A stretch of DNA of 64,000 nt, taken from contig JBBISH010000003.1 of NCBI GenBank assembly GCA_037441385.1, forward strand, positions 102,045-166,044. The letters are read 5' to 3'. This document shows, piece by piece, positions 1-64,000 of this stretch (its first letter is position 1; each line of letters opens with the position of its first letter). The stretch is from Myxococcales bacterium (GTDB lineage Bacteria > Myxococcota_A > UBA9042). The translations under genes and the position numbers were made by a program. The notes under the pieces were generated by a model. That model worked only from the letters and a program-made list of their open reading frames with translations. It had not been told where the DNA came from and ran no database searches.

Positions 1-317
1 TCCGTGAAGAACGGCTTGGGCGGCACCAGCAACGTGTTCGCGTAGACCAGCGAACCGCCGCCCACGCCCACGCCCGACAGCACCAACACGTCGTCTAGCA
101 AGGTGATCTTCAGGATGCCGACGCAATAGGCCAGGGGCGCCCACAGCGAACGGAACAAGTTCCAGTTGGACTTGGGAAAATCCTTGGCGGCCCAGCGCTT
201 GCCGCGCTCGACCACGATCACCTTGTAGCCTTTTTCGCTGAGCCGCAGGGCCGACACCGACCCGCCGAAGCCCGAGCCGATTACCAGTACATCGCAATCG
301 AACCGCGCTTCTTCCAT
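1..317 (-). CDS. GMC-family FAD oxidoreductase (cholesterol oxidase-like), N-terminal part, runs off window
   Basis: Manual translation from ATG at 317: [39 protein letters not shown]...[11 protein letters not shown] (GxGxxG and GGGSxxY motifs). Confidence 0.85.
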
Positions 318-333
318 GTGGGCTCCTGGGCGG

Positions 334-2055
334 CTACTTCCCCTCGCTGGCCTTGGTGTCCGGGGCCTCGCCGTGGGCGATGTAGGCGCGCGCGTGTTTC
401 CAACCGTAGTACTTCGTCGCGTAGTCCAGCACCATGCGCCGCGCCGAGAACTGGGGCGCCGTGGCGACCGCAGCCATCTGCATCTTCCGCCAGGCGGCCT
501 TCTCGCCATAATACGTTGGAAGCACGCGCTGTTCCAGGGCACTATACAGGGCCTCGGCGTCGCGATCGTCGTCGCGGACCTCTTCGTCTTGGCCGATCGC
601 CCAGCCGTTCCAGCCGTCGACGCAGCCCTCGGCCCACCAGCCGTCCAGCACGCTCAGGTTGGGCACGCCGTTCAGCGCCGCCTTCATGCCCGAGGTTCCG
701 CAGGCCTCCAGCGGACGGACAGGGTTGTTCAACCACACATCCACGCCGGCGGTCAGCTTGTGCCCCAGCCACATGTTGTAGTTGGTCAAGAAGCCGATCC
801 GCAGCTCGCCGCGCAGCTTGTGCGACATGGCCAGGATGTCGCGGACCAGCTTGCGGCCCTCGCCGTCCTTGTCGTGCGCCTTGCCGGCAAACAGGATCTG
901 CAGCTTGCCGCCCGCCAGGCCGATCAAGCGGTCCAGGTTGCGGAAGACCAGGTTGGCGCGCTTGTAGCTGGCCATGCGCCGGGCAAAGCCAATGGTCAGC
1001 ACGTCGGGGTCAAAGCCCAGCTGGGTCATGCCGTTGGCGTACTCCAGCAGTTCCATCTTGGCGCGGCGGCGGGCGCGGGTGAACGCCTCTGGGTCCACAC
1101 CGCCAATGTGGTGCAGCACTTCGTGGTTGTCGCGCCAGCCGTGCAGGTGGTAGTCGAACAGCGCACCCATTTCCGGCGCGACCCAGGTGTCGAAGTGCAC
1201 GCCGTTGGTCACCGCCTCGATCTCCAACGGCGCCGGGCGACCTTCGCTGAGGTGCGCCGAGGTGAACAGCGGATTGGCCACGCGCGCGTTGATCACCGAC
1301 ACGCCGTTGACGTGGTCGGCCAGCGAGGCGGCCAGCCACGCCATGTTTAGCGTCTCGGCCCCGCCCAAGTGCGCGACTTTGGGCGGCACGTGCAGGCCCA
1401 CGATACGCTGGACATCGCGGTGATCAAAGCGATCGAAGCCCGCTGGCACCGGCGTGTGGGTGGTAAAGTGAACGCGCTTGCGCGTCTCGGCCACCGAACC
1501 GATGTCCTTGAGCATCGCCGCCGCGAACAGCGCGGTGTGGCCTTCGTTCAGGTGCGCGTACAGATCCTCGTTGTAGCCCAAAGCCTTGATCGCCTCGTAG
1601 CCGCCCAGGCCCAGCACGGCTTCTTGGCGAAGGCGGTTCAGCACGTCGCCGCCGTACAGCAGGTTGGACACCGGGCGCCACACGGGCGAGTTGCCTTCGA
1701 CGTCGGTGTCCAAGAACAGCACGGGCACGCCATGGCCGTGGCGACCGCGCACCCACCGGCGCCAGATCTTGATGCGCACGATCTCGGCCTCGAGTTCAAG
1801 CTGCACAACCGTGCCCGTGTCCTCCAGCACATCGGCCGGATCACAAAGCGGAAAGTCCAGGTGCTGCTCGCCGTAGACGTCGACCGACTGCATGCCATAG
1901 CCCTGCTTGTAGAACAGGGTCACGCCGATCAACGGCAGTCCGACATCGGCCGCGGCCTTGACATGATCGCCGGCCAAGACGCCCAGGCCGCCGGAATAGG
2001 TAGGAACTGCCGTGGTGAGACCGATTTCGGCGGTGACGTATGCAATATGCCTCAC
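334..2055 (-). CDS. glgP: alpha-glucan (glycogen/maltodextrin) phosphorylase
   Basis: [47 protein letters not shown] (PLP lysine). Confidence 0.95.
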
Positions 2056-2085
2056 GAGATATACTCCTTGTTGCTTGCGAACTTG

Positions 2086-3084
2086 TTAGTACGGACGGTA
2101 GCCCGGTGCATAGCCTGGGGGATAGGTGCCTGGGGGATAGGTGCCCGGGGGATAGGCGCCCGGCGGATAGGCGCCCGGCGGATAGGCGCCCGGCGGTGGA
2201 TAGGGAGGAGGAGGGGGCGCTGGGCGAAAACTGCGACTTTTCAGCATGTCCCAGCTTGGCCACGTGATCGATAGGCCGATCAGGCCCATGACCGGCGGCA
2301 GGTTGAATTGGGCCGAAAGCGTGCCCTTCTGGTTTTGCTGCACGACAAAGTTGGCGTCGCTGAGGACATGGAAGTCCTTGCTCGTCACGCGCCCTTGCGA
2401 ATCGTAGCCGCCTTGCGTCGCGGTGATCACCAGGTCTTCGGATCGCGAGCTGCCCTGCGTCAGGCGCGCCGACACCTGGACAAAGGCGTGCGCCCACCAG
2501 GCCAAGGTGTATTCCGCGCCGCCGGTCAAGTACCAACCGGTGCGACTCTCTTTGGAGGTGTACTTGACCGCGTCGCCGTTCTGGATGATGGCGTTGCCGA
2601 TGCTCACCGGGTCCTGGATCGCCAGCTTGTAGTTGGCCTCTACCTTGGCGTCTAGATTGAGCCAGCTGATGCCCGCCAACGCGCGCAGACGGCCGTCGCC
2701 GCTGGCCAGCGGGTGCTTGTACAGCGCGTCGACTTGCAGCATGTCCAGGTTGGCTTCGCTGGACAGACCCGGCGCAACCACAAGCCGTGCAAAGGGGAAA
2801 TCGAGCCCCAGCGGAATCTGCGTCATGCTACCCGTGGGACCGACCTTGCCGCTTTGCGGGGCCAGTTTGACCGGCAGCGTGAAGGCCTTGCCGGACCAAC
2901 CCGGCGGGCTCGTCGCGACCATGTCGACGCCAGAAAACGTATACGCGCCGTCCACTTTGGGGGTCATGACGGTCTGCTGTACGCCCACGCTGCAGCCAGC
3001 AACGGCCGCTGCGACGAGCAGGGCGGTACTGGCCCTGACCAGACTGCGCCGCATTCCGATTGCGCCTGCCACGCCGGTCGGCAT
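2086..3084 (-). CDS. lipoprotein, beta-strand-rich, Pro/Tyr-rich C-terminal tail
   Basis: Lipobox VAGC; alternating beta-strand pattern; PPG(A/T)Y tail repeats. Confidence 0.7.
   Translation of the reverse strand: MPTGVAGAIGMRRSLVRASTALLVAAAVAGCSVGVQQTVMTPKVDGAYTFSGVDMVATSPPGWSGKAFTLPVKLAPQSGKVGPTGSMTQIPLGLDFPFARLVVAPGLSSEANLDMLQVDALYKHPLASGDGRLRALAGISWLNLDAKVEANYKLAIQDPVSIGNAIIQNGDAVKYTSKESRTGWYLTGGAEYTLAWWAHAFVQVSARLTQGSSRSEDLVITATQGGYDSQGRVTSKDFHVLSDANFVVQQNQKGTLSAQFNLPPVMGLIGLSITWPSWDMLKSRSFRPAPPPPPYPPPGAYPPGAYPPGAYPPGTYPPGTYPPGYAPGYRPY
2109..2203 (-). repeat. 15-nt coding tandem repeat (PPGAY/PPGTY)
   Basis: ggataggcgcccggc-like units in tandem; boundaries approximate. Confidence 0.85.
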
Positions 3085-3085
3085 C

Positions 3086-3580
3086 TCAGACCTCGTCCAA
3101 AGAGTGGATCAGACGGGGACCGCGATCGACCGGTGCGGGCGCCGCGGCGTCGCCGCTACCGCCGGTCAGCTGCGCGTATTCCCAGATCATGTCGTTCAGA
3201 AGCGCAACGGCTTCGCTGGGATCCACCGCTTCGGCCGGCATGCGCCGGCACAGGACCACGGCGACCTCGTCTTCGTTGATCGGCAGCAAGCCCAGCGAGC
3301 AAGTCATCAGGCGCGGGTTCAGGGCAAACAGCGAAACCCCGCCGTCGGCCGCCGCAGCCTCTTCCCAGGGCCCCACGATGACGGCGCACAACAGCGCAAC
3401 CCCCACTGCTGCATCGGGCTCTAGGACCAGAATGCACGTGGCTTCGTGGCCGGGGTGGACAAACGACAGTGCTACGGCGTCGGTGGCGGCGTCCAGGTCG
3501 ACGGCGACGTCTGGAATCGCAGCCTCTACGGCCTGCTGCAGGCGCTCGCCTAGTTGCTGCAAGTTGAACACGAACGTCAC
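3086..3580 (-). CDS. small acidic hypothetical protein (YbjN/CesT-chaperone-like pattern)
   Basis: GTG at 3580; stop is adjacent to next ATG; LFALN and LCRRMPAE pattern resembles this fold. Confidence 0.55.
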   Translation of the reverse strand: MTFVFNLQQLGERLQQAVEAAIPDVAVDLDAATDAVALSFVHPGHEATCILVLEPDAAVGVALLCAVIVGPWEEAAAADGGVSLFALNPRLMTCSLGLLPINEDEVAVVLCRRMPAEAVDPSEAVALLNDMIWEYAQLTGGSGDAAAPAPVDRGPRLIHSLDEV

Positions 3581-3767
3581 CGCGCGGGCGCTGGCCCAGG
3601 CGCAGGGTACGGGGTTGCCGGGCACGAGACAAGTCCGGCGCCGCTGTGCGAGTTGAAGGTTTTGCGGCAGCGTCGCATGATCGCGGCGGCCGTGAATCGA
3701 ATGCGCTGCGTCGGCGTAGAAGGGCCAGCGGCGTTGCGCGCCCAGCCGATCGCGATCAGGGGGTTCC

Positions 3768-4778
3768 ATGCAGGGTATCGGTGCAGCGATCGCAAAGAAG
3801 GGTTGGCGGCTCGGCCCGACCGTCGCAGCACTGGCGGCACTGCTCACGCTCGCCAGTTGCGGAACCAGCACCGTGAGCATGATGGCCGTGCGGCCCGCCA
3901 TCCTGAACGCGCAGGCGTACGGCGGCACCGTCAGCGTCGCGGGCTTTGCGCCGGCCCACCCGGACTATGCACTCATTTCCGGGCAGTTCCGCAACGAAGT
4001 CGCCGAACGGATCGCCGGCGGCGTGGGCGGAACGGTCCGGCTCTTGGAGTACGGCGGCGGCCTGGTGATCAGCGGCCGGGTCGAGGCGTATACCGCGCAG
4101 CTGCACGCCCACGAGCGCCTGACGACCTGCACCGACAGCGTCAGCGTGGACGGCGGAAAATCGAGCGCAACCAAGAATATCGAGCGCCCATGCGCTTGGC
4201 GCTGGCTCGACTGGCAATGCAGGGTGGTGGTCACGGCCCAGGTCACCGATCCGTCAGGCCGCGTGCTGATCATCCGGCCGATTTCGTACGAACGCAGCGG
4301 CAGCACGACCCAAGTGCGCGACGCAGCCCCAGTACCCCCCAACTTGCACCCGATCCTGCAGGAATTGCGCTTGCGTGCCGCCGAAGAGGTGGCCTGGTTG
4401 GTCACGCCGCACCACGAGCGGGTCAACGCCGTCTTCTACGACTGCCAGAAGCCCGCCACGGCTGCGTGCGAATTCGGCGTCAAGCGCATGGCCGAGGCCC
4501 GCTACGACGAGGCGGTGGCTGCCTTTACAGACGCCCTGGCACAGCTGGAGCGGGCGGGCGCTTCGGCGGCGGATCGCGCCAAAGTGCTATGGAACCGGGC
4601 GATTGTGCTGCAATTCTCGCGACGCTTCGACGAGGCAGTCGCGGACCTGCAAGCCGCCCATCGGCTGGATCCGCAGGACGAATACCGCGATCAAATCGCC
4701 GTGGTCGAGCGCGAGCGCGCCGCCCACCAACAGCTTCTGGAACAGGGTCTGGGGCCACAGCCGCAGGCACCAAAGTAG
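3768..4778 (+). CDS. TPR-containing lipoprotein
   Basis: Lipobox LASC; C-terminal TPR helices (RYDEAVAAF, RFDEAVADLQAAHRLDP). Confidence 0.8.
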   Translation: MQGIGAAIAKKGWRLGPTVAALAALLTLASCGTSTVSMMAVRPAILNAQAYGGTVSVAGFAPAHPDYALISGQFRNEVAERIAGGVGGTVRLLEYGGGLVISGRVEAYTAQLHAHERLTTCTDSVSVDGGKSSATKNIERPCAWRWLDWQCRVVVTAQVTDPSGRVLIIRPISYERSGSTTQVRDAAPVPPNLHPILQELRLRAAEEVAWLVTPHHERVNAVFYDCQKPATAACEFGVKRMAEARYDEAVAAFTDALAQLERAGASAADRAKVLWNRAIVLQFSRRFDEAVADLQAAHRLDPQDEYRDQIAVVERERAAHQQLLEQGLGPQPQAPK

Positions 4779-4782
4779 GCGT

Positions 4783-6153
4783 ATGAACGAAGCAATCGTC
4801 TCGCACGACGGACCAGGTCACGCCTGGCTGGCCAGCTTGGGCCGCCGCGGCATGGAGCTTGGTCTGCAGCGCATCCAGACCCTGCTGCAGCGCTTGGGCG
4901 CGCCGCAACAGGCTTTTGCAGTCGTCGCGGTGGCCGGCACGGACGGCAAGGGTTCCACGTCGGCGATGTTGGCGAGCCTGTTGCAAGCGGCCGAGTTGAA
5001 GGTAGGGCACTACACCTCGCCGCACCTGCTCGAGACACGCGAACGCGTGGCGGTGAACGGAGTTGCAACGACGGCCGAAGCGCTGGATCGAGCGCTTGCG
5101 CAGGTGCAGGGCGCGTGCCACACCGATCTCGATCCCACGCCCTTCGAAGCGCTGACTGCGGCCGCCCTGCTGATCTTTGCTTCCGATCACGTCGACGTGG
5201 CCGTGCTCGAAGTGGGCCTGGGCGGCCGCCTGGACGCGGTGAACGCCACCGAGCCGGTGGTGAGCGTGATCACCCACTTGGACTACGACCACGTGGCGGT
5301 GTTGGGGCACAGCCTGCAGCAAATCGCCTGGGAAAAGGCGGCGATCGCTCGCGACGGCCGAGCGCTGGTGTGCGCCCAACCGGGCCTGATCAAGCCGGCT
5401 CTGCGCAAGCACGGACTGGTGCCGCGCCTGCTGACCTTGGGCCACGACATCGTGGTGCAGCAACCCGGCGACTTGCATCGGCAATGGCTCTCGCGGGCGC
5501 AACTGGCTGGCCCCGCCCTGGGCGACTCGCTGCCGATCGAGCTGAGCCTGCCAGGCGCACATCAGCTGGACAATGCCGCCCTGGCCGCCCTGGCCTACCT
5601 GGCCTTTGCCGAATGGTGGCTGGGTATGCACAGCAAGTCCTTGCCGCCGCTCGACGAAGTGACGCCGGCCCTGGCCGAGGTGGCCTGGCCGCTGCGGGCC
5701 GAGATCTTGGGCACCGAGCCGCTGGTGGTGGCCGACGCCGCGCACAATCCCTCTGGGATCGCGGCCTTTGCCGAGTGGCTGGGCGCGCGCGGCCGCGGTT
5801 GGCAGATCATGTTGGCGGTCCGCAATGATCGCGACGCCGAGCAGCTGCTGCGGCACTTGGCGCCGGTCACCGCATGTTTCTGGTTGCCAAGGTGTACGGG
5901 CACCACGCTGCGAACCGCCGAGGAACTGGCCGAATTGGTGGATCGCGTGGCGCCGGCCTGTGCGGTCGCGGTAGGATCGGCCCACAAGTGCTTGGAACAG
6001 GCCCGCCGCGAGGTGGGCAAAGGACCGGGGGTGGCCATCACCGGCAGCCAGCACGCCCTGGGCGAGTGGCTCAAGACCGGGGTGCTGGCCAGCCCGCAAC
6101 TGAATCGCCGGTTGGCCTTGGCCAAGGAGCCGGCAATAAAATCGGCAGGTTAG
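4783..6153 (+). CDS. folC: folylpolyglutamate/dihydrofolate synthase
   Basis: VAGTDGKGST, YTSPHL, EVGLGGRLDAVN, DAAHNP; ATG at 4783. Confidence 0.93.
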   Translation: MNEAIVSHDGPGHAWLASLGRRGMELGLQRIQTLLQRLGAPQQAFAVVAVAGTDGKGSTSAMLASLLQAAELKVGHYTSPHLLETRERVAVNGVATTAEALDRALAQVQGACHTDLDPTPFEALTAAALLIFASDHVDVAVLEVGLGGRLDAVNATEPVVSVITHLDYDHVAVLGHSLQQIAWEKAAIARDGRALVCAQPGLIKPALRKHGLVPRLLTLGHDIVVQQPGDLHRQWLSRAQLAGPALGDSLPIELSLPGAHQLDNAALAALAYLAFAEWWLGMHSKSLPPLDEVTPALAEVAWPLRAEILGTEPLVVADAAHNPSGIAAFAEWLGARGRGWQIMLAVRNDRDAEQLLRHLAPVTACFWLPRCTGTTLRTAEELAELVDRVAPACAVAVGSAHKCLEQARREVGKGPGVAITGSQHALGEWLKTGVLASPQLNRRLALAKEPAIKSAG

Positions 6154-6251
6154 TAGGGCGGCGCGGTGCCTACCCCTACCTACCGCGCGAGCGACCCTGG
6201 GCGGAGGGTCGGAGCCTCGCAGACGGCCGCCCGACGACAGAGGAGTGACCC

Positions 6252-6530
6252 ATGCATCTGCTCAAGATCCTCATGACCCTGGCCATCGGTACCGCCCTGG
6301 CGCTGCCCGCGTACGCGGACGGCCGTGGCGGCGGCAATCCCAACCCCGGCGCGGCTCCGGCGGCGGGCGCGGCCCCGGCTCCGGCCAAGGACGCCCGCAG
6401 CGGCGGTGGCACGACGGCTCCGGCCGCGGCCAAAGACAGCCGCAAGGGCGGCGGCGGCGAGATGAAGGAAGGCAAGCCGGCCAAGGTCAAGAAGGAAAAG
6501 AAGGCCAAGAAGGCCAAGAAGGCCAAGTAG
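6252..6530 (+). CDS. small secreted Ala/Pro/Lys-rich protein
   Basis: GAGGAG RBS, signal peptide ending AYA, Lys-rich tail. Confidence 0.7.
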
Positions 6531-6597
6531 CACCCGCGCCGCGATCGCGACCGGCCGACCGCTTGGCAGGCCGGTCGCGATCGGCGAAGCTTGCGGC

Positions 6598-7056
6598 ATG
6601 GCGCGCGCGATCATCGGCATAACTCGTCTCCATCCCGGGCGCGACGCCGATCTGCCGCTGCCGCGCTACATGACGAGCGGTGCCGCCGGCGCCGATGTCG
6701 TGGCAGCACTCGACGCCCCAATCACCTTACAACCACTTGAGCGCACAGCTATTTCGACTGGCCTCGCCCTGGCAATTCCGCCGGGCTTTGAAGTGCAGGT
6801 ACGTCCGCGATCCGGCCTAGCCCTGAAAAGCGGCCTGACGATTTTGAACGCCCCCGGCACGATCGACAGCGACTATCGGGGCGAGTTGCGCATCCTACTC
6901 GTGAACCTGGGCCACGAGCCGGCGCAAGTGGCCCGCGGCGATCGCATTGCCCAGTTGGTGATGGCAAAAGTGGAACAGGCCGAGTTTGAGGAAGTTGCCA
7001 GCCTCTCTGCCACGGAACGCGGGCAGGGAGGGTTCGGCTCGACGGGGCAGAAGTGA
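6598..7056 (+). CDS. dut: dUTP diphosphatase
   Basis: [33 protein letters not shown]. Confidence 0.97.
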
Positions 7057-9680
7057 TCCAGCATCGCCACACAATTCGGGGTTTGCTGGCCGTGGTCGGG
7101 TTGGTGCTGGCTGCGCTCGTCGCGGCCCCGCTGGCCTGGGCCGCCGAGCCGCCAGCGCCCGTGGAACCGCCCCAACTGGTCAAGCCCGTGGAACCGACGT
7201 ACCCGGCCGAACTGGCCGGGCGGGGTGTGGCCGGCAACGTTGTCGTCGAGATCGACATCGACGCGACGGGCGCAGTCGTCGCGGCCAAAGTGGTCGAGTC
7301 GGCGGGGCCCGAATTTGACGCGGCGGCCTTGGCCGCGGCCAAACAGCTGCAGTGGCGGCCGGCCAGCCAGGGTGGCAAGGCCATCCCGGTGCGCATCCGT
7401 TATCGATTTGCCTTCCGTCCGCCCGTGCCGGCCGAGCGTCGTGGGCCGGCCGGGTCACAAGGCCGCTATGATCGGCGCGAGGTGGAAGTAGCGCCCGCGG
7501 GCGCGAGCAGCCTGGAGGGCGCCGTGATCGAACGCGGCACCGGGCGCCCCGTGGTCGCCGCGCCCGTCGCCGTGCCGGCCCTGGGGGTCGAGACCACCAC
7601 CGACAGCGATGGCCGGTTCCGGTTTGGCCTACTCAAACCGGGCACCTACGAGTTGTACCTGCCCGGCACCGACCACAAACCGCTGCGTCAGACCGTCGCC
7701 ATTGCCGGCAAGGGCACGCTGACGGTGCGGCTCAAGGTCGAACGCCTCTCGTACACGATCTACCGGGCCACCGCCCAAGCGCCACAAGAGGCCGGCGAGA
7801 CCTCGCGGCGGAGCCTGGGCGTCGAGGAAATTCAGCGCATTCCCGGCACTCAGGGCGACGCGTTCAAAGTGGTGTCGAATTTGCCTGGTGTGGCGCGGCC
7901 GGTGGCCGGCTCGGGCTTCTTGGTCGTGCGCGGTTCGGCGCCGCAAGACACCTTGATCACGGTCGAAGGCGTCCACATTCCGCTAATTTACCACTTTGGC
8001 GGGGTGTACTCGATCCTCAACACCGACCTGCTCGAGAGCATCGACTTCTACCCCGGCGGCTATCCGGTGCGCTACGGACGGCAGTCCGGCGGCCTGATCA
8101 ATGCCCGGCTGGCGACCCCGCGCGAGCTGGACGGCTGGCACGGTTATGCCGAGGCCAACGTCTTTCACGCCGGCTTCCTGCTCAAGGGCCCGCTCGGCAA
8201 GGACACCCAGCTGACGCTGGCGGCACGGCGCTCGTACATCGATGCGTTCTTGAGCTTGGAGCCCATCGCCAAGCTGCTGCCCCTGACGCTGGCGCCGCGC
8301 TACTACGACTATCAAGCCAAGCTGGACCATACGTTTTCCGAGCGGACCTCGGCGACGATGTTCTGGTTCGGCAGCGACGACAGCCTGACCGCCGTGCTGG
8401 CCAACCCACCGGCCGCCTTCCCGCAAGCGCGCGGCGACATCGAGACCCGCACCTCGTTCCACACCCTGCTGGGGATCCTGCGCCACCGCGGCGACGGCTG
8501 GACCTCGACCACCACGCTGGCCGGGACCTTGGGCACAGGCAACGCCAACTTTGCCGATCTGTTCCGATTTGACCTGTTCAATCGCGAATACACCCTGCGC
8601 CAGGACTTCACGGTTGGCGACGGCCCGGTCCAGCTTCGGCCCGGCTTGGACATCCTGTGCAACCCCTTCAGCATCGAAGTCTATGCACCGCCCATCCCGG
8701 GCACCGGCGAGCGAGGCACCGGCGGCGGTGGCCCCGGGGGGATCCCGCGCAGCATTCTGGCCAAACAAGAAGGTATCCTGATCGCGCCGTCTGCGTACTT
8801 CGACAGTGTTTTCAAGCTGCGGCCGGGGTTGGAGGTGGTGCCGGGCCTGCGACTGGACCTCTTCCGCGGACTCTCGGGCGGCGAGGGCCTGACCCCGCGC
8901 CTGAACACCCGCTGGACGGCAATGCCGGGGCTGACGCTCAAGCTGGCGTCGGGGATGGCGCTGCAGCGGCCGCAGCCCCAGGAGCTGAGTGATCGCTTTG
9001 GCAATCCGAACTTGCAGCCCTTCCGCAGCTACGAGACCGCGGGCGGAGCCGAGTGGAAGGTCAGCGAAGCCGTGGACCTGGACGTGCAGGTGTTCCGCAA
9101 AGATCTTCGCGATTTGGTCATCTACCCCAAGGGCGTGGTCGCCCAGAAGCCCATCAACGCCGGGCGCGGTTGGATCACGGGCGCCGAGGTGCTGCTGCGC
9201 CACCGACCGGTGGGGCGCTTCTTTGGCTGGATCGCCTACACGCTGCAACGTGCTGAGCGACAGGATCGGCCGGGCGACCCGGTGCGGCTGTTCGGCTGGG
9301 ATCAAACCCACATCTTGACGCTGCTGGGGTCCTACAAGCTGCCCGACAACTGGGAAGTGGGCCTGCGTTTCCGCTATGTGACGGGCAACCCCACCACGCC
9401 CGTGGTGACTGCGGTCTACAACGAGCAGACCGACACCTACACGCGGGTGCAATCGCCCAATCTGCTGAGCGAACGTCTGCCGGGCTTCCACCAGCTCGAC
9501 GTGCGAATCGATAAGAAGTTCGTTTTCGACAGTTGGCTACTGAACGTATACCTGGATGTGCAAAACGTCTACAACCACGGTAACCCAGAGAATATCCAAT
9601 ACAACTACGATGCGACCCAGTATACCTACGCCACGGGCCTGCCGATCATCCCGAGCCTGGGCATTCGCGGCGAATTCTAG
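7053..9680 (+). CDS. TonB-dependent receptor with N-terminal TonB C-terminal domain and carboxypeptidase-regulatory-like domain
   Basis: Signal peptide; [14 protein letters not shown]onB_C pattern; plug (NLPGV, VRG, GG.I); barrel ending GIRGEF. Confidence 0.9.
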
Positions 9681-9802
9681 TATCGTCAGCTAGTTGCGCT
9701 CCGCCCAGCTACCTCGAAGCACAAACATTGTCGCCGGCAAACGCCTGTGCTAGCGTGGCCAACCGCTGCCAACTCCACGGCGCGACGCGGATCCCCAATG
9801 GG

Positions 9803-9872
9803 TTCTGCGTCGTGCGCTTCTGCATCGTGGAGTTCTGCACCATCAAGTTCTGCACCATCAAGTTCTGCACTG
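9803..9872. repeat. intergenic 15-nt tandem repeat, 5 units
   Basis: ttctgc at 9803, 9818, 9833, 9848 and 9863. Confidence 0.85.
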
Positions 9873-9957
9873 CGCGGACTTGGCGTGCAGGTCTGCTGCC
9901 AGTCGGCGCGGCTTGGCAGCGCAACGACCGCTAGACGCAACCTCCGGTAGAGCGACG

Positions 9958-10521
9958 ATGGGAACCGGTCCTGTGGAATTGCTGAGCAGTCTGCCCGTCA
10001 TGGCCAAACTGGACGACGTGGGTCGCCAGGAGCTGCGGCGGTGGCTGCGCATCATCCCAGTGGACGTCGGCGAGGTCGTGTTCCGGCAAGGCGAGCGCGG
10101 CGGTGCGCTGCTGTGGGTTCTGCAAGGCATCGTCCGCCTGGAGGCCGCCGATCACGAGGGGCAGAGCCGCACGATTTGCAGCGCCCTGCCCGGCGAAGTG
10201 ATCGGCGAACTCGCCTACGGCGAACTGTGCACCCGAGCCACCACGGCCATTGCCGCCAGTGCGGTGGTGCTGGCCGAGCTGACGGACTCGGATCTTACCC
10301 TGATCGAGCGGCGGTCGCCGCGGGTGGCTTCGCAAGTGATTTCTTGCCTGACGGCGTGCAACCTGCGGCGGTTGCGCCACATCAACCGCGAGCTGGACCA
10401 GGTGGTCGAGCGCCACATCGCCCAGCCCGTGCGGTCGCCCACGGCCGAAGTCGCGCAGGGGACCAGCGCCGCACGACTCTGGGCGCGGCTGGCAGGGCGC
10501 AGGCCCGGGCAAGGGGAGTAG
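9958..10521 (+). CDS. cyclic nucleotide-binding domain protein
   Basis: GEVVFRQGE, GEVIGELA...RATTAIA. Confidence 0.85.
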   Translation: MGTGPVELLSSLPVMAKLDDVGRQELRRWLRIIPVDVGEVVFRQGERGGALLWVLQGIVRLEAADHEGQSRTICSALPGEVIGELAYGELCTRATTAIAASAVVLAELTDSDLTLIERRSPRVASQVISCLTACNLRRLRHINRELDQVVERHIAQPVRSPTAEVAQGTSAARLWARLAGRRPGQGE

Positions 10522-10527
10522 GCCAGC

Positions 10528-11214
10528 ATGGGACAGGCGGTCCTAGAGCAGTTGCGCGCCAATCCGGCGACGGCCAAGTGGCCTGAAGCGGACTTGCGCG
10601 TTCTGGCAGGCGCCGTGGTCATCGAGCGCCACCGCCAAGGCACTGAACTTTGCCGGCAAGGGCGGCCGGGGGCCTGTTGCTGGCTGATCATGGACGGCAA
10701 GTTGGAAGTAGTGCGCGCCGTGGCCGGCCATCGCATGGAGGTCGCGCGGGCCAGCGTGGGCGAGTGGGTTGGTCAGCTGGCGCTCATCGACGGCGCTCCC
10801 CGGTCGGCTACAGTGATCGCGGCAACGGACATCGAGGTCCTGGTCATGACGCGCGACGTCTTTGAGCAACTGCTCGCGTCGCAAGCCCCAGTGGCGTTGC
10901 GCTTCCAGCGACACGTCTCGATGACCGCAAGCGTGAACTTGCGCGCCGCCACGGAGCACTTGGCCAAGGTCCACGGCCTGATCGCGCGCCATGGCCATTT
11001 GTCGCCGGCCGACCTGTACACGGTTCGCGAGCGCCGTGGGGTGGCTCGTCCATCGCACCATGGCATCCTGTGGACCCAGCCGCAGCTCGAACACCAAGCC
11101 GAGGCCGCCAAGGCCAAGCGCAGCGGGGACGAACGCAAGGGGGACGAGCGCAGCGGGGACGAACGCAAGGGGGACGAGCGCAGCGGGTACGAGCGCAAGG
11201 GGGACGAGCGGTAG
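10528..11214 (+). CDS. cyclic nucleotide-binding domain protein
   Basis: GTELCRQG, GEWVGQLALIDGAPRSATVIA. Confidence 0.88.
   Translation: MGQAVLEQLRANPATAKWPEADLRVLAGAVVIERHRQGTELCRQGRPGACCWLIMDGKLEVVRAVAGHRMEVARASVGEWVGQLALIDGAPRSATVIAATDIEVLVMTRDVFEQLLASQAPVALRFQRHVSMTASVNLRAATEHLAKVHGLIARHGHLSPADLYTVRERRGVARPSHHGILWTQPQLEHQAEAAKAKRSGDERKGDERSGDERKGDERSGYERKGDER
11119..11208 (+). repeat. 15-nt coding tandem repeat R(S/K)G(D/Y)E x6
   Basis: Alternating cgcagcggggacgaa / cgcaagggggacgag units. Confidence 0.9.
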
Positions 11215-11292
11215 CCGCGGCGACGGGCAAACTCGCCAAGCCAGCCAGCGCGTGGACGGCGTGCCCGGCCATGGGCCGCAAGCAGGCCGCCG

Positions 11293-12207
11293 CTAGCTCT
11301 TGGGTGGCACGACCTTGCCCTTCCACACCGCGCGGCGAATCGCATCGCAGTCGCAATGCCACTCGGGCGGGGCCTGTTGGCACACCAGCGCCGCGATCAG
11401 CCGATGACCAGCACCGTTGGGGTGCACGTGGTCAAAGTCGTGGTATTGCTTGGCCAAGAACTGTTGGGGCACGGCGCGCGCGGCTTGGACCCAGCGGTCC
11501 TTTTCGGCGACTTGCTTGGCCCAGGGGCTGCGGGCGAACGTGTCGGCCAGGTCCTCGCGCGGTCGCAGCGGCGCACTGGAGCCCGCTCGCAGCGGGCTGC
11601 GCCACAGGTCGATGCCAATAGCAGGTAGTTCGCCGGGTTGCCACTTCTCAGGGTCGCCGTCGCGCTGGGCCACTCGCCGCCCAAACGCCTGACTTGGCGT
11701 CAGATGCCCCAGGACGAACTCGACGACGTGCTCGGTCGCGCGGTGCAGGCGCAGCGCCTTCCAGCCGTCGAAGCGCGGATCGTCGTCGCTGCCCCAAGGC
11801 GATAGGGACAGCGCCAGCACCTTCAGCCCGGCCTGGTGGCTTTGCACAAACAGGCGGCTCAGCCACCACGACGTCGACTCGGGCGACCACACCGAATTCA
11901 ACCCGCCCTGGATGAACACCCACGTCAGGCCTTGGCGCGTCGCGGGTTCGTCCAAGACGGTCGCCTTCAGGTTTTTCAGGATCTTACTGGCCCCAGCCCC
12001 CACTTCGCCGTGGTTGATCACTTCCAGGTCGCTGCAGCCATACTGCAGGTACTGGCCAAAATTGCCGGCGTAGTAGCGCGAGATCGAACCGCCGAGCACC
12101 ACCGCCCGCACGGGACGGTCGGTGCGCCACGGCCCCGCTTTGCCGTCTTGGGCGTGGACCGGCCAGGCCAGCACGGCCGCGGCCAGCAGCGTGACAAATC
12201 GCCACAC
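11293..12207 (-). CDS. secreted SGNH/GDSL-like hydrolase
   Basis: Signal peptide; LGGSIS, NHGEVG, GGLN, DHVHPNGAGH blocks. Confidence 0.75.
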   Translation of the reverse strand: MWRFVTLLAAAVLAWPVHAQDGKAGPWRTDRPVRAVVLGGSISRYYAGNFGQYLQYGCSDLEVINHGEVGAGASKILKNLKATVLDEPATRQGLTWVFIQGGLNSVWSPESTSWWLSRLFVQSHQAGLKVLALSLSPWGSDDDPRFDGWKALRLHRATEHVVEFVLGHLTPSQAFGRRVAQRDGDPEKWQPGELPAIGIDLWRSPLRAGSSAPLRPREDLADTFARSPWAKQVAEKDRWVQAARAVPQQFLAKQYHDFDHVHPNGAGHRLIAALVCQQAPPEWHCDCDAIRRAVWKGKVVPPKS

Positions 12208-12210
12208 GGC

Positions 12211-13218
12211 CTACGCCCGCCGCAAGGTCGCCACGCAATCGGCGACCATCTGGACCAGATCGCGGCACGGCTCGATGCCCAGCAGCACGCGCATCTTGGA
12301 CGACTCGGCCACCAGCGCCGCGATATCGCCGTCGCGCCGCCCGGTGATCACGTGCGGAACCGGCACGCCCATGACCTTTTCGACCGCGTGCACTACTTCT
12401 AGGACGCTCGAGGGCCGACCCGAGCCCACATGCAGCACTTCGTGGGCCGCTTGCCCGGCCATGCAGGTGGCGCGGCTGTACTTGGCGCCCCGTACCAGCG
12501 CCGCGATCACATCGCGCATGTGCACGTAATCGCGCAGGCACGTGCCGTCGGGCGTGGGCCAGTCGGTGCCAAAGACCTTGAGCGGCGGCAGATCACCCCA
12601 GGCCGCCCGCACCGCCAGCGGAATCAGGTGCGACTCGGGCTCGTGCCGCTCGGCACAACCGCAATCGGCGCCCGAAACATTGAAGAACCGCAGGGCCATC
12701 GTGGCGATGCGCCCCGTCGCTGCCGCTGCCGCCAGGGTCTGCTCCGCGTGCCATTTGCTGAGTCCATACGGACTTTCGGGCTGGATCACCGCCAGTTCGT
12801 CCAACTGCTCCGCGCCGCCCTGGTCGGGCCCCAGCACGGCCGCCGACGAAGCCAAGACCAGCGCCGGCACACCAGCTTCCAAGCACGCCTCGGTGACCAC
12901 CCGCGTGCCCTCAGCGTTGACCGAAAGGTACCGGTCCGCCTGGGCCACCGACTCGCCCACCAAGATCAACGCGGCCAAATGGAACACGGCCTCGGGCGCA
13001 CCGCCGCACGCCTGCAGCGCCTCGCGAACCGCTTCCGGATCGCGGACATCCCCCGTCACCACCTGGACGGAAGCGGGCAGCGTGTCGCGGTGACCGCGCT
13101 CAAAGCTGTCCAGCGCCACCACCCGCGTGCCTTCCGCGAGCAGGTGCTGGACCAGGGTCGTGCCGACAAAGCCGCCAGCGCCAGTCACCAGCGCCGTGCG
13201 TAAAGGTCGATCGAACAT
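12211..13218 (-). CDS. galE: UDP-glucose 4-epimerase
   Basis: TGAGGFVG, YGLSK, RFFNVSGA, TPDGTCLRDYVH. Confidence 0.88.
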   Translation of the reverse strand: MFDRPLRTALVTGAGGFVGTTLVQHLLAEGTRVVALDSFERGHRDTLPASVQVVTGDVRDPEAVREALQACGGAPEAVFHLAALILVGESVAQADRYLSVNAEGTRVVTEACLEAGVPALVLASSAAVLGPDQGGAEQLDELAVIQPESPYGLSKWHAEQTLAAAAATGRIATMALRFFNVSGADCGCAERHEPESHLIPLAVRAAWGDLPPLKVFGTDWPTPDGTCLRDYVHMRDVIAALVRGAKYSRATCMAGQAAHEVLHVGSGRPSSVLEVVHAVEKVMGVPVPHVITGRRDGDIAALVAESSKMRVLLGIEPCRDLVQMVADCVATLRRA

Positions 13219-13253
13219 CGGCCATCTCCCAAGTTTTTGTGAATGAACGGAAT

Positions 13254-13739
13254 TTAGTGGTGGTGCCCACCGGGACCGTGCACGTGGCCGTGGCTGAGCT
13301 CCTCGGCGCTAGCCTGGCGGACCTCGACGATCTCGATGGCGAAGTGCAAGGTTTCGTCGGCCAGAGGGTGGTTGCCGTCCAGTACCACGTCGTCTTCGTG
13401 CGTGCCGGCGATCCACACCGGGAACGCGTTGCCCTGCTGATCCTCCAGCTCCAAGGGCAGGCCGATCTCGATGACAAAATCCTTGGGCAGGGCCGAGCGC
13501 GGCAGCGCGATCACCTTGGATTCATCGCGAGTTCCGTAGCCCTGCTCCGGGGCAACCGAGATCTTGCGCTTGTCGCCCTTGGTCAGGCCCAGCAGCTCGC
13601 TCTCCAAGCCGGGGACGATGTTGTGGTGGCCGACCAGGAAGAAGAATTCGCCGTCGCTCGACGCGTCGATGACCTCGTCGTCGTCGCCAAGGCGCAGTTC
13701 GTAGTTCATGGCAACGACAGTGTTCTGGGCAATTTTCAT
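13254..13739 (-). CDS. slyD: FKBP-type peptidyl-prolyl isomerase SlyD
   Basis: IVPGLE, PEQGYG, DGNHPLA, His-rich tail HGHVHGPGGHHH. Confidence 0.95.
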   Translation of the reverse strand: MKIAQNTVVAMNYELRLGDDDEVIDASSDGEFFFLVGHHNIVPGLESELLGLTKGDKRKISVAPEQGYGTRDESKVIALPRSALPKDFVIEIGLPLELEDQQGNAFPVWIAGTHEDDVVLDGNHPLADETLHFAIEIVEVRQASAEELSHGHVHGPGGHHH

Positions 13740-13862
13740 CTTTGAATCCAACGGGCTTGGCCCGAGATCGAGTCCATTTGCCGACCAGAAGGGGCCGGCG
13801 AAGGCGCAAGTCTGCCACGGTTTCCCGCCGCATGCACGGCCTGATTCGGCCCAAACGGGGGG

Positions 13863-16376
13863 CTAGGGCGGCGGCCCGAAGTCGGTGGCCACGCGCGGCG
13901 CCAGCTTCTCTTGCGAATAGCTGAAGTACAACAAGCCACGCACGAAGCTGAACTTGCTGCCATTTTTGGGACGAGCGATGTCTTTGTCCCAGGCCACCAG
14001 CAGGTCGTCGAGCCGCAGCCCGCCTGCCAGGAGCACCTCGCCGTAGTCCTTGCCCGTGTCGGCGTCGGCATTTTCGCTTTCAACTTGGGCGTCAACGACT
14101 TGCACGAGCATCGACCGGTACGGCAGCGACGTAGGTGCCACGGCCAGCACGGCTGCGTCGATGGTCAGGGCCGTCGGCGCCTGAGGCAGCACCGCCCCGG
14201 CCTCGATCTGGGCGGCAGCAAGAGCCCTTAGACCAAACAGGTCCGCAACTTTGCCCGTCACGGTCACCTCTTGCCCCACCTGCAGCCCCGCGTTCGCCGC
14301 GGCCGGCTGAATGTAGACGCCGCCCCACGCCACCGCCGGCACCGTTTGCGCCCAGACCGCGTCGCCCTTCTTGGTCGCGGCGGTCACCTGCAGGCCGCTG
14401 ATGCGAACTCGCTCCCCCGGGGGCCATAACTCGGGGTGCTGGTTGAATTCCACCGCGCTCAGCTCGGTGACCGGGCAGGCCGTGTCACCGGGATTGGCGG
14501 CTTTGGGGCACGCGTCGCAGGCATCGCCCTTGCCGTCTTTGTCGCCGTCGAGCTGCGTGTCATTGGCGACTTGCGGGCAATTGTCCTGGTCGTTGGCCAC
14601 GCCATCGCCGTCCAGGTCGGTGGGGCTAGGCTTGGGGCAGGTCGTGGCGTTCTGGACCAGCGGGCACGGATCGCACGCGTCGCCCTGCTTGTCGCCGTCC
14701 AGGTCGCTCTGGTCGGGATTCCAGACCTTGGGGCAATTGTCGGCGGTACCCACGGCGCGGTCGCCGTCGGCATCGGCGGTACTGGGCGGGTCCGCCAGGC
14801 TGGGGGCCATGTCGCACTTGAGCAACGCATCGCCAGCGGTGCCGCATAGGAACAGCGGCCACAGCTGATAGGCGTAGTTGTAGTCTGCGCTTGGACTGTC
14901 CTTGGTCTTGGCGGCGGCCAGCGCTTCCAGCAGCGTCTGCTGGACCTGCGCCAGGGTCTGCGTTCCTTTGGCGCCGGTCGCGGGATCGGCGGTGCAAAGG
15001 CGCTTGGAAACTCCACAGACATCCACTACTTCGCAGTCGCCCTTGCCCAGTTGCTGCATGAGCTCGTCGTCACCGTAGAGCGCCTTGCCGCCCACCATGG
15101 TCAGGCGCACTTGCTCGGGGCGCGCGGCGATCACACTGGGCAAGGGCTTCTTGCGGTCGCCGGAAAACACCGCGATATCCGCCATATAACCGGTCGCGAG
15201 TTTACCCACCCAGTTGTCGGCACCCACCGCCTTGGCCGCCTGCGTCGTGGCCATGCCCACCAAGATCTCGGGCGTGAGCATCCCGCCAAAGCGCTTGTCG
15301 CTCAACATCTTGGCGCACTTCAGCTCGTCGAGCGGGTGGATCGAGCCCGAGGCCGTCCAATCGGGCCCCAACGCCACGGTCAGACCCAAGTTGAGCGCGG
15401 TGGGCACGCGGGTCGTGTCGCCGTACAGATCCAAATTCGACTGTGGCGACCAAATGATCGCGATGTTCTGCTGGCGCGCTTCGGCCAGTTCGACGCCGCC
15501 CAGACCGGTGGCGTGGATCAGCGAGACGTGCGGCCGCGCCAGACCCAAGTCCACGAGATCGCGCCACTCTTGCGTGGCGGCCGCGTTGACCCCCTCGCCC
15601 AAGTGGATGATCACGTCCTGGAAGGTCGACGCCTCTAGACCCGCTTTCCAGGCATCGATGTCGCTCTGCGCGGCGCCGCCAATGGCCGGTACCACATGGG
15701 TCTCGATCAAGTAGCCGGTTAGCCCACTTGCGCCCTTCTTGTCGTCCAGATCGCGTACCCAACCTGTCGCACAGGTGCCCACCGAACTGGACACCCCCTG
15801 CACCGACGTCACCCCCGACATGAGCTCGCGAAACTCCATCCACTTCAGGTTTTCGCACTTGGCCTGGGTGGTGACCGTGGCGTTGGACTTCTTGAACGCC
15901 TTGTAGCTGCTATCTTTTTGCCAAGCGTACCGATCGGCAAAGAGTTGGCTGTGCTGCCAGCGCGGCAGGTGGTCGTAGGTGCCGTGGTCGTGGGCGTTGA
16001 TCAGGCCCGGCACGATGATGCCGCCGGTGCAGACGACCGTCGCTTTTTCGGCCTCGGGCGCCCCGTCGCAACTGCTCGAAACGCAGAGAATCTGCCCGGT
16101 CGCGGCGTTGACATAGACCTCGCCGTTGTCCAGGCGCAGCTCGCCCGTCCAAATCGTGCCGCGCAGGCGGATCAGTTTGGAATCGCCCGCGACAGGCTGA
16201 CACGGCAAGAACGTAATCGTATCGCCGTTCTTGGCGTCACCTACGTCTTGGTTGGCATGGGCGTCGGCGCCCGCGGCCGGCTCGCCGCTGCCACAACTGG
16301 CCAACGCCAGAGCCGAGACCAGCCAACCAACCAAAGTCGTTGAAATGGATAGCAATCGCCAGCAAGCAGAGCGCAT
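13863..16376 (-). CDS. lipoprotein: metal-dependent amidohydrolase (deaminase-like) + thrombospondin type-3 repeats + OB-fold-like C-terminus
   Basis: Lipobox [30 protein letters not shown]..NxDQxDxDGDxxGDACD repeats. Confidence 0.85.
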
Positions 16377-16592
16377 GGGTGCATCCAAGGCAGGCCCGAA
16401 GCGGGCGCCGGTGCCGCAGCCGCGCAGCGCGACTCGTTCAGCATACGGTGACCGAGGCGGCCCGTCGAGGCGTGCACATACAGCGCAAGGATACGCTTGG
16501 AAACCGGCCGACTGTCAGGCATACTCAAAAGTGCGCGTCGCTGCCCCCCTGGCGACCAAGACTCGCAACCGCCGATTTCGGAGGCTGATCTC

Positions 16593-18125
16593 ATGCGTCT
16601 GCTCGCTCCTCGCTCCTACTCCTTGAAGGCCATGCTTGCCCTGGCGGCGCTGGTGGTGTCTGCCGCTGCAACCGGTTGCGGTTCGGATGCCAAGCCCGCA
16701 GCGGATACCGTTGACACCGAGGAAAATACCGACGAGCAAGACACGGTGGTGGGCGACGCCTCCTCGAACAAAGACTCGACCACCCCGGTCGACGGCAAAC
16801 CGGGCGAAATCGCGGTCGGCCCGGACGGCGCGCCGCTGGATACGGACGACACGGACGCGGCGACCGTGGACGAGCAGTCGGTCGACGGCGACGTGGGCCC
16901 GGGCGTGGACGCTTCGACCACGACCGACACGGCCGGCACCGACACCACCGCCGACGTCGCTGGGCCGAAAATCATCTTGCCCGACTGCGCCAGCGGCAGT
17001 TGCGCCAAGTGCTCGTTCTGCGGCAGTGCCCCGCTTTGCGTCGGCGGCGTCACCTACAACAACGACTGCGAGGCCATCTGCAAGCTGGACCTGAAAGAGG
17101 GTCTGGCACCGATCCTGGATCAGGTCAAAAAGGGCGCATGCCCGGACTGCGCGGCATGCGGCACCGAAGAAATCAAGTGCAACACCCAGACCAAGCACTG
17201 CAAACTGTGCGTCAATGGTGCGTGCACCGACAAGACTACGGCGAACTGCACCAAGGACACCGACTGCGCCACGGCGTTCGTGCAGTGCGCCACGCTCGAA
17301 GACGGCAGCAAGGTCGAGATCGACTCGCCCTGCCAGGCCACCTGCCTCAAGCTGAAGCAGGGCATCACCAACCCCACGCCGGGTGCCTGCAAGACCAAGT
17401 GCTCGGGCTCGCCGGCCTTTTGCCCGACCAGCAAGCCGTCGTCGGCGGTGCCCGAAGTGCCCGTCTGCGCTAAAGAAGATGGCAAGACCTACGCCACCGC
17501 CTGCGCCCTGAAGTACTGCTCGCTAGACGGCTGCTACGCCGAGGGCGAGACGGCCGCCACCAGCGCGTGCGGCGCCGGTCTGACCAAGGAGTGCGACGGC
17601 GCGTGCTTTGCCGATGCCTCGAAAGTCAGCGCCACCGCTGCCAATTGCCCCAAGGACTGCAACGCGGTCTGCGGCGTGCTGCCCACCGGCCGCGGCAAGT
17701 CGTTCCGCAACGAGTGCTTGGCCACCAACGCTGGCGCCAAGGTCAAGGACTGCTCGGGTATCACGGCCACGCCAGACGACAAGTGCGCGGCCGACACACT
17801 GTACACGGGCCGCGGCTGCTGCGGCGACGTGAACTACTCAGTTAGCGGTATCAAGCAGATCTGTGCCAAGAAGGTCGACGCCAAGGGCGGCCCCGACCTG
17901 TGGGTGACGTTCCGAAACTCGAACGAGTTCAAATGCTTGACCGGTACCGACGCCAGCTGGGAAATCCAATACTCCGGTCCGTGCCTGTGCCAGTGCTCGG
18001 ATGTCTACAAGCCCGTCTGCGGCGAAAACGGTCAGACGTACGCCAACCAGTGCGTCGCCGAGTGCTACAACAAGGCGTTGATGCCCAACTTCACCACCAA
18101 GCCGGGTGAGTGCGGCGCGCCGTAA
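16593..18125 (+). CDS. Cys-rich lipoprotein with multiple Kazal-like modules
   Basis: GGAGG RBS; lipobox TGC; PVCGENGQTYANQC and similar motifs. Confidence 0.8.
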   Translation: MRLLAPRSYSLKAMLALAALVVSAAATGCGSDAKPAADTVDTEENTDEQDTVVGDASSNKDSTTPVDGKPGEIAVGPDGAPLDTDDTDAATVDEQSVDGDVGPGVDASTTTDTAGTDTTADVAGPKIILPDCASGSCAKCSFCGSAPLCVGGVTYNNDCEAICKLDLKEGLAPILDQVKKGACPDCAACGTEEIKCNTQTKHCKLCVNGACTDKTTANCTKDTDCATAFVQCATLEDGSKVEIDSPCQATCLKLKQGITNPTPGACKTKCSGSPAFCPTSKPSSAVPEVPVCAKEDGKTYATACALKYCSLDGCYAEGETAATSACGAGLTKECDGACFADASKVSATAANCPKDCNAVCGVLPTGRGKSFRNECLATNAGAKVKDCSGITATPDDKCAADTLYTGRGCCGDVNYSVSGIKQICAKKVDAKGGPDLWVTFRNSNEFKCLTGTDASWEIQYSGPCLCQCSDVYKPVCGENGQTYANQCVAECYNKALMPNFTTKPGECGAP

Positions 18126-18142
18126 GCGCCTGTAAAGTCTAG

Positions 18143-18790
18143 CTATTCAACGGGCTTGTCCGGAGCAATCTGGGCAAGCCTGTTGGTTTTTGCGGCCGCC
18201 AGCGTCCGCCACGGCAGCCTGCGCAAGCCCACCAACTGACCGGCCCGGGCCACGAAATCGCCATAGAGTTCTGGATGATCGATGAGGTGTTGGCGGAGCG
18301 CAGCATAGCGCGCCACCGCGGGCGCCAGGCTCTTGGGCAACCCGGACCAGGCGGCGTCGGCGATGCGCCCCGCCAGTCCCGGGGCGGAACCACCTGTACT
18401 TACGGCAAGCTGCACGTCGCCGCGCCGGCGCACCGCCATCCACCACGCCGAGCACGAAGCGGGCCGATCCGCGGCGGTGCAGAAGATGCAAGCCTGCTCG
18501 CAAGCGGCGAAAACCTGGGCGTCGACCTCGTCGCGATCGGTGCAGGCCACCACCAGAAAATGGCCGGCGACATCGGTAGCTGCGAAGGGCCGCGCCTGCC
18601 AGATGACGGCGCCCGCTTCCGCCAGCGCCTGCAGTTGCGGAACGGCCCATGGGGCGACCAGTTGCACCTGGGCCCCGGCGGCCAGCAGCGTCTCGACCTT
18701 GCGCGCCGCCACGTGGCCGGCCCCCACCACCAAGACGGGGCGGCCCTGCAAGCGCAGCGCGATGGGAAGGGGCGCCGCGGTCGCGCTCAC
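18143..18790 (-). CDS. precorrin-2 dehydrogenase/sirohydrochlorin ferrochelatase (CysG N-terminal/SirC-like)
   Basis: LVVGAGHVAARK, AVSTGGSAPGLA; GTG overlaps the cobA stop. Confidence 0.88.
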   Translation of the reverse strand: MSATAAPLPIALRLQGRPVLVVGAGHVAARKVETLLAAGAQVQLVAPWAVPQLQALAEAGAVIWQARPFAATDVAGHFLVVACTDRDEVDAQVFAACEQACIFCTAADRPASCSAWWMAVRRRGDVQLAVSTGGSAPGLAGRIADAAWSGLPKSLAPAVARYAALRQHLIDHPELYGDFVARAGQLVGLRRLPWRTLAAAKTNRLAQIAPDKPVE

Positions 18791-19545
18791 GGTAGCCACC
18801 GCTGCTCGACCACGGCGCCCAGCACGGCCACCGACGGGCTGTGCGGCACGTCGGCATCGGCATCGGCCAGGGCTTGGGCCAGGGTGGTGACGATGCGCAC
18901 CTGTTCGTCGCGGCCGGCCCAGGTGACCCAAGCGAGCGGCAAATCAGGTGGATAGTCGGCCCGCAGCAGCTCGCCGAGCCAGCGCGCTCGGCTGGCGACG
19001 CCCATCAGCACCACCAACGTGAGCTGCGGCGCATAGGCCGGCCAAATCGGCAGCGCTCCGTCTTGCCGGTGGGCCGAGATCACCGCGAACCCATCCGCAA
19101 CACCTCGCAGTGTCAACGGAATTCCAGCCAACGTCGGCGCCGCGAGCGCCGAGGACACGCCCGGCACCACGTCAAAGGGCACATCGGCCGCGACCAAGGC
19201 CGCCACCTCTTCGCCGGCCCGCCCCAGCACCATCGGATCGCCGCCTTTGAGGCGCACCACCGCTTTGCCTGCCTGGCCAAGACGGACCAGCAAATGATTG
19301 ATCTCGTTCTGCTTCATCCCGTGGGCCCCGGCGCGCTTGCCGGCGTCGATGATCGCGCAGCGCAGGCCACTCAGCAGTGCGGGGTCGACCAACGCGTCGA
19401 CCACCACCACATCGGCCGACTGCAGCAAGGACAAGCCGCGCAGCGTGATGAGGTCTGGGGCGCCCGGCCCGGCGCCCACCAGGTAGACCCAGCCAGGCTG
19501 GGCGCGCGGCAGCGAGAGGGCGGGTTCGAGCAGAGGGTTCCACAT
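18787..19545 (-). CDS. cobA: uroporphyrinogen-III C-methyltransferase
   Basis: VYLVGAGPGAPDLITLRG, RLKGGDP, VPGVSS. Confidence 0.93.
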   Translation of the reverse strand: MWNPLLEPALSLPRAQPGWVYLVGAGPGAPDLITLRGLSLLQSADVVVVDALVDPALLSGLRCAIIDAGKRAGAHGMKQNEINHLLVRLGQAGKAVVRLKGGDPMVLGRAGEEVAALVAADVPFDVVPGVSSALAAPTLAGIPLTLRGVADGFAVISAHRQDGALPIWPAYAPQLTLVVLMGVASRARWLGELLRADYPPDLPLAWVTWAGRDEQVRIVTTLAQALADADADVPHSPSVAVLGAVVEQRWLP

Positions 19546-19626
19546 GGGCGCGCAGTGTAGCCGCCACTGGATGCGCCGAAAACTCGCGATGCCCCAAGCC
19601 CGCGCTATGCTGCCAGTTGACGCCAA

Positions 19627-20469
19627 GTGGCGCAGGTTCGCATTGCCGTGGCCGAAACCGCCCAGCCCGCCCCCTGGTGGCAGTCGTTCGCGATGCGCGT
19701 GGCGGGGCTGCCCGTGTACTGGCTGACCTACTTGGGCTCGGTGATCCTGTTCGCCTGCACCGCAATGTGGCGCGCACGCAAGCGACCGCTCCGCGTGGGC
19801 GTGTACCTGCAACAGATGGAATTCGTGGGCGTGGGCTCACTGGGGATCATCCTGCTGACCGGCGGCTTTACCGGCGCCGTGTTCGCGATTCAGACCTCCG
19901 TCGCGTTCGACATCTTCAAGGCCAAGGCGTTGATCGGCGGCTCGGTCGCGCTGGCCTTGGTGCTGGAACTGGCCCCCACCATTGGCGCCTTGATGGTGGC
20001 GGGCCGGGTCGGTTCGGCGATGACCACCGAACTGGGCACGATGCGCGTGACCGAGCAGATCGACGCGCTGGAGACGATGGCGGTAGACCCGCTGCACTAC
20101 CTGATTGCCCCAAGGCTTTTGTCGTGCACGCTGATGATGCCGCTGCTGACGATTGCCTTCAACGCCGTGGGGCTGGTGGGCGCCTATGTGGTCTGCACGG
20201 CAATGCTGGGCGTCGATCGCGCGGCCTTCTTTTCGCGCATCTACGAGTGGGTCAACCCATCGGACATCTACTGCTCGGTGGTCAAGGGGACGGCGTTCGG
20301 CGCCATCATCGGCGCGATCGCGTCGTACAAGGGCTTCAACGCCTCGGGCGGCTCGCGCGGCGTCGGTTTGGCCACCACCAGCACCGTCGTCACGGCCAGC
20401 GTCACCGTGCTCATCGTCGACTACCTGATCACCAGCGTTTGGATGATCCTGTTCCCCGTCGGTGGCTGA
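19627..20469 (+). CDS. mlaE: MlaE-family ABC permease
   Basis: ELAP, AGRVGSAMTTELGTMRVTEQIDALE. Confidence 0.92.
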   Translation: MAQVRIAVAETAQPAPWWQSFAMRVAGLPVYWLTYLGSVILFACTAMWRARKRPLRVGVYLQQMEFVGVGSLGIILLTGGFTGAVFAIQTSVAFDIFKAKALIGGSVALALVLELAPTIGALMVAGRVGSAMTTELGTMRVTEQIDALETMAVDPLHYLIAPRLLSCTLMMPLLTIAFNAVGLVGAYVVCTAMLGVDRAAFFSRIYEWVNPSDIYCSVVKGTAFGAIIGAIASYKGFNASGGSRGVGLATTSTVVTASVTVLIVDYLITSVWMILFPVGG

Positions 20470-20553
20470 CGGCTGTTTGCACTCGCACGGGCCGACCCGT
20501 ACACTGCGCCGCGCTGCCGGGACCGGGCCTGCGGCGACCCTACGCGAGGATTC

Positions 20554-21691
20554 ATGGCAACTTTTTCCGACCTGAGGTCCTGCGCCAGCGCCATCGACGA
20601 GCGAATCGATGCGCTGCGCAGGAGTCTTTGACTGCGACGCCAAAGCCGCCCGCTTGCATGAGCTGGAAGCCCTGAGCGCCGAGGGCGATTTCTGGCTCGA
20701 CGCCGACCGCGCCCAGAAATTGATGAAAGAGCGCGGTGACATCGCCGCCGACCTGGCCAACGTCGATGAGCCGGCCACGGCCGTGCGCGACGTGCGGGAC
20801 ATGGCCGACCTGGCCGAAATGGAAGGCGAAACGGCGATCATCGACGACCTGCAGCGCCAGCTGGACGAAGTGGCGGCGCGGCTGGACGCCGTGGAATTCG
20901 CCCGCACCATGGCGGGCCATACCGACAAGTCGCCGGCCATCCTGCAGATCAACGCCGGTGCGGGCGGTACCGAAAGCGCGGACTGGGCGCTGATGCTCCT
21001 GCGCATGTACACCCGCTGGGGCGAAACGCACGGCATGAAGGTGGAATTGCTGGACGAAGTGCCGGGCGAAGAGGCCGGCATCCGCAACGCCGTGCTGCGC
21101 ATCGAGGGCCCGTTCGCGTTTGGCTGGCTCAAAGCCGAGAACGGCGTGCACCGCCTGGTGCGCATCAGCCCATTTGACGCCGCCAAGCGCCGCCACACCA
21201 GCTTTTGCAGCGTGTTCGTCGTGCCCGAAGAAGACGACGAGATCGACATCGAGATCAACGAAGGCGACCTGCGAGTCGATACCTTCCGCGCGTCGGGCGC
21301 GGGCGGCCAGCACGTCAACCGCACCGACTCGGCGATCCGCCTGACCCACATCCCTACCGGCATCGCGGTGGCGGTGCAGGCCGAGCGCAGCCAGCACAAG
21401 AACCGCAGTCTGGCGATGAAGATGCTGAAAGCGCGCCTGATCGACCTGGAACGCAAGAAGCGCAACGCCGTCAAAGACGAGATCGAGGCGGCGAAGATGG
21501 GCATCAATTTCGGTAGCCAGATCCGCAGTTACGTGCTGCAGCCCTACCAGATGGTCAAGGACCACCGCACCGGCCACCAGACCAGCAACACGGCCGGGGT
21601 GCTCGACGGCGACCTGGGCGGGTTCATGAAGGCGTACTTGCTGGCGTCGGCCTCGGGGGCGCCGCTGGCGGTGCAGGTGGACGACGACTAA
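20554..21691 (+). CDS. prfB: peptide chain release factor 2 with +1 programmed frameshift
   Basis: ATG at 20554; CTT TGA C at 20626-20632 preceded by AGGAG; SPF and GGQ motifs in the +1 frame. Confidence 0.97.
20620..20632 (+). promoter_or_regulatory. RF2 frameshift cassette (internal SD + CTT TGA C)
   Basis: aggagtctttgac. Confidence 0.95.
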
Positions 21692-21719
21692 GTCCGGGTA
21701 CGGACGTACGTCCCGCGCG

Positions 21720-21773
<54 letters not shown>

Positions 21774-21816
21774 AAAAACGACAAGGGCCCGGCCGAAGTA
21801 CATCGACCGGGCCCCT
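21774..21816 (-). terminator. intrinsic terminator of the tRNA operon
   Basis: Minus strand GGGCCCGGTCGA...TCGGCCGGGCCC stem followed by TTGTCGTTTTT. Confidence 0.7.
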
Positions 21817-21822
21817 GAAGGG

Positions 21823-21895
21823 CGTCCCCAGCGGGAATCGAACCCGCGTTATCGGCGTGAAAGGCCGGTGTCCTAGGCCGCTAGACGATGGGGAC
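21823..21895 (-). tRNA. tRNA-Glu(TTC)
   Basis: GTCCCCATCGTCTAGCGGCCTAGGACACCGGCCTTTCACGCCGATAACGCGGGTTCGATTCCCGCTGGGGACG. Confidence 0.95.
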
Positions 21896-21896
21896 G

Positions 21897-21972
21897 TGGT
21901 GAGCCGGGAGGGAATCGAACCCTCGACCAACAGATTAAAAGTCTGCTGCTCTACCGACTGAGCTACCGGCTC
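21897..21972 (-). tRNA. tRNA-Lys(TTT)
   Basis: GAGCCGGTAGCTCAGTCGGTAGAGCAGCAGACTTTTAATCTGTTGGTCGAGGGTTCGATTCCCTCCCGGCTCACCA. Confidence 0.97.
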
Positions 21973-22055
21973 AGGTAGGTCGGCAAATCCGGGGAAACAC
22001 GCTTGGGTGTCAGGTTGCGGTGGCCTAAAGCCGCACGCCCGCGCAGGGCCGGCGC

Positions 22056-22084
22056 AGTCTAGAGACGAATGCCGGCAGCGTCAA
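22056..22084 (-). promoter_or_regulatory. sigma70-type promoter of the tRNA operon
   Basis: TTGACG-17nt-TAGACT followed by a GC-rich discriminator. Confidence 0.75.
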
Positions 22085-22130
22085 GGCCCGTCGCGCCAGC
22101 AATTGCCAAAGCGCTGTTGACACCGCGCAG

Positions 22131-22159
22131 TTGACAGCAGCGGGCAATGACCGCACATT
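22131..22159 (+). promoter_or_regulatory. possible sigma70 promoter of lepA
   Basis: TTGACA-17nt-CACATT. Confidence 0.45.
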
Positions 22160-22204
22160 GCGCGGCGTTCCAGCCCGTCGCTGGCCCACTACCGCAGCGA
22201 GCCG

Positions 22205-24016
22205 ATGAAGGCCAACCACATCCGAAACTTCAGCATCATCGCCCACATCGACCACGGCAAGTCGACGTTGGCCGACCGCATCCTCGAGCTGACCGGCGCC
22301 GTTGAAAAGCGCGAGATGCAAGAGCAGTACCTCGATTCGATGGATATCGAGCGCGAACGCGGCATCACCATCAAATCGCAGGCGGTGCGGCTGCTCTACA
22401 CGGCCAAGGACGGGCGCGAGTACACGCTGCACCTGATCGACACCCCCGGACACGTGGATTTTCACTACGAAGTCTCGCGCTCGCTGGCGGCGTGCGAAGG
22501 GGCGCTGCTGGTGGTCGACGCCTCGCAAGGCGTGGAGGCGCAGACCCTGGCCAACGTGTATCTGGCCATCGATCAGGGCCTGGAATTGGTGCCCGTGATC
22601 AACAAGATCGACCTGCCCGCCGCCCGACCCGAAGAGGTGGTGCGCGAGATCGAAGAAGGCATCGGCATCGACGCGTCGGGCGCGGTGTACGCCTCGGGCA
22701 AGACGGGCCTCGGCATCGTCGAGGTGCTAGAAGCGGTGATTGCCCACGTGCCGCCGCCAGAAGGCGACCCGCAAGCTCCCTTGCGCGCTATGGTTTTTGA
22801 CAGCCAGTACGACAACTACCGCGGCGTGCTGGTGCAAGTGCGGGTGATCGACGGCAGCGTGAAGAAGGGCGATCGCGTCTACTTCATGGAGTCGGGCACC
22901 GAGTACGAAGTGCTGGAAGTCCGTATTCGCACACCCAAAGACGTGGTGGTCGATCAGCTGGAATTTGGCGAGTCCGGCGTGCTCGTCTGCGGCATCAAGA
23001 CGGTCCGCGACGTGCAAGTCGGCGAAACAATTACGGGCGCCAAGCGGCGCGCCGAGCATCCGCTCAAGGGCTTCAAGAAGATCCAGCAGATGGTGTTCTC
23101 GGGCATTTTCCCGGTTGAGTCGCACGACTACGAAAAGCTCCGCGACGCCATCGAAAAGTTGGCCCTGAACGACTCGGCGTTCTCGTGGGAGCCCGAGACC
23201 AGCTCGGCGCTGGGGTTCGGTTTCCGCTGTGGTTTCTTGGGGATGCTGCACATGGAGGTGTTCCAGGAGCGGCTCGAGCGCGAGTTCGACGTCGACCTGA
23301 TCACCACCGCGCCCAGCGTGGTTTACCATGTCTACAAGAACGACAAGACCATGCTGGAAATCAGCAATCCCGGCGATCTGCCACCGACCGGCGACATCGA
23401 CCGCATCGAAGAGCCGATCGTGCGGGCGACCATCCACACGCCGACCGAGCACATCGGGCCGATCGTCAAGCTCTGCACCGATCGCCGCGGCCAGCAAAAG
23501 GATATGCGCTACATCTCGCAGAACCGCGTGATGCTGGAGTACGAGATCCCGCTGGCCGAGATCGTGTTCGACTTCTTTGACAAGCTGAAGACGGCGACGC
23601 GCGGCTACGCCAGCTTGGATTACGAATTCAAGCAGTTCCGCGCCGACGACCTGGTCAAGCTCGACGTGCTGCTGCACAGCGACATCGTCGACGCGCTGAG
23701 CGTGATCGTCCACCGCGAAAAGGCGTACGAGAAGGGCAAGGCCCTGGTGCACCGGCTGCGCAAGGTCATCCCGCGCCAACAGTTCGACGTGGCCGTGCAG
23801 GCCGCCGTGGGCGCGCGCATCATCTCGCGCGAGACCGTCAAAGCCATGCGCAAAGACGTGACCGCCAAGTGTTACGGCGGCGACATTTCGCGCAAGCGCA
23901 AGCTGCTCGAGCGCCAGAAAGAGGGCAAGAAGCGCATGAAGATGGTCGGCACCGTCGACGTGCCGCAAGAGGCCTTCTTGGCGGTGCTGTCGAGCGACGG
24001 CGACGACGACGATTAG
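22205..24016 (+). CDS. lepA: elongation factor 4
   Basis: [39 protein letters not shown]. Confidence 0.98.
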
Positions 24017-24034
24017 CCGTCAATCGGCCGTGAA

Positions 24035-24841
24035 CTAAGACTTCTTGCGGGTGCGCTTGGTCGGCTTGCCGTCGTCGTCATCGTCGCCACCCGGCTTGAT
24101 CACCTGCCGATAGGCGGCGGCCGCGGCGGCCAGCGCTTGATCGTAGCCCAGCGCTCCAAAGCCTGGGCCGACCCGCAGCTGGGCAACGCCCTGCCAATCC
24201 CCTTCGCCAATCGCCGACTTGAGCGGATCGCTGGTGGCGATGACCTGAGCCACCGCGTCGAGCTGGGCGGTCGGGTTGCCGGTCAGCGCCTGCATCATCG
24301 CCTGCGCGTTGGGGAATCCGGCGGACTCGGCTTCGCTGCCACTGACCTGGGCAATGCCCATGCGCAGCGACCGATAGGCCGCCTCGCCGTCCAAAGCTTT
24401 GGCCTGCTCAAAAACGCGCTGCTCGGCCTGCTGGTCGCGGTGGGTGGCCGCCAGCCAGCGCCCCGTCTCGCGGAAAAACGCGTACGGCTCGAAACGAATC
24501 GCCAGCGCCTCTTGGCCCGTCGCCTTGGGCAGGTACTGCCCCTCAGCGAGCACGACAGCCGCCAAATTCTCGCCCGGGACGCCCAGCTTGCCCGCTGCCG
24601 TGCGGATCTGTTCGCCGTGCTGAGCGGCCAGAGTCTGGGCCGACTGGTACAGCTCGCTGGCCGGGGCGGCGGGTGCTACGGCCGGTTGCGACCCCGAGGT
24701 GCCCGGCGATCGCGCGGCGGCCGCGCCTTGGTAGCGGTGACCGGCAGCGGCGTCCGGGGCCGCGCGCCCCACGGCGGCCGTCTTGCCCGTACTGGGCGCG
24801 GGGCGAGAGTTCTGCTGCTGCTTGGGCGCTTCGTGCTTCAT
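24035..24841 (-). CDS. N-acetylmuramidase (DUF3380)-like protein with disordered N-terminus
   Basis: AVVLAE, IRFEPYAF and SLRMGIAQVSG resemble the AVxxVES / ILFERH / SWGxFQIMG motifs. Confidence 0.6.
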   Translation of the reverse strand: MKHEAPKQQQNSRPAPSTGKTAAVGRAAPDAAAGHRYQGAAAARSPGTSGSQPAVAPAAPASELYQSAQTLAAQHGEQIRTAAGKLGVPGENLAAVVLAEGQYLPKATGQEALAIRFEPYAFFRETGRWLAATHRDQQAEQRVFEQAKALDGEAAYRSLRMGIAQVSGSEAESAGFPNAQAMMQALTGNPTAQLDAVAQVIATSDPLKSAIGEGDWQGVAQLRVGPGFGALGYDQALAAAAAAYRQVIKPGGDDDDDGKPTKRTRKKS

Positions 24842-25017
24842 GCTCACCGCGGCGGGGCCGTTCAAGCGTTTTGCCACGGCTCGGCCGCATTCGCAAACCT
24901 TTGGCGGCAAGGCCCCGCGGTTTGACCTTTTGGCCTGGGCCGGTGTCCAATCGCCAGGAGCGTTCCATGTCGGTGTCGTCCAACTCGCTTGCTCATCTCC
25001 CGTTGCCGCAGGTACCG

Positions 25018-25629
25018 ATGGCCGCTGCGCAGGACGATCCCCAGCAAGATGACACCCGGCTGCTCGAGCGGGTGGTTCAAGGCGATCGGCAGGCTTTTGC
25101 CGTGCTGGTGCGGCGCCATCAGCGCACGGTGTTCCACATTGCGTGGCGCTATCTTCACGACGACGAAGATGCCCGCGACGTGACCCAGGCCGCCTTCGTC
25201 AAGGCCTGGCAGAATTGCGCAAGTTTCCGTGGCGAATCGACTTTTCGCACCTGGCTCGTGCAGATCGCCATCCACCTGGCGCTGAACTTCCGCCGCGATC
25301 GCAGCCGCCACCAACAAGACCCGCTGGACGACGACAAGCGCGCCCTGCCCGACCCGCACGCCCAGCACCCCACGGACCGCATCGCCCACGCCGAGACGGC
25401 CGAACAGCTGCGGCAGGCGGTGGCGGCCCTGCCGGCCAAACAGCGTATGGTCGTGGAATTGCGCGTCCATGAAGGACTTTCGTTCAAGGAAGTGGCCGAG
25501 ATCGCCGACTGCAGCGAGGACTCGGCCAAGGCCAATTTTCACTACGCCCTGAAGCGTTTGCGCAGTTGGCTCGCCACTGTGCCCAATTCCAAACCCGATG
25601 GGCCGCAGGCCAAGCCAGACGTGCCGTAA
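25018..25629 (+). CDS. ECF sigma-70 factor (alternative start 24967)
   Basis: DARDVTQAAF, FRGESTFRTWL, region 4 GLSFKEVAE. Confidence 0.92.
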   Translation: MAAAQDDPQQDDTRLLERVVQGDRQAFAVLVRRHQRTVFHIAWRYLHDDEDARDVTQAAFVKAWQNCASFRGESTFRTWLVQIAIHLALNFRRDRSRHQQDPLDDDKRALPDPHAQHPTDRIAHAETAEQLRQAVAALPAKQRMVVELRVHEGLSFKEVAEIADCSEDSAKANFHYALKRLRSWLATVPNSKPDGPQAKPDVP

Positions 25630-25656
25630 GAGCAGGCGCACGCGCCGGAGGATACG

Positions 25657-26298
25657 ATGCAACCCCTGGACCCCCCAAACGATCCTGCCGTGCGCCGCGC
25701 GCAGCTGCAGCTGATCGCCGGCGGCAAGCCGGATCGCTGCCAAGAGCTGTCGAGCGATCTGGCGCTGTGGGCCGACGACGCCCTGGACGATGCCCAGGCC
25801 CAGCAAGTGGCGGATCATGTGCGCGTTTGCCGTGCCTGTGCCGCCGAGTCGCGGGCGCTGCGCGAGACGCTGGCCCTGCTGCGCGATGCCGACGAGCAGA
25901 GCCGGCCGGCACGCACCCCTGGATTTTGGCTCGCATTGGAGGCTTCGGTACTGGCTGAAGTCGACCGGCAACCCCGCGTTCGGCCGTGGTGGAGGCGCTC
26001 GGCCCTGCGCTTGGGACTAGCTACGGCGCTCGCGGCAGCAGTGCTGGGCGCCGTGGCAGTCCCGGTCGCGCAGTGGTTGGCGCAGGCCCCGGCAGAGGCG
26101 GAGGCTGCCGGCGACCCGGTGGCGGTGTTTGGCACGGCTAGCGAGGCGGTGACCGAAGATCGGAATTTTGTCGACGATTTGGCAGCGACCGACGACGATC
26201 CCTTGGGCACCGTAGACGAATTGGACGACCTAGACGACGTCGACCTGGACGCGTTGGGCAATGCCATGGACGACCCCAGCAACGGTCAGGGGGCATAG
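25657..26298 (+). CDS. zf-HC2 membrane anti-sigma factor
   Basis: HVRVCRAC, single TM helix, acidic C-terminus. Confidence 0.85.
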   Translation: MQPLDPPNDPAVRRAQLQLIAGGKPDRCQELSSDLALWADDALDDAQAQQVADHVRVCRACAAESRALRETLALLRDADEQSRPARTPGFWLALEASVLAEVDRQPRVRPWWRRSALRLGLATALAAAVLGAVAVPVAQWLAQAPAEAEAAGDPVAVFGTASEAVTEDRNFVDDLAATDDDPLGTVDELDDLDDVDLDALGNAMDDPSNGQGA

Positions 26299-26301
26299 TT
26301 C

Positions 26302-26949
26302 ATGGTGCATCTTCTTGCCAAGCGTGGGCCGGGGCAGGTCGTCAAGGCGGTCCTGACGGCAGCGCTACTCGCTGGCGCGGCCGTAGCACTGGCCCCCAGC
26401 CACAGCCATGCCGACGCACTGCCGCCGCGGGCCCCCGTGGGGCGACCGGTCGCGCCGCCGCCGCAAGCCGGCAAGCTGGCGCCAAGCAAGCCGGCCAAGC
26501 CGCCGGTCAAGGTCGACCCCAAGCAGCGCGAAGCGGCCAAGCAGAAGCTGCTGCAGAGCATTCGCGCCATGCGCGCCAAAGAGCTGGCCGAAGTGCTAAA
26601 GCCAGACATGGCCGCGGTGGCCAAGGTGGTCGAGTTGTCGTCGGGGTTCGAGGATCAGCTGGTGGCGGCGCGCCAGGAGCTGCGGCAAAAGCGCGGCGCG
26701 ATCGACACATTGCTGGCCCAGCCCAAGCCGGACGACCCGGCGCTCAACCGGGCCGTGGATGCCCTGATGGCGCAGCGCAAGAAGCTGGAAGATATCGAGG
26801 CTGAGCGCACCGCGGCGATGCGCAAGGCGCTAACCCCCAACCAGTTTGCTCGGGTGGTGGTGGCGTGGCCGCGGATCAATCGGCGCATCCAAGAGCAGCT
26901 CTACCGCGCGCTGCTGTCGTCCAAGCCTGGCGCGGTCGACGTGGAGTAG
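26302..26949 (+). CDS. periplasmic Spy/CpxP/heavy-metal-sensor-like helical protein
   Basis: Signal peptide, helical, LTPNQ motif; third gene of the ECF operon. Confidence 0.7.
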   Translation: MVHLLAKRGPGQVVKAVLTAALLAGAAVALAPSHSHADALPPRAPVGRPVAPPPQAGKLAPSKPAKPPVKVDPKQREAAKQKLLQSIRAMRAKELAEVLKPDMAAVAKVVELSSGFEDQLVAARQELRQKRGAIDTLLAQPKPDDPALNRAVDALMAQRKKLEDIEAERTAAMRKALTPNQFARVVVAWPRINRRIQEQLYRALLSSKPGAVDVE

Positions 26950-26972
26950 CCCGCAGGGCGCTGGAGGGCAAC

Positions 26973-27114
26973 ATGACACCAATTCCGTCCGAATCGGATC
27001 GAGAACTCGGGCAATTCTTCGGGCCCGAACCGGGGTCCCCGCCTGATTCTCGCCAGTTGCAGAACGGGTCAGAATAGCCGTACAGGCGCGAATCAGGTGG
27101 GGTGCGTATGACAC
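26973..27114 (+). mobile_element. ~135-bp dispersed structured element, copy 1 (includes ATGACAC direct repeats)
   Basis: Near-identical to 40915-41057 and 47058-47198 (reverse) and to 37741-37831. Confidence 0.8.
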
Positions 27115-27641
27115 TGGCGCTGGCGCTCTTGGCAATGGTTGGCCTGGGTGCCGTTGAATCGCCCGGCGGGCCAAGTTTCCGCCTCTATTCCAATGCGTTT
27201 GCCTATGGCGAGGCGATCCCCAAAGCGCACACCTGCCAAGCGCGCGACACCTCGCCGGCGCTGAATTGGAGCGGTGCGCCGGCCGGCACCAAGTCGTTTG
27301 CGCTGATCGTCGACGACCCCGATGCCCCAGATCCTGCTGCGCCCAAGCTGACTTGGGTGCACTGGGTCCTGTACAATATTCCGCCCAGCCGCACCGCCCT
27401 GCCCGAGGCCTTGGGCGTGCCCCCAGCGCCGATCCGCGCCGGCCTGAACGACTGGAAGAAGCCAGTGTGGGGTGGACCGTGCCCGCCCGTAGGCAAGCAT
27501 CGCTACTTCTTCAAGCTCTACGCGCTGGACACGACGCTGGAACTGCCGGGTACGCCGGGCAAGCCCGAGCTGGAGCAGGCCATGCGCGGGCATATCCTGG
27601 GCCAGGCCGAGCTGGTGGGCACCTACCAAAAGCAGAAGTAG
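27108..27641 (+). CDS. YbhB/YbcL (PEBP/Raf-kinase-inhibitor-like) protein with signal peptide
   Basis: SPALNW, DDPDAP, WVHWVLYNIP, GPCPP, HRYFF. Confidence 0.92.
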   Translation: MTLALALLAMVGLGAVESPGGPSFRLYSNAFAYGEAIPKAHTCQARDTSPALNWSGAPAGTKSFALIVDDPDAPDPAAPKLTWVHWVLYNIPPSRTALPEALGVPPAPIRAGLNDWKKPVWGGPCPPVGKHRYFFKLYALDTTLELPGTPGKPELEQAMRGHILGQAELVGTYQKQK

Positions 27642-27644
27642 CGC

Positions 27645-28898
27645 CTATTTGCGCAAATCCGCGGCGCGGGCGTGCCCTTCCAGGCCTTCGAGCCGCGCCA
27701 GCAGCGCTGCGACCTGGGCCAAAGGCCTAGAAGCGCCGTCCTGCGACCGCTGCGTGGTCAGGACCCGCATGAACGTCTGCACGCCCAGCCCCCCGGTGTA
27801 GCGACTCGCGCCCGCCGTGGGCAGCACGTGACTGGGACCGGCGCAATAGTCGCCCAGCACCTCGGCCGCGTCGCCGCCGACAAAGAGGCCGCCAAAGGCC
27901 GTGCACTGCGCCGCCAGCGCCTGCGCATCGCGGGTATGCACCTCCAGGTGCTCGGGGCTGCGCTGGTTGGCGGCGGCGGCCATGGCGGCGCGATCGGCCA
28001 CGACGACCACCAGTCCGTGCCGCTCTAGGCTCTGACGCGCGACGTCGCCCGTGGGCAGGTGGGCCAACTGCCGCGCCACTTCCGTCAAGAGCGCTTCGGC
28101 CGCGCCGCGGTGATCCGTGACGGCCAGCGCGTGGGCATCGACGTCGTGCTCGGCTTGGGCAAGCAAGTCGGCCGCCACCCTGGACAAATCGGCCGAATCG
28201 TCAAAGAGGACCATAACTTCAGACGGTCCGGCCAGGGCATCAATGCCAACTTGTCCGTACACCTGGCGCTTGGCCTCCGTCACCCAGGCGTTGCCGGGCC
28301 CGACGATCATGTCGACGGGAGCAATCTCGGTCGTGCCATAGGCCGCCGCACCCACGGCCTGGACCCCGCCCACCGGGTGCACGGCTTCGGCTCCCGCCAG
28401 CCACGCCGCAGCCAGAATGTGGCGATCGGGCAATCCCTCGCGGCCCGGCGGCGTCAGCACCACCACACGCCCCACACCGGCGGCGCGGGCCGGCAGCGCG
28501 GTCATCAGCACCGTGGAAGGCAGCGGATAGCGCCCGCCCGGCACGTAGCAGGCCACCGACGCCACGGGCTCCAGGCGCTGGCCCACCCACACGCCCGGCT
28601 CGATCTCGAACTCGAACGCCTGCATGGCCGCGCGCTGGGCCTTGGCAAAGCGCTCGATGTTGTCCGCAGCCCGCTTGAGCGCCTGCTGGGTCTGCGGCGA
28701 CAGGCTGTGCCAGGCGCCGGCAAGCACGTCGCGGTCCAGGGTCCAGCGCGGCGGCAAGACGCGGTCAAAGCGGCGGGTGTGGTCGATCAGCGCCGCCGTG
28801 CCGCGCTCGCGCACGTCGGCCAGAATATGGGCCACAGAGATCGGGTCCACGCTGCCCAAGTGAAACGGTTGGGGGGCAAGGGAATCGAGCAAGCGCAT
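27645..28898 (-). CDS. hisD: histidinol dehydrogenase
   Basis: YVPGG, GPGNAWVTEAK, AGPSE, AQAEHD, PEHL, GDYCAGPSHVLPT. Confidence 0.93.
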   Translation of the reverse strand: MRLLDSLAPQPFHLGSVDPISVAHILADVRERGTAALIDHTRRFDRVLPPRWTLDRDVLAGAWHSLSPQTQQALKRAADNIERFAKAQRAAMQAFEFEIEPGVWVGQRLEPVASVACYVPGGRYPLPSTVLMTALPARAAGVGRVVVLTPPGREGLPDRHILAAAWLAGAEAVHPVGGVQAVGAAAYGTTEIAPVDMIVGPGNAWVTEAKRQVYGQVGIDALAGPSEVMVLFDDSADLSRVAADLLAQAEHDVDAHALAVTDHRGAAEALLTEVARQLAHLPTGDVARQSLERHGLVVVVADRAAMAAAANQRSPEHLEVHTRDAQALAAQCTAFGGLFVGGDAAEVLGDYCAGPSHVLPTAGASRYTGGLGVQTFMRVLTTQRSQDGASRPLAQVAALLARLEGLEGHARAADLRK

Positions 28899-29030
28899 GG
28901 GGAACCTCCGGCGCCGCTATTCTCGGCCAACTGCGGCGGCCTGCATAGGGTCCCCGGCGGCGCTGGTGATTGACAACGGCGGCCTACTTCGAAAAAACGC
29001 CGGGGCGGGCTGTTCCCGCAGGACCCAGCC

Positions 29031-29579
29031 ATGCCGCAGCCCTGGATCGAGCGCAGCCGCGCCATGATCGCGCAAACCCGCGTGTTTACTGTGTGGTCAG
29101 CCGAGCGGCAGTCGCCGCGCACCGGCACGCTGCATGCCTTTGGCCTGATCGACTGCCCGGATTGGGTCAACGTGATCCCGCTGACGGACGACGGCCAGCT
29201 CGTCATGATCGAACAGTACCGCCACGGCACCCAGGCCGTCACCCTGGAAGTGCCTGGCGGCATGGTCGATCCGGGCGAGACGCCGATCCAAGCGGCCGAA
29301 CGCGAGCTGCTCGAAGAGACAGGCTATCGCTGCCGGGCGATCCTGCCGCTGGGCGCGGTCCATCCCAATCCGGCGCTGCAACCCAACCGCTGCCATTGCT
29401 TTGTGGCCGTGGGCTGCCAGCCCCTCCGCGAGCCGCATTTCGATTCTACCGAGGATTGCCGGCTCAAAGTCATTGCCGCCGATCAGGCTGGGCGGCTCGT
29501 GCTGGACGGCACGATCACTCACGCCCTGGTGATCACAGCGTTTTCCTACGCGTGGCTGCAGGGCTATCTGCCGCGCTAG
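29031..29579 (+). CDS. NUDIX hydrolase (ADP-ribose pyrophosphatase-like)
   Basis: GMVDPGETPIQAAERELLEETGY Nudix box. Confidence 0.92.
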   Translation: MPQPWIERSRAMIAQTRVFTVWSAERQSPRTGTLHAFGLIDCPDWVNVIPLTDDGQLVMIEQYRHGTQAVTLEVPGGMVDPGETPIQAAERELLEETGYRCRAILPLGAVHPNPALQPNRCHCFVAVGCQPLREPHFDSTEDCRLKVIAADQAGRLVLDGTITHALVITAFSYAWLQGYLPR

Positions 29580-29932
29580 CGCTGCTGTTCTTCGCGCTGC
29601 AAGGCCGCGGCCAAGCGGCGGCGCTGATCAGGGAACAAGTGCTTGAAGCGAATCGCCCAGGCCAGCTCGGCGGCCGGCGACGGCCCGACCACTTCGCCCA
29701 GCGCGTGCACGGGCTCACCCTCGTCCACGTCAAGATCCAGCCAGACATAGCGACCGAGCACCGCCGACGGCGCCTCGGCCAAACTCAGGCCCTGCAGGTC
29801 CAGGTTGCTGGCCGTGGTCACACAGTCCGGCTCGTCCTGGACGCGCTGGCGGTGCAGGCCCACCCGGTAGGCGTGGGTCGCTGCGGGGCTCGAGCTGTGG
29901 CGCGCGACTGCGGATTGGCTCTCGGTCTGCAT
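29576..29932 (-). CDS. PilZ-like domain protein
   Basis: NLDLQGLSL, GEVV, AIRF pattern; RxxxR motif unclear. Confidence 0.55.
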   Translation of the reverse strand: MQTESQSAVARHSSSPAATHAYRVGLHRQRVQDEPDCVTTASNLDLQGLSLAEAPSAVLGRYVWLDLDVDEGEPVHALGEVVGPSPAAELAWAIRFKHLFPDQRRRLAAALQREEQQR

Positions 29933-30016
29933 GGGGTCCTGCGCTGCCAAAAGGGGCAGGCCCCGATGGTCGCCGGAACCGCGGCGCCGTCAAAAAATCC
30001 GCCCACGCGGTGGCGG

Positions 30017-31111
30017 TCAATGCGCGCGCGCCTTGCCAATCTCGTCGTACTCGGCGGCGTACATGGCCAAGTTGTTCCGCACGATCTGCAGGTTCTGGGC
30101 GTTGGTGGGCCGGCCGTGGACCTCGTCCAGGCGGACCATCTGCCGCTCGACTTCGCCCAGCCGGTCCAAGATCCCACACAGCCGCTCCAAGTCGCGGGTC
30201 GCGCGGGCCTTGCCGGCAAAATGCTCGCCGTAGGCTTCGAATTCGGCATTGGCCGCGGTGGCCAGATCGCTCTCGAGCGACGCGGCGCTGGCCTTCTGAC
30301 GCTCGGCGCGAATCGCCGCCAACTCGCTTTGCCAGGCCGCCAGCCGCGGCTCTACGATGCCGATGTTCTGGTCATTGCTGGGCTCGGCCAGGCCCTGAAG
30401 CTTGAGCGCCACCATCCGGTCGTGCACGTTCTGCAGCGCCGCGATCAGCCGCACGAGCAGCTCGGGCCGCCGCGACACGCGGGGCTGATTGGCAAAGCAG
30501 CGGCTGTACTGGGCAAACAGGGTGTTGGCCACGCCGCCCAGGGCCGACGCTTGGTCGCTCGCCACACCATCGTTTTGGACCTTCTGGACCTCTTGGCGCT
30601 CTTTGGTGAACTGCTCGATGCGCCCATCTACCACGGCCAGGTCGCTGCGCACCGCCTCCAGATCGGGCCGCTGGGCCAGCAGCGTCGCCATGGTGCCGCG
30701 AATCGCCTTGAGTTCATCAATCATGTCGGTGAGCAGGCTGGCGTCGCGGCTGGCGCGGCTCTGCCCGGCAAAGTGGCGCGCATACACATGGAAGACCTGA
30801 TTGGCCCGCGAGCCCAGTTTGCCAGCCTCTGTGGACTGCGGGCCCTGGCGCTTGGCCTGGTCGATCAGTGTGCGCTCGCTGCGATACAGTTCGAGCTGCC
30901 GCTCGGCTTGCGCAACCACCGCGGCACCTTCGGCCGACTCGGCTTTGGCCGTGCGAAGTTGACCGGCCAGGTCCTGGCACGACGCGATCAAGTCGTCCAG
31001 CAGGTCCAGGTTGCGCGTGGCCCGCGCTTGTCCGGCGAAATTGGCGCCGTAGCGCTGGTCGATCTGATCAAGTTGCTTTTTGATTTTGCTTGCTTGCGTA
31101 TCTTGCGTCAT
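30017..31111 (-). CDS. all-helical protein with four internal repeats
   Basis: YxxxFAxxxRxxR motif occurs four times. Confidence 0.8.
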   Translation of the reverse strand: MTQDTQASKIKKQLDQIDQRYGANFAGQARATRNLDLLDDLIASCQDLAGQLRTAKAESAEGAAVVAQAERQLELYRSERTLIDQAKRQGPQSTEAGKLGSRANQVFHVYARHFAGQSRASRDASLLTDMIDELKAIRGTMATLLAQRPDLEAVRSDLAVVDGRIEQFTKERQEVQKVQNDGVASDQASALGGVANTLFAQYSRCFANQPRVSRRPELLVRLIAALQNVHDRMVALKLQGLAEPSNDQNIGIVEPRLAAWQSELAAIRAERQKASAASLESDLATAANAEFEAYGEHFAGKARATRDLERLCGILDRLGEVERQMVRLDEVHGRPTNAQNLQIVRNNLAMYAAEYDEIGKARAH

Positions 31112-31225
31112 CAGGCGCTGTGGTCCATGCGCCGCGTCAGGCGGCAGGCTCAACAGCAAAGCACGCAGGGGCCGCCGCGCAAGTCGGAATTTCGGACGGC
31201 AGCGGCGGTGGGGCCAGGCGAGGTA

Positions 31226-31492
31226 CTACTGCGGATCGTCAGCCAATTCCGTCGTGGCCTGCACCTGCGCGTCGCCGTACGCCGTGATCAGAGCCTCGGC
31301 GCGCTCGGCATCCAGGATCGGCACCACCACGCCCGTGCCGTGGGCAAAGGCCAGCGCCGGATCCAGACCGCCCAGGTCGTCTTCGTCGATCAGTTGGGCA
31401 TCGATGCCGTTGCTGCGCAGCCACTGCAAAATCGGTTCCGCATCCATAGGGTTATCTGCGTATAGGACCTTGCGTTCGTCAGAGAACACCAT
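31226..31492 (-). CDS. DUF2007-like small protein
   Basis: GGAGG RBS; AEPILQWLRSNGIDA...VVVP..DAERAEAL. Confidence 0.7.
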   Translation of the reverse strand: MVFSDERKVLYADNPMDAEPILQWLRSNGIDAQLIDEDDLGGLDPALAFAHGTGVVVPILDAERAEALITAYGDAQVQATTELADDPQ

Positions 31493-31600
31493 GACGACCT
31501 CCCCGCGCGACCCTGGTCCAGGGCCATGGCCGGGCCCGCGACAAATGTTCAGCGGCCTCGGTACGAACAAGTTAGGTCGGCAGCGGTGGTCGGCAAGTTA

Positions 31601-31732
31601 GGGCCTGTGTAGGAATAACTCGATCGTTCGCGTGCGCTCGGAGCGGGGCGACGCCCAGCAGGGTCGCGCACTTGCGACCCACCCAGCAGTGGGAAAGGGT
31701 CCGCCAAGATCGACTAGATTTTGCACGGGCCC
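31601..31732. mobile_element. putative MITE with imperfect terminal inverted repeats
   Basis: GGGCCTGTGTA...TGCACGGGCCC flanked by TTA/TCA; internal GGGTCGC...GCGACCC hairpin. Confidence 0.55.
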
Positions 31733-34018
31733 TCACTTCACCGAGCACGTCGCGGCGTCGGCGCTGGCGAGCGGGCTCAGATAGCAGGGGCGAATGCAAG
31801 CCTCGCCGGTGGCGGTCCACATCTGACCGGCCTTGGGGTCCTTGGGATCCTTGAGGTACAGGCACGGATTGCCGGTCTGCAGGCACGGCTTGAACACCGG
31901 TTCGGTGCCGCCCATCTGGTCATTGGGCCAGTTGATCTTGCCCACGTACCACATGTCGACCGGGTTCATCGACTGGTCCTTGTACTCGACCTTGAGGTTG
32001 CCAAGCACGTAAATCCGCACGGTGGCATAGCTTTTGCCAAAGCCGTGGTCGTTCCAGTAGTGCACGCCCACCGAGTATTGGAACGGGTCGCTGACGGTGC
32101 CTTGGGGCACATCCAGGTTGATGTTTTCGGGTCCGGCGCCGTCCGTGTCGTCTAGGTCCAGGCGCGCGTCGTCGTCGGCGGTCGAGGCACTGCCCCACTT
32201 GGGCGTGGGATTGAACCAAAAACAGTCAAACGGCTGGTTGAACCACGGATCCGGCGCCCCGTCGCAGTCCAGATCTTGGCCCTGCGCCAGCGGGTGCGCA
32301 AAGTGCAGGTCCATGTCCGAGCCGACGCCCTGGCCTTGATCGGTCTCGTCGGGATCCGCGGGCGTCTTCCACAGCAGCTCGACGTGCAAGGCTTCGCTTG
32401 GAATCACGAGGACTTCGATACACACGGGATCGCCGCACGACTTCTTGGGCGGGCTTTGATTGTCGTACACATCCAGGCAGAACTGGTAGGTACCGGCCGC
32501 GTTGGCGGTAAACGTGGGATCGGGGAAATTGGCCCCTGGCACAAAGCTTTGCTTGCTGCCCTCGGGCTGCTTCGCCACGGTCCACACGTACTTCGACACC
32601 GTACCGCCGCCCGGAGCGTACGACGCCGAGCCCTTGAGGTGGAGCACCGTCTGCGGCACCACCTGCTCGCCCTCTTGGACAGAGGCCAGGGCCACCGGGC
32701 AGGTCTCGGCCACGCAGACGCCGGTCAGCTTGAGCGACACGGGCGAGGCATTGGACTCAAAGTCCAGACTGCCCAGGTCGGGCGCGTCGGCCAGCGCGGG
32801 CGGCACATACGTGACCTTGAAGTCCTTGGTATCGTTGACACCCAGCACCCAGGGCGCGGCGGTGGTCGGCTTGCCCAAAGCACCAAAATCCACGCTGTAG
32901 GCGTCGCGCGGCCCTGGGTTCAGCCCCACGTTGGTGACGGTGAGCTTCTCGGTGCCGCAATTGGCCACGGTGATCGTTTGGGGAACGGTGCTGCCGACCT
33001 TGACGGCGCCAAAGTTGACCACGGGCGACGGCGTGACTTGGATGCACGGCACCTTGGTGTTGGCCGTCACAAGCACGGGTAGACCACCGACGATTGTGAG
33101 ATCGTTGCTGAAAATCTTGATCTCGCCAGCCCGCTTCTTGTCGTCGACGGGCTTGAAGTGGACGACGCCGCCGAGCGTGCTGCCCGGAGCAATCGCGAGC
33201 GGCGGGTCGAACGGGGGCAAGGTCGTGCCGCCCTTGAGGTTTTTGCCCGAAATGTCGACAGAGAACGACGAGTCCAAATTGAGCTCGAACTTGCTGAGAT
33301 ACAGCGTACTCTCGCCGCCGTTGAGCACCGCGAAGGTGCCGGTAGCTTCGTTGCCGAGCTTGACATAGGGGAAGTCGACCTGCGGTGGCTGCACCTGGAT
33401 CTTGGGCTTGCCGGCGGTGGTGACGACCTGGAAGCATAGATTCTTCTTAGAGAACTCCTTGTCGCCGCCGAGCACCATGCAGACCTTGGCCGTGCGGACC
33501 TTGGTGTCGAACTGGGTGTAGCGGATCTTGAAGATCTCTTGGGCGAAAAGGCCGGCGGTGGGTTCGGCTCCCACGGGCGCGAGCTTCTTCCACGAGCCCT
33601 TCTTTTCGCCGCAGGGGATGGTGCCCGTGGCGTCCCAGCAAGAAAGCGCTTGGACTTCGCCCTCTTGTGGGTTGCTTGGGGTGTAGCTGAACTTGATGTC
33701 GTCGATGCGCAGGGCGGCGGCCGAGGTCAGGTTGGCGGTGTTGGTGATGCGAAATTCGGAGTCGCTGGTCTGGCCCAGGGCGATCGAGCCGATCTGCAAT
33801 TCGGTCTTGTCGCCCGCGGCGCCGGTCATCTGTTGACCGTTTTGTTGGCGGCGCACTTCGGCTTTGGCAAAGCAGTCCAAGCCGGTCTGCACGCCGTTTA
33901 GGCAGCTTTCTAGCCCGCCGCCCTCGCCCGAGGCACTGGCCGTCGCGGAGGGATCTGAGCTACAGGCGCCGGCCAAAATAGCCAGCGCGATCAGGACTAT
34001 CCACGGCATGATCCGCAT
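31733..34018 (-). CDS. lipoprotein with Ig-like (choice-of-anchor D/ASH) domains, PKD-like domain and YfaP/DUF2135-like C-terminus
   Basis: Lipobox AGAC; VDFPYV, VNFGAV..ITVANCG; VELLW..DMDLH..LDLDDTDGAGPENI. Confidence 0.8.
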   Translation of the reverse strand: MRIMPWIVLIALAILAGACSSDPSATASASGEGGGLESCLNGVQTGLDCFAKAEVRRQQNGQQMTGAAGDKTELQIGSIALGQTSDSEFRITNTANLTSAAALRIDDIKFSYTPSNPQEGEVQALSCWDATGTIPCGEKKGSWKKLAPVGAEPTAGLFAQEIFKIRYTQFDTKVRTAKVCMVLGGDKEFSKKNLCFQVVTTAGKPKIQVQPPQVDFPYVKLGNEATGTFAVLNGGESTLYLSKFELNLDSSFSVDISGKNLKGGTTLPPFDPPLAIAPGSTLGGVVHFKPVDDKKRAGEIKIFSNDLTIVGGLPVLVTANTKVPCIQVTPSPVVNFGAVKVGSTVPQTITVANCGTEKLTVTNVGLNPGPRDAYSVDFGALGKPTTAAPWVLGVNDTKDFKVTYVPPALADAPDLGSLDFESNASPVSLKLTGVCVAETCPVALASVQEGEQVVPQTVLHLKGSASYAPGGGTVSKYVWTVAKQPEGSKQSFVPGANFPDPTFTANAAGTYQFCLDVYDNQSPPKKSCGDPVCIEVLVIPSEALHVELLWKTPADPDETDQGQGVGSDMDLHFAHPLAQGQDLDCDGAPDPWFNQPFDCFWFNPTPKWGSASTADDDARLDLDDTDGAGPENINLDVPQGTVSDPFQYSVGVHYWNDHGFGKSYATVRIYVLGNLKVEYKDQSMNPVDMWYVGKINWPNDQMGGTEPVFKPCLQTGNPCLYLKDPKDPKAGQMWTATGEACIRPCYLSPLASADAATCSVK

Positions 34019-34207
34019 GCAATTCCCCATTGGCCGCCCTGCGCACCTGGCCGCTGCGACTGTGCAGCGACTCCTATGCGGTAGGGCGGCTCGCGCAACC
34101 GCGTTCATCGTGCGGGAACCCGCGAGGTTGCGCAAGTACTGGCGCGGAAGGTCCCGGGGCGCGGGCACGCTGCGGAGGCGCGCGACAGGACGGGCGACGC
34201 TTCGCCG

Positions 34208-35476
34208 CTACTTGAACAGGCTAAACAGCGTCGCGATTCCGACGTGAACCGAGACCACGCGCGCCCCCTGGGTTTCCCATAACTCCAACCCTGCACCACT
34301 CCAGCGGAATCCGTCGCCATCGCCGCTGACCCACAACCCGGCGCGCAGCTCGTCGGCCCAGGGGAGCGAGGGCGAACCCTTGGCCCGGCCGCTGCCGGTT
34401 GCCCAACTGGGCTCGAACCACAGCATGGTGTCGTACTTGCCCAGCGCAGCGTGGCCCTGGGCGCGCGCCGAGAGAAGCAAGGTGCCGGGTAGCACGCCTT
34501 CTGTCACGCCGGTGACGCTGGCGCCGCCCTGGACGGCCAAACCGTAGCGATCGTTGCCCAACTGGCCGCCCAAGAAGCCCGCAAGACCATAGGCAAACCC
34601 CAGGGGAAGCCCGGCGCCAAACTCGAGCCGCAGCGTGGCCAGCCAGCCTTGTTGCCGCGAGCTGCTGACCACGTGGACGCCCAAATGCCCGGCCAGCTTC
34701 TGTTCGCCGCCCGTGAAGTTGGCGCCCAGGTAGGCCGAGCCAAACCCCAGGCCCTTTTCCCCTTTGGGCGTCAAAAGATCCGGGTCGAACAAACTGCCCG
34801 GGGTCGCCGGCCATTCGCGCCCGCACACCGAGTCAGCCAGGGGCCGGACTTCGTCGCTCAAGTCTGGATGATTGGGACACAAATCGCCCTTGTCGACCTT
34901 GGCCTCGCGCAGCATCCACAGCGACGCCTCGACCAGATCGGGGGCCGCCACCGGGTCAAATTCATCGACCGCATCGGCCGGTGCGGGGCTGGGTGGCTCG
35001 GGCGGCGGCACGTACTCCGTCACCAGGCGCAGGGCCACCCAACTGGTCTTGCCTACGGTCCCCGCCGGGACGATCTTGGCGGCCCACCCCGCGCTGGCCT
35101 GCACCGTGCCGACGTCGATCACCCGCCCATCGCTGTAGCGTTGGCGGTGGCGGACGTTGGCCAAGTAGGCCACATGGATGGTGTCGCCGTCGTCGACCGC
35201 CGTCGCCGGCAACCGCGCCAAGGCAGCTACCGCAAGCTTGCGAATCTGGGCTGGATCCTGTTGGGGCAGCGGCCCGATGACGCCGGCCAGGACCCCGACT
35301 GGCACGCTTGGCGGCGGCGCAGGTTCGCTAGGCGCCGCGACCGGTGCGGGCTTGCTCCCCGGCGGACTGGGACGCGGACCGGCGTGGGCCAGACCCGCGG
35401 CCAACAACCCTGTCAGGGTCACGGCCAAGGCCACCCGGCCACCCGCCGTATACTGGCGCTTGCTGGCGATTCTCAT
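34208..35476 (-). CDS. secreted hypothetical protein, C-terminal beta-barrel-like
   Basis: Signal peptide ending AHA; amphipathic Gly/aromatic strands. Confidence 0.65.
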   Translation of the reverse strand: MRIASKRQYTAGGRVALAVTLTGLLAAGLAHAGPRPSPPGSKPAPVAAPSEPAPPPSVPVGVLAGVIGPLPQQDPAQIRKLAVAALARLPATAVDDGDTIHVAYLANVRHRQRYSDGRVIDVGTVQASAGWAAKIVPAGTVGKTSWVALRLVTEYVPPPEPPSPAPADAVDEFDPVAAPDLVEASLWMLREAKVDKGDLCPNHPDLSDEVRPLADSVCGREWPATPGSLFDPDLLTPKGEKGLGFGSAYLGANFTGGEQKLAGHLGVHVVSSSRQQGWLATLRLEFGAGLPLGFAYGLAGFLGGQLGNDRYGLAVQGGASVTGVTEGVLPGTLLLSARAQGHAALGKYDTMLWFEPSWATGSGRAKGSPSLPWADELRAGLWVSGDGDGFRWSGAGLELWETQGARVVSVHVGIATLFSLFK

Positions 35477-35756
35477 GCTACCTGCCTGGTTGGCGGAGGG
35501 GCGCCCCGCTGGAATCCTAGAACGTGTGACCGGCGCGGCGCAATCAGCGGTCCGCGGCCGCGCACACAATTTTTAAGAGAAGGCCCGCGCCAAGACCTAG
35601 CGAGATGGGCCGCAAAGTTGCTAGGCTGGCATAGAGCGGCCCACATCGGTCGCAACTGCTACGCTCCGGGGCAACAGCAATTCCCTGGAATCCCGGTACC
35701 TTCGCAGGCTGGACGCCACTACCCAGCCACCTACAGCAAAACATCTTGGAGGATTC

Positions 35757-36260
35757 ATGCGCCGTGTCGCTATCGCCCTGTTGACCCTGCTTGCTGCCGC
35801 GTGTACGTCTGAGGCAACCAACCAAACCGTTGCCGACAACACCTGTTCGGCCAAGCTGAAGTGGTCGGGTGGCGACGAAGGGAGCTCCCTGATGCACCCC
35901 GGCGGCGACTGTGTCGGCTGCCACAAGAGCCGCGGCGAAGGCCCTAGTTTCGTGGTGGCCGGCACGGTGTATGGCGATCTGGCCGACGCGAACGACTGCG
36001 AAGGCAAGTCGGCGATCACCATTCAGATTACCGGCGCGGACAGCAAGGTCACCACGCTGACCAGCAACGCGGCCGGTAACTTCTACCTGGAAAACAAGGA
36101 CGGCGCGGTCAAGTTCCCCTACACCGTGCAACTCCTGTACAACGGCAAGAAGTACGGCAAGATGGATACCAAGGCCTCGGACGGCTCGTGCAATACCTGC
36201 CACACCGCCGCCGGCAAGGCGGGTGGTCCGAACGGCCGCATCATTCCCATCGAGGAATAG
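35757..36260 (+). CDS. di-heme c-type cytochrome lipoprotein
   Basis: GGAGG RBS; lipobox AAAC; CVGCH and CNTCH. Confidence 0.85.
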   Translation: MRRVAIALLTLLAAACTSEATNQTVADNTCSAKLKWSGGDEGSSLMHPGGDCVGCHKSRGEGPSFVVAGTVYGDLADANDCEGKSAITIQITGADSKVTTLTSNAAGNFYLENKDGAVKFPYTVQLLYNGKKYGKMDTKASDGSCNTCHTAAGKAGGPNGRIIPIEE

Positions 36261-36400
36261 GGCAGAGCCCGACCCAGCCGGAGCGCGGAAGTGCCAGAAT
36301 ACTTGCCGCTGCGCCCCGGAAACCGCACCATGATGCACAGAGTCGCGGCTGGCAGCGCCCTCGCTCTGGGGCACGCTGGTACAGGCGGCGGGGGTGCGCC

Positions 36401-37570
36401 ATGAGGGTGCTGGTTCTCGCTCCACTTTTGCTCTTGGCAGCCTGTGGCGCAACGCCCAATTCCGGGGGCGGCAACTACGACTCGGGCGGTCCGGCGCCCG
36501 TCTTTGGCACCGACTCGGGCGGCCCCTCGCCACCCAACGACGTGGGCGCGGTCAAGCCCGACACGGCCTTGGACAGCCTGCTGAGCGACGCCCCGGCGCT
36601 GGTGGATGTGACCATCGTGGGCGACGACGGGGGCGATCTAGACGGCAATAGCGCGGACCTGGCCGACGATGGGGCCGACGCGGCGGAAGTGGACGCGGCC
36701 AAGGTCGACGCCAAAGCCGATGCCAAGGCCGACGCGGGGGATGCCAAGACCGACTCGACCCCCAATTGCGGCGACAAAAAGTGCGACGTGGCCACGGAGG
36801 ACTGCGCCAACTGCCCCAGCGATTGCGGCAAGTGCCCGCCCCTTTGCGGCGACGGCACCTGCGACAGTGGCGAGACTTGCGCGGACTGCCCCTCGGACTG
36901 CTGCACCCCCAAGTGCGGCAACGGCACCTGCGAGTCGCCCAGCGAGAGCTGCAGCAACTGCAACGCCGACTGCGGCAACTGCCCCACCGGGAGCTGCAAC
37001 ACCATCACCTCGCAAGGCTGCAAGGCGGCCGAACAGTGCTACCTGGGCACCGACCTGAAGCCAGTCTGTGGCGCGCCCGGCAGCGTGGCCGCAGGGCTGG
37101 CGTGCAACGCCGTGGCCGACTGCGTCAAGGGCTACATCTGTGTCTCGGGTCAGTGCAGCAAGGTTTGCGATACCAAGGACTTGACGCCAGGCTACAGCTG
37201 CCCCGGCGGCGGGGTCTGCGACGAACTGAGCGCCAACGGCGTACCCTTGCCCAACAACTTGGGCGTGTGCTTTGGTGGCCAGAGCTGCAACCTGGCCGAC
37301 AACAGCGGCTGCCCCGCCGGCCAAGGGTGCATCTTTGGCGCCAACACGAAGGGGTGCGTCATCAGCGGCCAGGGTGGCTCGGGCGCCACCTGCCAGGGCT
37401 ACGGCGATTGCCTGGCGACGCACATTTGCGTGAACGATGGCAAGACCTCGGCCTGTCGGCAAAAGTGCACCACCACCGGCACGCTCAAGTGCAGCAGCGG
37501 GCAGTGCATGGGCCTGACCACGGGCAACCCGCCCAAGACCGCCCCGGATTCGCTGGGCGGCTGCTTCTAG
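36401..37570 (+). CDS. Cys-rich lipoprotein
   Basis: Lipobox LAAC; Asp-rich linker; three CG(D/N)xxC..E.CxxCxxDC repeats. Confidence 0.8.
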   Translation: MRVLVLAPLLLLAACGATPNSGGGNYDSGGPAPVFGTDSGGPSPPNDVGAVKPDTALDSLLSDAPALVDVTIVGDDGGDLDGNSADLADDGADAAEVDAAKVDAKADAKADAGDAKTDSTPNCGDKKCDVATEDCANCPSDCGKCPPLCGDGTCDSGETCADCPSDCCTPKCGNGTCESPSESCSNCNADCGNCPTGSCNTITSQGCKAAEQCYLGTDLKPVCGAPGSVAAGLACNAVADCVKGYICVSGQCSKVCDTKDLTPGYSCPGGGVCDELSANGVPLPNNLGVCFGGQSCNLADNSGCPAGQGCIFGANTKGCVISGQGGSGATCQGYGDCLATHICVNDGKTSACRQKCTTTGTLKCSSGQCMGLTTGNPPKTAPDSLGGCF

Positions 37571-37740
37571 TACGCTAAATCTCAAGTTCTTTCGGGGTTG
37601 CCTTCGCTGGCGTACTAGGCGGCGCGAGCCGCACGCGGGGGTCGCAGGGGGCGGGGGTCCAAGAGTGCGCGACGCGCCCCCATTTACCTGCTGAAAAGGC
37701 TAGTACTACAAACCATTCGAAAGGCCCAACCTGAACGTAC

Positions 37741-37831
37741 TTCGGGCCCGAACCGGGATCCCCGCGTGATTCTCGCCAGTTGCAGAACGGGACAGAAAAG
37801 CCGTACAGGCGCGAATCAGGTGCGGTGCGTA
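37741..37831 (+). mobile_element. dispersed element copy 2 (5'-truncated or diverged)
   Basis: ttcgggcccgaaccggg...ggcgcgaatcaggtgcggtgcgta matches the 3' ~90 bp of copy 1. Confidence 0.75.
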
Positions 37832-37853
37832 GGCTTCAACAGAATCCCAGCAG

Positions 37854-40052
37854 CTAAGGGGAGCTGAAGAAGCGCATCGCCACGGCGCCCGCCAGACTGA
37901 GCACCAGCAACACGATGAGCCAAGCCAGACGACGGCGGCGGCGCGCATCGGACTCGCGCGTCAGCCAGGCCAGCTGGTCGGTGCGGTCGAGGACGTGCGG
38001 CTTGGGCAGGTCCGGCGCGCGGGTGAACAACAGGCCGATGCGCCGGCTGACGGGCATGCGCAAATTGACCGCCCAGCCATTGGCTTCGAGCAGCAAGCTC
38101 ATGTCGCGGCGACGCAATTTCAACCAGCCCAGCACCGCCGACAGTCCCGCCACCGCGGCAAAGATGCCGGCGATCCCCAGCCAGCCGCGCAAGGTGGACA
38201 GGGCGGCCAGGACGCTGGCCAGCAAGGCGCCCACGCCGGCCAAGGCCATGCCGCCGCCGATGATCAGCGAGTTGACGTTCAGCCCCTCTGACTTGGGCGC
38301 TTCCTTGGCGTCTTTGGCCTTGCCGTCTGCGGGTTTGGCCACCTCTTTGTCTTTGGCCTTGGCGGGGTCCTTGGCCGCTTCGGCGGCCTGCAGCGCCTGT
38401 TTTTCGGCTGCGGCGTGAGCCGCCTTCTCCTGCGAGTCGCGCTGCGCGCCAAGCCAAGACTCCAGACGCTGCGAGACCATCTGCCCAGCGCGGCGGAACG
38501 GCGCCAGCGCGGCCTCTTTGATCGAGATCGGGTGCTCGATCAGGTCGACCACCACCGCGTCGAACTGCTTGCCTTGGTTGTCGATGAACATGCCGCGCTT
38601 GCCGATGCGCAACCGCCCGCGTTCGCCGGCGGTCACGGGTGCAGCCAAGGTCAGCACGGGCGCCGTGCCTTCGCGCTCGTAGACCGCGGCGTAGACCAGG
38701 AACAGCAAGCTGAGGCTGGCCACCTCTTTGTGTGCCTTGGGGTCGCGCACCTTGACGCAGAAGTCCAGGCGGCGCCCGTCGATCACCAGCGAACCGATGT
38801 CGAGCAGGGCGGTGCGGCCACGGTCGTAGATCGACGAGAAATTCACGAAGTTGTTGACCAGCTCGACCACCCAACGATGGCACAGGACCAGCTTCTCCAG
38901 CTGCCCAAGCATCGCGATCGCGGCCGCCGCCGCTGCATCCCGCTCGGCCAGTTGGCGCAGTTCGTCAAGGCCTGGGTTGGCGAGCAGATCCGCCAGGGCG
39001 GGCGCACCCAGCGCGGCAAACTGCCCAGGGGGCTGGGCGGCCTGCCAGTCGGCCAGAGGCTGCAACAGCGCATCGACACGCTCGAAATCGGCACGCGACA
39101 CCCGGACGTGGCGCCCGCCCAGCAGCGGCTCGAGCGCCAGCGACTGCCACTTGGCCAACGCCGGCGCCCACACCGCGTTGATCGGTCCCTGCAGATCCAA
39201 GTCGGCACCTGGCAGAACGGCGGCGAGCGGCGCAGCGCTCAACTCGGCCTGCAAATCCACCCCTTGCGTCAATGCCTGCGCAAGGCGTTCTGGCAGGACA
39301 ACCGGCCGCGGCACCTCAAGACCGGCAGCGCGGTGGGCGTCGCACGCCAAGAACCAGGCCAGCAACTGCGGTTTCAGCGCTTGATGCGCCTGCAGGGCGC
39401 CCACTGGGTCGACGAGATCGGGAGTGAACTTAGCCAACACATTTGGCAATTGCCCATTCCAGTCCAACCAGGCCTTGCCGTCGGCGGCCAGACGGTCCAG
39501 CTCGGCCAGGCCGATGCCCGCGTGCCCGCTGACGTCGACGCGCGTCCCGACGCACGCCGCCACGGTCCGGACCAAGTCGGCGAGTTCCGGGGAGCTCACC
39601 AGTTCGGGCGGTACGATGCCATCGCCATTTTCCAGAGTCGCCACGTAGGCTTGGCGATAGGCGTGCACATCGGCAAGGGCAAGGGTTGGCTGACCGGCGC
39701 GGTCCAGGTGCTGGAGGACCCGTTCGGCCACCGCCAGCAACTGCAGGCCCAACTCGTCGCGCTGCAGGTCGGCCAGATGCAGGCTGTCGGTGCGATCCGC
39801 CAGCCGGTCCGGGTTCCGCAGACGTTCCAGCGTCCACTGTGCCAGGGACTGCACTTGCTCGACGCGCACGCGCCCCGTGCCGTCGCCGTCGGCGTGGCGC
39901 AAAAAGACCGGGTCGCACTGCAGATCGTCGGCGGGCGCCGACATGGCGGCCCAGCGCGCCGGGTCGATCGCCGCGACCCGCGCAAGGTCGGCGGCGCCCT
40001 CTACTGAAACCTGCCAAATTCCGCCATAATTGCGCACAATTGTCTGCTGCAC
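37854..40052 (-). CDS. hypothetical membrane protein with EF-hand-like loops and C-terminal TM helices
   Basis: Long ORF; DGDGTGRVRVE and NGDGIVPPE loops; about 3 hydrophobic segments; start uncertain. Confidence 0.75.
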   Translation of the reverse strand: MQQTIVRNYGGIWQVSVEGAADLARVAAIDPARWAAMSAPADDLQCDPVFLRHADGDGTGRVRVEQVQSLAQWTLERLRNPDRLADRTDSLHLADLQRDELGLQLLAVAERVLQHLDRAGQPTLALADVHAYRQAYVATLENGDGIVPPELVSSPELADLVRTVAACVGTRVDVSGHAGIGLAELDRLAADGKAWLDWNGQLPNVLAKFTPDLVDPVGALQAHQALKPQLLAWFLACDAHRAAGLEVPRPVVLPERLAQALTQGVDLQAELSAAPLAAVLPGADLDLQGPINAVWAPALAKWQSLALEPLLGGRHVRVSRADFERVDALLQPLADWQAAQPPGQFAALGAPALADLLANPGLDELRQLAERDAAAAAAIAMLGQLEKLVLCHRWVVELVNNFVNFSSIYDRGRTALLDIGSLVIDGRRLDFCVKVRDPKAHKEVASLSLLFLVYAAVYEREGTAPVLTLAAPVTAGERGRLRIGKRGMFIDNQGKQFDAVVVDLIEHPISIKEAALAPFRRAGQMVSQRLESWLGAQRDSQEKAAHAAAEKQALQAAEAAKDPAKAKDKEVAKPADGKAKDAKEAPKSEGLNVNSLIIGGGMALAGVGALLASVLAALSTLRGWLGIAGIFAAVAGLSAVLGWLKLRRRDMSLLLEANGWAVNLRMPVSRRIGLLFTRAPDLPKPHVLDRTDQLAWLTRESDARRRRRLAWLIVLLVLSLAGAVAMRFFSSP

Positions 40053-40203
40053 CGCGCTACCCGCACGACCACATGGTCGCAGACAGGGTAGGCCCAAATG
40101 GTCTGCGGGCAAAGGGGGTGGGCTTTTTTGCGCCGCCTAGATCGAAGCCGCGACCGGAGCGTCCCAAGAAAGAAGGAAGGTCTACCGGGTGCAGGAGGGA
40201 GTG

Positions 40204-40839
40204 ATGCGAGACACGACGGGAAGGCTTGGCACGGTGGCTGCGGCGGTCGCGGCGGCAATGACATTCGGTCTTTTGAATGCGCCGCCCCTGGACGCGGGCG
40301 ACGACGCTGCAGGAAAGCAAGAAAAGGCGCGCTTGGCGGCCGTGACGCCCGAGACCGTGCGGACCCAAGGTCGGCTGGTCAAGGACCCGCTCTCGCCGTC
40401 GGGCTGGTCGGCCGAGATCGAGGTCAACAACCCGGTCGGCGAAGAAGTGGGCTTGGACGTCGAGGTGCAAGTCGCCGAATCGCGGGGCGGTGGCATGTCG
40501 CGCATGCCCGCAATGCCGGTGGTGAAATTCCAGCAGAAGGCCCACCTGGAGCTGGTGGCCGGCGCGCAGGTCAAACAGCGCGTGGCGATTCCCAAAGGCA
40601 AGCTGAGCCAGCAAGGCGCCAAGGTGCTGCGCCCGGTGACGGTGCGCGTGTCGGTCGAGCGGTTGCGGCGCGCTGACGGCACGGTCGTTGCCGCCAAGGT
40701 GCGGCCAAACCGCCTGGGGCCGCCGATGATTTTGGGCGAGGACGACGAACTGGAAGCGGCGGCGCCGAATCCGCCAGCCCCCAACGCACCGCCCGCGGTG
40801 GCCGCCAAAACGCCAGCGGTCGCCGATCGCGCCGACTAG
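40204..40839 (+). CDS. secreted hypothetical protein
   Basis: GGAGG RBS, signal peptide. Confidence 0.65.
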   Translation: MRDTTGRLGTVAAAVAAAMTFGLLNAPPLDAGDDAAGKQEKARLAAVTPETVRTQGRLVKDPLSPSGWSAEIEVNNPVGEEVGLDVEVQVAESRGGGMSRMPAMPVVKFQQKAHLELVAGAQVKQRVAIPKGKLSQQGAKVLRPVTVRVSVERLRRADGTVVAAKVRPNRLGPPMILGEDDELEAAAPNPPAPNAPPAVAAKTPAVADRAD

Positions 40840-40888
40840 ACCTGCGCGACCACCCACCCAAGTAGACCTGCGCGACCACGCACCCAAG
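40837..40888. repeat. 26-bp tandem duplication
   Basis: tagacctgcgcgaccac(c/g)cacccaag x2. Confidence 0.9.
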
Positions 40889-40914
40889 AGTGCCGCGCAG
40901 CCACCGCTCGCGGC

Positions 40915-41057
40915 GGTGTGATCCGCACCCCACCTGATTCGCACCTGGACGGCTTCTGTGACCCGTTCTGCAACTGGCGAGAATCAGGCGGGGACCCAGG
41001 TTCGGGCCCGAAAAATTGCCCGAGGTTTTCGATCCCATTCGGACGGAACCGGTGTGA
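40915..41057 (-). mobile_element. dispersed element copy 3 (GGTGTGA direct repeats)
   Basis: Reverse-complement match to copy 1. Confidence 0.8.
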
Positions 41058-41178
41058 GCGGACCGCTCGCGGCTACCGATGGCCGCGCGGGAAGGCTGGG
41101 AAAATGGAGCGCTGAACCGCGCTTGCCAGCCCGCGGCCAACGGAGCAAGCTCGCCCGCAGACGTTCAAGGACTTTGCG

Positions 41179-42366
41179 ATGCCGCGCTGGGCCGCCATTG
41201 CCATGGGACTGCTGGTGGGCGCCGCGGCGGCCTTGCTGACCAGCAACCCGCGCACGCCAGCGCCGACCAAAGGGCCGGCAACCTCGCAAGCCATCTCAGA
41301 AATCGACGGCAGCCTGGCCCAAGTGTGGTTGCAGTACAGCGCCGAGGCCGAGCCGGTTGTGGGCAGGGCGCAGCTAGACTTCTTGGCCGGTCTGCCGCCC
41401 GAGACGACGTCGCTGTGGACCGTGGCGCGCGGCGAGGACTCCGCGAAATTGTCCGCGTTTTTGAAGCGCGCCGGGGCCGCGGCGGCCCGCGCGACCGTGG
41501 TGGAAGTGCCCGGCCCCCTGACGCCATGGACCCGCGATCGGGCACTGGCCTTGGCCCGCGACGGCAAGCTGTTGCTGCTGGTGCCGCCTGACCCAGGCGA
41601 GAGTTGGCCGGAACGGCAGGGCGACTGGCACGCGGCCCAGTGGCTCGCGGCAGCGCGCACGGGCAGCAAAAGTGTAGAGCTTCCGATCGATTTTGACGCC
41701 GGGGACCTGATCCTGAGCGACGAAGTGACCCTGTTCGACGCCAACCTGCTGGCCAAGAATCGCGGCCGGGGGTTTGCGACGATGAGCGAACTGGCCAAGG
41801 CCGTGGCGGGCTGGACCGGTCGACATGCCCTGGGACTTGGCGAAAACGAAGGAGATGTGCCGCGCTACCACATGGCCATGTACGTCATGCCGCTGGGGCA
41901 GCGCCGGGCGCTGGTGGGCGATCCGGCCCTGGCGCGGGCGATCACCGGGCCGGGTTGGCAGCCTGGCGACCGATCGCCCGACGACGACCGCGCGCTGCTG
42001 GCCGACGACAGCACCGGCACCCAAGCGCGCTTTGAGCGGGCTGCCCGCGAGTTACGGGCCCAGGGCTGGGCAGTGGATCGCGTGCCGGTCGTCCAGTTCG
42101 ACGATCGGACCTACGTGACCTACACCAACGCCGTGGTCGAGACCGGATCGCGCGGTCGGCGCGTGTACCTACCGCAGTACGCGGACGACCAAGCGGAGGC
42201 AACCGGGCCGCTGCGGCGCCTGGATGCGGCCGGGCAACTGGCGTGGCAACAGGCGGGCTACACCCCGGTGCCGATTCGCGTCGCGGGCGTGTGGCGCCAC
42301 CACGGCACCATCGGCTGCCTGGTCAACGTGTTGTGGCGCGGGGCGGCGCCGACCCTGCTGCGCTGA
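41179..42366 (+). CDS. exported agmatine/peptidylarginine deiminase-superfamily (pentein) protein
   Basis: N-terminal signal/TM; WTRD, DAGD, TYTN, GTIGC. Confidence 0.7.
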   Translation: MPRWAAIAMGLLVGAAAALLTSNPRTPAPTKGPATSQAISEIDGSLAQVWLQYSAEAEPVVGRAQLDFLAGLPPETTSLWTVARGEDSAKLSAFLKRAGAAAARATVVEVPGPLTPWTRDRALALARDGKLLLLVPPDPGESWPERQGDWHAAQWLAAARTGSKSVELPIDFDAGDLILSDEVTLFDANLLAKNRGRGFATMSELAKAVAGWTGRHALGLGENEGDVPRYHMAMYVMPLGQRRALVGDPALARAITGPGWQPGDRSPDDDRALLADDSTGTQARFERAARELRAQGWAVDRVPVVQFDDRTYVTYTNAVVETGSRGRRVYLPQYADDQAEATGPLRRLDAAGQLAWQQAGYTPVPIRVAGVWRHHGTIGCLVNVLWRGAAPTLLR

Positions 42367-42527
42367 AACCGGAAATCTAGCCCCGCGGCCGCGATTCTTG
42401 TGTCCCTGCGGCGGTCTGGGTAGCATGGCAGATGCGGCAGGCGGCACGGGCGCAGGGCGCGCGGGCAAGGTCGGCACGCGAGGCGAGCGCAGGTGGCCGG
42501 CACCGTCGGGGTCATTCCTTGAAATAC

Positions 42528-45500
42528 ATGTCTGTGATTCAGCACTTGGTGAGCATTGTGGCCGCGACCGCCCTGCTGGCCAGCTGTGGCGAAAACGTGG
42601 TCGCGTCCGGCGGCATCACCGCCAGCGACGCCAAGGCCGATCTGCAGGTGGTCGATCTGCCGCAAGCGGCGAGCGTCGACAAGGCGGCCTGGCAGTGCCC
42701 CGGCGGATACGGCTGCCCCTGCGACAGCGACAGCACGTGCACCGCGTCGGGTTTGTGTGTCACCGGGGGCAGCGGCAGCGTGGCCGGAGGCGCGCCGCAC
42801 TGCGCAGTCCCTTGCGCCGAGGGCTTTTGCGCGGCAGGCGAAGTGTGCCGGCAGCTCGCGGGCGCCAAAGGCGGCGAGTGGTGGTGCGTGGCCAGCGGCG
42901 GGCACCTGTGCGACCCCTGCGCCAAGTCGGAAGATTGCGCCGCCCCCGGCCACAGCGGCGCGCGCTGCGTGGACTACGGCAGCGAGGGCCGATTCTGCGG
43001 CGTGGCGTGCCAAGGCGATGCGGAGTGCGACGCCGGCTATCACTGTGGCCAAGCCACCACCGCCGAAGGCAACACCAGCCTGCAATGCCTGAAGAATGGG
43101 GCCAAGCCGACCCAGTTCGGTGTGTGCGAGTGCAGCGCACGGGCCAAGGCGCAAAAACTCGAGACGGTGTGCGGCCAGGGCAGTTGCAAGGGCAAGCGCA
43201 GCTGCGGCGAAGCGGGCCTGTCCGCGTGCTCGGCGGCCGCTCCGGCCAGCGAAGTGTGCAACGGCAAGGACGACGACTGCGACGGCCAGACCGACGAAAC
43301 CTCGTGCAGCGACAACAATCCCTGCACAACCGACACGTGCGACCCCGCCAAGGGCTGCAGCCACGCGCCAGACGACGGTGCTCCATGCTCGGACAAGAAC
43401 GTTTGCACGGACGGCGACGTGTGCGATGGCGGTAGCTGCAAGCCGGGAGCGGCGCTGGACTGTGGCGACAGCAACCCTTGCACCAGCGAGTCGTGCGATC
43501 CGGTCAAGGGCTGCCAGACCAAGTTCGCCGACGGCACGGCGTGCGACGACGGCGATCCATGCACCAAGGACGACGCGTGCAAAGGGGGAAGCTGCAAGCC
43601 AGGAGCGCCGTTGGTTTGCGACGACAAAGACCCCTGCACCGCCGACAGCTGCCAAAGCGGCAAGTGCACGGCCACGCCGGTGGAGGGGGCGCCCTGCGAC
43701 GACGGCAGCGCTTGCACGGGCGCCGACACGTGCACGGGCGGCACCTGCGCGGGTACACCCTTTGTCTGCGACGACAACAATAGCTGCACCACGGACAGTT
43801 GCGACGCCTCGAAGGGCTGCGTCTTCTTGCCCGGCCCGCCCACGGCCTGCGACGACGGCAACTTGTGCACCACCGGCGAGGCCTGCAAAGGCGGCAGTTG
43901 CACCGGCGGTACCACCCAGCCCTGCCCCAACGACAACCCGTGCGCCGTCGCAACCTGCCAACCGTCTACCGGCCAGTGCGCCATCAAGAAGAAGTCCGAC
44001 GGCGCCCTTTGCAGCGACGGCAAGACCTGCACCAGCGGCGACCACTGCGCCACCGGCGCGTGCGTGGCGACCCTGAGCTGCGACGACCAAGACGCGTGCA
44101 CCGCGGATGTTTGCGGGGTCAACGGCAACTGTGCCCATCTGGCCATCAGCACTGGCAGTTGTGCGCCGCCGTCGTGCGCAGGCAAGGACTGCGACGACAA
44201 GAACCCATGCACCGTCGACGGTTGCAACGCCTCGGGCTGCACCCACGCGGCGGCGCTTGGCCAGACCTGCGACGACGCCAACGCTTGCACCCTGGGCGAC
44301 GTTTGCGGCAGCGACGGGACCTGCATGGGCGCGGCGGCGATCTGCACCGACGACAACCCGTGCACGATCGACGCCTGCGACGCGACCAAGGGCTGCAGCA
44401 ACGACCTGAGCACACTGCCCTGCGACCTGGGCAACTGCCAAGCGGGCCTGTGCGAGTCGGGCAAATGCGTGGCAACGGGCCAAGCCGGCTGCGACGACCA
44501 GAATCCTTGCACAACGGACAGTTGCGAGGTAGGTGGTTGCGTCCACGCCCCGGCCACCGACGGCGCCAGCTGCGACGACGGCCTAAAGTGCACGAGCGGC
44601 GACGCGTGTAAGTCGGGGCAATGCGCAGGCACGGCGCTCGATTGCACGGCGACCGGCAACGTTTGCCTGATTGGCTCGTGCGACGTCAGCACGGGCAAGT
44701 GCGCGTTTGCCAACGCCAGCGACGGCAAGGCGTGCGATGACGGCGACGCCTGCAGCAAGGCCGACACGTGCACGGCGGGCGCCTGCGGCGGCAGCCAAGT
44801 CGACTGCGACGACAAGAACCCTTGCACGGCCGACACTTGTGACAAGACCGCGGGTTGCCAGCACGCCAACCTGGCCGACGGCGCCACCTGCAGCGACAGC
44901 GATGCTTGCACCGTCGGCGACTCTTGCAGCGGCGGCAAGTGTGGCGGGACGACCAAGGTTTGCGACGACAAGAACCCTTGCACCACAGATGGTTGCAACT
45001 TGTCGGTCGGCTGCACCACCACGGCCGTCAGCGACGGTCAGGCCTGCGACGACGGCGACCCATGCACCCAAAGCGACGCTTGCAGCAGCGGCAAGTGCAC
45101 CGGCACCGTAGCCCCCGACGCCGTGACCACGCTCGCCGGAGCCGGGATCGCCGGATTTGCCAACGGCAAGGGCGATCAGGCCAAGTTCACCCTGCCCTCC
45201 GCGATCGCGGTCGGAAGCGACGGCACGCTCTACGTCGCCGACGCCGCCAGCAACGGCGCTTATATCCGCAAGGTCATGCCAGACGGGACCGTGAGTCTGC
45301 TCGCCGGCAAAGGCCTGAGCGGTTTTGCCGACGCCACGGGGAGTTCCGCACAGTTCTGGGCGCCGGCAGGCTTGGCCGTGGACGCGTCGGCCACCGTGTA
45401 CGTGGCAGACCGCTTCAACCAGCGCATCCGCAAGATCAGCGCGGCCGGCGTGGTGTCGACGCTGGCCGGCGACGCCCCGGACCCCGGATTCTTGGACACC

Positions 45501-46136
45501 AAGGCCCAAGGCGGCTACCAGGACGGCCAGGGCAGCGCGGCGCTCTTTGACGAGCCTGCCGGCATCGCGCTGGGGCCCGATGGCAAGCTGTACGTGACCG
45601 AGATCGCCAACCACAAGGTTCGCATCGTCGCCATGGACGGCACGGTGACCACCCTGGCCGGCAGCAGTCAAGGCTACTTGGACGGCGCGGTCAACGCGGC
45701 CAAGTTCGATTCACCGCAAGGCATCGCCGTCGCCAAGGATGGCACCGTGTACGTGGCCGACACGGGCAACAACCGCATCCGGGCCATCGCCAGCGGCCAA
45801 GTGACCACCTTTGCGGGCACGGGCATTGCCGGCTTTGTCGACGGACCGCTCCTGGACGCCTGCATCGCGGCGCCGGCCGGCCTGAGCCTGGGCAGCGATG
45901 GCACGCTGTACCTGGCCGACTCGGGCAACAACGCCCTGCGCGCCCTGAGCAGCACGGCGGTGACCACATTGGCCGGCATGGGCAGTGCCGGTTTTGGCGA
46001 CGACACTCCGTCCAAAGCCAAATTCAACGCGAGCTTGGGCTTGGTGTGGGCCAGCAACGGCCTGTGGTACGTGGCGGACACCCAGAACTATCGGGTGCGC
46101 AAGCTGCTGTCGCCCGCCCTGGCTTGCAAACCGTAG
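42528..46136 (+). CDS. giant lipoprotein: CxDxNPCTxDxC Cys-rich repeats + C-terminal NHL beta-propeller
   Basis: Lipobox LASC; many CDDxNPCT repeats; PxGIAV..LYVADxxNxRIR blades. Confidence 0.88.
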   Translation: MSVIQHLVSIVAATALLASCGENVVASGGITASDAKADLQVVDLPQAASVDKAAWQCPGGYGCPCDSDSTCTASGLCVTGGSGSVAGGAPHCAVPCAEGFCAAGEVCRQLAGAKGGEWWCVASGGHLCDPCAKSEDCAAPGHSGARCVDYGSEGRFCGVACQGDAECDAGYHCGQATTAEGNTSLQCLKNGAKPTQFGVCECSARAKAQKLETVCGQGSCKGKRSCGEAGLSACSAAAPASEVCNGKDDDCDGQTDETSCSDNNPCTTDTCDPAKGCSHAPDDGAPCSDKNVCTDGDVCDGGSCKPGAALDCGDSNPCTSESCDPVKGCQTKFADGTACDDGDPCTKDDACKGGSCKPGAPLVCDDKDPCTADSCQSGKCTATPVEGAPCDDGSACTGADTCTGGTCAGTPFVCDDNNSCTTDSCDASKGCVFLPGPPTACDDGNLCTTGEACKGGSCTGGTTQPCPNDNPCAVATCQPSTGQCAIKKKSDGALCSDGKTCTSGDHCATGACVATLSCDDQDACTADVCGVNGNCAHLAISTGSCAPPSCAGKDCDDKNPCTVDGCNASGCTHAAALGQTCDDANACTLGDVCGSDGTCMGAAAICTDDNPCTIDACDATKGCSNDLSTLPCDLGNCQAGLCESGKCVATGQAGCDDQNPCTTDSCEVGGCVHAPATDGASCDDGLKCTSGDACKSGQCAGTALDCTATGNVCLIGSCDVSTGKCAFANASDGKACDDGDACSKADTCTAGACGGSQVDCDDKNPCTADTCDKTAGCQHANLADGATCSDSDACTVGDSCSGGKCGGTTKVCDDKNPCTTDGCNLSVGCTTTAVSDGQACDDGDPCTQSDACSSGKCTGTVAPDAVTTLAGAGIAGFANGKGDQAKFTLPSAIAVGSDGTLYVADAASNGAYIRKVMPDGTVSLLAGKGLSGFADATGSSAQFWAPAGLAVDASATVYVADRFNQRIRKISAAGVVSTLAGDAPDPGFLDTKAQGGYQDGQGSAALFDEPAGIALGPDGKLYVTEIANHKVRIVAMDGTVTTLAGSSQGYLDGAVNAAKFDSPQGIAVAKDGTVYVADTGNNRIRAIASGQVTTFAGTGIAGFVDGPLLDACIAAPAGLSLGSDGTLYLADSGNNALRALSSTAVTTLAGMGSAGFGDDTPSKAKFNASLGLVWASNGLWYVADTQNYRVRKLLSPALACKP

Positions 46137-46218
46137 GCGCTGCGGCGAACATGGCCGCGCACGCACCGGCAACGCCAATCCAAACTCTTCGAGGTCCCAA
46201 GCAGCGAGGCATACGGCC

Positions 46219-47055
46219 ATGTACCCAGCAACTTGGCAGGCACCCCAGTTCAGCGGCTGGCAGCAAGCTGCCGTCTGGCGCCGTGCTGGAGTCTGGCTGT
46301 GCGCGGCCACCTGGGCCGGCCTGGTGGCTGGCTGCGACGTGCCCAGCGCCACCAACGTGGTGGCCCCGGCGCTGGCTGAAGCCGCAACCCCACTAGAAGA
46401 CGGGGTAATCGAGGCAGTGCTGGTGTTTCGCCCAGGGCCGGTCAAAGCGCCCAAGGTGGCCAAAGCCGAGCCCAAGCCTGAACCGAAGCCCGAACCCAAG
46501 CCAGAGCCCAAGCCGACCGGCCCTAGCCCCGAGCTGATCGCCGCCCAGGCAGAACTTGCCCGCATCCAGGGAGATACGTCGGCGATCGCCGCCGCCGAAG
46601 CCGCCCTGCGCGCCGCGGAGGCCGAGGCCCGTGCCGCCACCGCCCCCGTTGAGGCCGAGCTAAAGGGTGTGGAGCGCAAGATCCAAGAGCTCGCGCTGAG
46701 CATGGAGATCGAGTCGTCGCAAGTACGGCAAAACAAGTGCTGTTCGATGTGCGGCGAAAGCAAGACGGAGATCGAGCGGCGCGGCGAGCCGTTCGAGACA
46801 CACCTGACCAATGTCAAGGGCACCCTCGCTGAGTGCAAGCCCGGCAAGCTCGAGGCCGTGCAAAAGAAATACGCCGGCCAGCTGGAGCCGCTCAAGCAGC
46901 GGGCGGCCGAGCTCCGCGGCAAGGTGGGGCCCGCTGTGCAGGCCGCTCAGGCCAAGGTCAACGCGGCCAAGACGGCACTGGACGCCGCCAAGAACGAGCG
47001 CGCCCAGAAGCTGGCGGCGGCCCAGGCCAGGGTCGACGCCGCATCGCACAAATAG
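46219..47055 (+). CDS. coiled-coil lipoprotein with EPKP repeats and CCxxC motif
   Basis: Lipobox VAGC; heptad Ala/Glu/Lys pattern; CCSMC; start uncertain. Confidence 0.7.
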   Translation: MYPATWQAPQFSGWQQAAVWRRAGVWLCAATWAGLVAGCDVPSATNVVAPALAEAATPLEDGVIEAVLVFRPGPVKAPKVAKAEPKPEPKPEPKPEPKPTGPSPELIAAQAELARIQGDTSAIAAAEAALRAAEAEARAATAPVEAELKGVERKIQELALSMEIESSQVRQNKCCSMCGESKTEIERRGEPFETHLTNVKGTLAECKPGKLEAVQKKYAGQLEPLKQRAAELRGKVGPAVQAAQAKVNAAKTALDAAKNERAQKLAAAQARVDAASHK

Positions 47056-47057
47056 AC

Positions 47058-47198
47058 GGGATCATACGCACCCCACCTGATTCGCGCCTGTATGGCTTTT
47101 CTGACCCGTTCTGCAACTGGCGAGAATCAGGCGGGGACCCCGGTTCGGGCCCGAAAGATTGCCCATGTTTTCGATCCGATTCGGACGGAACTGGGATC
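47058..47198 (-). mobile_element. dispersed element copy 4 (GGGATC direct repeats)
   Basis: Reverse-complement match to copy 1. Confidence 0.8.
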
Positions 47199-47212
47199 GA
47201 TTGGGGTCCGGG

Positions 47213-48670
47213 CTACAGCCCGACGATCACCTTGAGCAAGCGCTCGATCGTGGTGCCGTAGGGCGGGTTGAGCAGGCCGGCGGCGTTGACGCGGCTCTGA
47301 TAGAACACGCCCTTGTTGTGCGAAAACGCGTCGAAACCGGTCTTGCCGTGGTACGCACCCATCCCCGCGGGGCCCACGCCGCCAAACGGCAGGTCCTCTT
47401 GGGCGATGTGCAGGATGGTGTCGTTGACCGTGGCGCCGCCCGAAGTGGTGCGCTCGAGGACGGTGGCGGCGCGACCGCTATCGCGATCGAAGTAATAGAG
47501 CGCCAGGGGCCGCGGCCGGGCGTTGACGTAGGCGATCGCCCCGTCCAGGGAGTCGTACTCGACGAGCGGCAAGATCGGCCCAAAAATCTCGTCTTGCATG
47601 ACGGCCATGCTGTCTTTGGCCCCGACCACCAAGGTCGGCGCCAGCTTGCGCGAGGCCGCGTCGAAGGTTTCGTTGCCGGGGTTGAGCTCGATGAGCTGAG
47701 CGCCACCGGCGCGCGCCTCGGACAGATAGCCCTGCAACCGCGCGTACTGGCGGTCGTTGACGATGGAGCAATAGTCGGGACTGGCGACGAGGGTCGGCCG
47801 GATACGGGCCAGAACGCTTTGACAGGCTTGGGCAAAGGCCTGGGTTTGACCGCGCGGCACCAGCACGTAGTCCGGCGCGATGCAGGTCTGGCCGGCGTTG
47901 AGCAGCTTGCCCACCAGGATCCGCTCGGCAGCCTTGTCCAGCGGGTAAGAAGAGTGAACGATCACAGGCGACTTTCCGCCCAGCTCCAGCGTGACTGGCA
48001 CCAAGTTCTCGGCCGCGGCCTTCATGACGGCGTGGCCGACGCGGGTGGAACCGGTGAACAGGATGTGGTCCAACGGCAACTTGCACAGCGCCTCGGCCAC
48101 TTCGGGCCCGCCCTGCACCACCTGCACCTGATCGGGGGCAAAAGCCTCGCTGATCATCCGCGCCAGCAGCTCGGAGGTCCGCGGCGTGAACTCGGAGGGT
48201 TTGATGATCACGCGATTGCCGGCGGCCAGCGCACACACCAGCGGCGCCAAAGCTAGCTGCACCGGGTAGTTCCAAGGCGCCAGGATGGCCACGACGCCCA
48301 GTGGCTGCGGAACGACCTTGTTGCGACCCGGCTGAAAAGCCCAGTGCACGGGCATGGTGCGCGGCCGCGCCCAGCGCGCCAGGTGTTGGCGAGCGTGCTT
48401 GAGGCCGGCCAGGGTGGGAAACAGGTCGGCCAGCAGGGTCTCGTGCCGCGAGCGCGTGCCAAAGTCGGCATCGATCGCGGTCACGATGTCGTCGACGTGG
48501 GCGCGAATCACCCCTTCCAGCGCGTCGAGCCAGCCGCGGCGCTGCGCCACGCTGGGCGGCGCCTCGGTCCGGCTCAGCTGATGCATCTTGGCGAACGTCG
48601 TGCGCAAAGCCGTCAAGGCCGGCGCCTCTTCGCGGTGGTCGTCCAGGTGGGCAAGCTTGGCGGTGCTCAT
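47213..48670 (-). CDS. coniferyl-aldehyde-dehydrogenase-like NAD-dependent aldehyde dehydrogenase
   Basis: PWNYP, KPSE, FTGST, LELGGKSP, GQTCIAPDY, EIFGP. Confidence 0.92.
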   Translation of the reverse strand: MSTAKLAHLDDHREEAPALTALRTTFAKMHQLSRTEAPPSVAQRRGWLDALEGVIRAHVDDIVTAIDADFGTRSRHETLLADLFPTLAGLKHARQHLARWARPRTMPVHWAFQPGRNKVVPQPLGVVAILAPWNYPVQLALAPLVCALAAGNRVIIKPSEFTPRTSELLARMISEAFAPDQVQVVQGGPEVAEALCKLPLDHILFTGSTRVGHAVMKAAAENLVPVTLELGGKSPVIVHSSYPLDKAAERILVGKLLNAGQTCIAPDYVLVPRGQTQAFAQACQSVLARIRPTLVASPDYCSIVNDRQYARLQGYLSEARAGGAQLIELNPGNETFDAASRKLAPTLVVGAKDSMAVMQDEIFGPILPLVEYDSLDGAIAYVNARPRPLALYYFDRDSGRAATVLERTTSGGATVNDTILHIAQEDLPFGGVGPAGMGAYHGKTGFDAFSHNKGVFYQSRVNAAGLLNPPYGTTIERLLKVIVGL

Positions 48671-48727
48671 GGGTGCTCCTGCAGAGAAGACGCGTGCCAA
48701 GAAGATGCCGCAATCCGCAGGGTTTGG

Positions 48728-49363
48728 CTAGACCCGAATCAAGACTTGCTGCATTTCGTCTGCATTTTCAACCACATACGGCGCAGCAGCCGCCTCCGCG
48801 GGCCGGAAGCCCCAGGTCACCCCCAGCGGCCGCATCCCCGCGTTCTGCGCGGTTTGCAGATCGACGGCAGTGTCGCCGACGAACCAGCAATCACCGGGCG
48901 GCACCCCAAGTTTTTGGCTCAGGTACAGGGCCGCCGCCGGATCGGGCTTGCGTGGCCAGCTGGGTCGCTGACCAGCCACCTCGCGCCACGGAACCTTGGG
49001 AAAGTAGTGATGAACCAAGGCGACGGTTGCCTCGTGTGGCTTGTTGGACAGGACCGCGAGCGGCAACCCGGCGCCGGCCAACTGCGCAAGAGCCTCCCCG
49101 ATCCCCGGATACACGCGGGTCTGGTCGTACATCCGCTGAAGATACAGGGCCTTGTAGCGAGTCAGCCACTCCGGGCGAAGCTGGGCCGGGGCGACGGCGC
49201 GCTGCAGCAGCATCTCGGCCCCCTCGCCCACCATCGCATAAAAACTCGCGAGCGGGTGGCCGGGCAGCCCCACTTCGGCGAGCACCTGGTTGACCGCGGC
49301 GGCGATGTCGCCCACCGAGTCGAGCAAAGTGCCGTCTAGGTCAAAGATCACGGCGCGCGGCAT
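48728..49363 (-). CDS. HAD phosphatase (phosphoglycolate phosphatase-like)
   Basis: FDLDGTL, SNK, KPDP, VGD...D. Confidence 0.9.
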   Translation of the reverse strand: MPRAVIFDLDGTLLDSVGDIAAAVNQVLAEVGLPGHPLASFYAMVGEGAEMLLQRAVAPAQLRPEWLTRYKALYLQRMYDQTRVYPGIGEALAQLAGAGLPLAVLSNKPHEATVALVHHYFPKVPWREVAGQRPSWPRKPDPAAALYLSQKLGVPPGDCWFVGDTAVDLQTAQNAGMRPLGVTWGFRPAEAAAAPYVVENADEMQQVLIRV

Positions 49364-49381
49364 CGCAACTCCACAGCAGGG

Positions 49382-51187
49382 CTATCCCGCGGCCTTGCGG
49401 ACCAAGAGCATCAAGGCCAGCGGCAAGGCAAACGCGGCCACGGTGGCGAGCGCGCCCCAAAGGCGCAGCCGGGCGGCCACATCATCGCGACCGGCGGCGT
49501 GGGCGCGGTACTCGCCGATCACTTGCAGCGTCGCCAGGCCGATCGACGCATAGGCCGCGAAATACGACCAATCGACCACCGTCAGGTAGCCGACTTCGGG
49601 CAAGTGCCCGGCGGCGTTGACCTGCAACTCCACCGCACACAGCAGGGCCAGCACGGTCAGCAGGAGCTTGGCATCCAGCTTCTCGGCAGGGATCAGGCTG
49701 GCCGCCAACGCCATCAGCACCATGAGGAGCAGCGGCGCCAAGTCGGCCACGGCAAAGCGCAGCACCTCGCGGCGCACTTCCACGACGAAATTGTAGCGGC
49801 TGAAGAATTCGCTGGGCCCGTAGCGAGCCTTGACCTCTTCGGAGCGAACCGACTGAAGCCGCCAATCCTGCAGCGAAAACCCCGGCCCCAGGCGCTGGTC
49901 CAGGGTCAAGCCAGCCTCGGGATGCCAGCGGGTCTCGCAATGGAAGACCAACTGGCCGAACTGCAGCAGCGGGTGCTCGAAGGCAAGCTCGAACCGTTGC
50001 GTATCAAAGGGATAGGCGTGCAAATCGAACTGACTGCGCGCCCGCCCGTGCATGCGCCAGTTCAGGCTGTGCCAGGGGCCGTGCGGCTCGTAGCCGTTGG
50101 GCGTGACCTCGACTTCGTCGGCGTTCATGACCTCGAAAGGCCGCGGATCATCGGGCCCCATGCGCGGGTCCAGCCAGCGCAGTTCAAGGGTCGCGTCAAA
50201 GTTGAAGGTGCCTTTTTGCAGGTCCACGGCGCTGATGGCGATCAGCCACACGGTCACGCGCACGTCGATCGGCTTGTCCAGCGGGCCACCGCGCGCATAG
50301 GCATCGGCCGCGCCGGGGTGCAAGGGCAGCGGCGACGGCATCGCGGCCAGGGCGCGCTGAATTCCGGCCAGGCCGCGGTCGCCTTGCCGCAGCAGGTCCG
50401 GCTGGCCCCACATCGCCTCGACCAAGTCGTCGACCGCGAGCCGCGGCAACCCCGAACGACCAACGAGCACTTGCGGCACCGACAGTGTCACGACCTTCTT
50501 CTCGCCCAGCTGCTGAAATTGGCCGCGGTCGATGGTGGCCACCTGCCAAGGCCAGGCCGACTCAGGCAGTTCTTTGGCGCTGGGCAAGCTCAGCCAACGA
50601 TCGCCCGCGGCCAGGGCCGCCGTCACGCTCACGTCCTCTGGAGCCACCACCACGAACGCGGCGTCGGCCTGACCGCTGTGCAGGGCCGCCAACGGATCCG
50701 GCGTGATCTGAAGGGGCACCGAGGCGCGCGGCACCCCGGCATGTTCCAGCAGCACCAGCAGCGCTTCGCGGTCGCCCGTCGCCGCCACAGCAACGCGCTT
50801 TCCTTGCATATCGCGCACTTCGGCAAGCTCGTGGCGGGTCAACACGGCCAGGTAGCTGGTGTGCAAGACGGCCAAAGCGCGCAAGTCCGGGTGCGGCGCC
50901 TGGAACCGCCCCGTGCCCAGCCACGCAGCCCGAGCGACATCGGCGCGCACCAGCGCCAAGGCATCGCCTGAACTGGCCAGAAGTTGCTGGATGTTGTCTA
51001 CGCTTCCGCCGGTCGTGGTGGGCGTCACCGCCTCGCCCGCGGGCACGGCCGCCGCGGCCTGCGCCACACCCGCGGCCAATCGAGCCTCGGCCTTGCCTGC
51101 CGGCCCGCAGTACAGCGGCATGGCAACGGCCGCTGGCGCGATCCACAGCGCGCACCACAGCGCAACGCCGAACAGCAGGGTCTTCAT
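49382..51187 (-). CDS. TAXI-type solute-binding domain fused to a pentameric ligand-gated ion channel
   Basis: TGGSVDN and PLHPGA TAXI motifs; RWLDPR, FDLHAYPFDTQ Pro-loop, four TM helices with LPEVGYLTVVD. Confidence 0.85.
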   Translation of the reverse strand: MKTLLFGVALWCALWIAPAAVAMPLYCGPAGKAEARLAAGVAQAAAAVPAGEAVTPTTTGGSVDNIQQLLASSGDALALVRADVARAAWLGTGRFQAPHPDLRALAVLHTSYLAVLTRHELAEVRDMQGKRVAVAATGDREALLVLLEHAGVPRASVPLQITPDPLAALHSGQADAAFVVVAPEDVSVTAALAAGDRWLSLPSAKELPESAWPWQVATIDRGQFQQLGEKKVVTLSVPQVLVGRSGLPRLAVDDLVEAMWGQPDLLRQGDRGLAGIQRALAAMPSPLPLHPGAADAYARGGPLDKPIDVRVTVWLIAISAVDLQKGTFNFDATLELRWLDPRMGPDDPRPFEVMNADEVEVTPNGYEPHGPWHSLNWRMHGRARSQFDLHAYPFDTQRFELAFEHPLLQFGQLVFHCETRWHPEAGLTLDQRLGPGFSLQDWRLQSVRSEEVKARYGPSEFFSRYNFVVEVRREVLRFAVADLAPLLLMVLMALAASLIPAEKLDAKLLLTVLALLCAVELQVNAAGHLPEVGYLTVVDWSYFAAYASIGLATLQVIGEYRAHAAGRDDVAARLRLWGALATVAAFALPLALMLLVRKAAG

Positions 51188-53361
51188 CGCCAAGCCTCCG
51201 GAAGTTGCAGGCCAAATTGCTGCACCAAGAAGGTCAGCCGATCCGTGGCTTCGTCGATCAGCTTGGTGGTGGGCTTGCCGGCACCATGCCCGGCGCGGGT
51301 CTCGACACGGATGCGCACGGGCGCTGGCCCGCCCTGGGCAGCTTGCAAGGCCGCGGCAAACTTGAAGGAATGCGCTGGCACCACGCGGTCGTCGTGGTCG
51401 CCGGTCAGAATCAACGTCGCGGGATAGTGGGCGCCAGCCTTGAGGTTGTGGAGCGGGCTGTACTGGTACAACCACTGAAACGCCTTGGGATCCGCGCTGC
51501 TACCGTACTCTGGGACCCACGCCCAGCCAATGGTGAACAAGTGGTAACGCAGCATGTCCATCACGCCCACGGCCGGCAGCGCCGCGCCGAACAACTCGGG
51601 CCGCTGCGCCAGGCAGGCCCCGACCAGCAGGCCGCCATTGCTGCCGCCGGCAATGGCCAGGCGCTTCGCCGACGTCCACTTTTCGCGCGCCAAGAGCTCG
51701 GCCACAGCCATGAAGTCGTCAAAAACGTTCTGCTTCTTGTCCAACTTGCCCGCATCATGCCAGGCCTCGCCCAATTCGGCACCGCCGCGCAGCACCGCCA
51801 CGGCCAGCACCCCGCCTGCCTCGACCCAGGCGTGTAGGTCGGGTTTGTAAAACGGCGTGATCTCGACAGAAAACCCGCCGTAGCCATACAGGTAGGCCGG
51901 CGCCGTCCCATCGCGTGGCAAGTCGCGGCGCGCCGTGACAAAAACCGGCACCTTGGTACCATCTTTGCTTGTAGCGTAGCGCACTTGCGTGGTGTAGCGG
52001 TCGGCCGGCAAGCCGTGCTTTGCGTCGAAGCGGACGGCAAGCTCGCGCCGGTCCAAGTTGGCGTGGAAGATCCGCGTGGGACTCAAAAAGTCGACGTAGC
52101 CAAAGAACAAGTTGGGGTCACCGGCGTGCCCCGAGATCCCAGCGACCGAGCCAAGCCGCGGGAATTCCGGCGCCGGCAACGGCTTGCCCTGGTAGTCGAT
52201 GAACGCCAACTGGTGCGAGGCCTGCACCAAGCGGCTCACCACGATGCCCTGCCCGGCGAGCACCGCCATCGACAGCGTGGAATCGGCCTGGCCCTGGACC
52301 TGGCGCCATCCCTGCGGCAGCGGACCGGGAGCCTGATCCGTGTCGATCGTCGCGCCGATGCTCAGGTCGACGACCAGGAGACGACCGCGCGGGGCTGCCC
52401 AGTCGCTCCGCAAATAGAGCTGACCGTCGCGCACGCCTGCGACCTCGAACGAACCGCCAAAGCCGCGTGCCAGTTGGCGATTGGGACCCAAGCCCGTGGC
52501 CGTGATGGCGCGGACGTCCAGGCCATTGCGCGATTCGGCGCCGCGCCACGTGCTGAGCAGCCACCAGCGGCCGTCGTCGCTGACCTCGACCCCAAAGCCC
52601 CACTCGGGTTGCGCCGGGTTGTGATGGACTACCTCGTCGGCGGATTGCGGCGTGCCCAGCGTATGGAAGCAGACCTTCTGGAACTTGTTGACAGCCGTAA
52701 GCGTTTCGCCCGGCCTGGGCGCATCGTAGCGGGCGTACCAGAAGCCCTTGCCGCTTGGATGCCACGCGATCGAACTGAACTTGACCCATTGTAGTACGTC
52801 GGGTCGATCGGCGCCGCTGTCGACGTCGCGTACGTGGATTTCGTTCCAGTCCGAACCGCCGCTGGCGAGCGCATAGCCTACCAGCTTGCCGTCGTCACTG
52901 GGCGAAAAGCTCTGCAGCGACACGGTTCCGTCGCCGGCCGCACGGTTGGGATCAAGCAGTACCCGGCAGGCCTGCTCGCCTTGCGGCGCCCAGCAAAGCA
53001 CCGCTTGATTCTGCAACCCATTGTTATGCCGCCAAAATGCCCGACCACCCCGCACTGCCGGCGGCGTCTCTTTGGCGTAGTCCCAGATCGTGGCCAGGTG
53101 GCGCGCCAAGGCGGCCCGTTGCGGCACCGTATCCAGCAACGCGCGCGTCGCCGCGTTCTGCGCTTGCACCCAGGCCTGGGTCTCGGGGCTGTCTTGCTCG
53201 AGCCAGCGGTACGGATCGGCAACCTTTTGGCCATGGTAATCGTCGACTTGGTCCCCCTTGCGCGTGGCGGGCGCGGTCGCATCGGCAGCGTGCGCCGGCG
53301 GCGCCGGCGTGGCCAACGCAAAGACGATCGCAGGGGCAAGCAGCAACGGCAGAGCGCGCAT
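51184..53361 (-). CDS. secreted prolyl oligopeptidase (S9A)
   Basis: Signal peptide; DPYRWLE, GGSNGG, HDDRV, AGHGAG. Confidence 0.95.
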   Translation of the reverse strand: MRALPLLLAPAIVFALATPAPPAHAADATAPATRKGDQVDDYHGQKVADPYRWLEQDSPETQAWVQAQNAATRALLDTVPQRAALARHLATIWDYAKETPPAVRGGRAFWRHNNGLQNQAVLCWAPQGEQACRVLLDPNRAAGDGTVSLQSFSPSDDGKLVGYALASGGSDWNEIHVRDVDSGADRPDVLQWVKFSSIAWHPSGKGFWYARYDAPRPGETLTAVNKFQKVCFHTLGTPQSADEVVHHNPAQPEWGFGVEVSDDGRWWLLSTWRGAESRNGLDVRAITATGLGPNRQLARGFGGSFEVAGVRDGQLYLRSDWAAPRGRLLVVDLSIGATIDTDQAPGPLPQGWRQVQGQADSTLSMAVLAGQGIVVSRLVQASHQLAFIDYQGKPLPAPEFPRLGSVAGISGHAGDPNLFFGYVDFLSPTRIFHANLDRRELAVRFDAKHGLPADRYTTQVRYATSKDGTKVPVFVTARRDLPRDGTAPAYLYGYGGFSVEITPFYKPDLHAWVEAGGVLAVAVLRGGAELGEAWHDAGKLDKKQNVFDDFMAVAELLAREKWTSAKRLAIAGGSNGGLLVGACLAQRPELFGAALPAVGVMDMLRYHLFTIGWAWVPEYGSSADPKAFQWLYQYSPLHNLKAGAHYPATLILTGDHDDRVVPAHSFKFAAALQAAQGGPAPVRIRVETRAGHGAGKPTTKLIDEATDRLTFLVQQFGLQLPEAWR

Positions 53362-53530
53362 CGGGGTCCTGGCGGTCGAGTACCGACCTTGAAGCCCGAT
53401 GGTGGCCCGGCCCCAGGGCTGTTGTCCAGCCGACCTGCGGGCGATCGTGCGGCTGCGACCGGCGACTGCCCCGCGGCGCCGCCATCTGCTACCGTGCGGC
53501 CCGGCCCAACGTGGGCGGGTAGGGGCAGCC

Positions 53531-54298
53531 GTGGTCGAGCCAGTATTGATTGGGGCGGGTCGGGTTGGTTTGGCGCTGGCGCGGCGAGCGGCCGAGCGGG
53601 GCCTGAAAGCGCCGTTGCTGGGCCGCAGCGACGGCTGGGACGTGCTAGACGCGTCGCCCGGGCAGCCGGTCGCCTTGTGTGTCCGCAACGACGACTTGGA
53701 CGCCGTGCTCGACCGCGTCCCGCCGCACCGGTGGCCGGACTTGGTCTTTCTGCAAAACGGGATGCTGCGCGACTGGTTGCGCGCGCACGACTTGGCCGCG
53801 GCGACGCGCGGGCTGCTGTTCTTTGCGGTGGCCGACCGCAGCGCCGATGCCCAACCGGGCGGAACCACGCCCCTATGGGGTCCCCATGCGCAATCGCTGG
53901 CGACGTGGCTGGCGGCGCTGGGCTTGCCGGCCGAGGCAGTGGCCGAACGCCCGTTCGCCGATGTGGAACTGGAGAAGCTGCTGTGGAATTCGTGCTTGGG
54001 CGTGCTCTGCCAAGCGCACGGCTGCACCGTCGCGCAGGTGGCTGGGGACCACGCCGAGCAACTAAAGGCGCTGGTTGGCGAATTGGCGGCGCTGGCGCGT
54101 CCCGCCTTGGGGGCCCTGGCCGACGATCAAGGCCTCAGCGAACGCATTGCCCGCTACAGTCTGCAGTTGGGCGACTATCGCGCGGCGGTCAAGGAGTGGC
54201 GTTGGCGCAACGGTTGGTTCGTCGCAGAGGCTGCCCGGCGCCGCCTGGCCTGCCCGCTGCACACCGCGCTGCTGACTCAGGCTGGGCTCCCGATCTGA
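53531..54298 (+). CDS. compact ketopantoate-reductase-like Rossmann protein
   Basis: IGAGRVG, VRNDDL, FLQNG, EKLLWN. Confidence 0.65.
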   Translation: MVEPVLIGAGRVGLALARRAAERGLKAPLLGRSDGWDVLDASPGQPVALCVRNDDLDAVLDRVPPHRWPDLVFLQNGMLRDWLRAHDLAAATRGLLFFAVADRSADAQPGGTTPLWGPHAQSLATWLAALGLPAEAVAERPFADVELEKLLWNSCLGVLCQAHGCTVAQVAGDHAEQLKALVGELAALARPALGALADDQGLSERIARYSLQLGDYRAAVKEWRWRNGWFVAEAARRRLACPLHTALLTQAGLPI

Positions 54299-54418
54299 CG
54301 GGCAGTCCGCAGGGTTGGTGCGCGCGCGGACCTTGGGACTGGTTGTGCACCGGCCGAGTCTCCGGTCGCGCCCCAGGAAAGAGACGGAGCAGCCGACCGG
54401 ACCTCGACCGATTCGGGA

Positions 54419-57400
54419 CTACTTGCAGGCGCACTTGACGTCGATCTGGTAGTCCTCGACCGCGCCTTGGTAGCCGTCGACCACGATGAAGTACTTGTTG
54501 CCCTTGGTGCCGGCAAAAGTCTTGGTGGCGGTGTTGCCCATCATCAGCGCGTGGCTGGTGCAAGTGGCGGCCCCACAAGTCTTGCTGCCGTCCAAAATGA
54601 ACAGGTCCAGGTACTTGCCGCTCGACGTCGACGTCTTCTTGACCGTCACGGTGACGTCGCCGGTGCACGTCGCATCGTACGTGTAGGTGTACTCGGGGCC
54701 GGCGTAGTCGGCCTCGGCGCCGTCGGTGCACTGCCAGCTGTCGATGACTTTGGTGCTGCCAGCGCCGCCGTTGCTGTATTGGTCGCTGCCGCCGCAGGCA
54801 AGGTCGTAGTCGGGCACGCACTGGGCGGCCGCGGGCTTGCAGGCGGCATCGGCGGCGCAGTCGCTGTCGGCGCAGTCGGTCTTGCCGTCCTTGTCGTCGT
54901 CGATCTTGTCGGTGCAGTTGGTCTCGGTGGTGGGCGCGGCGCAGCTGCAGTCGATCTTCAGCGTGTAGTTGCCGTTGTAGTTGTTGTAGCCGTCGGCGAC
55001 CACGTAGTAGGTCTGGCCCTTCTTGGCCGTCCAGGTGGTCTTGGCGGTGGTGCTGCTCATCAGGCCGTGGACCAGGCAGGCGTTGCTGGCGCAGCTCTTG
55101 GCGGCGTCCAGCACGAACAGGTCGATGTAGCCGGCGCTGGTCGAGGTCTTGGTGAGCGTCGCCGTGACCGGGCCGTCGCAGGCGGCGGTGTACGTGTAGG
55201 TGTACTCGTTGCCGGTCTCGCCGGTCATGCTGCCGTCGGCGCACTGCCAATCGGCGATGGCCTTGGTCGAGCCGGTGCCGTTGTTGCTGTAGCTGTCCGA
55301 GTCGCCGCAGCTCATCGGGTAGTCGGCCTTGCACTGGGTGGCGGCCAGGCAGCTGGGATCCTTGGCGCAGTCGTTGTCGGCGCAGTCGGCCTTGCCGTCC
55401 TTGTCGTTGTCGATCTTGTCGCTGCAGTTGGTTTCGGTCGCCGGGGTGGCGCAGGCCACGTCCTTGGTGCAGTCGCTGTCGCTGCAGTCGGTCTTGCCGT
55501 CCTTGTCGTTGTCCACCTTGTCAGTGCAGTTTGCCTCGGTGCCCGGGGGAACGCAGGCAACGTCCTTGGCGCAGTCGCTGTCGGCGCAGTCGGTCTTGCC
55601 ATCCTTGTCGTCGTCGACCTTGTTGGTGCAGCTGGTTTCCTTGGTGACACCGCACTTGCAGGTGGTCTTGATGCTGTAGTTGCCGGCGTAGGCGTTGTAG
55701 CCGTCGACCGCGATGCCCAGCTTCTGACCGGACTTGACGGTGATCGTCTGGGTCGCGGAGGTGCCGCTCATCAGCGAGTGGGCCACGCACGCGTTGCTGC
55801 CGCAGGCCTGGCCGCCGTCGAGCAGGAACAGATCCAGGTAGCCGCTGGTGGTCGAGGTCTTGGTCAGCGCCACGGTCAGTTCGCCGTCGCACGAGGCGGT
55901 GTAGTCGTACACGTACTCGGGGCCGGTCTCGCTGCCGACCGTGCCGTCCTTGCAGACGTAGGTGCTGACGGCCTTGGTCGAACCCATGCCGCTGTTGTTC
56001 CACAGATCCGAGGTGTTGCAGTTCAAGGTCGACGCCGTCTGGCAAGCGCAGGCGCCCTTGCCCGAGCAGTCCGGGTCCGCGCAATCCACCAAGCCGTCGG
56101 CGTCGTTGTCGACCTTGTCGGTGCAAAGCGTTTCGCCCACGGGCAGCTGGCAAGCCACGTCCTTGGCGCAATCGCCATCGGCGCAGTCGGTCAGGCCGTC
56201 CTTGTCGTCGTCGAGCTTGTTAGCGCAATTGGTCTCGGTGGTGCCGGTGGTGCAAGCAGTGTCTTTGGCGCAGTCGCTGTCGGCGCAGTCGGTCTTGCCA
56301 TCCAGGTCGTTGTCCAACTTGTCGCCGCAGATCGTCTCGACCGTGGGGGCGCAGGCCAGATTGGTCGCGCAGTCACTGTCGGCGCAGTCCAACTTGCCGT
56401 CTTTGTCGTTGTCGATCTTGTCGGTGCACGACGTCTCGACCGTGGGGGCGCAGGCCAGGTCCGCGGCGCAATCCGAGTCCAGGCAGTCGACCAGCTTGTC
56501 GCCGTCGTTGTCCACCTTGTCGGTGCAGTTGGTCTCTTTGCCGCCCGCGCAACCGCAGGTGATCTTCAGGCTGTAGTCCGAGGCAAAGCCCTGGTAGCCG
56601 TCCACGACGATGAAGTACTTGCCGTCCTTCTTGGCGGTGAACGTCTGGGTGGCCTGGGTCGACGACATCAGCGCGTGGGCGATGCACGAGGAAGCCTGGC
56701 AACCCGTGACCGCATCCAGGATGAACAGATCCAGGTAGCCGGCCTTGGTGCTCTGCTTGATGAGGGTGACCACCACCGGGCCGTCGCAGGCGGCCGTGTA
56801 GCTGTAGGTGTACTCAGCGCCCGTTTCGCCGTTGACCTTGCCGTCCTTGCACTCGTAGGCGCTCAGGACCTGGGTCGAGCCTTTGGCGTTGTTGGCGTTC
56901 TTCTCGGTGCCGCCGCAGGTCGAGACGCCCGCGTCGACGCACTTGTTGGCGGCGCACGCCGGGTCGGCCTTGCAGTCGCTGTCGCCGCAGTCGGTCAGGC
57001 CGTCCTTGTCGTCGTCCACCTTGTTGCCGCAGTTGGTTTCTTTGCCGGCGCAGGCGGGATCCTTGGCGCAGTCGCTGTCGGCGCAGTCGGTCTTGCCGTC
57101 CAGGTCGTCGTCGACCTTGTCGGCGCAGTTGGTCTCGGTGGTGGGGGCGGCGCACTGCTTCTTGCAGAGCGTGCCCACTTCGCCCACGCAGACGTCGTCC
57201 CACGCCGTATCGCAGCAGTACGAGTCGGCCTTGCACACGGTGGCGGCGCAGGGATCGCAGTTGGCGGTCAGGGGATCGGCGCTCTGGGCGCAGACATCGC
57301 ACTTGCTGGCGCACTTGGCGTCTTTGGCGCAGTCGCTGTCGCTGCAATCGGTAAAGCCGTCCTTGTCGTCGTCGACCTTGTTGGCGCAGTCGGCCTCGGG

Positions 57401-58591
57401 GGCAACCACGCAGGTCGGGTCCTTGGCGCAGTCGATGTCCTGGCAGTCGATCTTGCCGTCCAGGTCGTTGTCCTTGCCGTCGCTGCAGTTGGTCTCGGTG
57501 GTCACGGTGATGGCGCAGGCGGGATCCACGCTGCAGTCGTTGTCCTTGCAGTCGGTAAAGCCGTCTTTGTCGTCGTCGATGCTGTTGGCGCAGTTCTTCT
57601 CGGGCGACTGACAAGCTGGGTCGCTGGCGCAGTCAGCATCGGCGCAGTCGGTCTGGCCATCCTTGTCCTCGTCCAGCGTGTCGGTGCAGTTGGCTTCCTT
57701 GGTGGGCGTGACCAGGCAGGCGGCGTCCTGGCCGCAGTCGTTGTCGGCGCAGTCGGTCTGGCCGTCGCCGTCGTCGTCGACCTTGTTGCCGCAGTCGGTC
57801 TCGTGGGTGGGCTTCTGGCAGCCGGTGGCGTTGGCGCAGTCGCTGTCGGCGCAGTCCGTGGCGCCGTCTTTGTCGTTGTCTTGCTGATCTTGGCACGCGG
57901 TCTCGGGGCCCACAGCCTTGCAGGCGGCGTCGGCGGCGCAGTCGTTGTCGGCGCAGTCGGTCAAGCCGTCTTTGTCGTCGTCTTTGGCGTTGCCACAGTC
58001 CGTCTCGGGGCCGGTTTGGCAGGTGCCGTTGGGCGTGCCCTTGCAGGCGCCGGCGGCGCAGGTGTCGTCGCTGGTGCACTTGTCGCCGTCGTCGCAGGGC
58101 ACCTGGTTGTTGGTCGCCACACAACCCGTCTTGGTGTCGCACTTATTGTCGGTGCAGGGGTTGTTGTCTTGGCAGCTGACCGCCGTGCCGCCTTGGCACT
58201 TGTCGGCCTTGCAGGTGCGACCGGTAAAGCACTTGTTGCCGTCGTCGCAGGGGTCGCCGTCGGCCGAGGGGCCGGCCTTGCACACGCCCGCGGCGCACCA
58301 AGCCTTCTCGCAGGGGGCCAGGTTGGCGACCTTGCCCACGCAGTCGTTGTCGGTCACGCAGCCGCCCGTGGTCGAGTCGCTGACCGTGGTGTCTGGCTTG
58401 GTGGTGTCGGGTTTGGCGGTATCGCCGCCCTGGTTGCTATCGCCCAAGTTGACGCCCATGTCGTCGCCGTTGACGTCTTGGTTGGCATTGCCTTGCTGGG
58501 TCTGCGACGAGCCGGAGTCACCACAGCCGGCGGCAAGCACGACGGACGCAGCGCTGATGGCCAACACTGAACGGAAGCTCTTCAAATTCAT
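54419..58591 (-). CDS. giant Cys/Asp-rich repeat lipoprotein with four repeated beta-sandwich (PPC-like) domains
   Basis: Lipobox AAGC; 18 CxxxxDxDxDxxxDCxDxDC units; 4 domains with EYxY..Y(L/I)DLF..VDGY. Confidence 0.88.
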   Translation of the reverse strand: MNLKSFRSVLAISAASVVLAAGCGDSGSSQTQQGNANQDVNGDDMGVNLGDSNQGGDTAKPDTTKPDTTVSDSTTGGCVTDNDCVGKVANLAPCEKAWCAAGVCKAGPSADGDPCDDGNKCFTGRTCKADKCQGGTAVSCQDNNPCTDNKCDTKTGCVATNNQVPCDDGDKCTSDDTCAAGACKGTPNGTCQTGPETDCGNAKDDDKDGLTDCADNDCAADAACKAVGPETACQDQQDNDKDGATDCADSDCANATGCQKPTHETDCGNKVDDDGDGQTDCADNDCGQDAACLVTPTKEANCTDTLDEDKDGQTDCADADCASDPACQSPEKNCANSIDDDKDGFTDCKDNDCSVDPACAITVTTETNCSDGKDNDLDGKIDCQDIDCAKDPTCVVAPEADCANKVDDDKDGFTDCSDSDCAKDAKCASKCDVCAQSADPLTANCDPCAATVCKADSYCCDTAWDDVCVGEVGTLCKKQCAAPTTETNCADKVDDDLDGKTDCADSDCAKDPACAGKETNCGNKVDDDKDGLTDCGDSDCKADPACAANKCVDAGVSTCGGTEKNANNAKGSTQVLSAYECKDGKVNGETGAEYTYSYTAACDGPVVVTLIKQSTKAGYLDLFILDAVTGCQASSCIAHALMSSTQATQTFTAKKDGKYFIVVDGYQGFASDYSLKITCGCAGGKETNCTDKVDNDGDKLVDCLDSDCAADLACAPTVETSCTDKIDNDKDGKLDCADSDCATNLACAPTVETICGDKLDNDLDGKTDCADSDCAKDTACTTGTTETNCANKLDDDKDGLTDCADGDCAKDVACQLPVGETLCTDKVDNDADGLVDCADPDCSGKGACACQTASTLNCNTSDLWNNSGMGSTKAVSTYVCKDGTVGSETGPEYVYDYTASCDGELTVALTKTSTTSGYLDLFLLDGGQACGSNACVAHSLMSGTSATQTITVKSGQKLGIAVDGYNAYAGNYSIKTTCKCGVTKETSCTNKVDDDKDGKTDCADSDCAKDVACVPPGTEANCTDKVDNDKDGKTDCSDSDCTKDVACATPATETNCSDKIDNDKDGKADCADNDCAKDPSCLAATQCKADYPMSCGDSDSYSNNGTGSTKAIADWQCADGSMTGETGNEYTYTYTAACDGPVTATLTKTSTSAGYIDLFVLDAAKSCASNACLVHGLMSSTTAKTTWTAKKGQTYYVVADGYNNYNGNYTLKIDCSCAAPTTETNCTDKIDDDKDGKTDCADSDCAADAACKPAAAQCVPDYDLACGGSDQYSNGGAGSTKVIDSWQCTDGAEADYAGPEYTYTYDATCTGDVTVTVKKTSTSSGKYLDLFILDGSKTCGAATCTSHALMMGNTATKTFAGTKGNKYFIVVDGYQGAVEDYQIDVKCACK

Positions 58592-58639
58592 GATATTTCT
58601 CCAAGACAGCCAGCACTTGGGCGCCAAATGCGGGCGAAG

Positions 58640-58668
58640 AGAGTACGGGGCACGGCGCGCGGCGTCAA
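58640..58668 (-). promoter_or_regulatory. probable sigma70 promoter of the giant lipoprotein gene
   Basis: TTGACG-17nt-TACTCT. Confidence 0.55.
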
Positions 58669-58758
58669 GCGAAACCCGCAACTGCAGATGGCAACTAGCG
58701 GCCTCTGGCTCGGTCGCGCGCTTTCCCTGTGGCGAGCGTTTCCGCTACCCTGGCGGCC

Positions 58759-59856
58759 ATGCACCTTCGCCTTCTGCTCGCGATCCTACTTATTACATTG
58801 GGCTGCCGCCGCACGGCCGCCCCAACTCCGCCCGCCCCAGGCCCGAGCGCGGCGCCTGCGCAGCCCGCAATGGCGGTTGATCTTTTTGCCGAGGCCACCG
58901 TCGCAGGGCGTCCACCGCCGGGGGCTCCACCGCTCGCGGCGGCGATCGCGGCGATCGCGGTCGAGGCGCGCAAACCGGCCTTGGGCGATCTGGCCAAGCT
59001 GGCGACCCCAGCTTCCGTGGCGCGGCTGGCCGATCGCACGGGCCAGGCCGCGGCGCCCCCCGGGCGACTGCCTTTGACCTCGGGCGGCGTACTGTCGCGT
59101 TTCGACGGCCAAATCCAGCAGGTCGAGTACCTGGGCGGTCGCGCGGTGGTAGTGGCGCAGGCGGCGGGGGCGCAGCCGCAAACCTCGTGGTTCTATTACC
59201 GGGACGGCCGTTGGCTGCTGGATCTGGCCGACGCTAGGGCGCTGCGCCCGGCTTGGGACGGGCCGTCAAGCCCCGATAATCACCCGGTTTCGCTGGCCGA
59301 GGCCTGGACGCCTTCGGGCGATCCCAGCCAGCCGCTGGTCGCCACTTTCCACAGCACGCAAGGCCAGGTCCGCTGCCTTTTGCACGAAAGCCAGATGCCC
59401 GAGGTGGTGGCGCACTTTGTGGGCCTGGCGACGGGCGCGCGGGCGTCGCGGCGGGCCGAAGCGCGCACGATGGAGAATACTTGGGAGCACAAGCGGTTCT
59501 ACGACGGCACCGCCATCTTTCGGGCCCTGCCCGGCCGGCGCATCGAGGCGGGCGACCCGTTTGACCTGGGCACCGGCCACGCGGGGTTCCGCCTGCCCGA
59601 CCACTTTGACCTGAATCTGCGCCACGCGACGCCGGGCGTCCTGGGCCTGCTCCCTCTGGGCCCGCATGCGACCAGCTCGATCTTCTACATCACCCTGCAG
59701 CCCGAGCCGGATTTCGACGACCGCGCCGTCATCTTTGGCCTGTGCCGCGACTTGGAGGTGGTGGACCGCTGGAGTCGCCAGCCCAAAGGCAGCGTGCGTA
59801 TCCAAAGTGTAGAGTTCTCGCGCGGTTGGCCTGGCGACGCCCCAGCGCCGCATTGA
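58759..59856 (+). CDS. lipoprotein with C-terminal cyclophilin-like domain
   Basis: Lipobox LGC; PEVVAHFVGLATG, FYDG, GDP, LRH..PGVL, FYIT, IFG. Confidence 0.8.
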   Translation: MHLRLLLAILLITLGCRRTAAPTPPAPGPSAAPAQPAMAVDLFAEATVAGRPPPGAPPLAAAIAAIAVEARKPALGDLAKLATPASVARLADRTGQAAAPPGRLPLTSGGVLSRFDGQIQQVEYLGGRAVVVAQAAGAQPQTSWFYYRDGRWLLDLADARALRPAWDGPSSPDNHPVSLAEAWTPSGDPSQPLVATFHSTQGQVRCLLHESQMPEVVAHFVGLATGARASRRAEARTMENTWEHKRFYDGTAIFRALPGRRIEAGDPFDLGTGHAGFRLPDHFDLNLRHATPGVLGLLPLGPHATSSIFYITLQPEPDFDDRAVIFGLCRDLEVVDRWSRQPKGSVRIQSVEFSRGWPGDAPAPH

Positions 59857-59887
59857 CGTTCGGGCCCAGGTTGGCAACACTGCGGGC

Positions 59888-60778
59888 ATGGCATCGCACC
59901 CCATCGTTCACGGGCTCTCGGTCGATGTGGAGGACTGGTTCCACATCCTGGACTGCGAGGGCAGCCCCGATCCGGGCCACTGGTCCGCGCAACCGTCGCG
60001 GGTCGAACAGAACACGCGAATCTTGCTCGACGTTTTTGACCGTCACCGCGTCAAGGCGACTTTTTTTTGCCTGGGCTGGGTGGCCGAGCATTTCCCAAGC
60101 GTCCCGCAAGAGATTGTCCGCCGCGGCCACGAGTTGGGCTCGCACGGCCACATGCACACGCTGGTGGGCCCCCTGGGCCGCAACGGCTTTGCGCGCGACC
60201 TGGACGACTCGCTCACCGCGCTGCAGCGAGCAACGGGGACAGAGGTCAAGTGCTTCCGCGCTCCGGGCTTTTCGGTGACCCGCGCTGAGGTGCCCTGGGT
60301 CGTGCCGGTGCTGGTGTCGCGCGGGATCGACCTGGACTCGTCGCTGTTCTTGACCGAGCGGGCCCACGGCGGCTTGCCGCTCGACCGCCGCGGGCCGTTT
60401 GTGGTGCGCACGCCTCAGGGTCAGGAGCTGTTGGAAGTTCCTGTCGTTCCAAGGCATTTCGGTCGGCGCGAGTTGGCCTTCTCGGGCGGTGGTTACCTGC
60501 GCCTGCTGCCGTTGCCTGTGCTGCGCGCCAGCTTTGCCGAGGTGGAGCGCGCGGGCCACGGGGCGGTGTGTTACCTGCATCCTCGCGAGATCGATGCGGA
60601 TCAGCCGCGCATGAAGCTGCCGCCGCAGCGCGCCTTCAAGTACTACGTCGGCCTGGCCGGGGTCGTGGCCAAGCTGGACGCGCTGCTGCAGCAATTCCAC
60701 TTTGGCACGCTCCGGCAGATGGCCGCGCGCAATCCCCACGACGCCATGATTTCGCTCCAGGATCTGGCGCGAGCTTGA
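59888..60778 (+). CDS. polysaccharide deacetylase (DUF3473/XrtA-associated type)
   Basis: SVDVEDWF, ATFF, GHELGSHGHMH, FRAP, GGGYLR, YLHPREID. Confidence 0.9.
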   Translation: MASHPIVHGLSVDVEDWFHILDCEGSPDPGHWSAQPSRVEQNTRILLDVFDRHRVKATFFCLGWVAEHFPSVPQEIVRRGHELGSHGHMHTLVGPLGRNGFARDLDDSLTALQRATGTEVKCFRAPGFSVTRAEVPWVVPVLVSRGIDLDSSLFLTERAHGGLPLDRRGPFVVRTPQGQELLEVPVVPRHFGRRELAFSGGGYLRLLPLPVLRASFAEVERAGHGAVCYLHPREIDADQPRMKLPPQRAFKYYVGLAGVVAKLDALLQQFHFGTLRQMAARNPHDAMISLQDLARA

Positions 60779-60869
60779 TCCAGCCGGCGCCGGCGGTTGC
60801 GCACAGCGCCCGCGGTTTCTAGCATGCTGGCAGGGCCGCAGCGCGACCCCAAACGCAGGAGGCACTTCG

Positions 60870-62042
60870 ATGTTCAGCACTTTGCAGCCCATGTGGCGCG
60901 CATGCGTGTGTTCGCTGGCTCTTGTCGCAACGGCGGTTGCTCAACCCGCTGCGGCTGCTCCGTTTTCTGGCGCGAATCAGTTCGTGGGCAAGTCGGTGGT
61001 CCCGGACGGATCGTCCGAGCACTTCTTTGCCGGAGCCCACTTCCAGGTCGCGCCGGTCAAGGCGGTCATCCAGTCGGTCGTCAAGAAAAAGGTCAACGAA
61101 TACGCAGCAAAGGACCCTGCCGCTGCCCAGATGGTCCAGTACATGCAGTACGTGGACGCCAAGCAGGTCAAGCAGTTCGCCGATAGCGGCCAGGTCGAGG
61201 CCTACAAGGCTGAACTGAAAAAGCAATTGGCCGCCAATGGCCAGACCCTGACGCCCGAGCAGACGGCGCAGATCGACGCCATCGATTCGAACAAGCTGAA
61301 ATTACTTGCAACAATGGTGCAGATGTACCAAGATCCCGAGCCAACGACCACCTTTTCTTTGGAACCCTACGCCGGCTTCATTGCCGGGCCGGTGATGGTC
61401 ACGGCGCAAGTGCCGATCGCCGGCTTCCACACCTCGAGCAAGACCACGATGGTGCTGGGCAATCCGGGTCTGGACGTCAAGCTGGGTCAGCGCTTTGGCA
61501 ATCAGGGCTTGGCCTTTGCCTACACGGTGGGCGGGTCGGGCTGGGCGCCGCTGGGCAGCGAGGATTCCAGCACGATCGTGCTGTCGAATGTGCTGGCGAC
61601 GCCGCGGTATATGCACGACTACGCCTCGTGGACGGGCTACGTCATCCTGGCGGCCGAGCTGGCGGTGTTCGACATCCAGCTGCGCGGCGAGTATGTCGAA
61701 ATGCGCCCCGTGTCCAGCTTGAACGACGATGCGAATCCGCTCAATGACTTGCGCCTGATGCGCTACGTCAACGGCGGTGCGTCGGTCTCGGCCGACTTGG
61801 GCCTAGTGGGGCTGTCGCTGGCGCTGGACGGGCTGTTCAACGTCAAGAACGCCAAGGCATACAACAACACGTTCCTCATTACCGCGGGCGCGCGGCTGTT
61901 CCTGAAGAAGGCGCAAATTGGCGCGGCCATTCAGGCCCCTATCGCCAAGCCGGGCGATGGCGACGCCGTGCCGGTCGGCGGTCTGAACTTGGGCTCGCCG
62001 GCAAGCTTCAACGTCTTGCTGAACGCGCAGCTGAATCTGTAA
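60870..62042 (+). CDS. secreted protein, probable outer-membrane beta-barrel with helical insertion
   Basis: AGGAGG RBS; signal peptide; amphipathic strands ending NAQLNL. Confidence 0.65.
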   Translation: MFSTLQPMWRACVCSLALVATAVAQPAAAAPFSGANQFVGKSVVPDGSSEHFFAGAHFQVAPVKAVIQSVVKKKVNEYAAKDPAAAQMVQYMQYVDAKQVKQFADSGQVEAYKAELKKQLAANGQTLTPEQTAQIDAIDSNKLKLLATMVQMYQDPEPTTTFSLEPYAGFIAGPVMVTAQVPIAGFHTSSKTTMVLGNPGLDVKLGQRFGNQGLAFAYTVGGSGWAPLGSEDSSTIVLSNVLATPRYMHDYASWTGYVILAAELAVFDIQLRGEYVEMRPVSSLNDDANPLNDLRLMRYVNGGASVSADLGLVGLSLALDGLFNVKNAKAYNNTFLITAGARLFLKKAQIGAAIQAPIAKPGDGDAVPVGGLNLGSPASFNVLLNAQLNL

Positions 62043-62078
62043 GGAACCTGTCGATACACACCCAAACTAGCTGGAACT

Positions 62079-63398
62079 ATGAGCAACACCAATCCGGCGC
62101 GCGCCGTGGTGGCCGACGCGTGCGGCCGCATCTTCGATCACCCCGAGCTGCTGATGCTGGCGTGGGACGGCGCCGTTTGGCGTCAGCCGCGGCCCGAGGA
62201 GCTGATCACGCTGCCCAAGGGGTCGGATCTGTTCGTCTTACCGGGCCGGGTGCCCTACGCCGTCGACGGTGAAACCGACGAACCAGTCGAGGTCGTGGGC
62301 GACGAAGACACCGGCCAACTGCAGGCCGTGGCTGCGTTTGTTGCACCGGCCTATGCGCGGCTGCTCCACCCCGCCTACGACACGCCGGCCGGAGCCCCGG
62401 ACTTGACCTTGTACGCCTACACCGCGGTGGGGTGGCGCGATGGCCGCTTTGTCGTGCCGGCTGTGCGTGTCGATGCCGACCAGCGCCAGGATCCCTACCG
62501 CTTCGACATCGCCGAAGTCGAGGCGGGCGTGCGCAAGATCCGCAGTGAACATCCGCAGAACAAGGCCCTGGAGCACATCGAGCATTGCGCCCTGGTCTAC
62601 CACTGCCGGGCGGCGCAGAACTTCTATTTGGGCCGGTGGGAAGCGCCCATGCCGGCCGCGAGCACCTGCAACGCCGCGTGCATCGGCTGCATTTCGGACC
62701 AGAGCGGCTCGACGTTCGCGGCCAATCACGAGCGGATCGCCATCCCGTCGCACGCCGCCGACTTGGTCGAGTTGGCCTGCCTGCACCTAGAGCGAGTGCC
62801 CAATGGCGTAGTCAGCTTTGGCCAGGGCTGCGAGGGCGAGCCCCTGATGCAGTGGAAGGCGCTGCTCGACACCGTCGTGGGCATTCGCCAACGGACCGGC
62901 GCGGGGGTGATCAACCTGAACAGCAACGCCTCGTTGCCGGACAAGGTGGCCAAGTTGGCCGAAGTGGGGCTGGATTCCATCCGCATCTCGATGAATTCCG
63001 CACAGCCAGCCCTGTATCGGGCGTACTACAAACCGCGCGGCTACGATTTTGACGACGTGCTGCAAAGCGCGCGCGAGATGCACCGGCGAGGCAAGTACGT
63101 TTCGGTAAATTACTTTGTATTTCCAGGCGTTTCGGACTCACCCGCCGAGATCGACGCGCTGTCGAACTTCATCCAGGCCGGGGGCGTTGACCTGGTGCAA
63201 CTGCGCAATCTGAATATTGATCCCGAGCTGTACTTGCGAGCCCTGCCGGAGAGCGCGGTCCGCGAGCCGATCGGCGTGTTGGCCATGATCGCGGAATTGC
63301 GGCGCCGTTTCCCCCGCTTGCGGTTCGGCTACTTCAACCCGGCCAAGACCAAGTTCGGCCGCCCCGGACCGACGCCGGGCGTCAGCACAACCCACTGA
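62079..63398 (+). CDS. radical SAM protein
   Basis: CNAACIGC (CxxxCxxC), GQGCEGEP. Confidence 0.88.
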   Translation: MSNTNPARAVVADACGRIFDHPELLMLAWDGAVWRQPRPEELITLPKGSDLFVLPGRVPYAVDGETDEPVEVVGDEDTGQLQAVAAFVAPAYARLLHPAYDTPAGAPDLTLYAYTAVGWRDGRFVVPAVRVDADQRQDPYRFDIAEVEAGVRKIRSEHPQNKALEHIEHCALVYHCRAAQNFYLGRWEAPMPAASTCNAACIGCISDQSGSTFAANHERIAIPSHAADLVELACLHLERVPNGVVSFGQGCEGEPLMQWKALLDTVVGIRQRTGAGVINLNSNASLPDKVAKLAEVGLDSIRISMNSAQPALYRAYYKPRGYDFDDVLQSAREMHRRGKYVSVNYFVFPGVSDSPAEIDALSNFIQAGGVDLVQLRNLNIDPELYLRALPESAVREPIGVLAMIAELRRRFPRLRFGYFNPAKTKFGRPGPTPGVSTTH

Positions 63399-63556
63399 AC
63401 ATAGAACGGTTATCCGGCCCACTTGCGCCGCCGCCGCGACCTCGCCAGAATCGCGTCCGCAGCCGCTGAACCGCCCGTGCGCCCGTGCCGCCGCCGTGGT
63501 TCCTGCGGAGTGCCAGCGCGAGGCTGAACCGCAGCATCGACCCAGGAGGACGCCCG

Positions 63557-64000
63557 ATGGCCCGCATCTACTTCTACAGCGACGAGGGCGAGCTCCTTGA
63601 CGTCGAAGTCGGCCCGAACTACCCCGAGATCAGCATCGGTCGCCAGGCAACCTGCGAAATTCGCTCGGCCGGGCAGAGTGTTTCGCGACGGCACGCGCGA
63701 GTGTATTTCGACCAGGGCCAATACATCCTGCAGGACTTGAACTCGTCGAACGGCACCTTCTATGCCGGCGAGCGTCTGCCGCCCGGCGACTCCACGGTGC
63801 TGGAAGACGACGCTTTGTTCGCTTGCGGCCAGTTCGAGCTGCGTCTGGCGTACGATGACGCCGACCTGCTCATGGCCGAACAGGGCTGGGAGGCGCCCGC
63901 CGCCGCGATTCCGCCGCCGCCGCCGCAGGGCTGGGTCGACGCTGTGTCGTCCATCCCGCCGCCGCCTTCGCCGCCGCCTGGGGTGATGGTGCCTCCTCCG
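63557..64000 (+). CDS. FHA-domain protein, runs off window
   Basis: AGGAGG RBS; manual translation ISIGR...SVSRRHA...DLNSSNGTF, then a Pro-rich linker. Confidence 0.9.
   Translation, partial: MARIYFYSDEGELLDVEVGPNYPEISIGRQATCEIRSAGQSVSRRHARVYFDQGQYILQDLNSSNGTFYAGERLPPGDSTVLEDDALFACGQFELRLAYDDADLLMAEQGWEAPAAAIPPPPPQGWVDAVSSIPPPPSPPPGVMVPPP

Follow-up and report, generated by a model that had tools for sequence, protein, structure and literature searches.

The 64-kb window, meaning the whole stretch of DNA analysed here, encodes on its minus strand a protein (P0002, 49382..51187) that joins a TAXI-type solute-binding domain to one subunit of a ligand-gated ion channel of the pentameric kind (pLGIC). 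The gene comprises 601 codons and a stop codon at 49384-49382, and is delimited by its open reading frame, its start, its domain matches and an AF2 model. The longest open reading frame at the locus spans 49382..51475 (minus strand). The ATG at 51187 is a plausible start, with a GGAGG 9 nt 5′ of it and an ATGA overlap with the stop codon of the upstream gene. A preliminary description, made from the sequence alone, had read the same coordinates as one frame with a signal peptide, a TAXI domain and a full pLGIC. The 601-residue frame has no internal stop, and all the motifs quoted in that description occur in the translation: TTGGSVDN (58-65), GKRVAV (129-134) and PLHPGAADAY (288-297) in the N-terminal half, and VRVTVWL (309-315), RWLDPR (337-342), FDLHAYPFDTQ (387-397), EVRRE (470-474) and LPEVGYLT (529-536) in the channel half. 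The fusion gene is real, and the observation is confirmed. The TAXI part has a GC3 of 0.82, the channel part one of 0.86. A plus-strand shadow frame (49499-50971) was rejected as a gene; its GC3 is lower (0.73) and it has no Pfam match.

The first 22 residues (51122..51187, minus strand) read as a signal peptide, probably cleaved after A-V-A. The AF2 model places a helix at residues 2-15 with lower pLDDT (75-79), and dN/dS in this segment is 0.5-0.9, unlike that of the mature protein.

Three neighbouring genes lie on the same strand. Upstream, a secreted prolyl-oligopeptidase-family (S9) peptidase of 725 amino acids (51184..53361) has a start, a signal peptide and matches to Peptidase_S9_N and Peptidase_S9; its TGA stop overlaps the ATG of the channel gene, an arrangement kept in all six loci with a peptidase neighbour. 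A HAD-family hydrolase of 211 amino acids (48728..49363; HAD_2, Hydrolase) follows 18 nt after the channel gene and is phosphoglycolate-phosphatase-like, but under the curated cut-off. Next comes an aldehyde dehydrogenase of 495 amino acids (47213..48700; Aldedh, 284.5 bits), for which the top-scoring NCBIfam model is MdlD-like (346 bits, below the 550 required). Both downstream genes are syntenic in L001-L004 and L008, but because their NCBIfam matches are generic or below cut-off, no ligand can be read from them. A scan of 46800-54600 gave one promoter-like and six terminator-like sites, against 0.6 and 5.2 expected. Neighbourhoods beyond the six peptidase-linked loci are different and include a TetR with an aldehyde dehydrogenase-like gene, a multihaem cytochrome and large repeat proteins.

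The partner of a TAXI protein is a TRAP permease of the fused DctQM type, whose gene usually lies next to it. The preliminary description saw no such permease, and Pfam likewise finds none among the 37 large open reading frames of the window; none occurs among 38 neighbours scanned at 14 of 20 related loci.

The TAXI domain and its pocket

Residues 23-300 (50288..51121, minus strand) form a TAXI-type clamshell domain, as judged by profiles, PDB matches and Foldseek. Both profiles used to check the proposed identity exceed their cut-offs: Pfam NMT1_3 covers residues 51-297 with 96.2 bits (cut-off 27, E 3.5e-27), and NCBIfam TRAP_TAXI (TIGR02122) scores 90.2 bits (cut-off 84.35). The TAXI proteins 1us4, 8s4j and 9ibo in the PDB match this half at E ~1e-9, and the predicted two-lobe alpha/beta Venus-flytrap fold superposes on VcGluP (9ibo) with a TM score of 0.81 and an rmsd of 3.1 Å over 295 columns. 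TAXI/NMT1_3 binding proteins are placed in cluster F (PMC11574862). The domain departs from its family in form: instead of a free or lipid-anchored periplasmic protein of 300-350 amino acids, it is covalently joined to a channel subunit of 301 amino acids.

The TAXI half is the least conserved part of the fusion protein in every case. Its dN/dS is 0.080, 0.169 and 0.149 in three pairwise comparisons, against 0.04-0.06 in the channel's extracellular domain (ECD). Because these values are still low (0.08-0.17), the domain is taken to be under purifying selection, maintained and functional.

In VcGluP the key ligand residues are Tyr45 and Gln93, together with Ser75 and Glu125 (PMC11574862). This glutamate-type set is not present in the window protein. 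Gln93 is replaced by R81, Glu125 by S111 and Tyr200/Met201 by a pair of valines, while the Tyr45 loop is absent; Ser75 is retained as S62, but this position varies across the clade (A, D, E, G or S), as does H109 (H or G). In contrast, R81, R86 and a cleft-flanking G-T-G-R-F segment are invariant in 12 of 12 fused relatives. These substitutions indicate a pocket of the Myxococcota clade, to which the window protein belongs, that has been remodelled around the invariant R81, and therefore a ligand other than glutamate. The association with glutamate in the preliminary description thus does not carry over to this clade. A different small, probably anionic, molecule is the more likely ligand; pocket positions besides R81 vary within the clade, so no single ligand is implied. 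Ligand binding by the TAXI domain may also have been lost here.

The channel half

The last TAXI helix runs through a junction, R299-x-G-P-L-D-K-P306 (50270..50293, minus strand), into strand beta1 of the ECD. Of the nine positions at residues 298-306, five are the same in 12 of 12 fused relatives; relative to its length, no other stretch of the protein is conserved as densely. The periplasmic beta-sandwich that follows (residues 301-473; 49769..50287, minus strand) is supported by phmmer, AF2 and Foldseek, with model strands at 307-322, 327-338, 356-366, 372-384, 396-404, 413-417, 442-455 and 461-473. It leads into a four-helix transmembrane domain (TMD; residues 474-601; 49385..49768, minus strand), supported by AF2 helices and by phmmer alignment to GABA-A alpha1, in which M1 spans 475-498, M2 504-528, M3 537-564 and M4 568-600. 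A short turn links M3 to M4, and the chain stops once M4 is complete, leaving no cytoplasmic output domain in the model.

Profile searches treat this half less generously than its fold does. Neur_chan_LBD scores 21.4 bits (cut-off 26) and LGIC_1 42.9 bits (cut-off 500), so that the curated cut-offs are missed, and Neur_chan_memb has no Pfam match in the fusion protein. Even so, the LGIC_1 match has an E-value of 3.9e-11, and phmmer against the PDB aligns residues 303-555 with the GLIC/GABA-A chimera 5osa at 1.4e-11, followed by DeCLIC, ELIC and GLIC. A search of the ESM Atlas with the channel half returns bacterial Neur_chan clusters only (score 0.94). The proposed assignment to the pLGICs consequently fails at the curated thresholds and holds on E-values and on the GLIC fold; by sequence and model, the channel half is a divergent member of the family rather than a non-member.

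The architecture of the family, a beta-sandwich ECD followed by four transmembrane helices, is found by both AF2 and Foldseek. A Pro-loop with an invariant Pro and Asp, and a pre-M1 Arg that pairs with the Asp, are pLGIC hallmarks (PMC4795631). In the window protein the Pro-loop, the equivalent of the Cys-loop, lies at residues 385-395 (50003..50035, minus strand; Y392-P393-F-D395), and the pre-M1 Arg is R473; both features are shared with 71 of 71 relatives, as P393, D395, R473 and the M1 proline P485 occur in every one of the 71 aligned channel halves. The coupling elements are thus intact from the Pro-loop YPFD through the pre-M1 Arg and M1 Pro to the P-x-x-G-Y-x-T of the M2-M3 loop.

The ECD had been described as short, with a ligand site that might be lost. 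It proves to be of GLIC size: together, ECD and TMD make up 301 amino acids that superpose on the entire 311-residue GLIC chain (TM 0.79-0.80), and only the beta2-to-beta5 connection is shortened in the model. Its dN/dS is also the lowest in the gene, and of all parts of the protein the ECD is the best conserved. Because it is full-size and so well conserved, and because channel-only relatives exist, loss of its sensing site is not indicated.

The pore-lining helix M2 (49604..49678, minus strand) is the most invariant stretch of the protein. Its register is fixed by a gapless phmmer alignment to M1-M3 of GABA-A alpha1, which reproduces the manual placement of Asp at -2′ (D505) and Glu at 13′ (E520); K507 lies at 0′, L509 at 2′, L513 at 6′ and L516 at 9′. 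In the window's clade L2′, L6′, L9′ and E13′ are invariant (L2′, L6′ and E13′ counted, in 30/30 rows), whereas other clades mostly have G2′, T6′ and A13′. The acidic residue at -2′ is more widespread, being D in all 30 rows of the window's clade and D or E in most others. With leucines at 2′, 6′ and 9′ the hydrophobic stretch is unusually long, and the pore may not conduct.

Relatives and the role of the clamshell

The same continuous fused frame occurs at 10 of 20 related genome loci, and sequence searches recover 12 full-length fused proteins (P0003-P0013 and P0019) and one that is N-terminally truncated (P0014). NCBI lists P0003, a homologue with 91% identity, as 'TAXI family TRAP transporter solute-binding subunit', and JGI gives similar names to P0007-P0009, because only the TAXI half passes curated cut-offs. 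A second, more distant fused clade has about 14 representatives at 50% clustering, which combine a channel half with NMT1_3 matches of 50-188 bits (above 100 in 13 of the 14) that end 0-3 residues from the start of the channel match. The canonical glutamate-type pocket (Ser/Gln/Glu/Tyr) is present in 10 of 13 members. One of them, P0035, is predicted to adopt the same fold (pLDDT 92.6, pTM 0.78), with TM scores of 0.89 to glutamate-bound 8u79 and 0.79 to GLIC, and is 32-33% identical to TtGluBP.

Other relatives carry the channel without the clamshell. Three such loci (L003, L004 and L008) have the same order of peptidase, channel, HAD hydrolase and aldehyde dehydrogenase, with the same ATGA overlap, and no TAXI gene lies within ±8 kb of them. 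In L003 the channel-only gene occupies 7845-8924. In the channel tree the channel-only relatives are nested inside the fused clade. With groups named after the tree had been obtained, AU tests are borderline, with p 0.039 for the channel-only rows as one clade and p 0.055 for the fused rows as one clade. The two fused clades are not joined in the channel tree, at a weak node (support 56); in the TAXI tree, the Myxococcota domains fall inside a grade of second-clade domains (support 91, unstarred). Since it is absent from nested relatives that share the neighbourhood, the TAXI half looks accessory; it is evolutionarily dispensable and therefore cannot be an obligatory gate.

The AF2 model of all 601 residues, built from a 71-row alignment, has a mean pLDDT of 94.5 and a pTM of 0.86, a value that would be hard to reach with arbitrary placement of two domains. 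Docking prediction between the TAXI domain (24-300) and the channel (301-601) scores 0.50 (runs 0.58, 0.50 and 0.50), graded as weak support, against 0.00 for the best of three controls. At least 98% of contacts are common to the runs, and partner pLDDT is at least 80. Of 157 solved complexes 116 attain the pass mark, as do 2 of 215 mismatched pairs; scores no higher than 0.60 were given to only 18 of the 157 complexes and to both of the mismatched pairs that passed. These counts hold only roughly here given the custom alignment used. By this calibration a weak pass is wrong in more cases than it is right, except where the guess had been likely to begin with. The proposal that the channel is gated or modulated through a clamshell thus gains weak support for contact between the two domains, and as to the rest keeps its standing as an inference.

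The explanation preferred here, with a probability of about 0.55, is an exported polypeptide in which a TAXI clamshell modulates a complete GLIC-like pLGIC through a short conserved junction. The signal peptide would export the fusion as a single chain, placing the Venus-flytrap domain, via a junction of about eight residues, on top of the channel subunit. From what is known of the family, an inner-membrane channel would form from five subunits and carry five clamshells on top, and the ring of aspartates at -2′ would confer cation selectivity. The ECD would itself be a sensor, with the TAXI domain as a modulator in an accessory role: when ligand closes the clamshell, the movement would pass through the short, rigid junction and the docked interface to the ECD and shift the gating equilibrium.

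It is doubtful, though worth some weight, that the TAXI domain binds no small molecule in the window's clade and instead caps the ECD in a structural or regulatory role, or perhaps offers a docking site to a periplasmic partner. The canonical pocket is mostly dismantled (the Tyr45 loop gone, Q93 replaced by Arg, E125 and S75 variable, Y200/M201 turned to V/V), conservation is lower in the TAXI half than in the channel, and the N-terminal domain of DeCLIC offers a parallel in that it speeds gating without being a solute-binding protein. However, a dN/dS of 0.08-0.17 and a complete two-lobe fold (TM 0.81 to VcGluP) speak for a domain that is maintained, and the invariance of R81, R86 and G-T-G-R-F fits a rebuilt pocket no less than it does an empty one. 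An unlikely alternative is a ligand relay, in which the TAXI domain would capture and concentrate a ligand and deliver it to the orthosteric site on the ECD, and the ECD would do the gating. We know of no hand-over of ligand from a solute-binding protein to a channel ECD. The residues that we take, by loop nomenclature, to occupy the classical ligand-site positions (W338, Y456, E404-H405 and R378) are invariant in 30/30 rows, as a relay would have it. A role of this kind for fused or operonic binding domains is proposed in the excerpted text of Tasneem et al. (PMC549065), but closure of a solute-binding protein buries the ligand (PMC11574862), relatives with the channel alone do without the TAXI domain, and a junction so short and conserved is better suited to mechanical coupling than to a swinging arm.

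That the protein acts as a receptor and not as an ion channel, with a non-conducting triple-Leu pore and the pLGIC scaffold only transmitting a conformational signal or anchoring the sensor, has a small probability: L2′, L6′ and L9′ are indeed invariant in the window's clade where other clades have G2′ and T6′, but M2 is the most invariant element, the charged rings D-2′, K0′ and E13′ make sense only for a pore, and the short M3-M4 turn and the C-terminus directly after M4 leave no cytoplasmic output domain. Even less probable is a binding protein, tethered to the membrane with its channel half as anchor, that supplies a TRAP or other transporter whose genes lie elsewhere. The public names of P0003 and P0007-P0009 imply a TRAP subunit, and TAXI domains fused to the transporter GltS exist (PMC12344293). 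Against this, the names mirror only the half that passes curated cut-offs, no TRAP permease was found among the 37 window frames or the 38 neighbours at 14/20 loci, the gating hallmarks are intact, and the supposed anchor would be the best-conserved part of the protein. Finally, adjacent genes joined by a sequencing error would be hard to reconcile with the same continuous frame in 10 independent genome assemblies, coding-type GC3 in both halves, a junction that is the most conserved stretch per length, and halves that AF2 packs confidently; the chance of such an assembly or annotation artefact is negligible.

Extending the modulated-channel reading to the whole set of relatives is more tentative. 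It is possible that TAXI-pLGIC fusions form a family of Venus-flytrap-gated, Cys-loop-type channels, in which an older clade is gated by glutamate or another amino acid, and the Myxococcota clade has been retuned and acquired a three-Leu/E13′ pore. If so, bacteria would have converged on the principle of ionotropic glutamate receptors (iGluRs) with an unrelated pentameric pore. The older clade, for instance P0035, would sense glutamate or an amino acid through its TAXI domain, while the clamshell of the window's clade would have been retuned to a new, probably anionic, ligand around the invariant Arg. Three Leu rings combined with a Glu ring at 13′ would make an unprecedented pore, and products of the translationally coupled secreted prolyl oligopeptidase could be the signal.

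Relation to known systems

The closest known architecture is that of the alpha-proteobacterial PBP-I (Peripla_BP_6 / ANF_receptor)-pLGIC fusions presented by Tasneem, Iyer, Jakobsson and Aravind in 2005 (PMC549065). These proteins, known only from genomes, resemble the window protein in carrying a periplasmic clamshell N-terminal to a bacterial pLGIC core, but the clamshell belongs to the type I binding superfamily instead of TAXI/NMT1_3; in the excerpted text of that paper, PBP-II-type proteins figure only as operon neighbours, not as fusions (PMC549065). The PBP-I architecture is also found among the relatives recovered here (P0055 and P0092), whose channel halves fall in a separate clade (four rows, support 97). 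The principle of the fusion had therefore been described by 2005, whereas literature searches on a TAXI-pLGIC fusion found no paper, in agreement with the earlier impression that it is uncharacterised. What is new is the TAXI variant, not the combination of a binding domain with a channel. Because its channel half lies below curated cut-offs and its relatives bear TRAP-subunit names, the channel is invisible in databases.

In DeCLIC (PDB 6v4a, 9fth), also a bacterial pLGIC, a large periplasmic domain at the N-terminus modulates gating, and the excerpted text of two papers states that DeCLIC is the only pLGIC in which such a domain is structurally known or characterised (PMC9897478, PMC12664993). 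Its channel half is related to that of the window protein (E 1.7e-9, and a Foldseek match). However, its N-terminal domain, according to these excerpts, consists of two jelly-roll lobes that bind Ca2+, unlike a solute-binding clamshell, and the whole-chain TM score is only 0.42.

GLIC (PDB 3eam) is the best structural match of the channel half, with TM 0.79-0.80 and rmsd 2.9-3.5 Å over the whole chain (for 6f0r_A, TM 0.80 and 2.9 Å over 316 columns). The two share a compact ECD without an N-terminal helix and, presumably, an acidic residue at -2′. Sequence identity is 17-18%, and the window protein differs in its shortened beta2-to-beta5 connection, two short helices in the loop-F region and a pore with L2′, L6′ and E13′, while GLIC has no extra domain.

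For the TAXI half, the comparison is with VcGluP and TtGluBP (8s4j, 9ibo, 1us4, 8u79), which share its fold and its TGGS, G-D and PLHPGA motifs. These are free periplasmic proteins that serve a TRAP permease, in contrast to the channel-fused domain of the window, and their key residues Y45 and Q93, respectively absent and replaced by Arg in the window protein, are kept by the second fused clade. TAXI-GltS fusions also place a TAXI domain N-terminal to a membrane protein outside the TRAP family, but the partner is an elevator-type Na+/glutamate symporter and not a channel, a word that occurs zero times in the paper describing them (PMC12344293). The window protein extends this recent evidence of TAXI domains at work apart from TRAP systems.

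It is not settled how accessory domains govern the gating of pLGICs, and the DeCLIC domain is not a ligand-binding clamshell. TAXI-pLGICs offer a tractable system in which to ask whether clamshell closure can drive a Cys-loop-type pore, with natural comparisons in the clamshell-less orthologues of the same gene context and in a sister clade with a glutamate-type pocket. In iGluRs and GluR0, closure of a periplasmic-binding-protein-type clamshell is coupled to a pore that is tetrameric, K+-channel-like and inserted within the clamshell. The likeness to the window protein is a functional analogy only, as its pore is pentameric, of Cys-loop type and placed after the clamshell; by that analogy, we infer a gating logic like that of an iGluR, or of the DeCLIC N-terminal domain, set on a Cys-loop-type pore.

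Two domains in one reading frame

The fusion gene P0002, defined by its ORF, start codon and domain matches, lies at 49382..51187 on the minus strand. Translation from the ATG at 51187, a plausible start with GGAGG 9 nt upstream, yields 601 aa with no internal stop. This bears out the single ORF of about 600 codons in the preliminary description, whose quoted motifs all stand in the translation where it placed them. In the longest minus-strand ORF, 49382..51475, the first 96 codons overlap the upstream gene in a different frame. The fusion gene resembles its neighbors in GC3 (0.82 in its first half, 0.86 in its second). An overlapping plus-strand ORF (GC3 0.73, no Pfam match) was rejected as a gene.

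The TAXI assignment made earlier is confirmed: the Pfam NMT1_3 profile covers residues 51-297 with 96.2 bits (cut-off 27), the NCBIfam TRAP_TAXI profile covers residues 28-297 with 90.2 bits (cut-off 84.35), and a phmmer search of the PDB recovers the solved TAXI structures 1us4, 8u79, 9ibo, 8s4j and 4ddd with E-values of 1e-9 to 6e-8. The expected pLGIC profile matches were borne out in part. Curated cut-offs are not reached by Neur_chan_LBD (21.4 bits; cut-off 26) or NCBIfam LGIC_1 (42.9 bits; cut-off 500), and the Pfam scan of P0002 gave no Neur_chan_memb match, but the E-values are significant: 3.9e-11 for LGIC_1 and, by phmmer against the PDB, 1.4e-11 for residues 303-555 with a GLIC/GABA-A chimera, 1.7e-9 for DeCLIC, about 1e-7 for ELIC and about 3e-6 for GLIC. 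The second half is clearly related to pLGICs despite its sub-cut-off profile scores.

An AlphaFold2 model built from a 71-row alignment (A2) has a mean pLDDT of 94.5 and a pTM of 0.86, with no segment below 50. In it, residues 23-300 form an alpha/beta domain and residues 307-473 contain eight long beta strands, after which come four helices (475-498, 504-528, 537-564 and 568-600). In Foldseek searches of the PDB, the first half superposes on the free glutamate-binding TAXI protein VcGluP (9ibo; TM 0.81, rmsd 3.1 Å, 295 columns), and the channel half on the whole GLIC chain 6f0r_A (TM 0.80, rmsd 2.9 Å, 316 columns) and on GLIC 3eam_A (TM 0.80). The extracellular domain (ECD) had been described as short. 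Its beta2-to-beta5 connection (residues 339-355) is contracted, but in the model superposed on GLIC the sandwich is otherwise complete; because the ECD and transmembrane domain (TMD) together span 301 aa versus 311 in GLIC chains, the shortness amounts to that connection. Two short helices (418-421 and 429-432) precede beta9 in the model.

Recurrence, descent and gene neighborhood

A word-indexed protein search found 17 proteins, P0002 included: 11 fused relatives of 588-621 aa (P0003-P0013), an N-terminally truncated relative of 499 aa (P0014), P0015-P0017 of 372-373 aa in which the channel half alone is covered, and one free TAXI protein. An exhaustive search of 1.84 billion representatives returned 2202 matches at E ≤ 1e-3, 304 at ≤ 1e-10 and 23 at ≤ 1e-30. 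Pfam, run on 27 of these, brought out a second fused group (P0022-P0031, P0034, P0035 and P0038), 27-34% identical to P0002 over the full length. Its NMT1_3 scores range from 50 to 188 bits, exceeding 100 in all members except one; eleven have a listed Neur_chan_memb match, and the channel halves of P0026 and P0038 were detected solely by a purpose-built HMM. The AlphaFold2 model of P0035 (pLDDT 92.6, pTM 0.78) has the same architecture as P0002, resembling the glutamate-bound Thermus thermophilus TAXI protein (TM 0.89, 32-33% identity) and GLIC (TM 0.79). In the genome collection, 20 loci carry a relative, with both halves matched in 10 and the channel half only in 10, and the ORFs enclosing the matches are continuous. 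A rival explanation holds that the fusion is an artefact; given the continuous fused ORFs at related loci, the second fused group and the P0035 fold, the fusion is real and recurrent. The locus titles are mostly Myxococcota, Myxococcales or 'Deltaproteobacteria' MAGs, with Proteobacteria/Pseudomonadota in three and 'uncultured Enterobacteriaceae' in three (L005, L006 and L010). The last label looks wrong: these loci have 66-72% GC, and their genes cluster with Myxococcota loci in both trees.

Other architectures occur among the channel relatives, some of which carry a C-terminal SBP_bac_5 or an N-terminal Peripla_BP_6 domain (Pfam). Among 158 sequences matching nearly the whole channel, 39 have 200 or more additional residues at the C terminus, and 4 carry extra N-terminal sequence other than TAXI. 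The C-terminally extended relatives (P0049, P0052 and 37 others) are about 800 aa long; in P0049 and P0052, the two scanned with Pfam, the extension is a family-5 solute-binding domain (SBP_bac_5) after M4, and the eight included in the tree group together with good support. TAXI-channel fusions also come in a second kind: P0111 (704 aa) combines a TAXI domain with a K+ channel pore (Ion_trans_2) and RCK, TrkA_N and Castor/Pollux domains.

Every comparison shows lower conservation in the TAXI half than in the ECD or TMD; for instance, identities to P0002 are 75, 90 and 88%, respectively, in P0004, and 36, 50 and 55% in P0008. Nei-Gojobori dN/dS for the window against loci L001 and L002 is 0.08 and 0.17 for the TAXI domain, versus 0.04 and 0.06 for the ECD, 0.05 and 0.10 for the TMD, and 0.9 and 0.5 for the signal peptide. 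Selection thus preserves the TAXI domain, less strictly than the channel. Across 12 fused relatives, invariant positions number 26/274 in the TAXI domain, 35/167 in the ECD, 28/128 in the TMD and 5/9 at the junction (residues 298-306).

When 71 channel halves were placed in a quick maximum-likelihood tree, 30 rows formed a Myxococcota clade (support 100) with 20 fused rows, among which 10 channel-only rows are placed at three or more points; another 18 rows, 13 of them fused, form a clade of their own (support 99). Post hoc AU tests were borderline for the channel-only rows as one clade (p 0.039) and for the fused rows as one clade (p 0.055). Since the TAXI-domain tree broadly parallels the channel tree inside the Myxococcota clade, an old fusion followed by one or several losses would fit these data.

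The channel gene is preceded by an S9 prolyl-oligopeptidase-family peptidase of 725 aa with its own signal peptide (51184-53361, minus strand); after it, on the same strand, come HAD hydrolase and aldehyde dehydrogenase genes. This four-gene set is shared with L001 and L002 in fused form, and with L003, L004 and L008, which are channel-only and 55-57% identical in the channel half; it is absent from the other 15 related loci. Six TAXI queries found no match within ±8 kb of L003, L004 and L008. The L003 protein passes from its signal peptide through about 35 residues to G-K-P-I-D-V-R-V-T, with beta1 starting as in P0002. The peptidase TGA and channel ATG overlap as ATGA at all six loci with the peptidase neighbor (window, L001-L004 and L008), with or without the TAXI domain, which suggests that the periplasmic peptidase and channel are translationally coupled.

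Other genes in the window are also of note. P0164, a 1420-aa ORF with a lipoprotein-like signal (54419-58681, minus strand), consists of about 25 acidic Cys-rich repeats (C-x-D-x-x-D-x-D-x-D-G-x-x-D-C-x-D-x-D-C) with 4-5 copies of a beta domain, each some 110 aa long, scattered among them. This ORF matched no Pfam family at 1e-3, and it accounts for the AT skew near -0.3 between 54 and 58 kb. An 875-aa ORF (7053-9680, plus strand) joins TonB_C, CarboxypepD_reg, Plug and a TonB-dependent receptor barrel; provided that its start is placed correctly, this is an uncommon arrangement. A 1234-aa NHL/Dicty_CTDC repeat protein (42432-46136, plus strand) shares 70% identity and synteny with its L002 counterpart; L011, L012, L016 and L020 have similar repeats close to their channel genes.

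Ligand pocket, pore and proposed mechanism

In the VcGluP study, Y45 and Q93 are key determinants of glutamate binding, with S75, E125, Y200, M201, H123 and G156/D157 as further pocket-lining residues (PMC11574862). A phmmer alignment of P0002 with 8s4j (chain index equal to the paper number minus 28) places S62 at S75, R81 at Q93, H109 at H123, S111 at E125, G138/D139 at G156/D157, V179 at Y200, V180 at M201 and A182 at G203. P0002 lacks an equivalent of the Gly-rich Tyr45 loop, G-P-A-G-K-A-E standing in its place. R81 is kept in 13/13 rows of the window's clade with a residue there, and S62, H109 and S111 vary. The second fused clade keeps Ser/Gln/Glu and a G-x-x-G-G-x-Y loop in 10/13 rows, with P0024, P0026 and P0029 departing. 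Judged by these residues, the window's clade has a rebuilt TAXI pocket, and the second seems to carry, on its pLGIC, a TAXI domain of the glutamate or amino-acid type.

The weight given to the Pro-loop Pro and Asp and the pre-M1 Arg as pLGIC hallmarks follows PMC4795631. P393, D395, R473 and the M1 proline P485 occur in 71/71 aligned channel halves, and Y392, P530, G533 and Y534 are almost invariant; at the sequence level, the hallmarks are intact. M1-M3 aligns without gaps to GABA-A alpha1 (phmmer), whose Arg and conserved Leu we take to be 0' and 9' by convention. M2 residues 505-520 (window 49628-49675, minus strand) then read D505 -2', K507 0', L509 2', L513 6', L516 9' and E520 13', in agreement with the Asp and Glu positions proposed beforehand. 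D505, K507, L509, L513 and E520 are invariant in 30/30 rows of the window's clade, where 9' is Leu in 25 and Val in 5; other clades have mostly D/E, Q/R, G, T, L and A at these six positions. By analogy with other pLGICs, the acidic residues at -2' point to selectivity for cations. A pore that combines Leu at 2' and 6' with Glu at 13' is unusual, and we know of no characterized pLGIC with this combination and L/V at 9'.

In P0002, a tight covalent link connects a secreted TAXI clamshell with a pLGIC subunit that is complete and well conserved. We propose that it would form a homopentameric inner-membrane cation channel, with gating tuned by ligand-dependent closure of five TAXI domains. The ECD would be a sensor in its own right, because no other part is as conserved and because it suffices in channel-only relatives. 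A defined TAXI-ECD arrangement is indicated by the pTM, the conserved junction and a weak pass in docking prediction of the TAXI domain against the channel half (custom alignment; score 0.50, best of three controls 0.00; contact agreement between runs at least 98%, partner pLDDT at least 80). The docking mark is reached by 116/157 solved complexes and 2/215 mismatched pairs; passing scores of 0.60 or lower are seen in only 18/157 solved complexes and in both passing mismatches.

Several less likely rival explanations bear on this proposal. The TAXI domain, with its rebuilt pocket and fixed R81, might be a ligand-free structural cap; it might also be a relay delivering ligand to an ECD site. 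P0002 might also be a non-conducting receptor; here the unusual pore stands beside the acidic -2' ring. Finally, P0002 could be a tethered binding protein serving a distant transporter; as noted beforehand for the window, a TRAP permease is lacking (none among 37 ORFs by Pfam), and none was found among 38 neighbors scanned at 14/20 related loci.

Comparison with known systems

The channel half of the TAXI-pLGIC family is absent from public annotation, because the 91%-identical homolog of P0002 bears only the name 'TAXI family TRAP transporter solute-binding subunit'. No paper on a TAXI-pLGIC fusion was found in full-text searches of open-access articles; this agrees with the earlier view that the fusion is uncharacterized. 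A paper on a TAXI-GltS fusion makes no mention of channels (PMC12344293). In Jaiteh et al. (2016), terminal domains were omitted and such associations are described as "only evidenced at the genome level" (PMC4795631). The DeCLIC papers present DeCLIC as the sole pLGIC with a characterized N-terminal domain (PMC9897478, PMC12664993). Tasneem et al. (2005) described periplasmic-binding-protein domains fused to pLGICs and proposed that fused or associated domains of this sort aid ligand sensing (PMC549065). The principle of fusing a binding domain to a pLGIC is therefore already known, and it is the TAXI variant that appears new.
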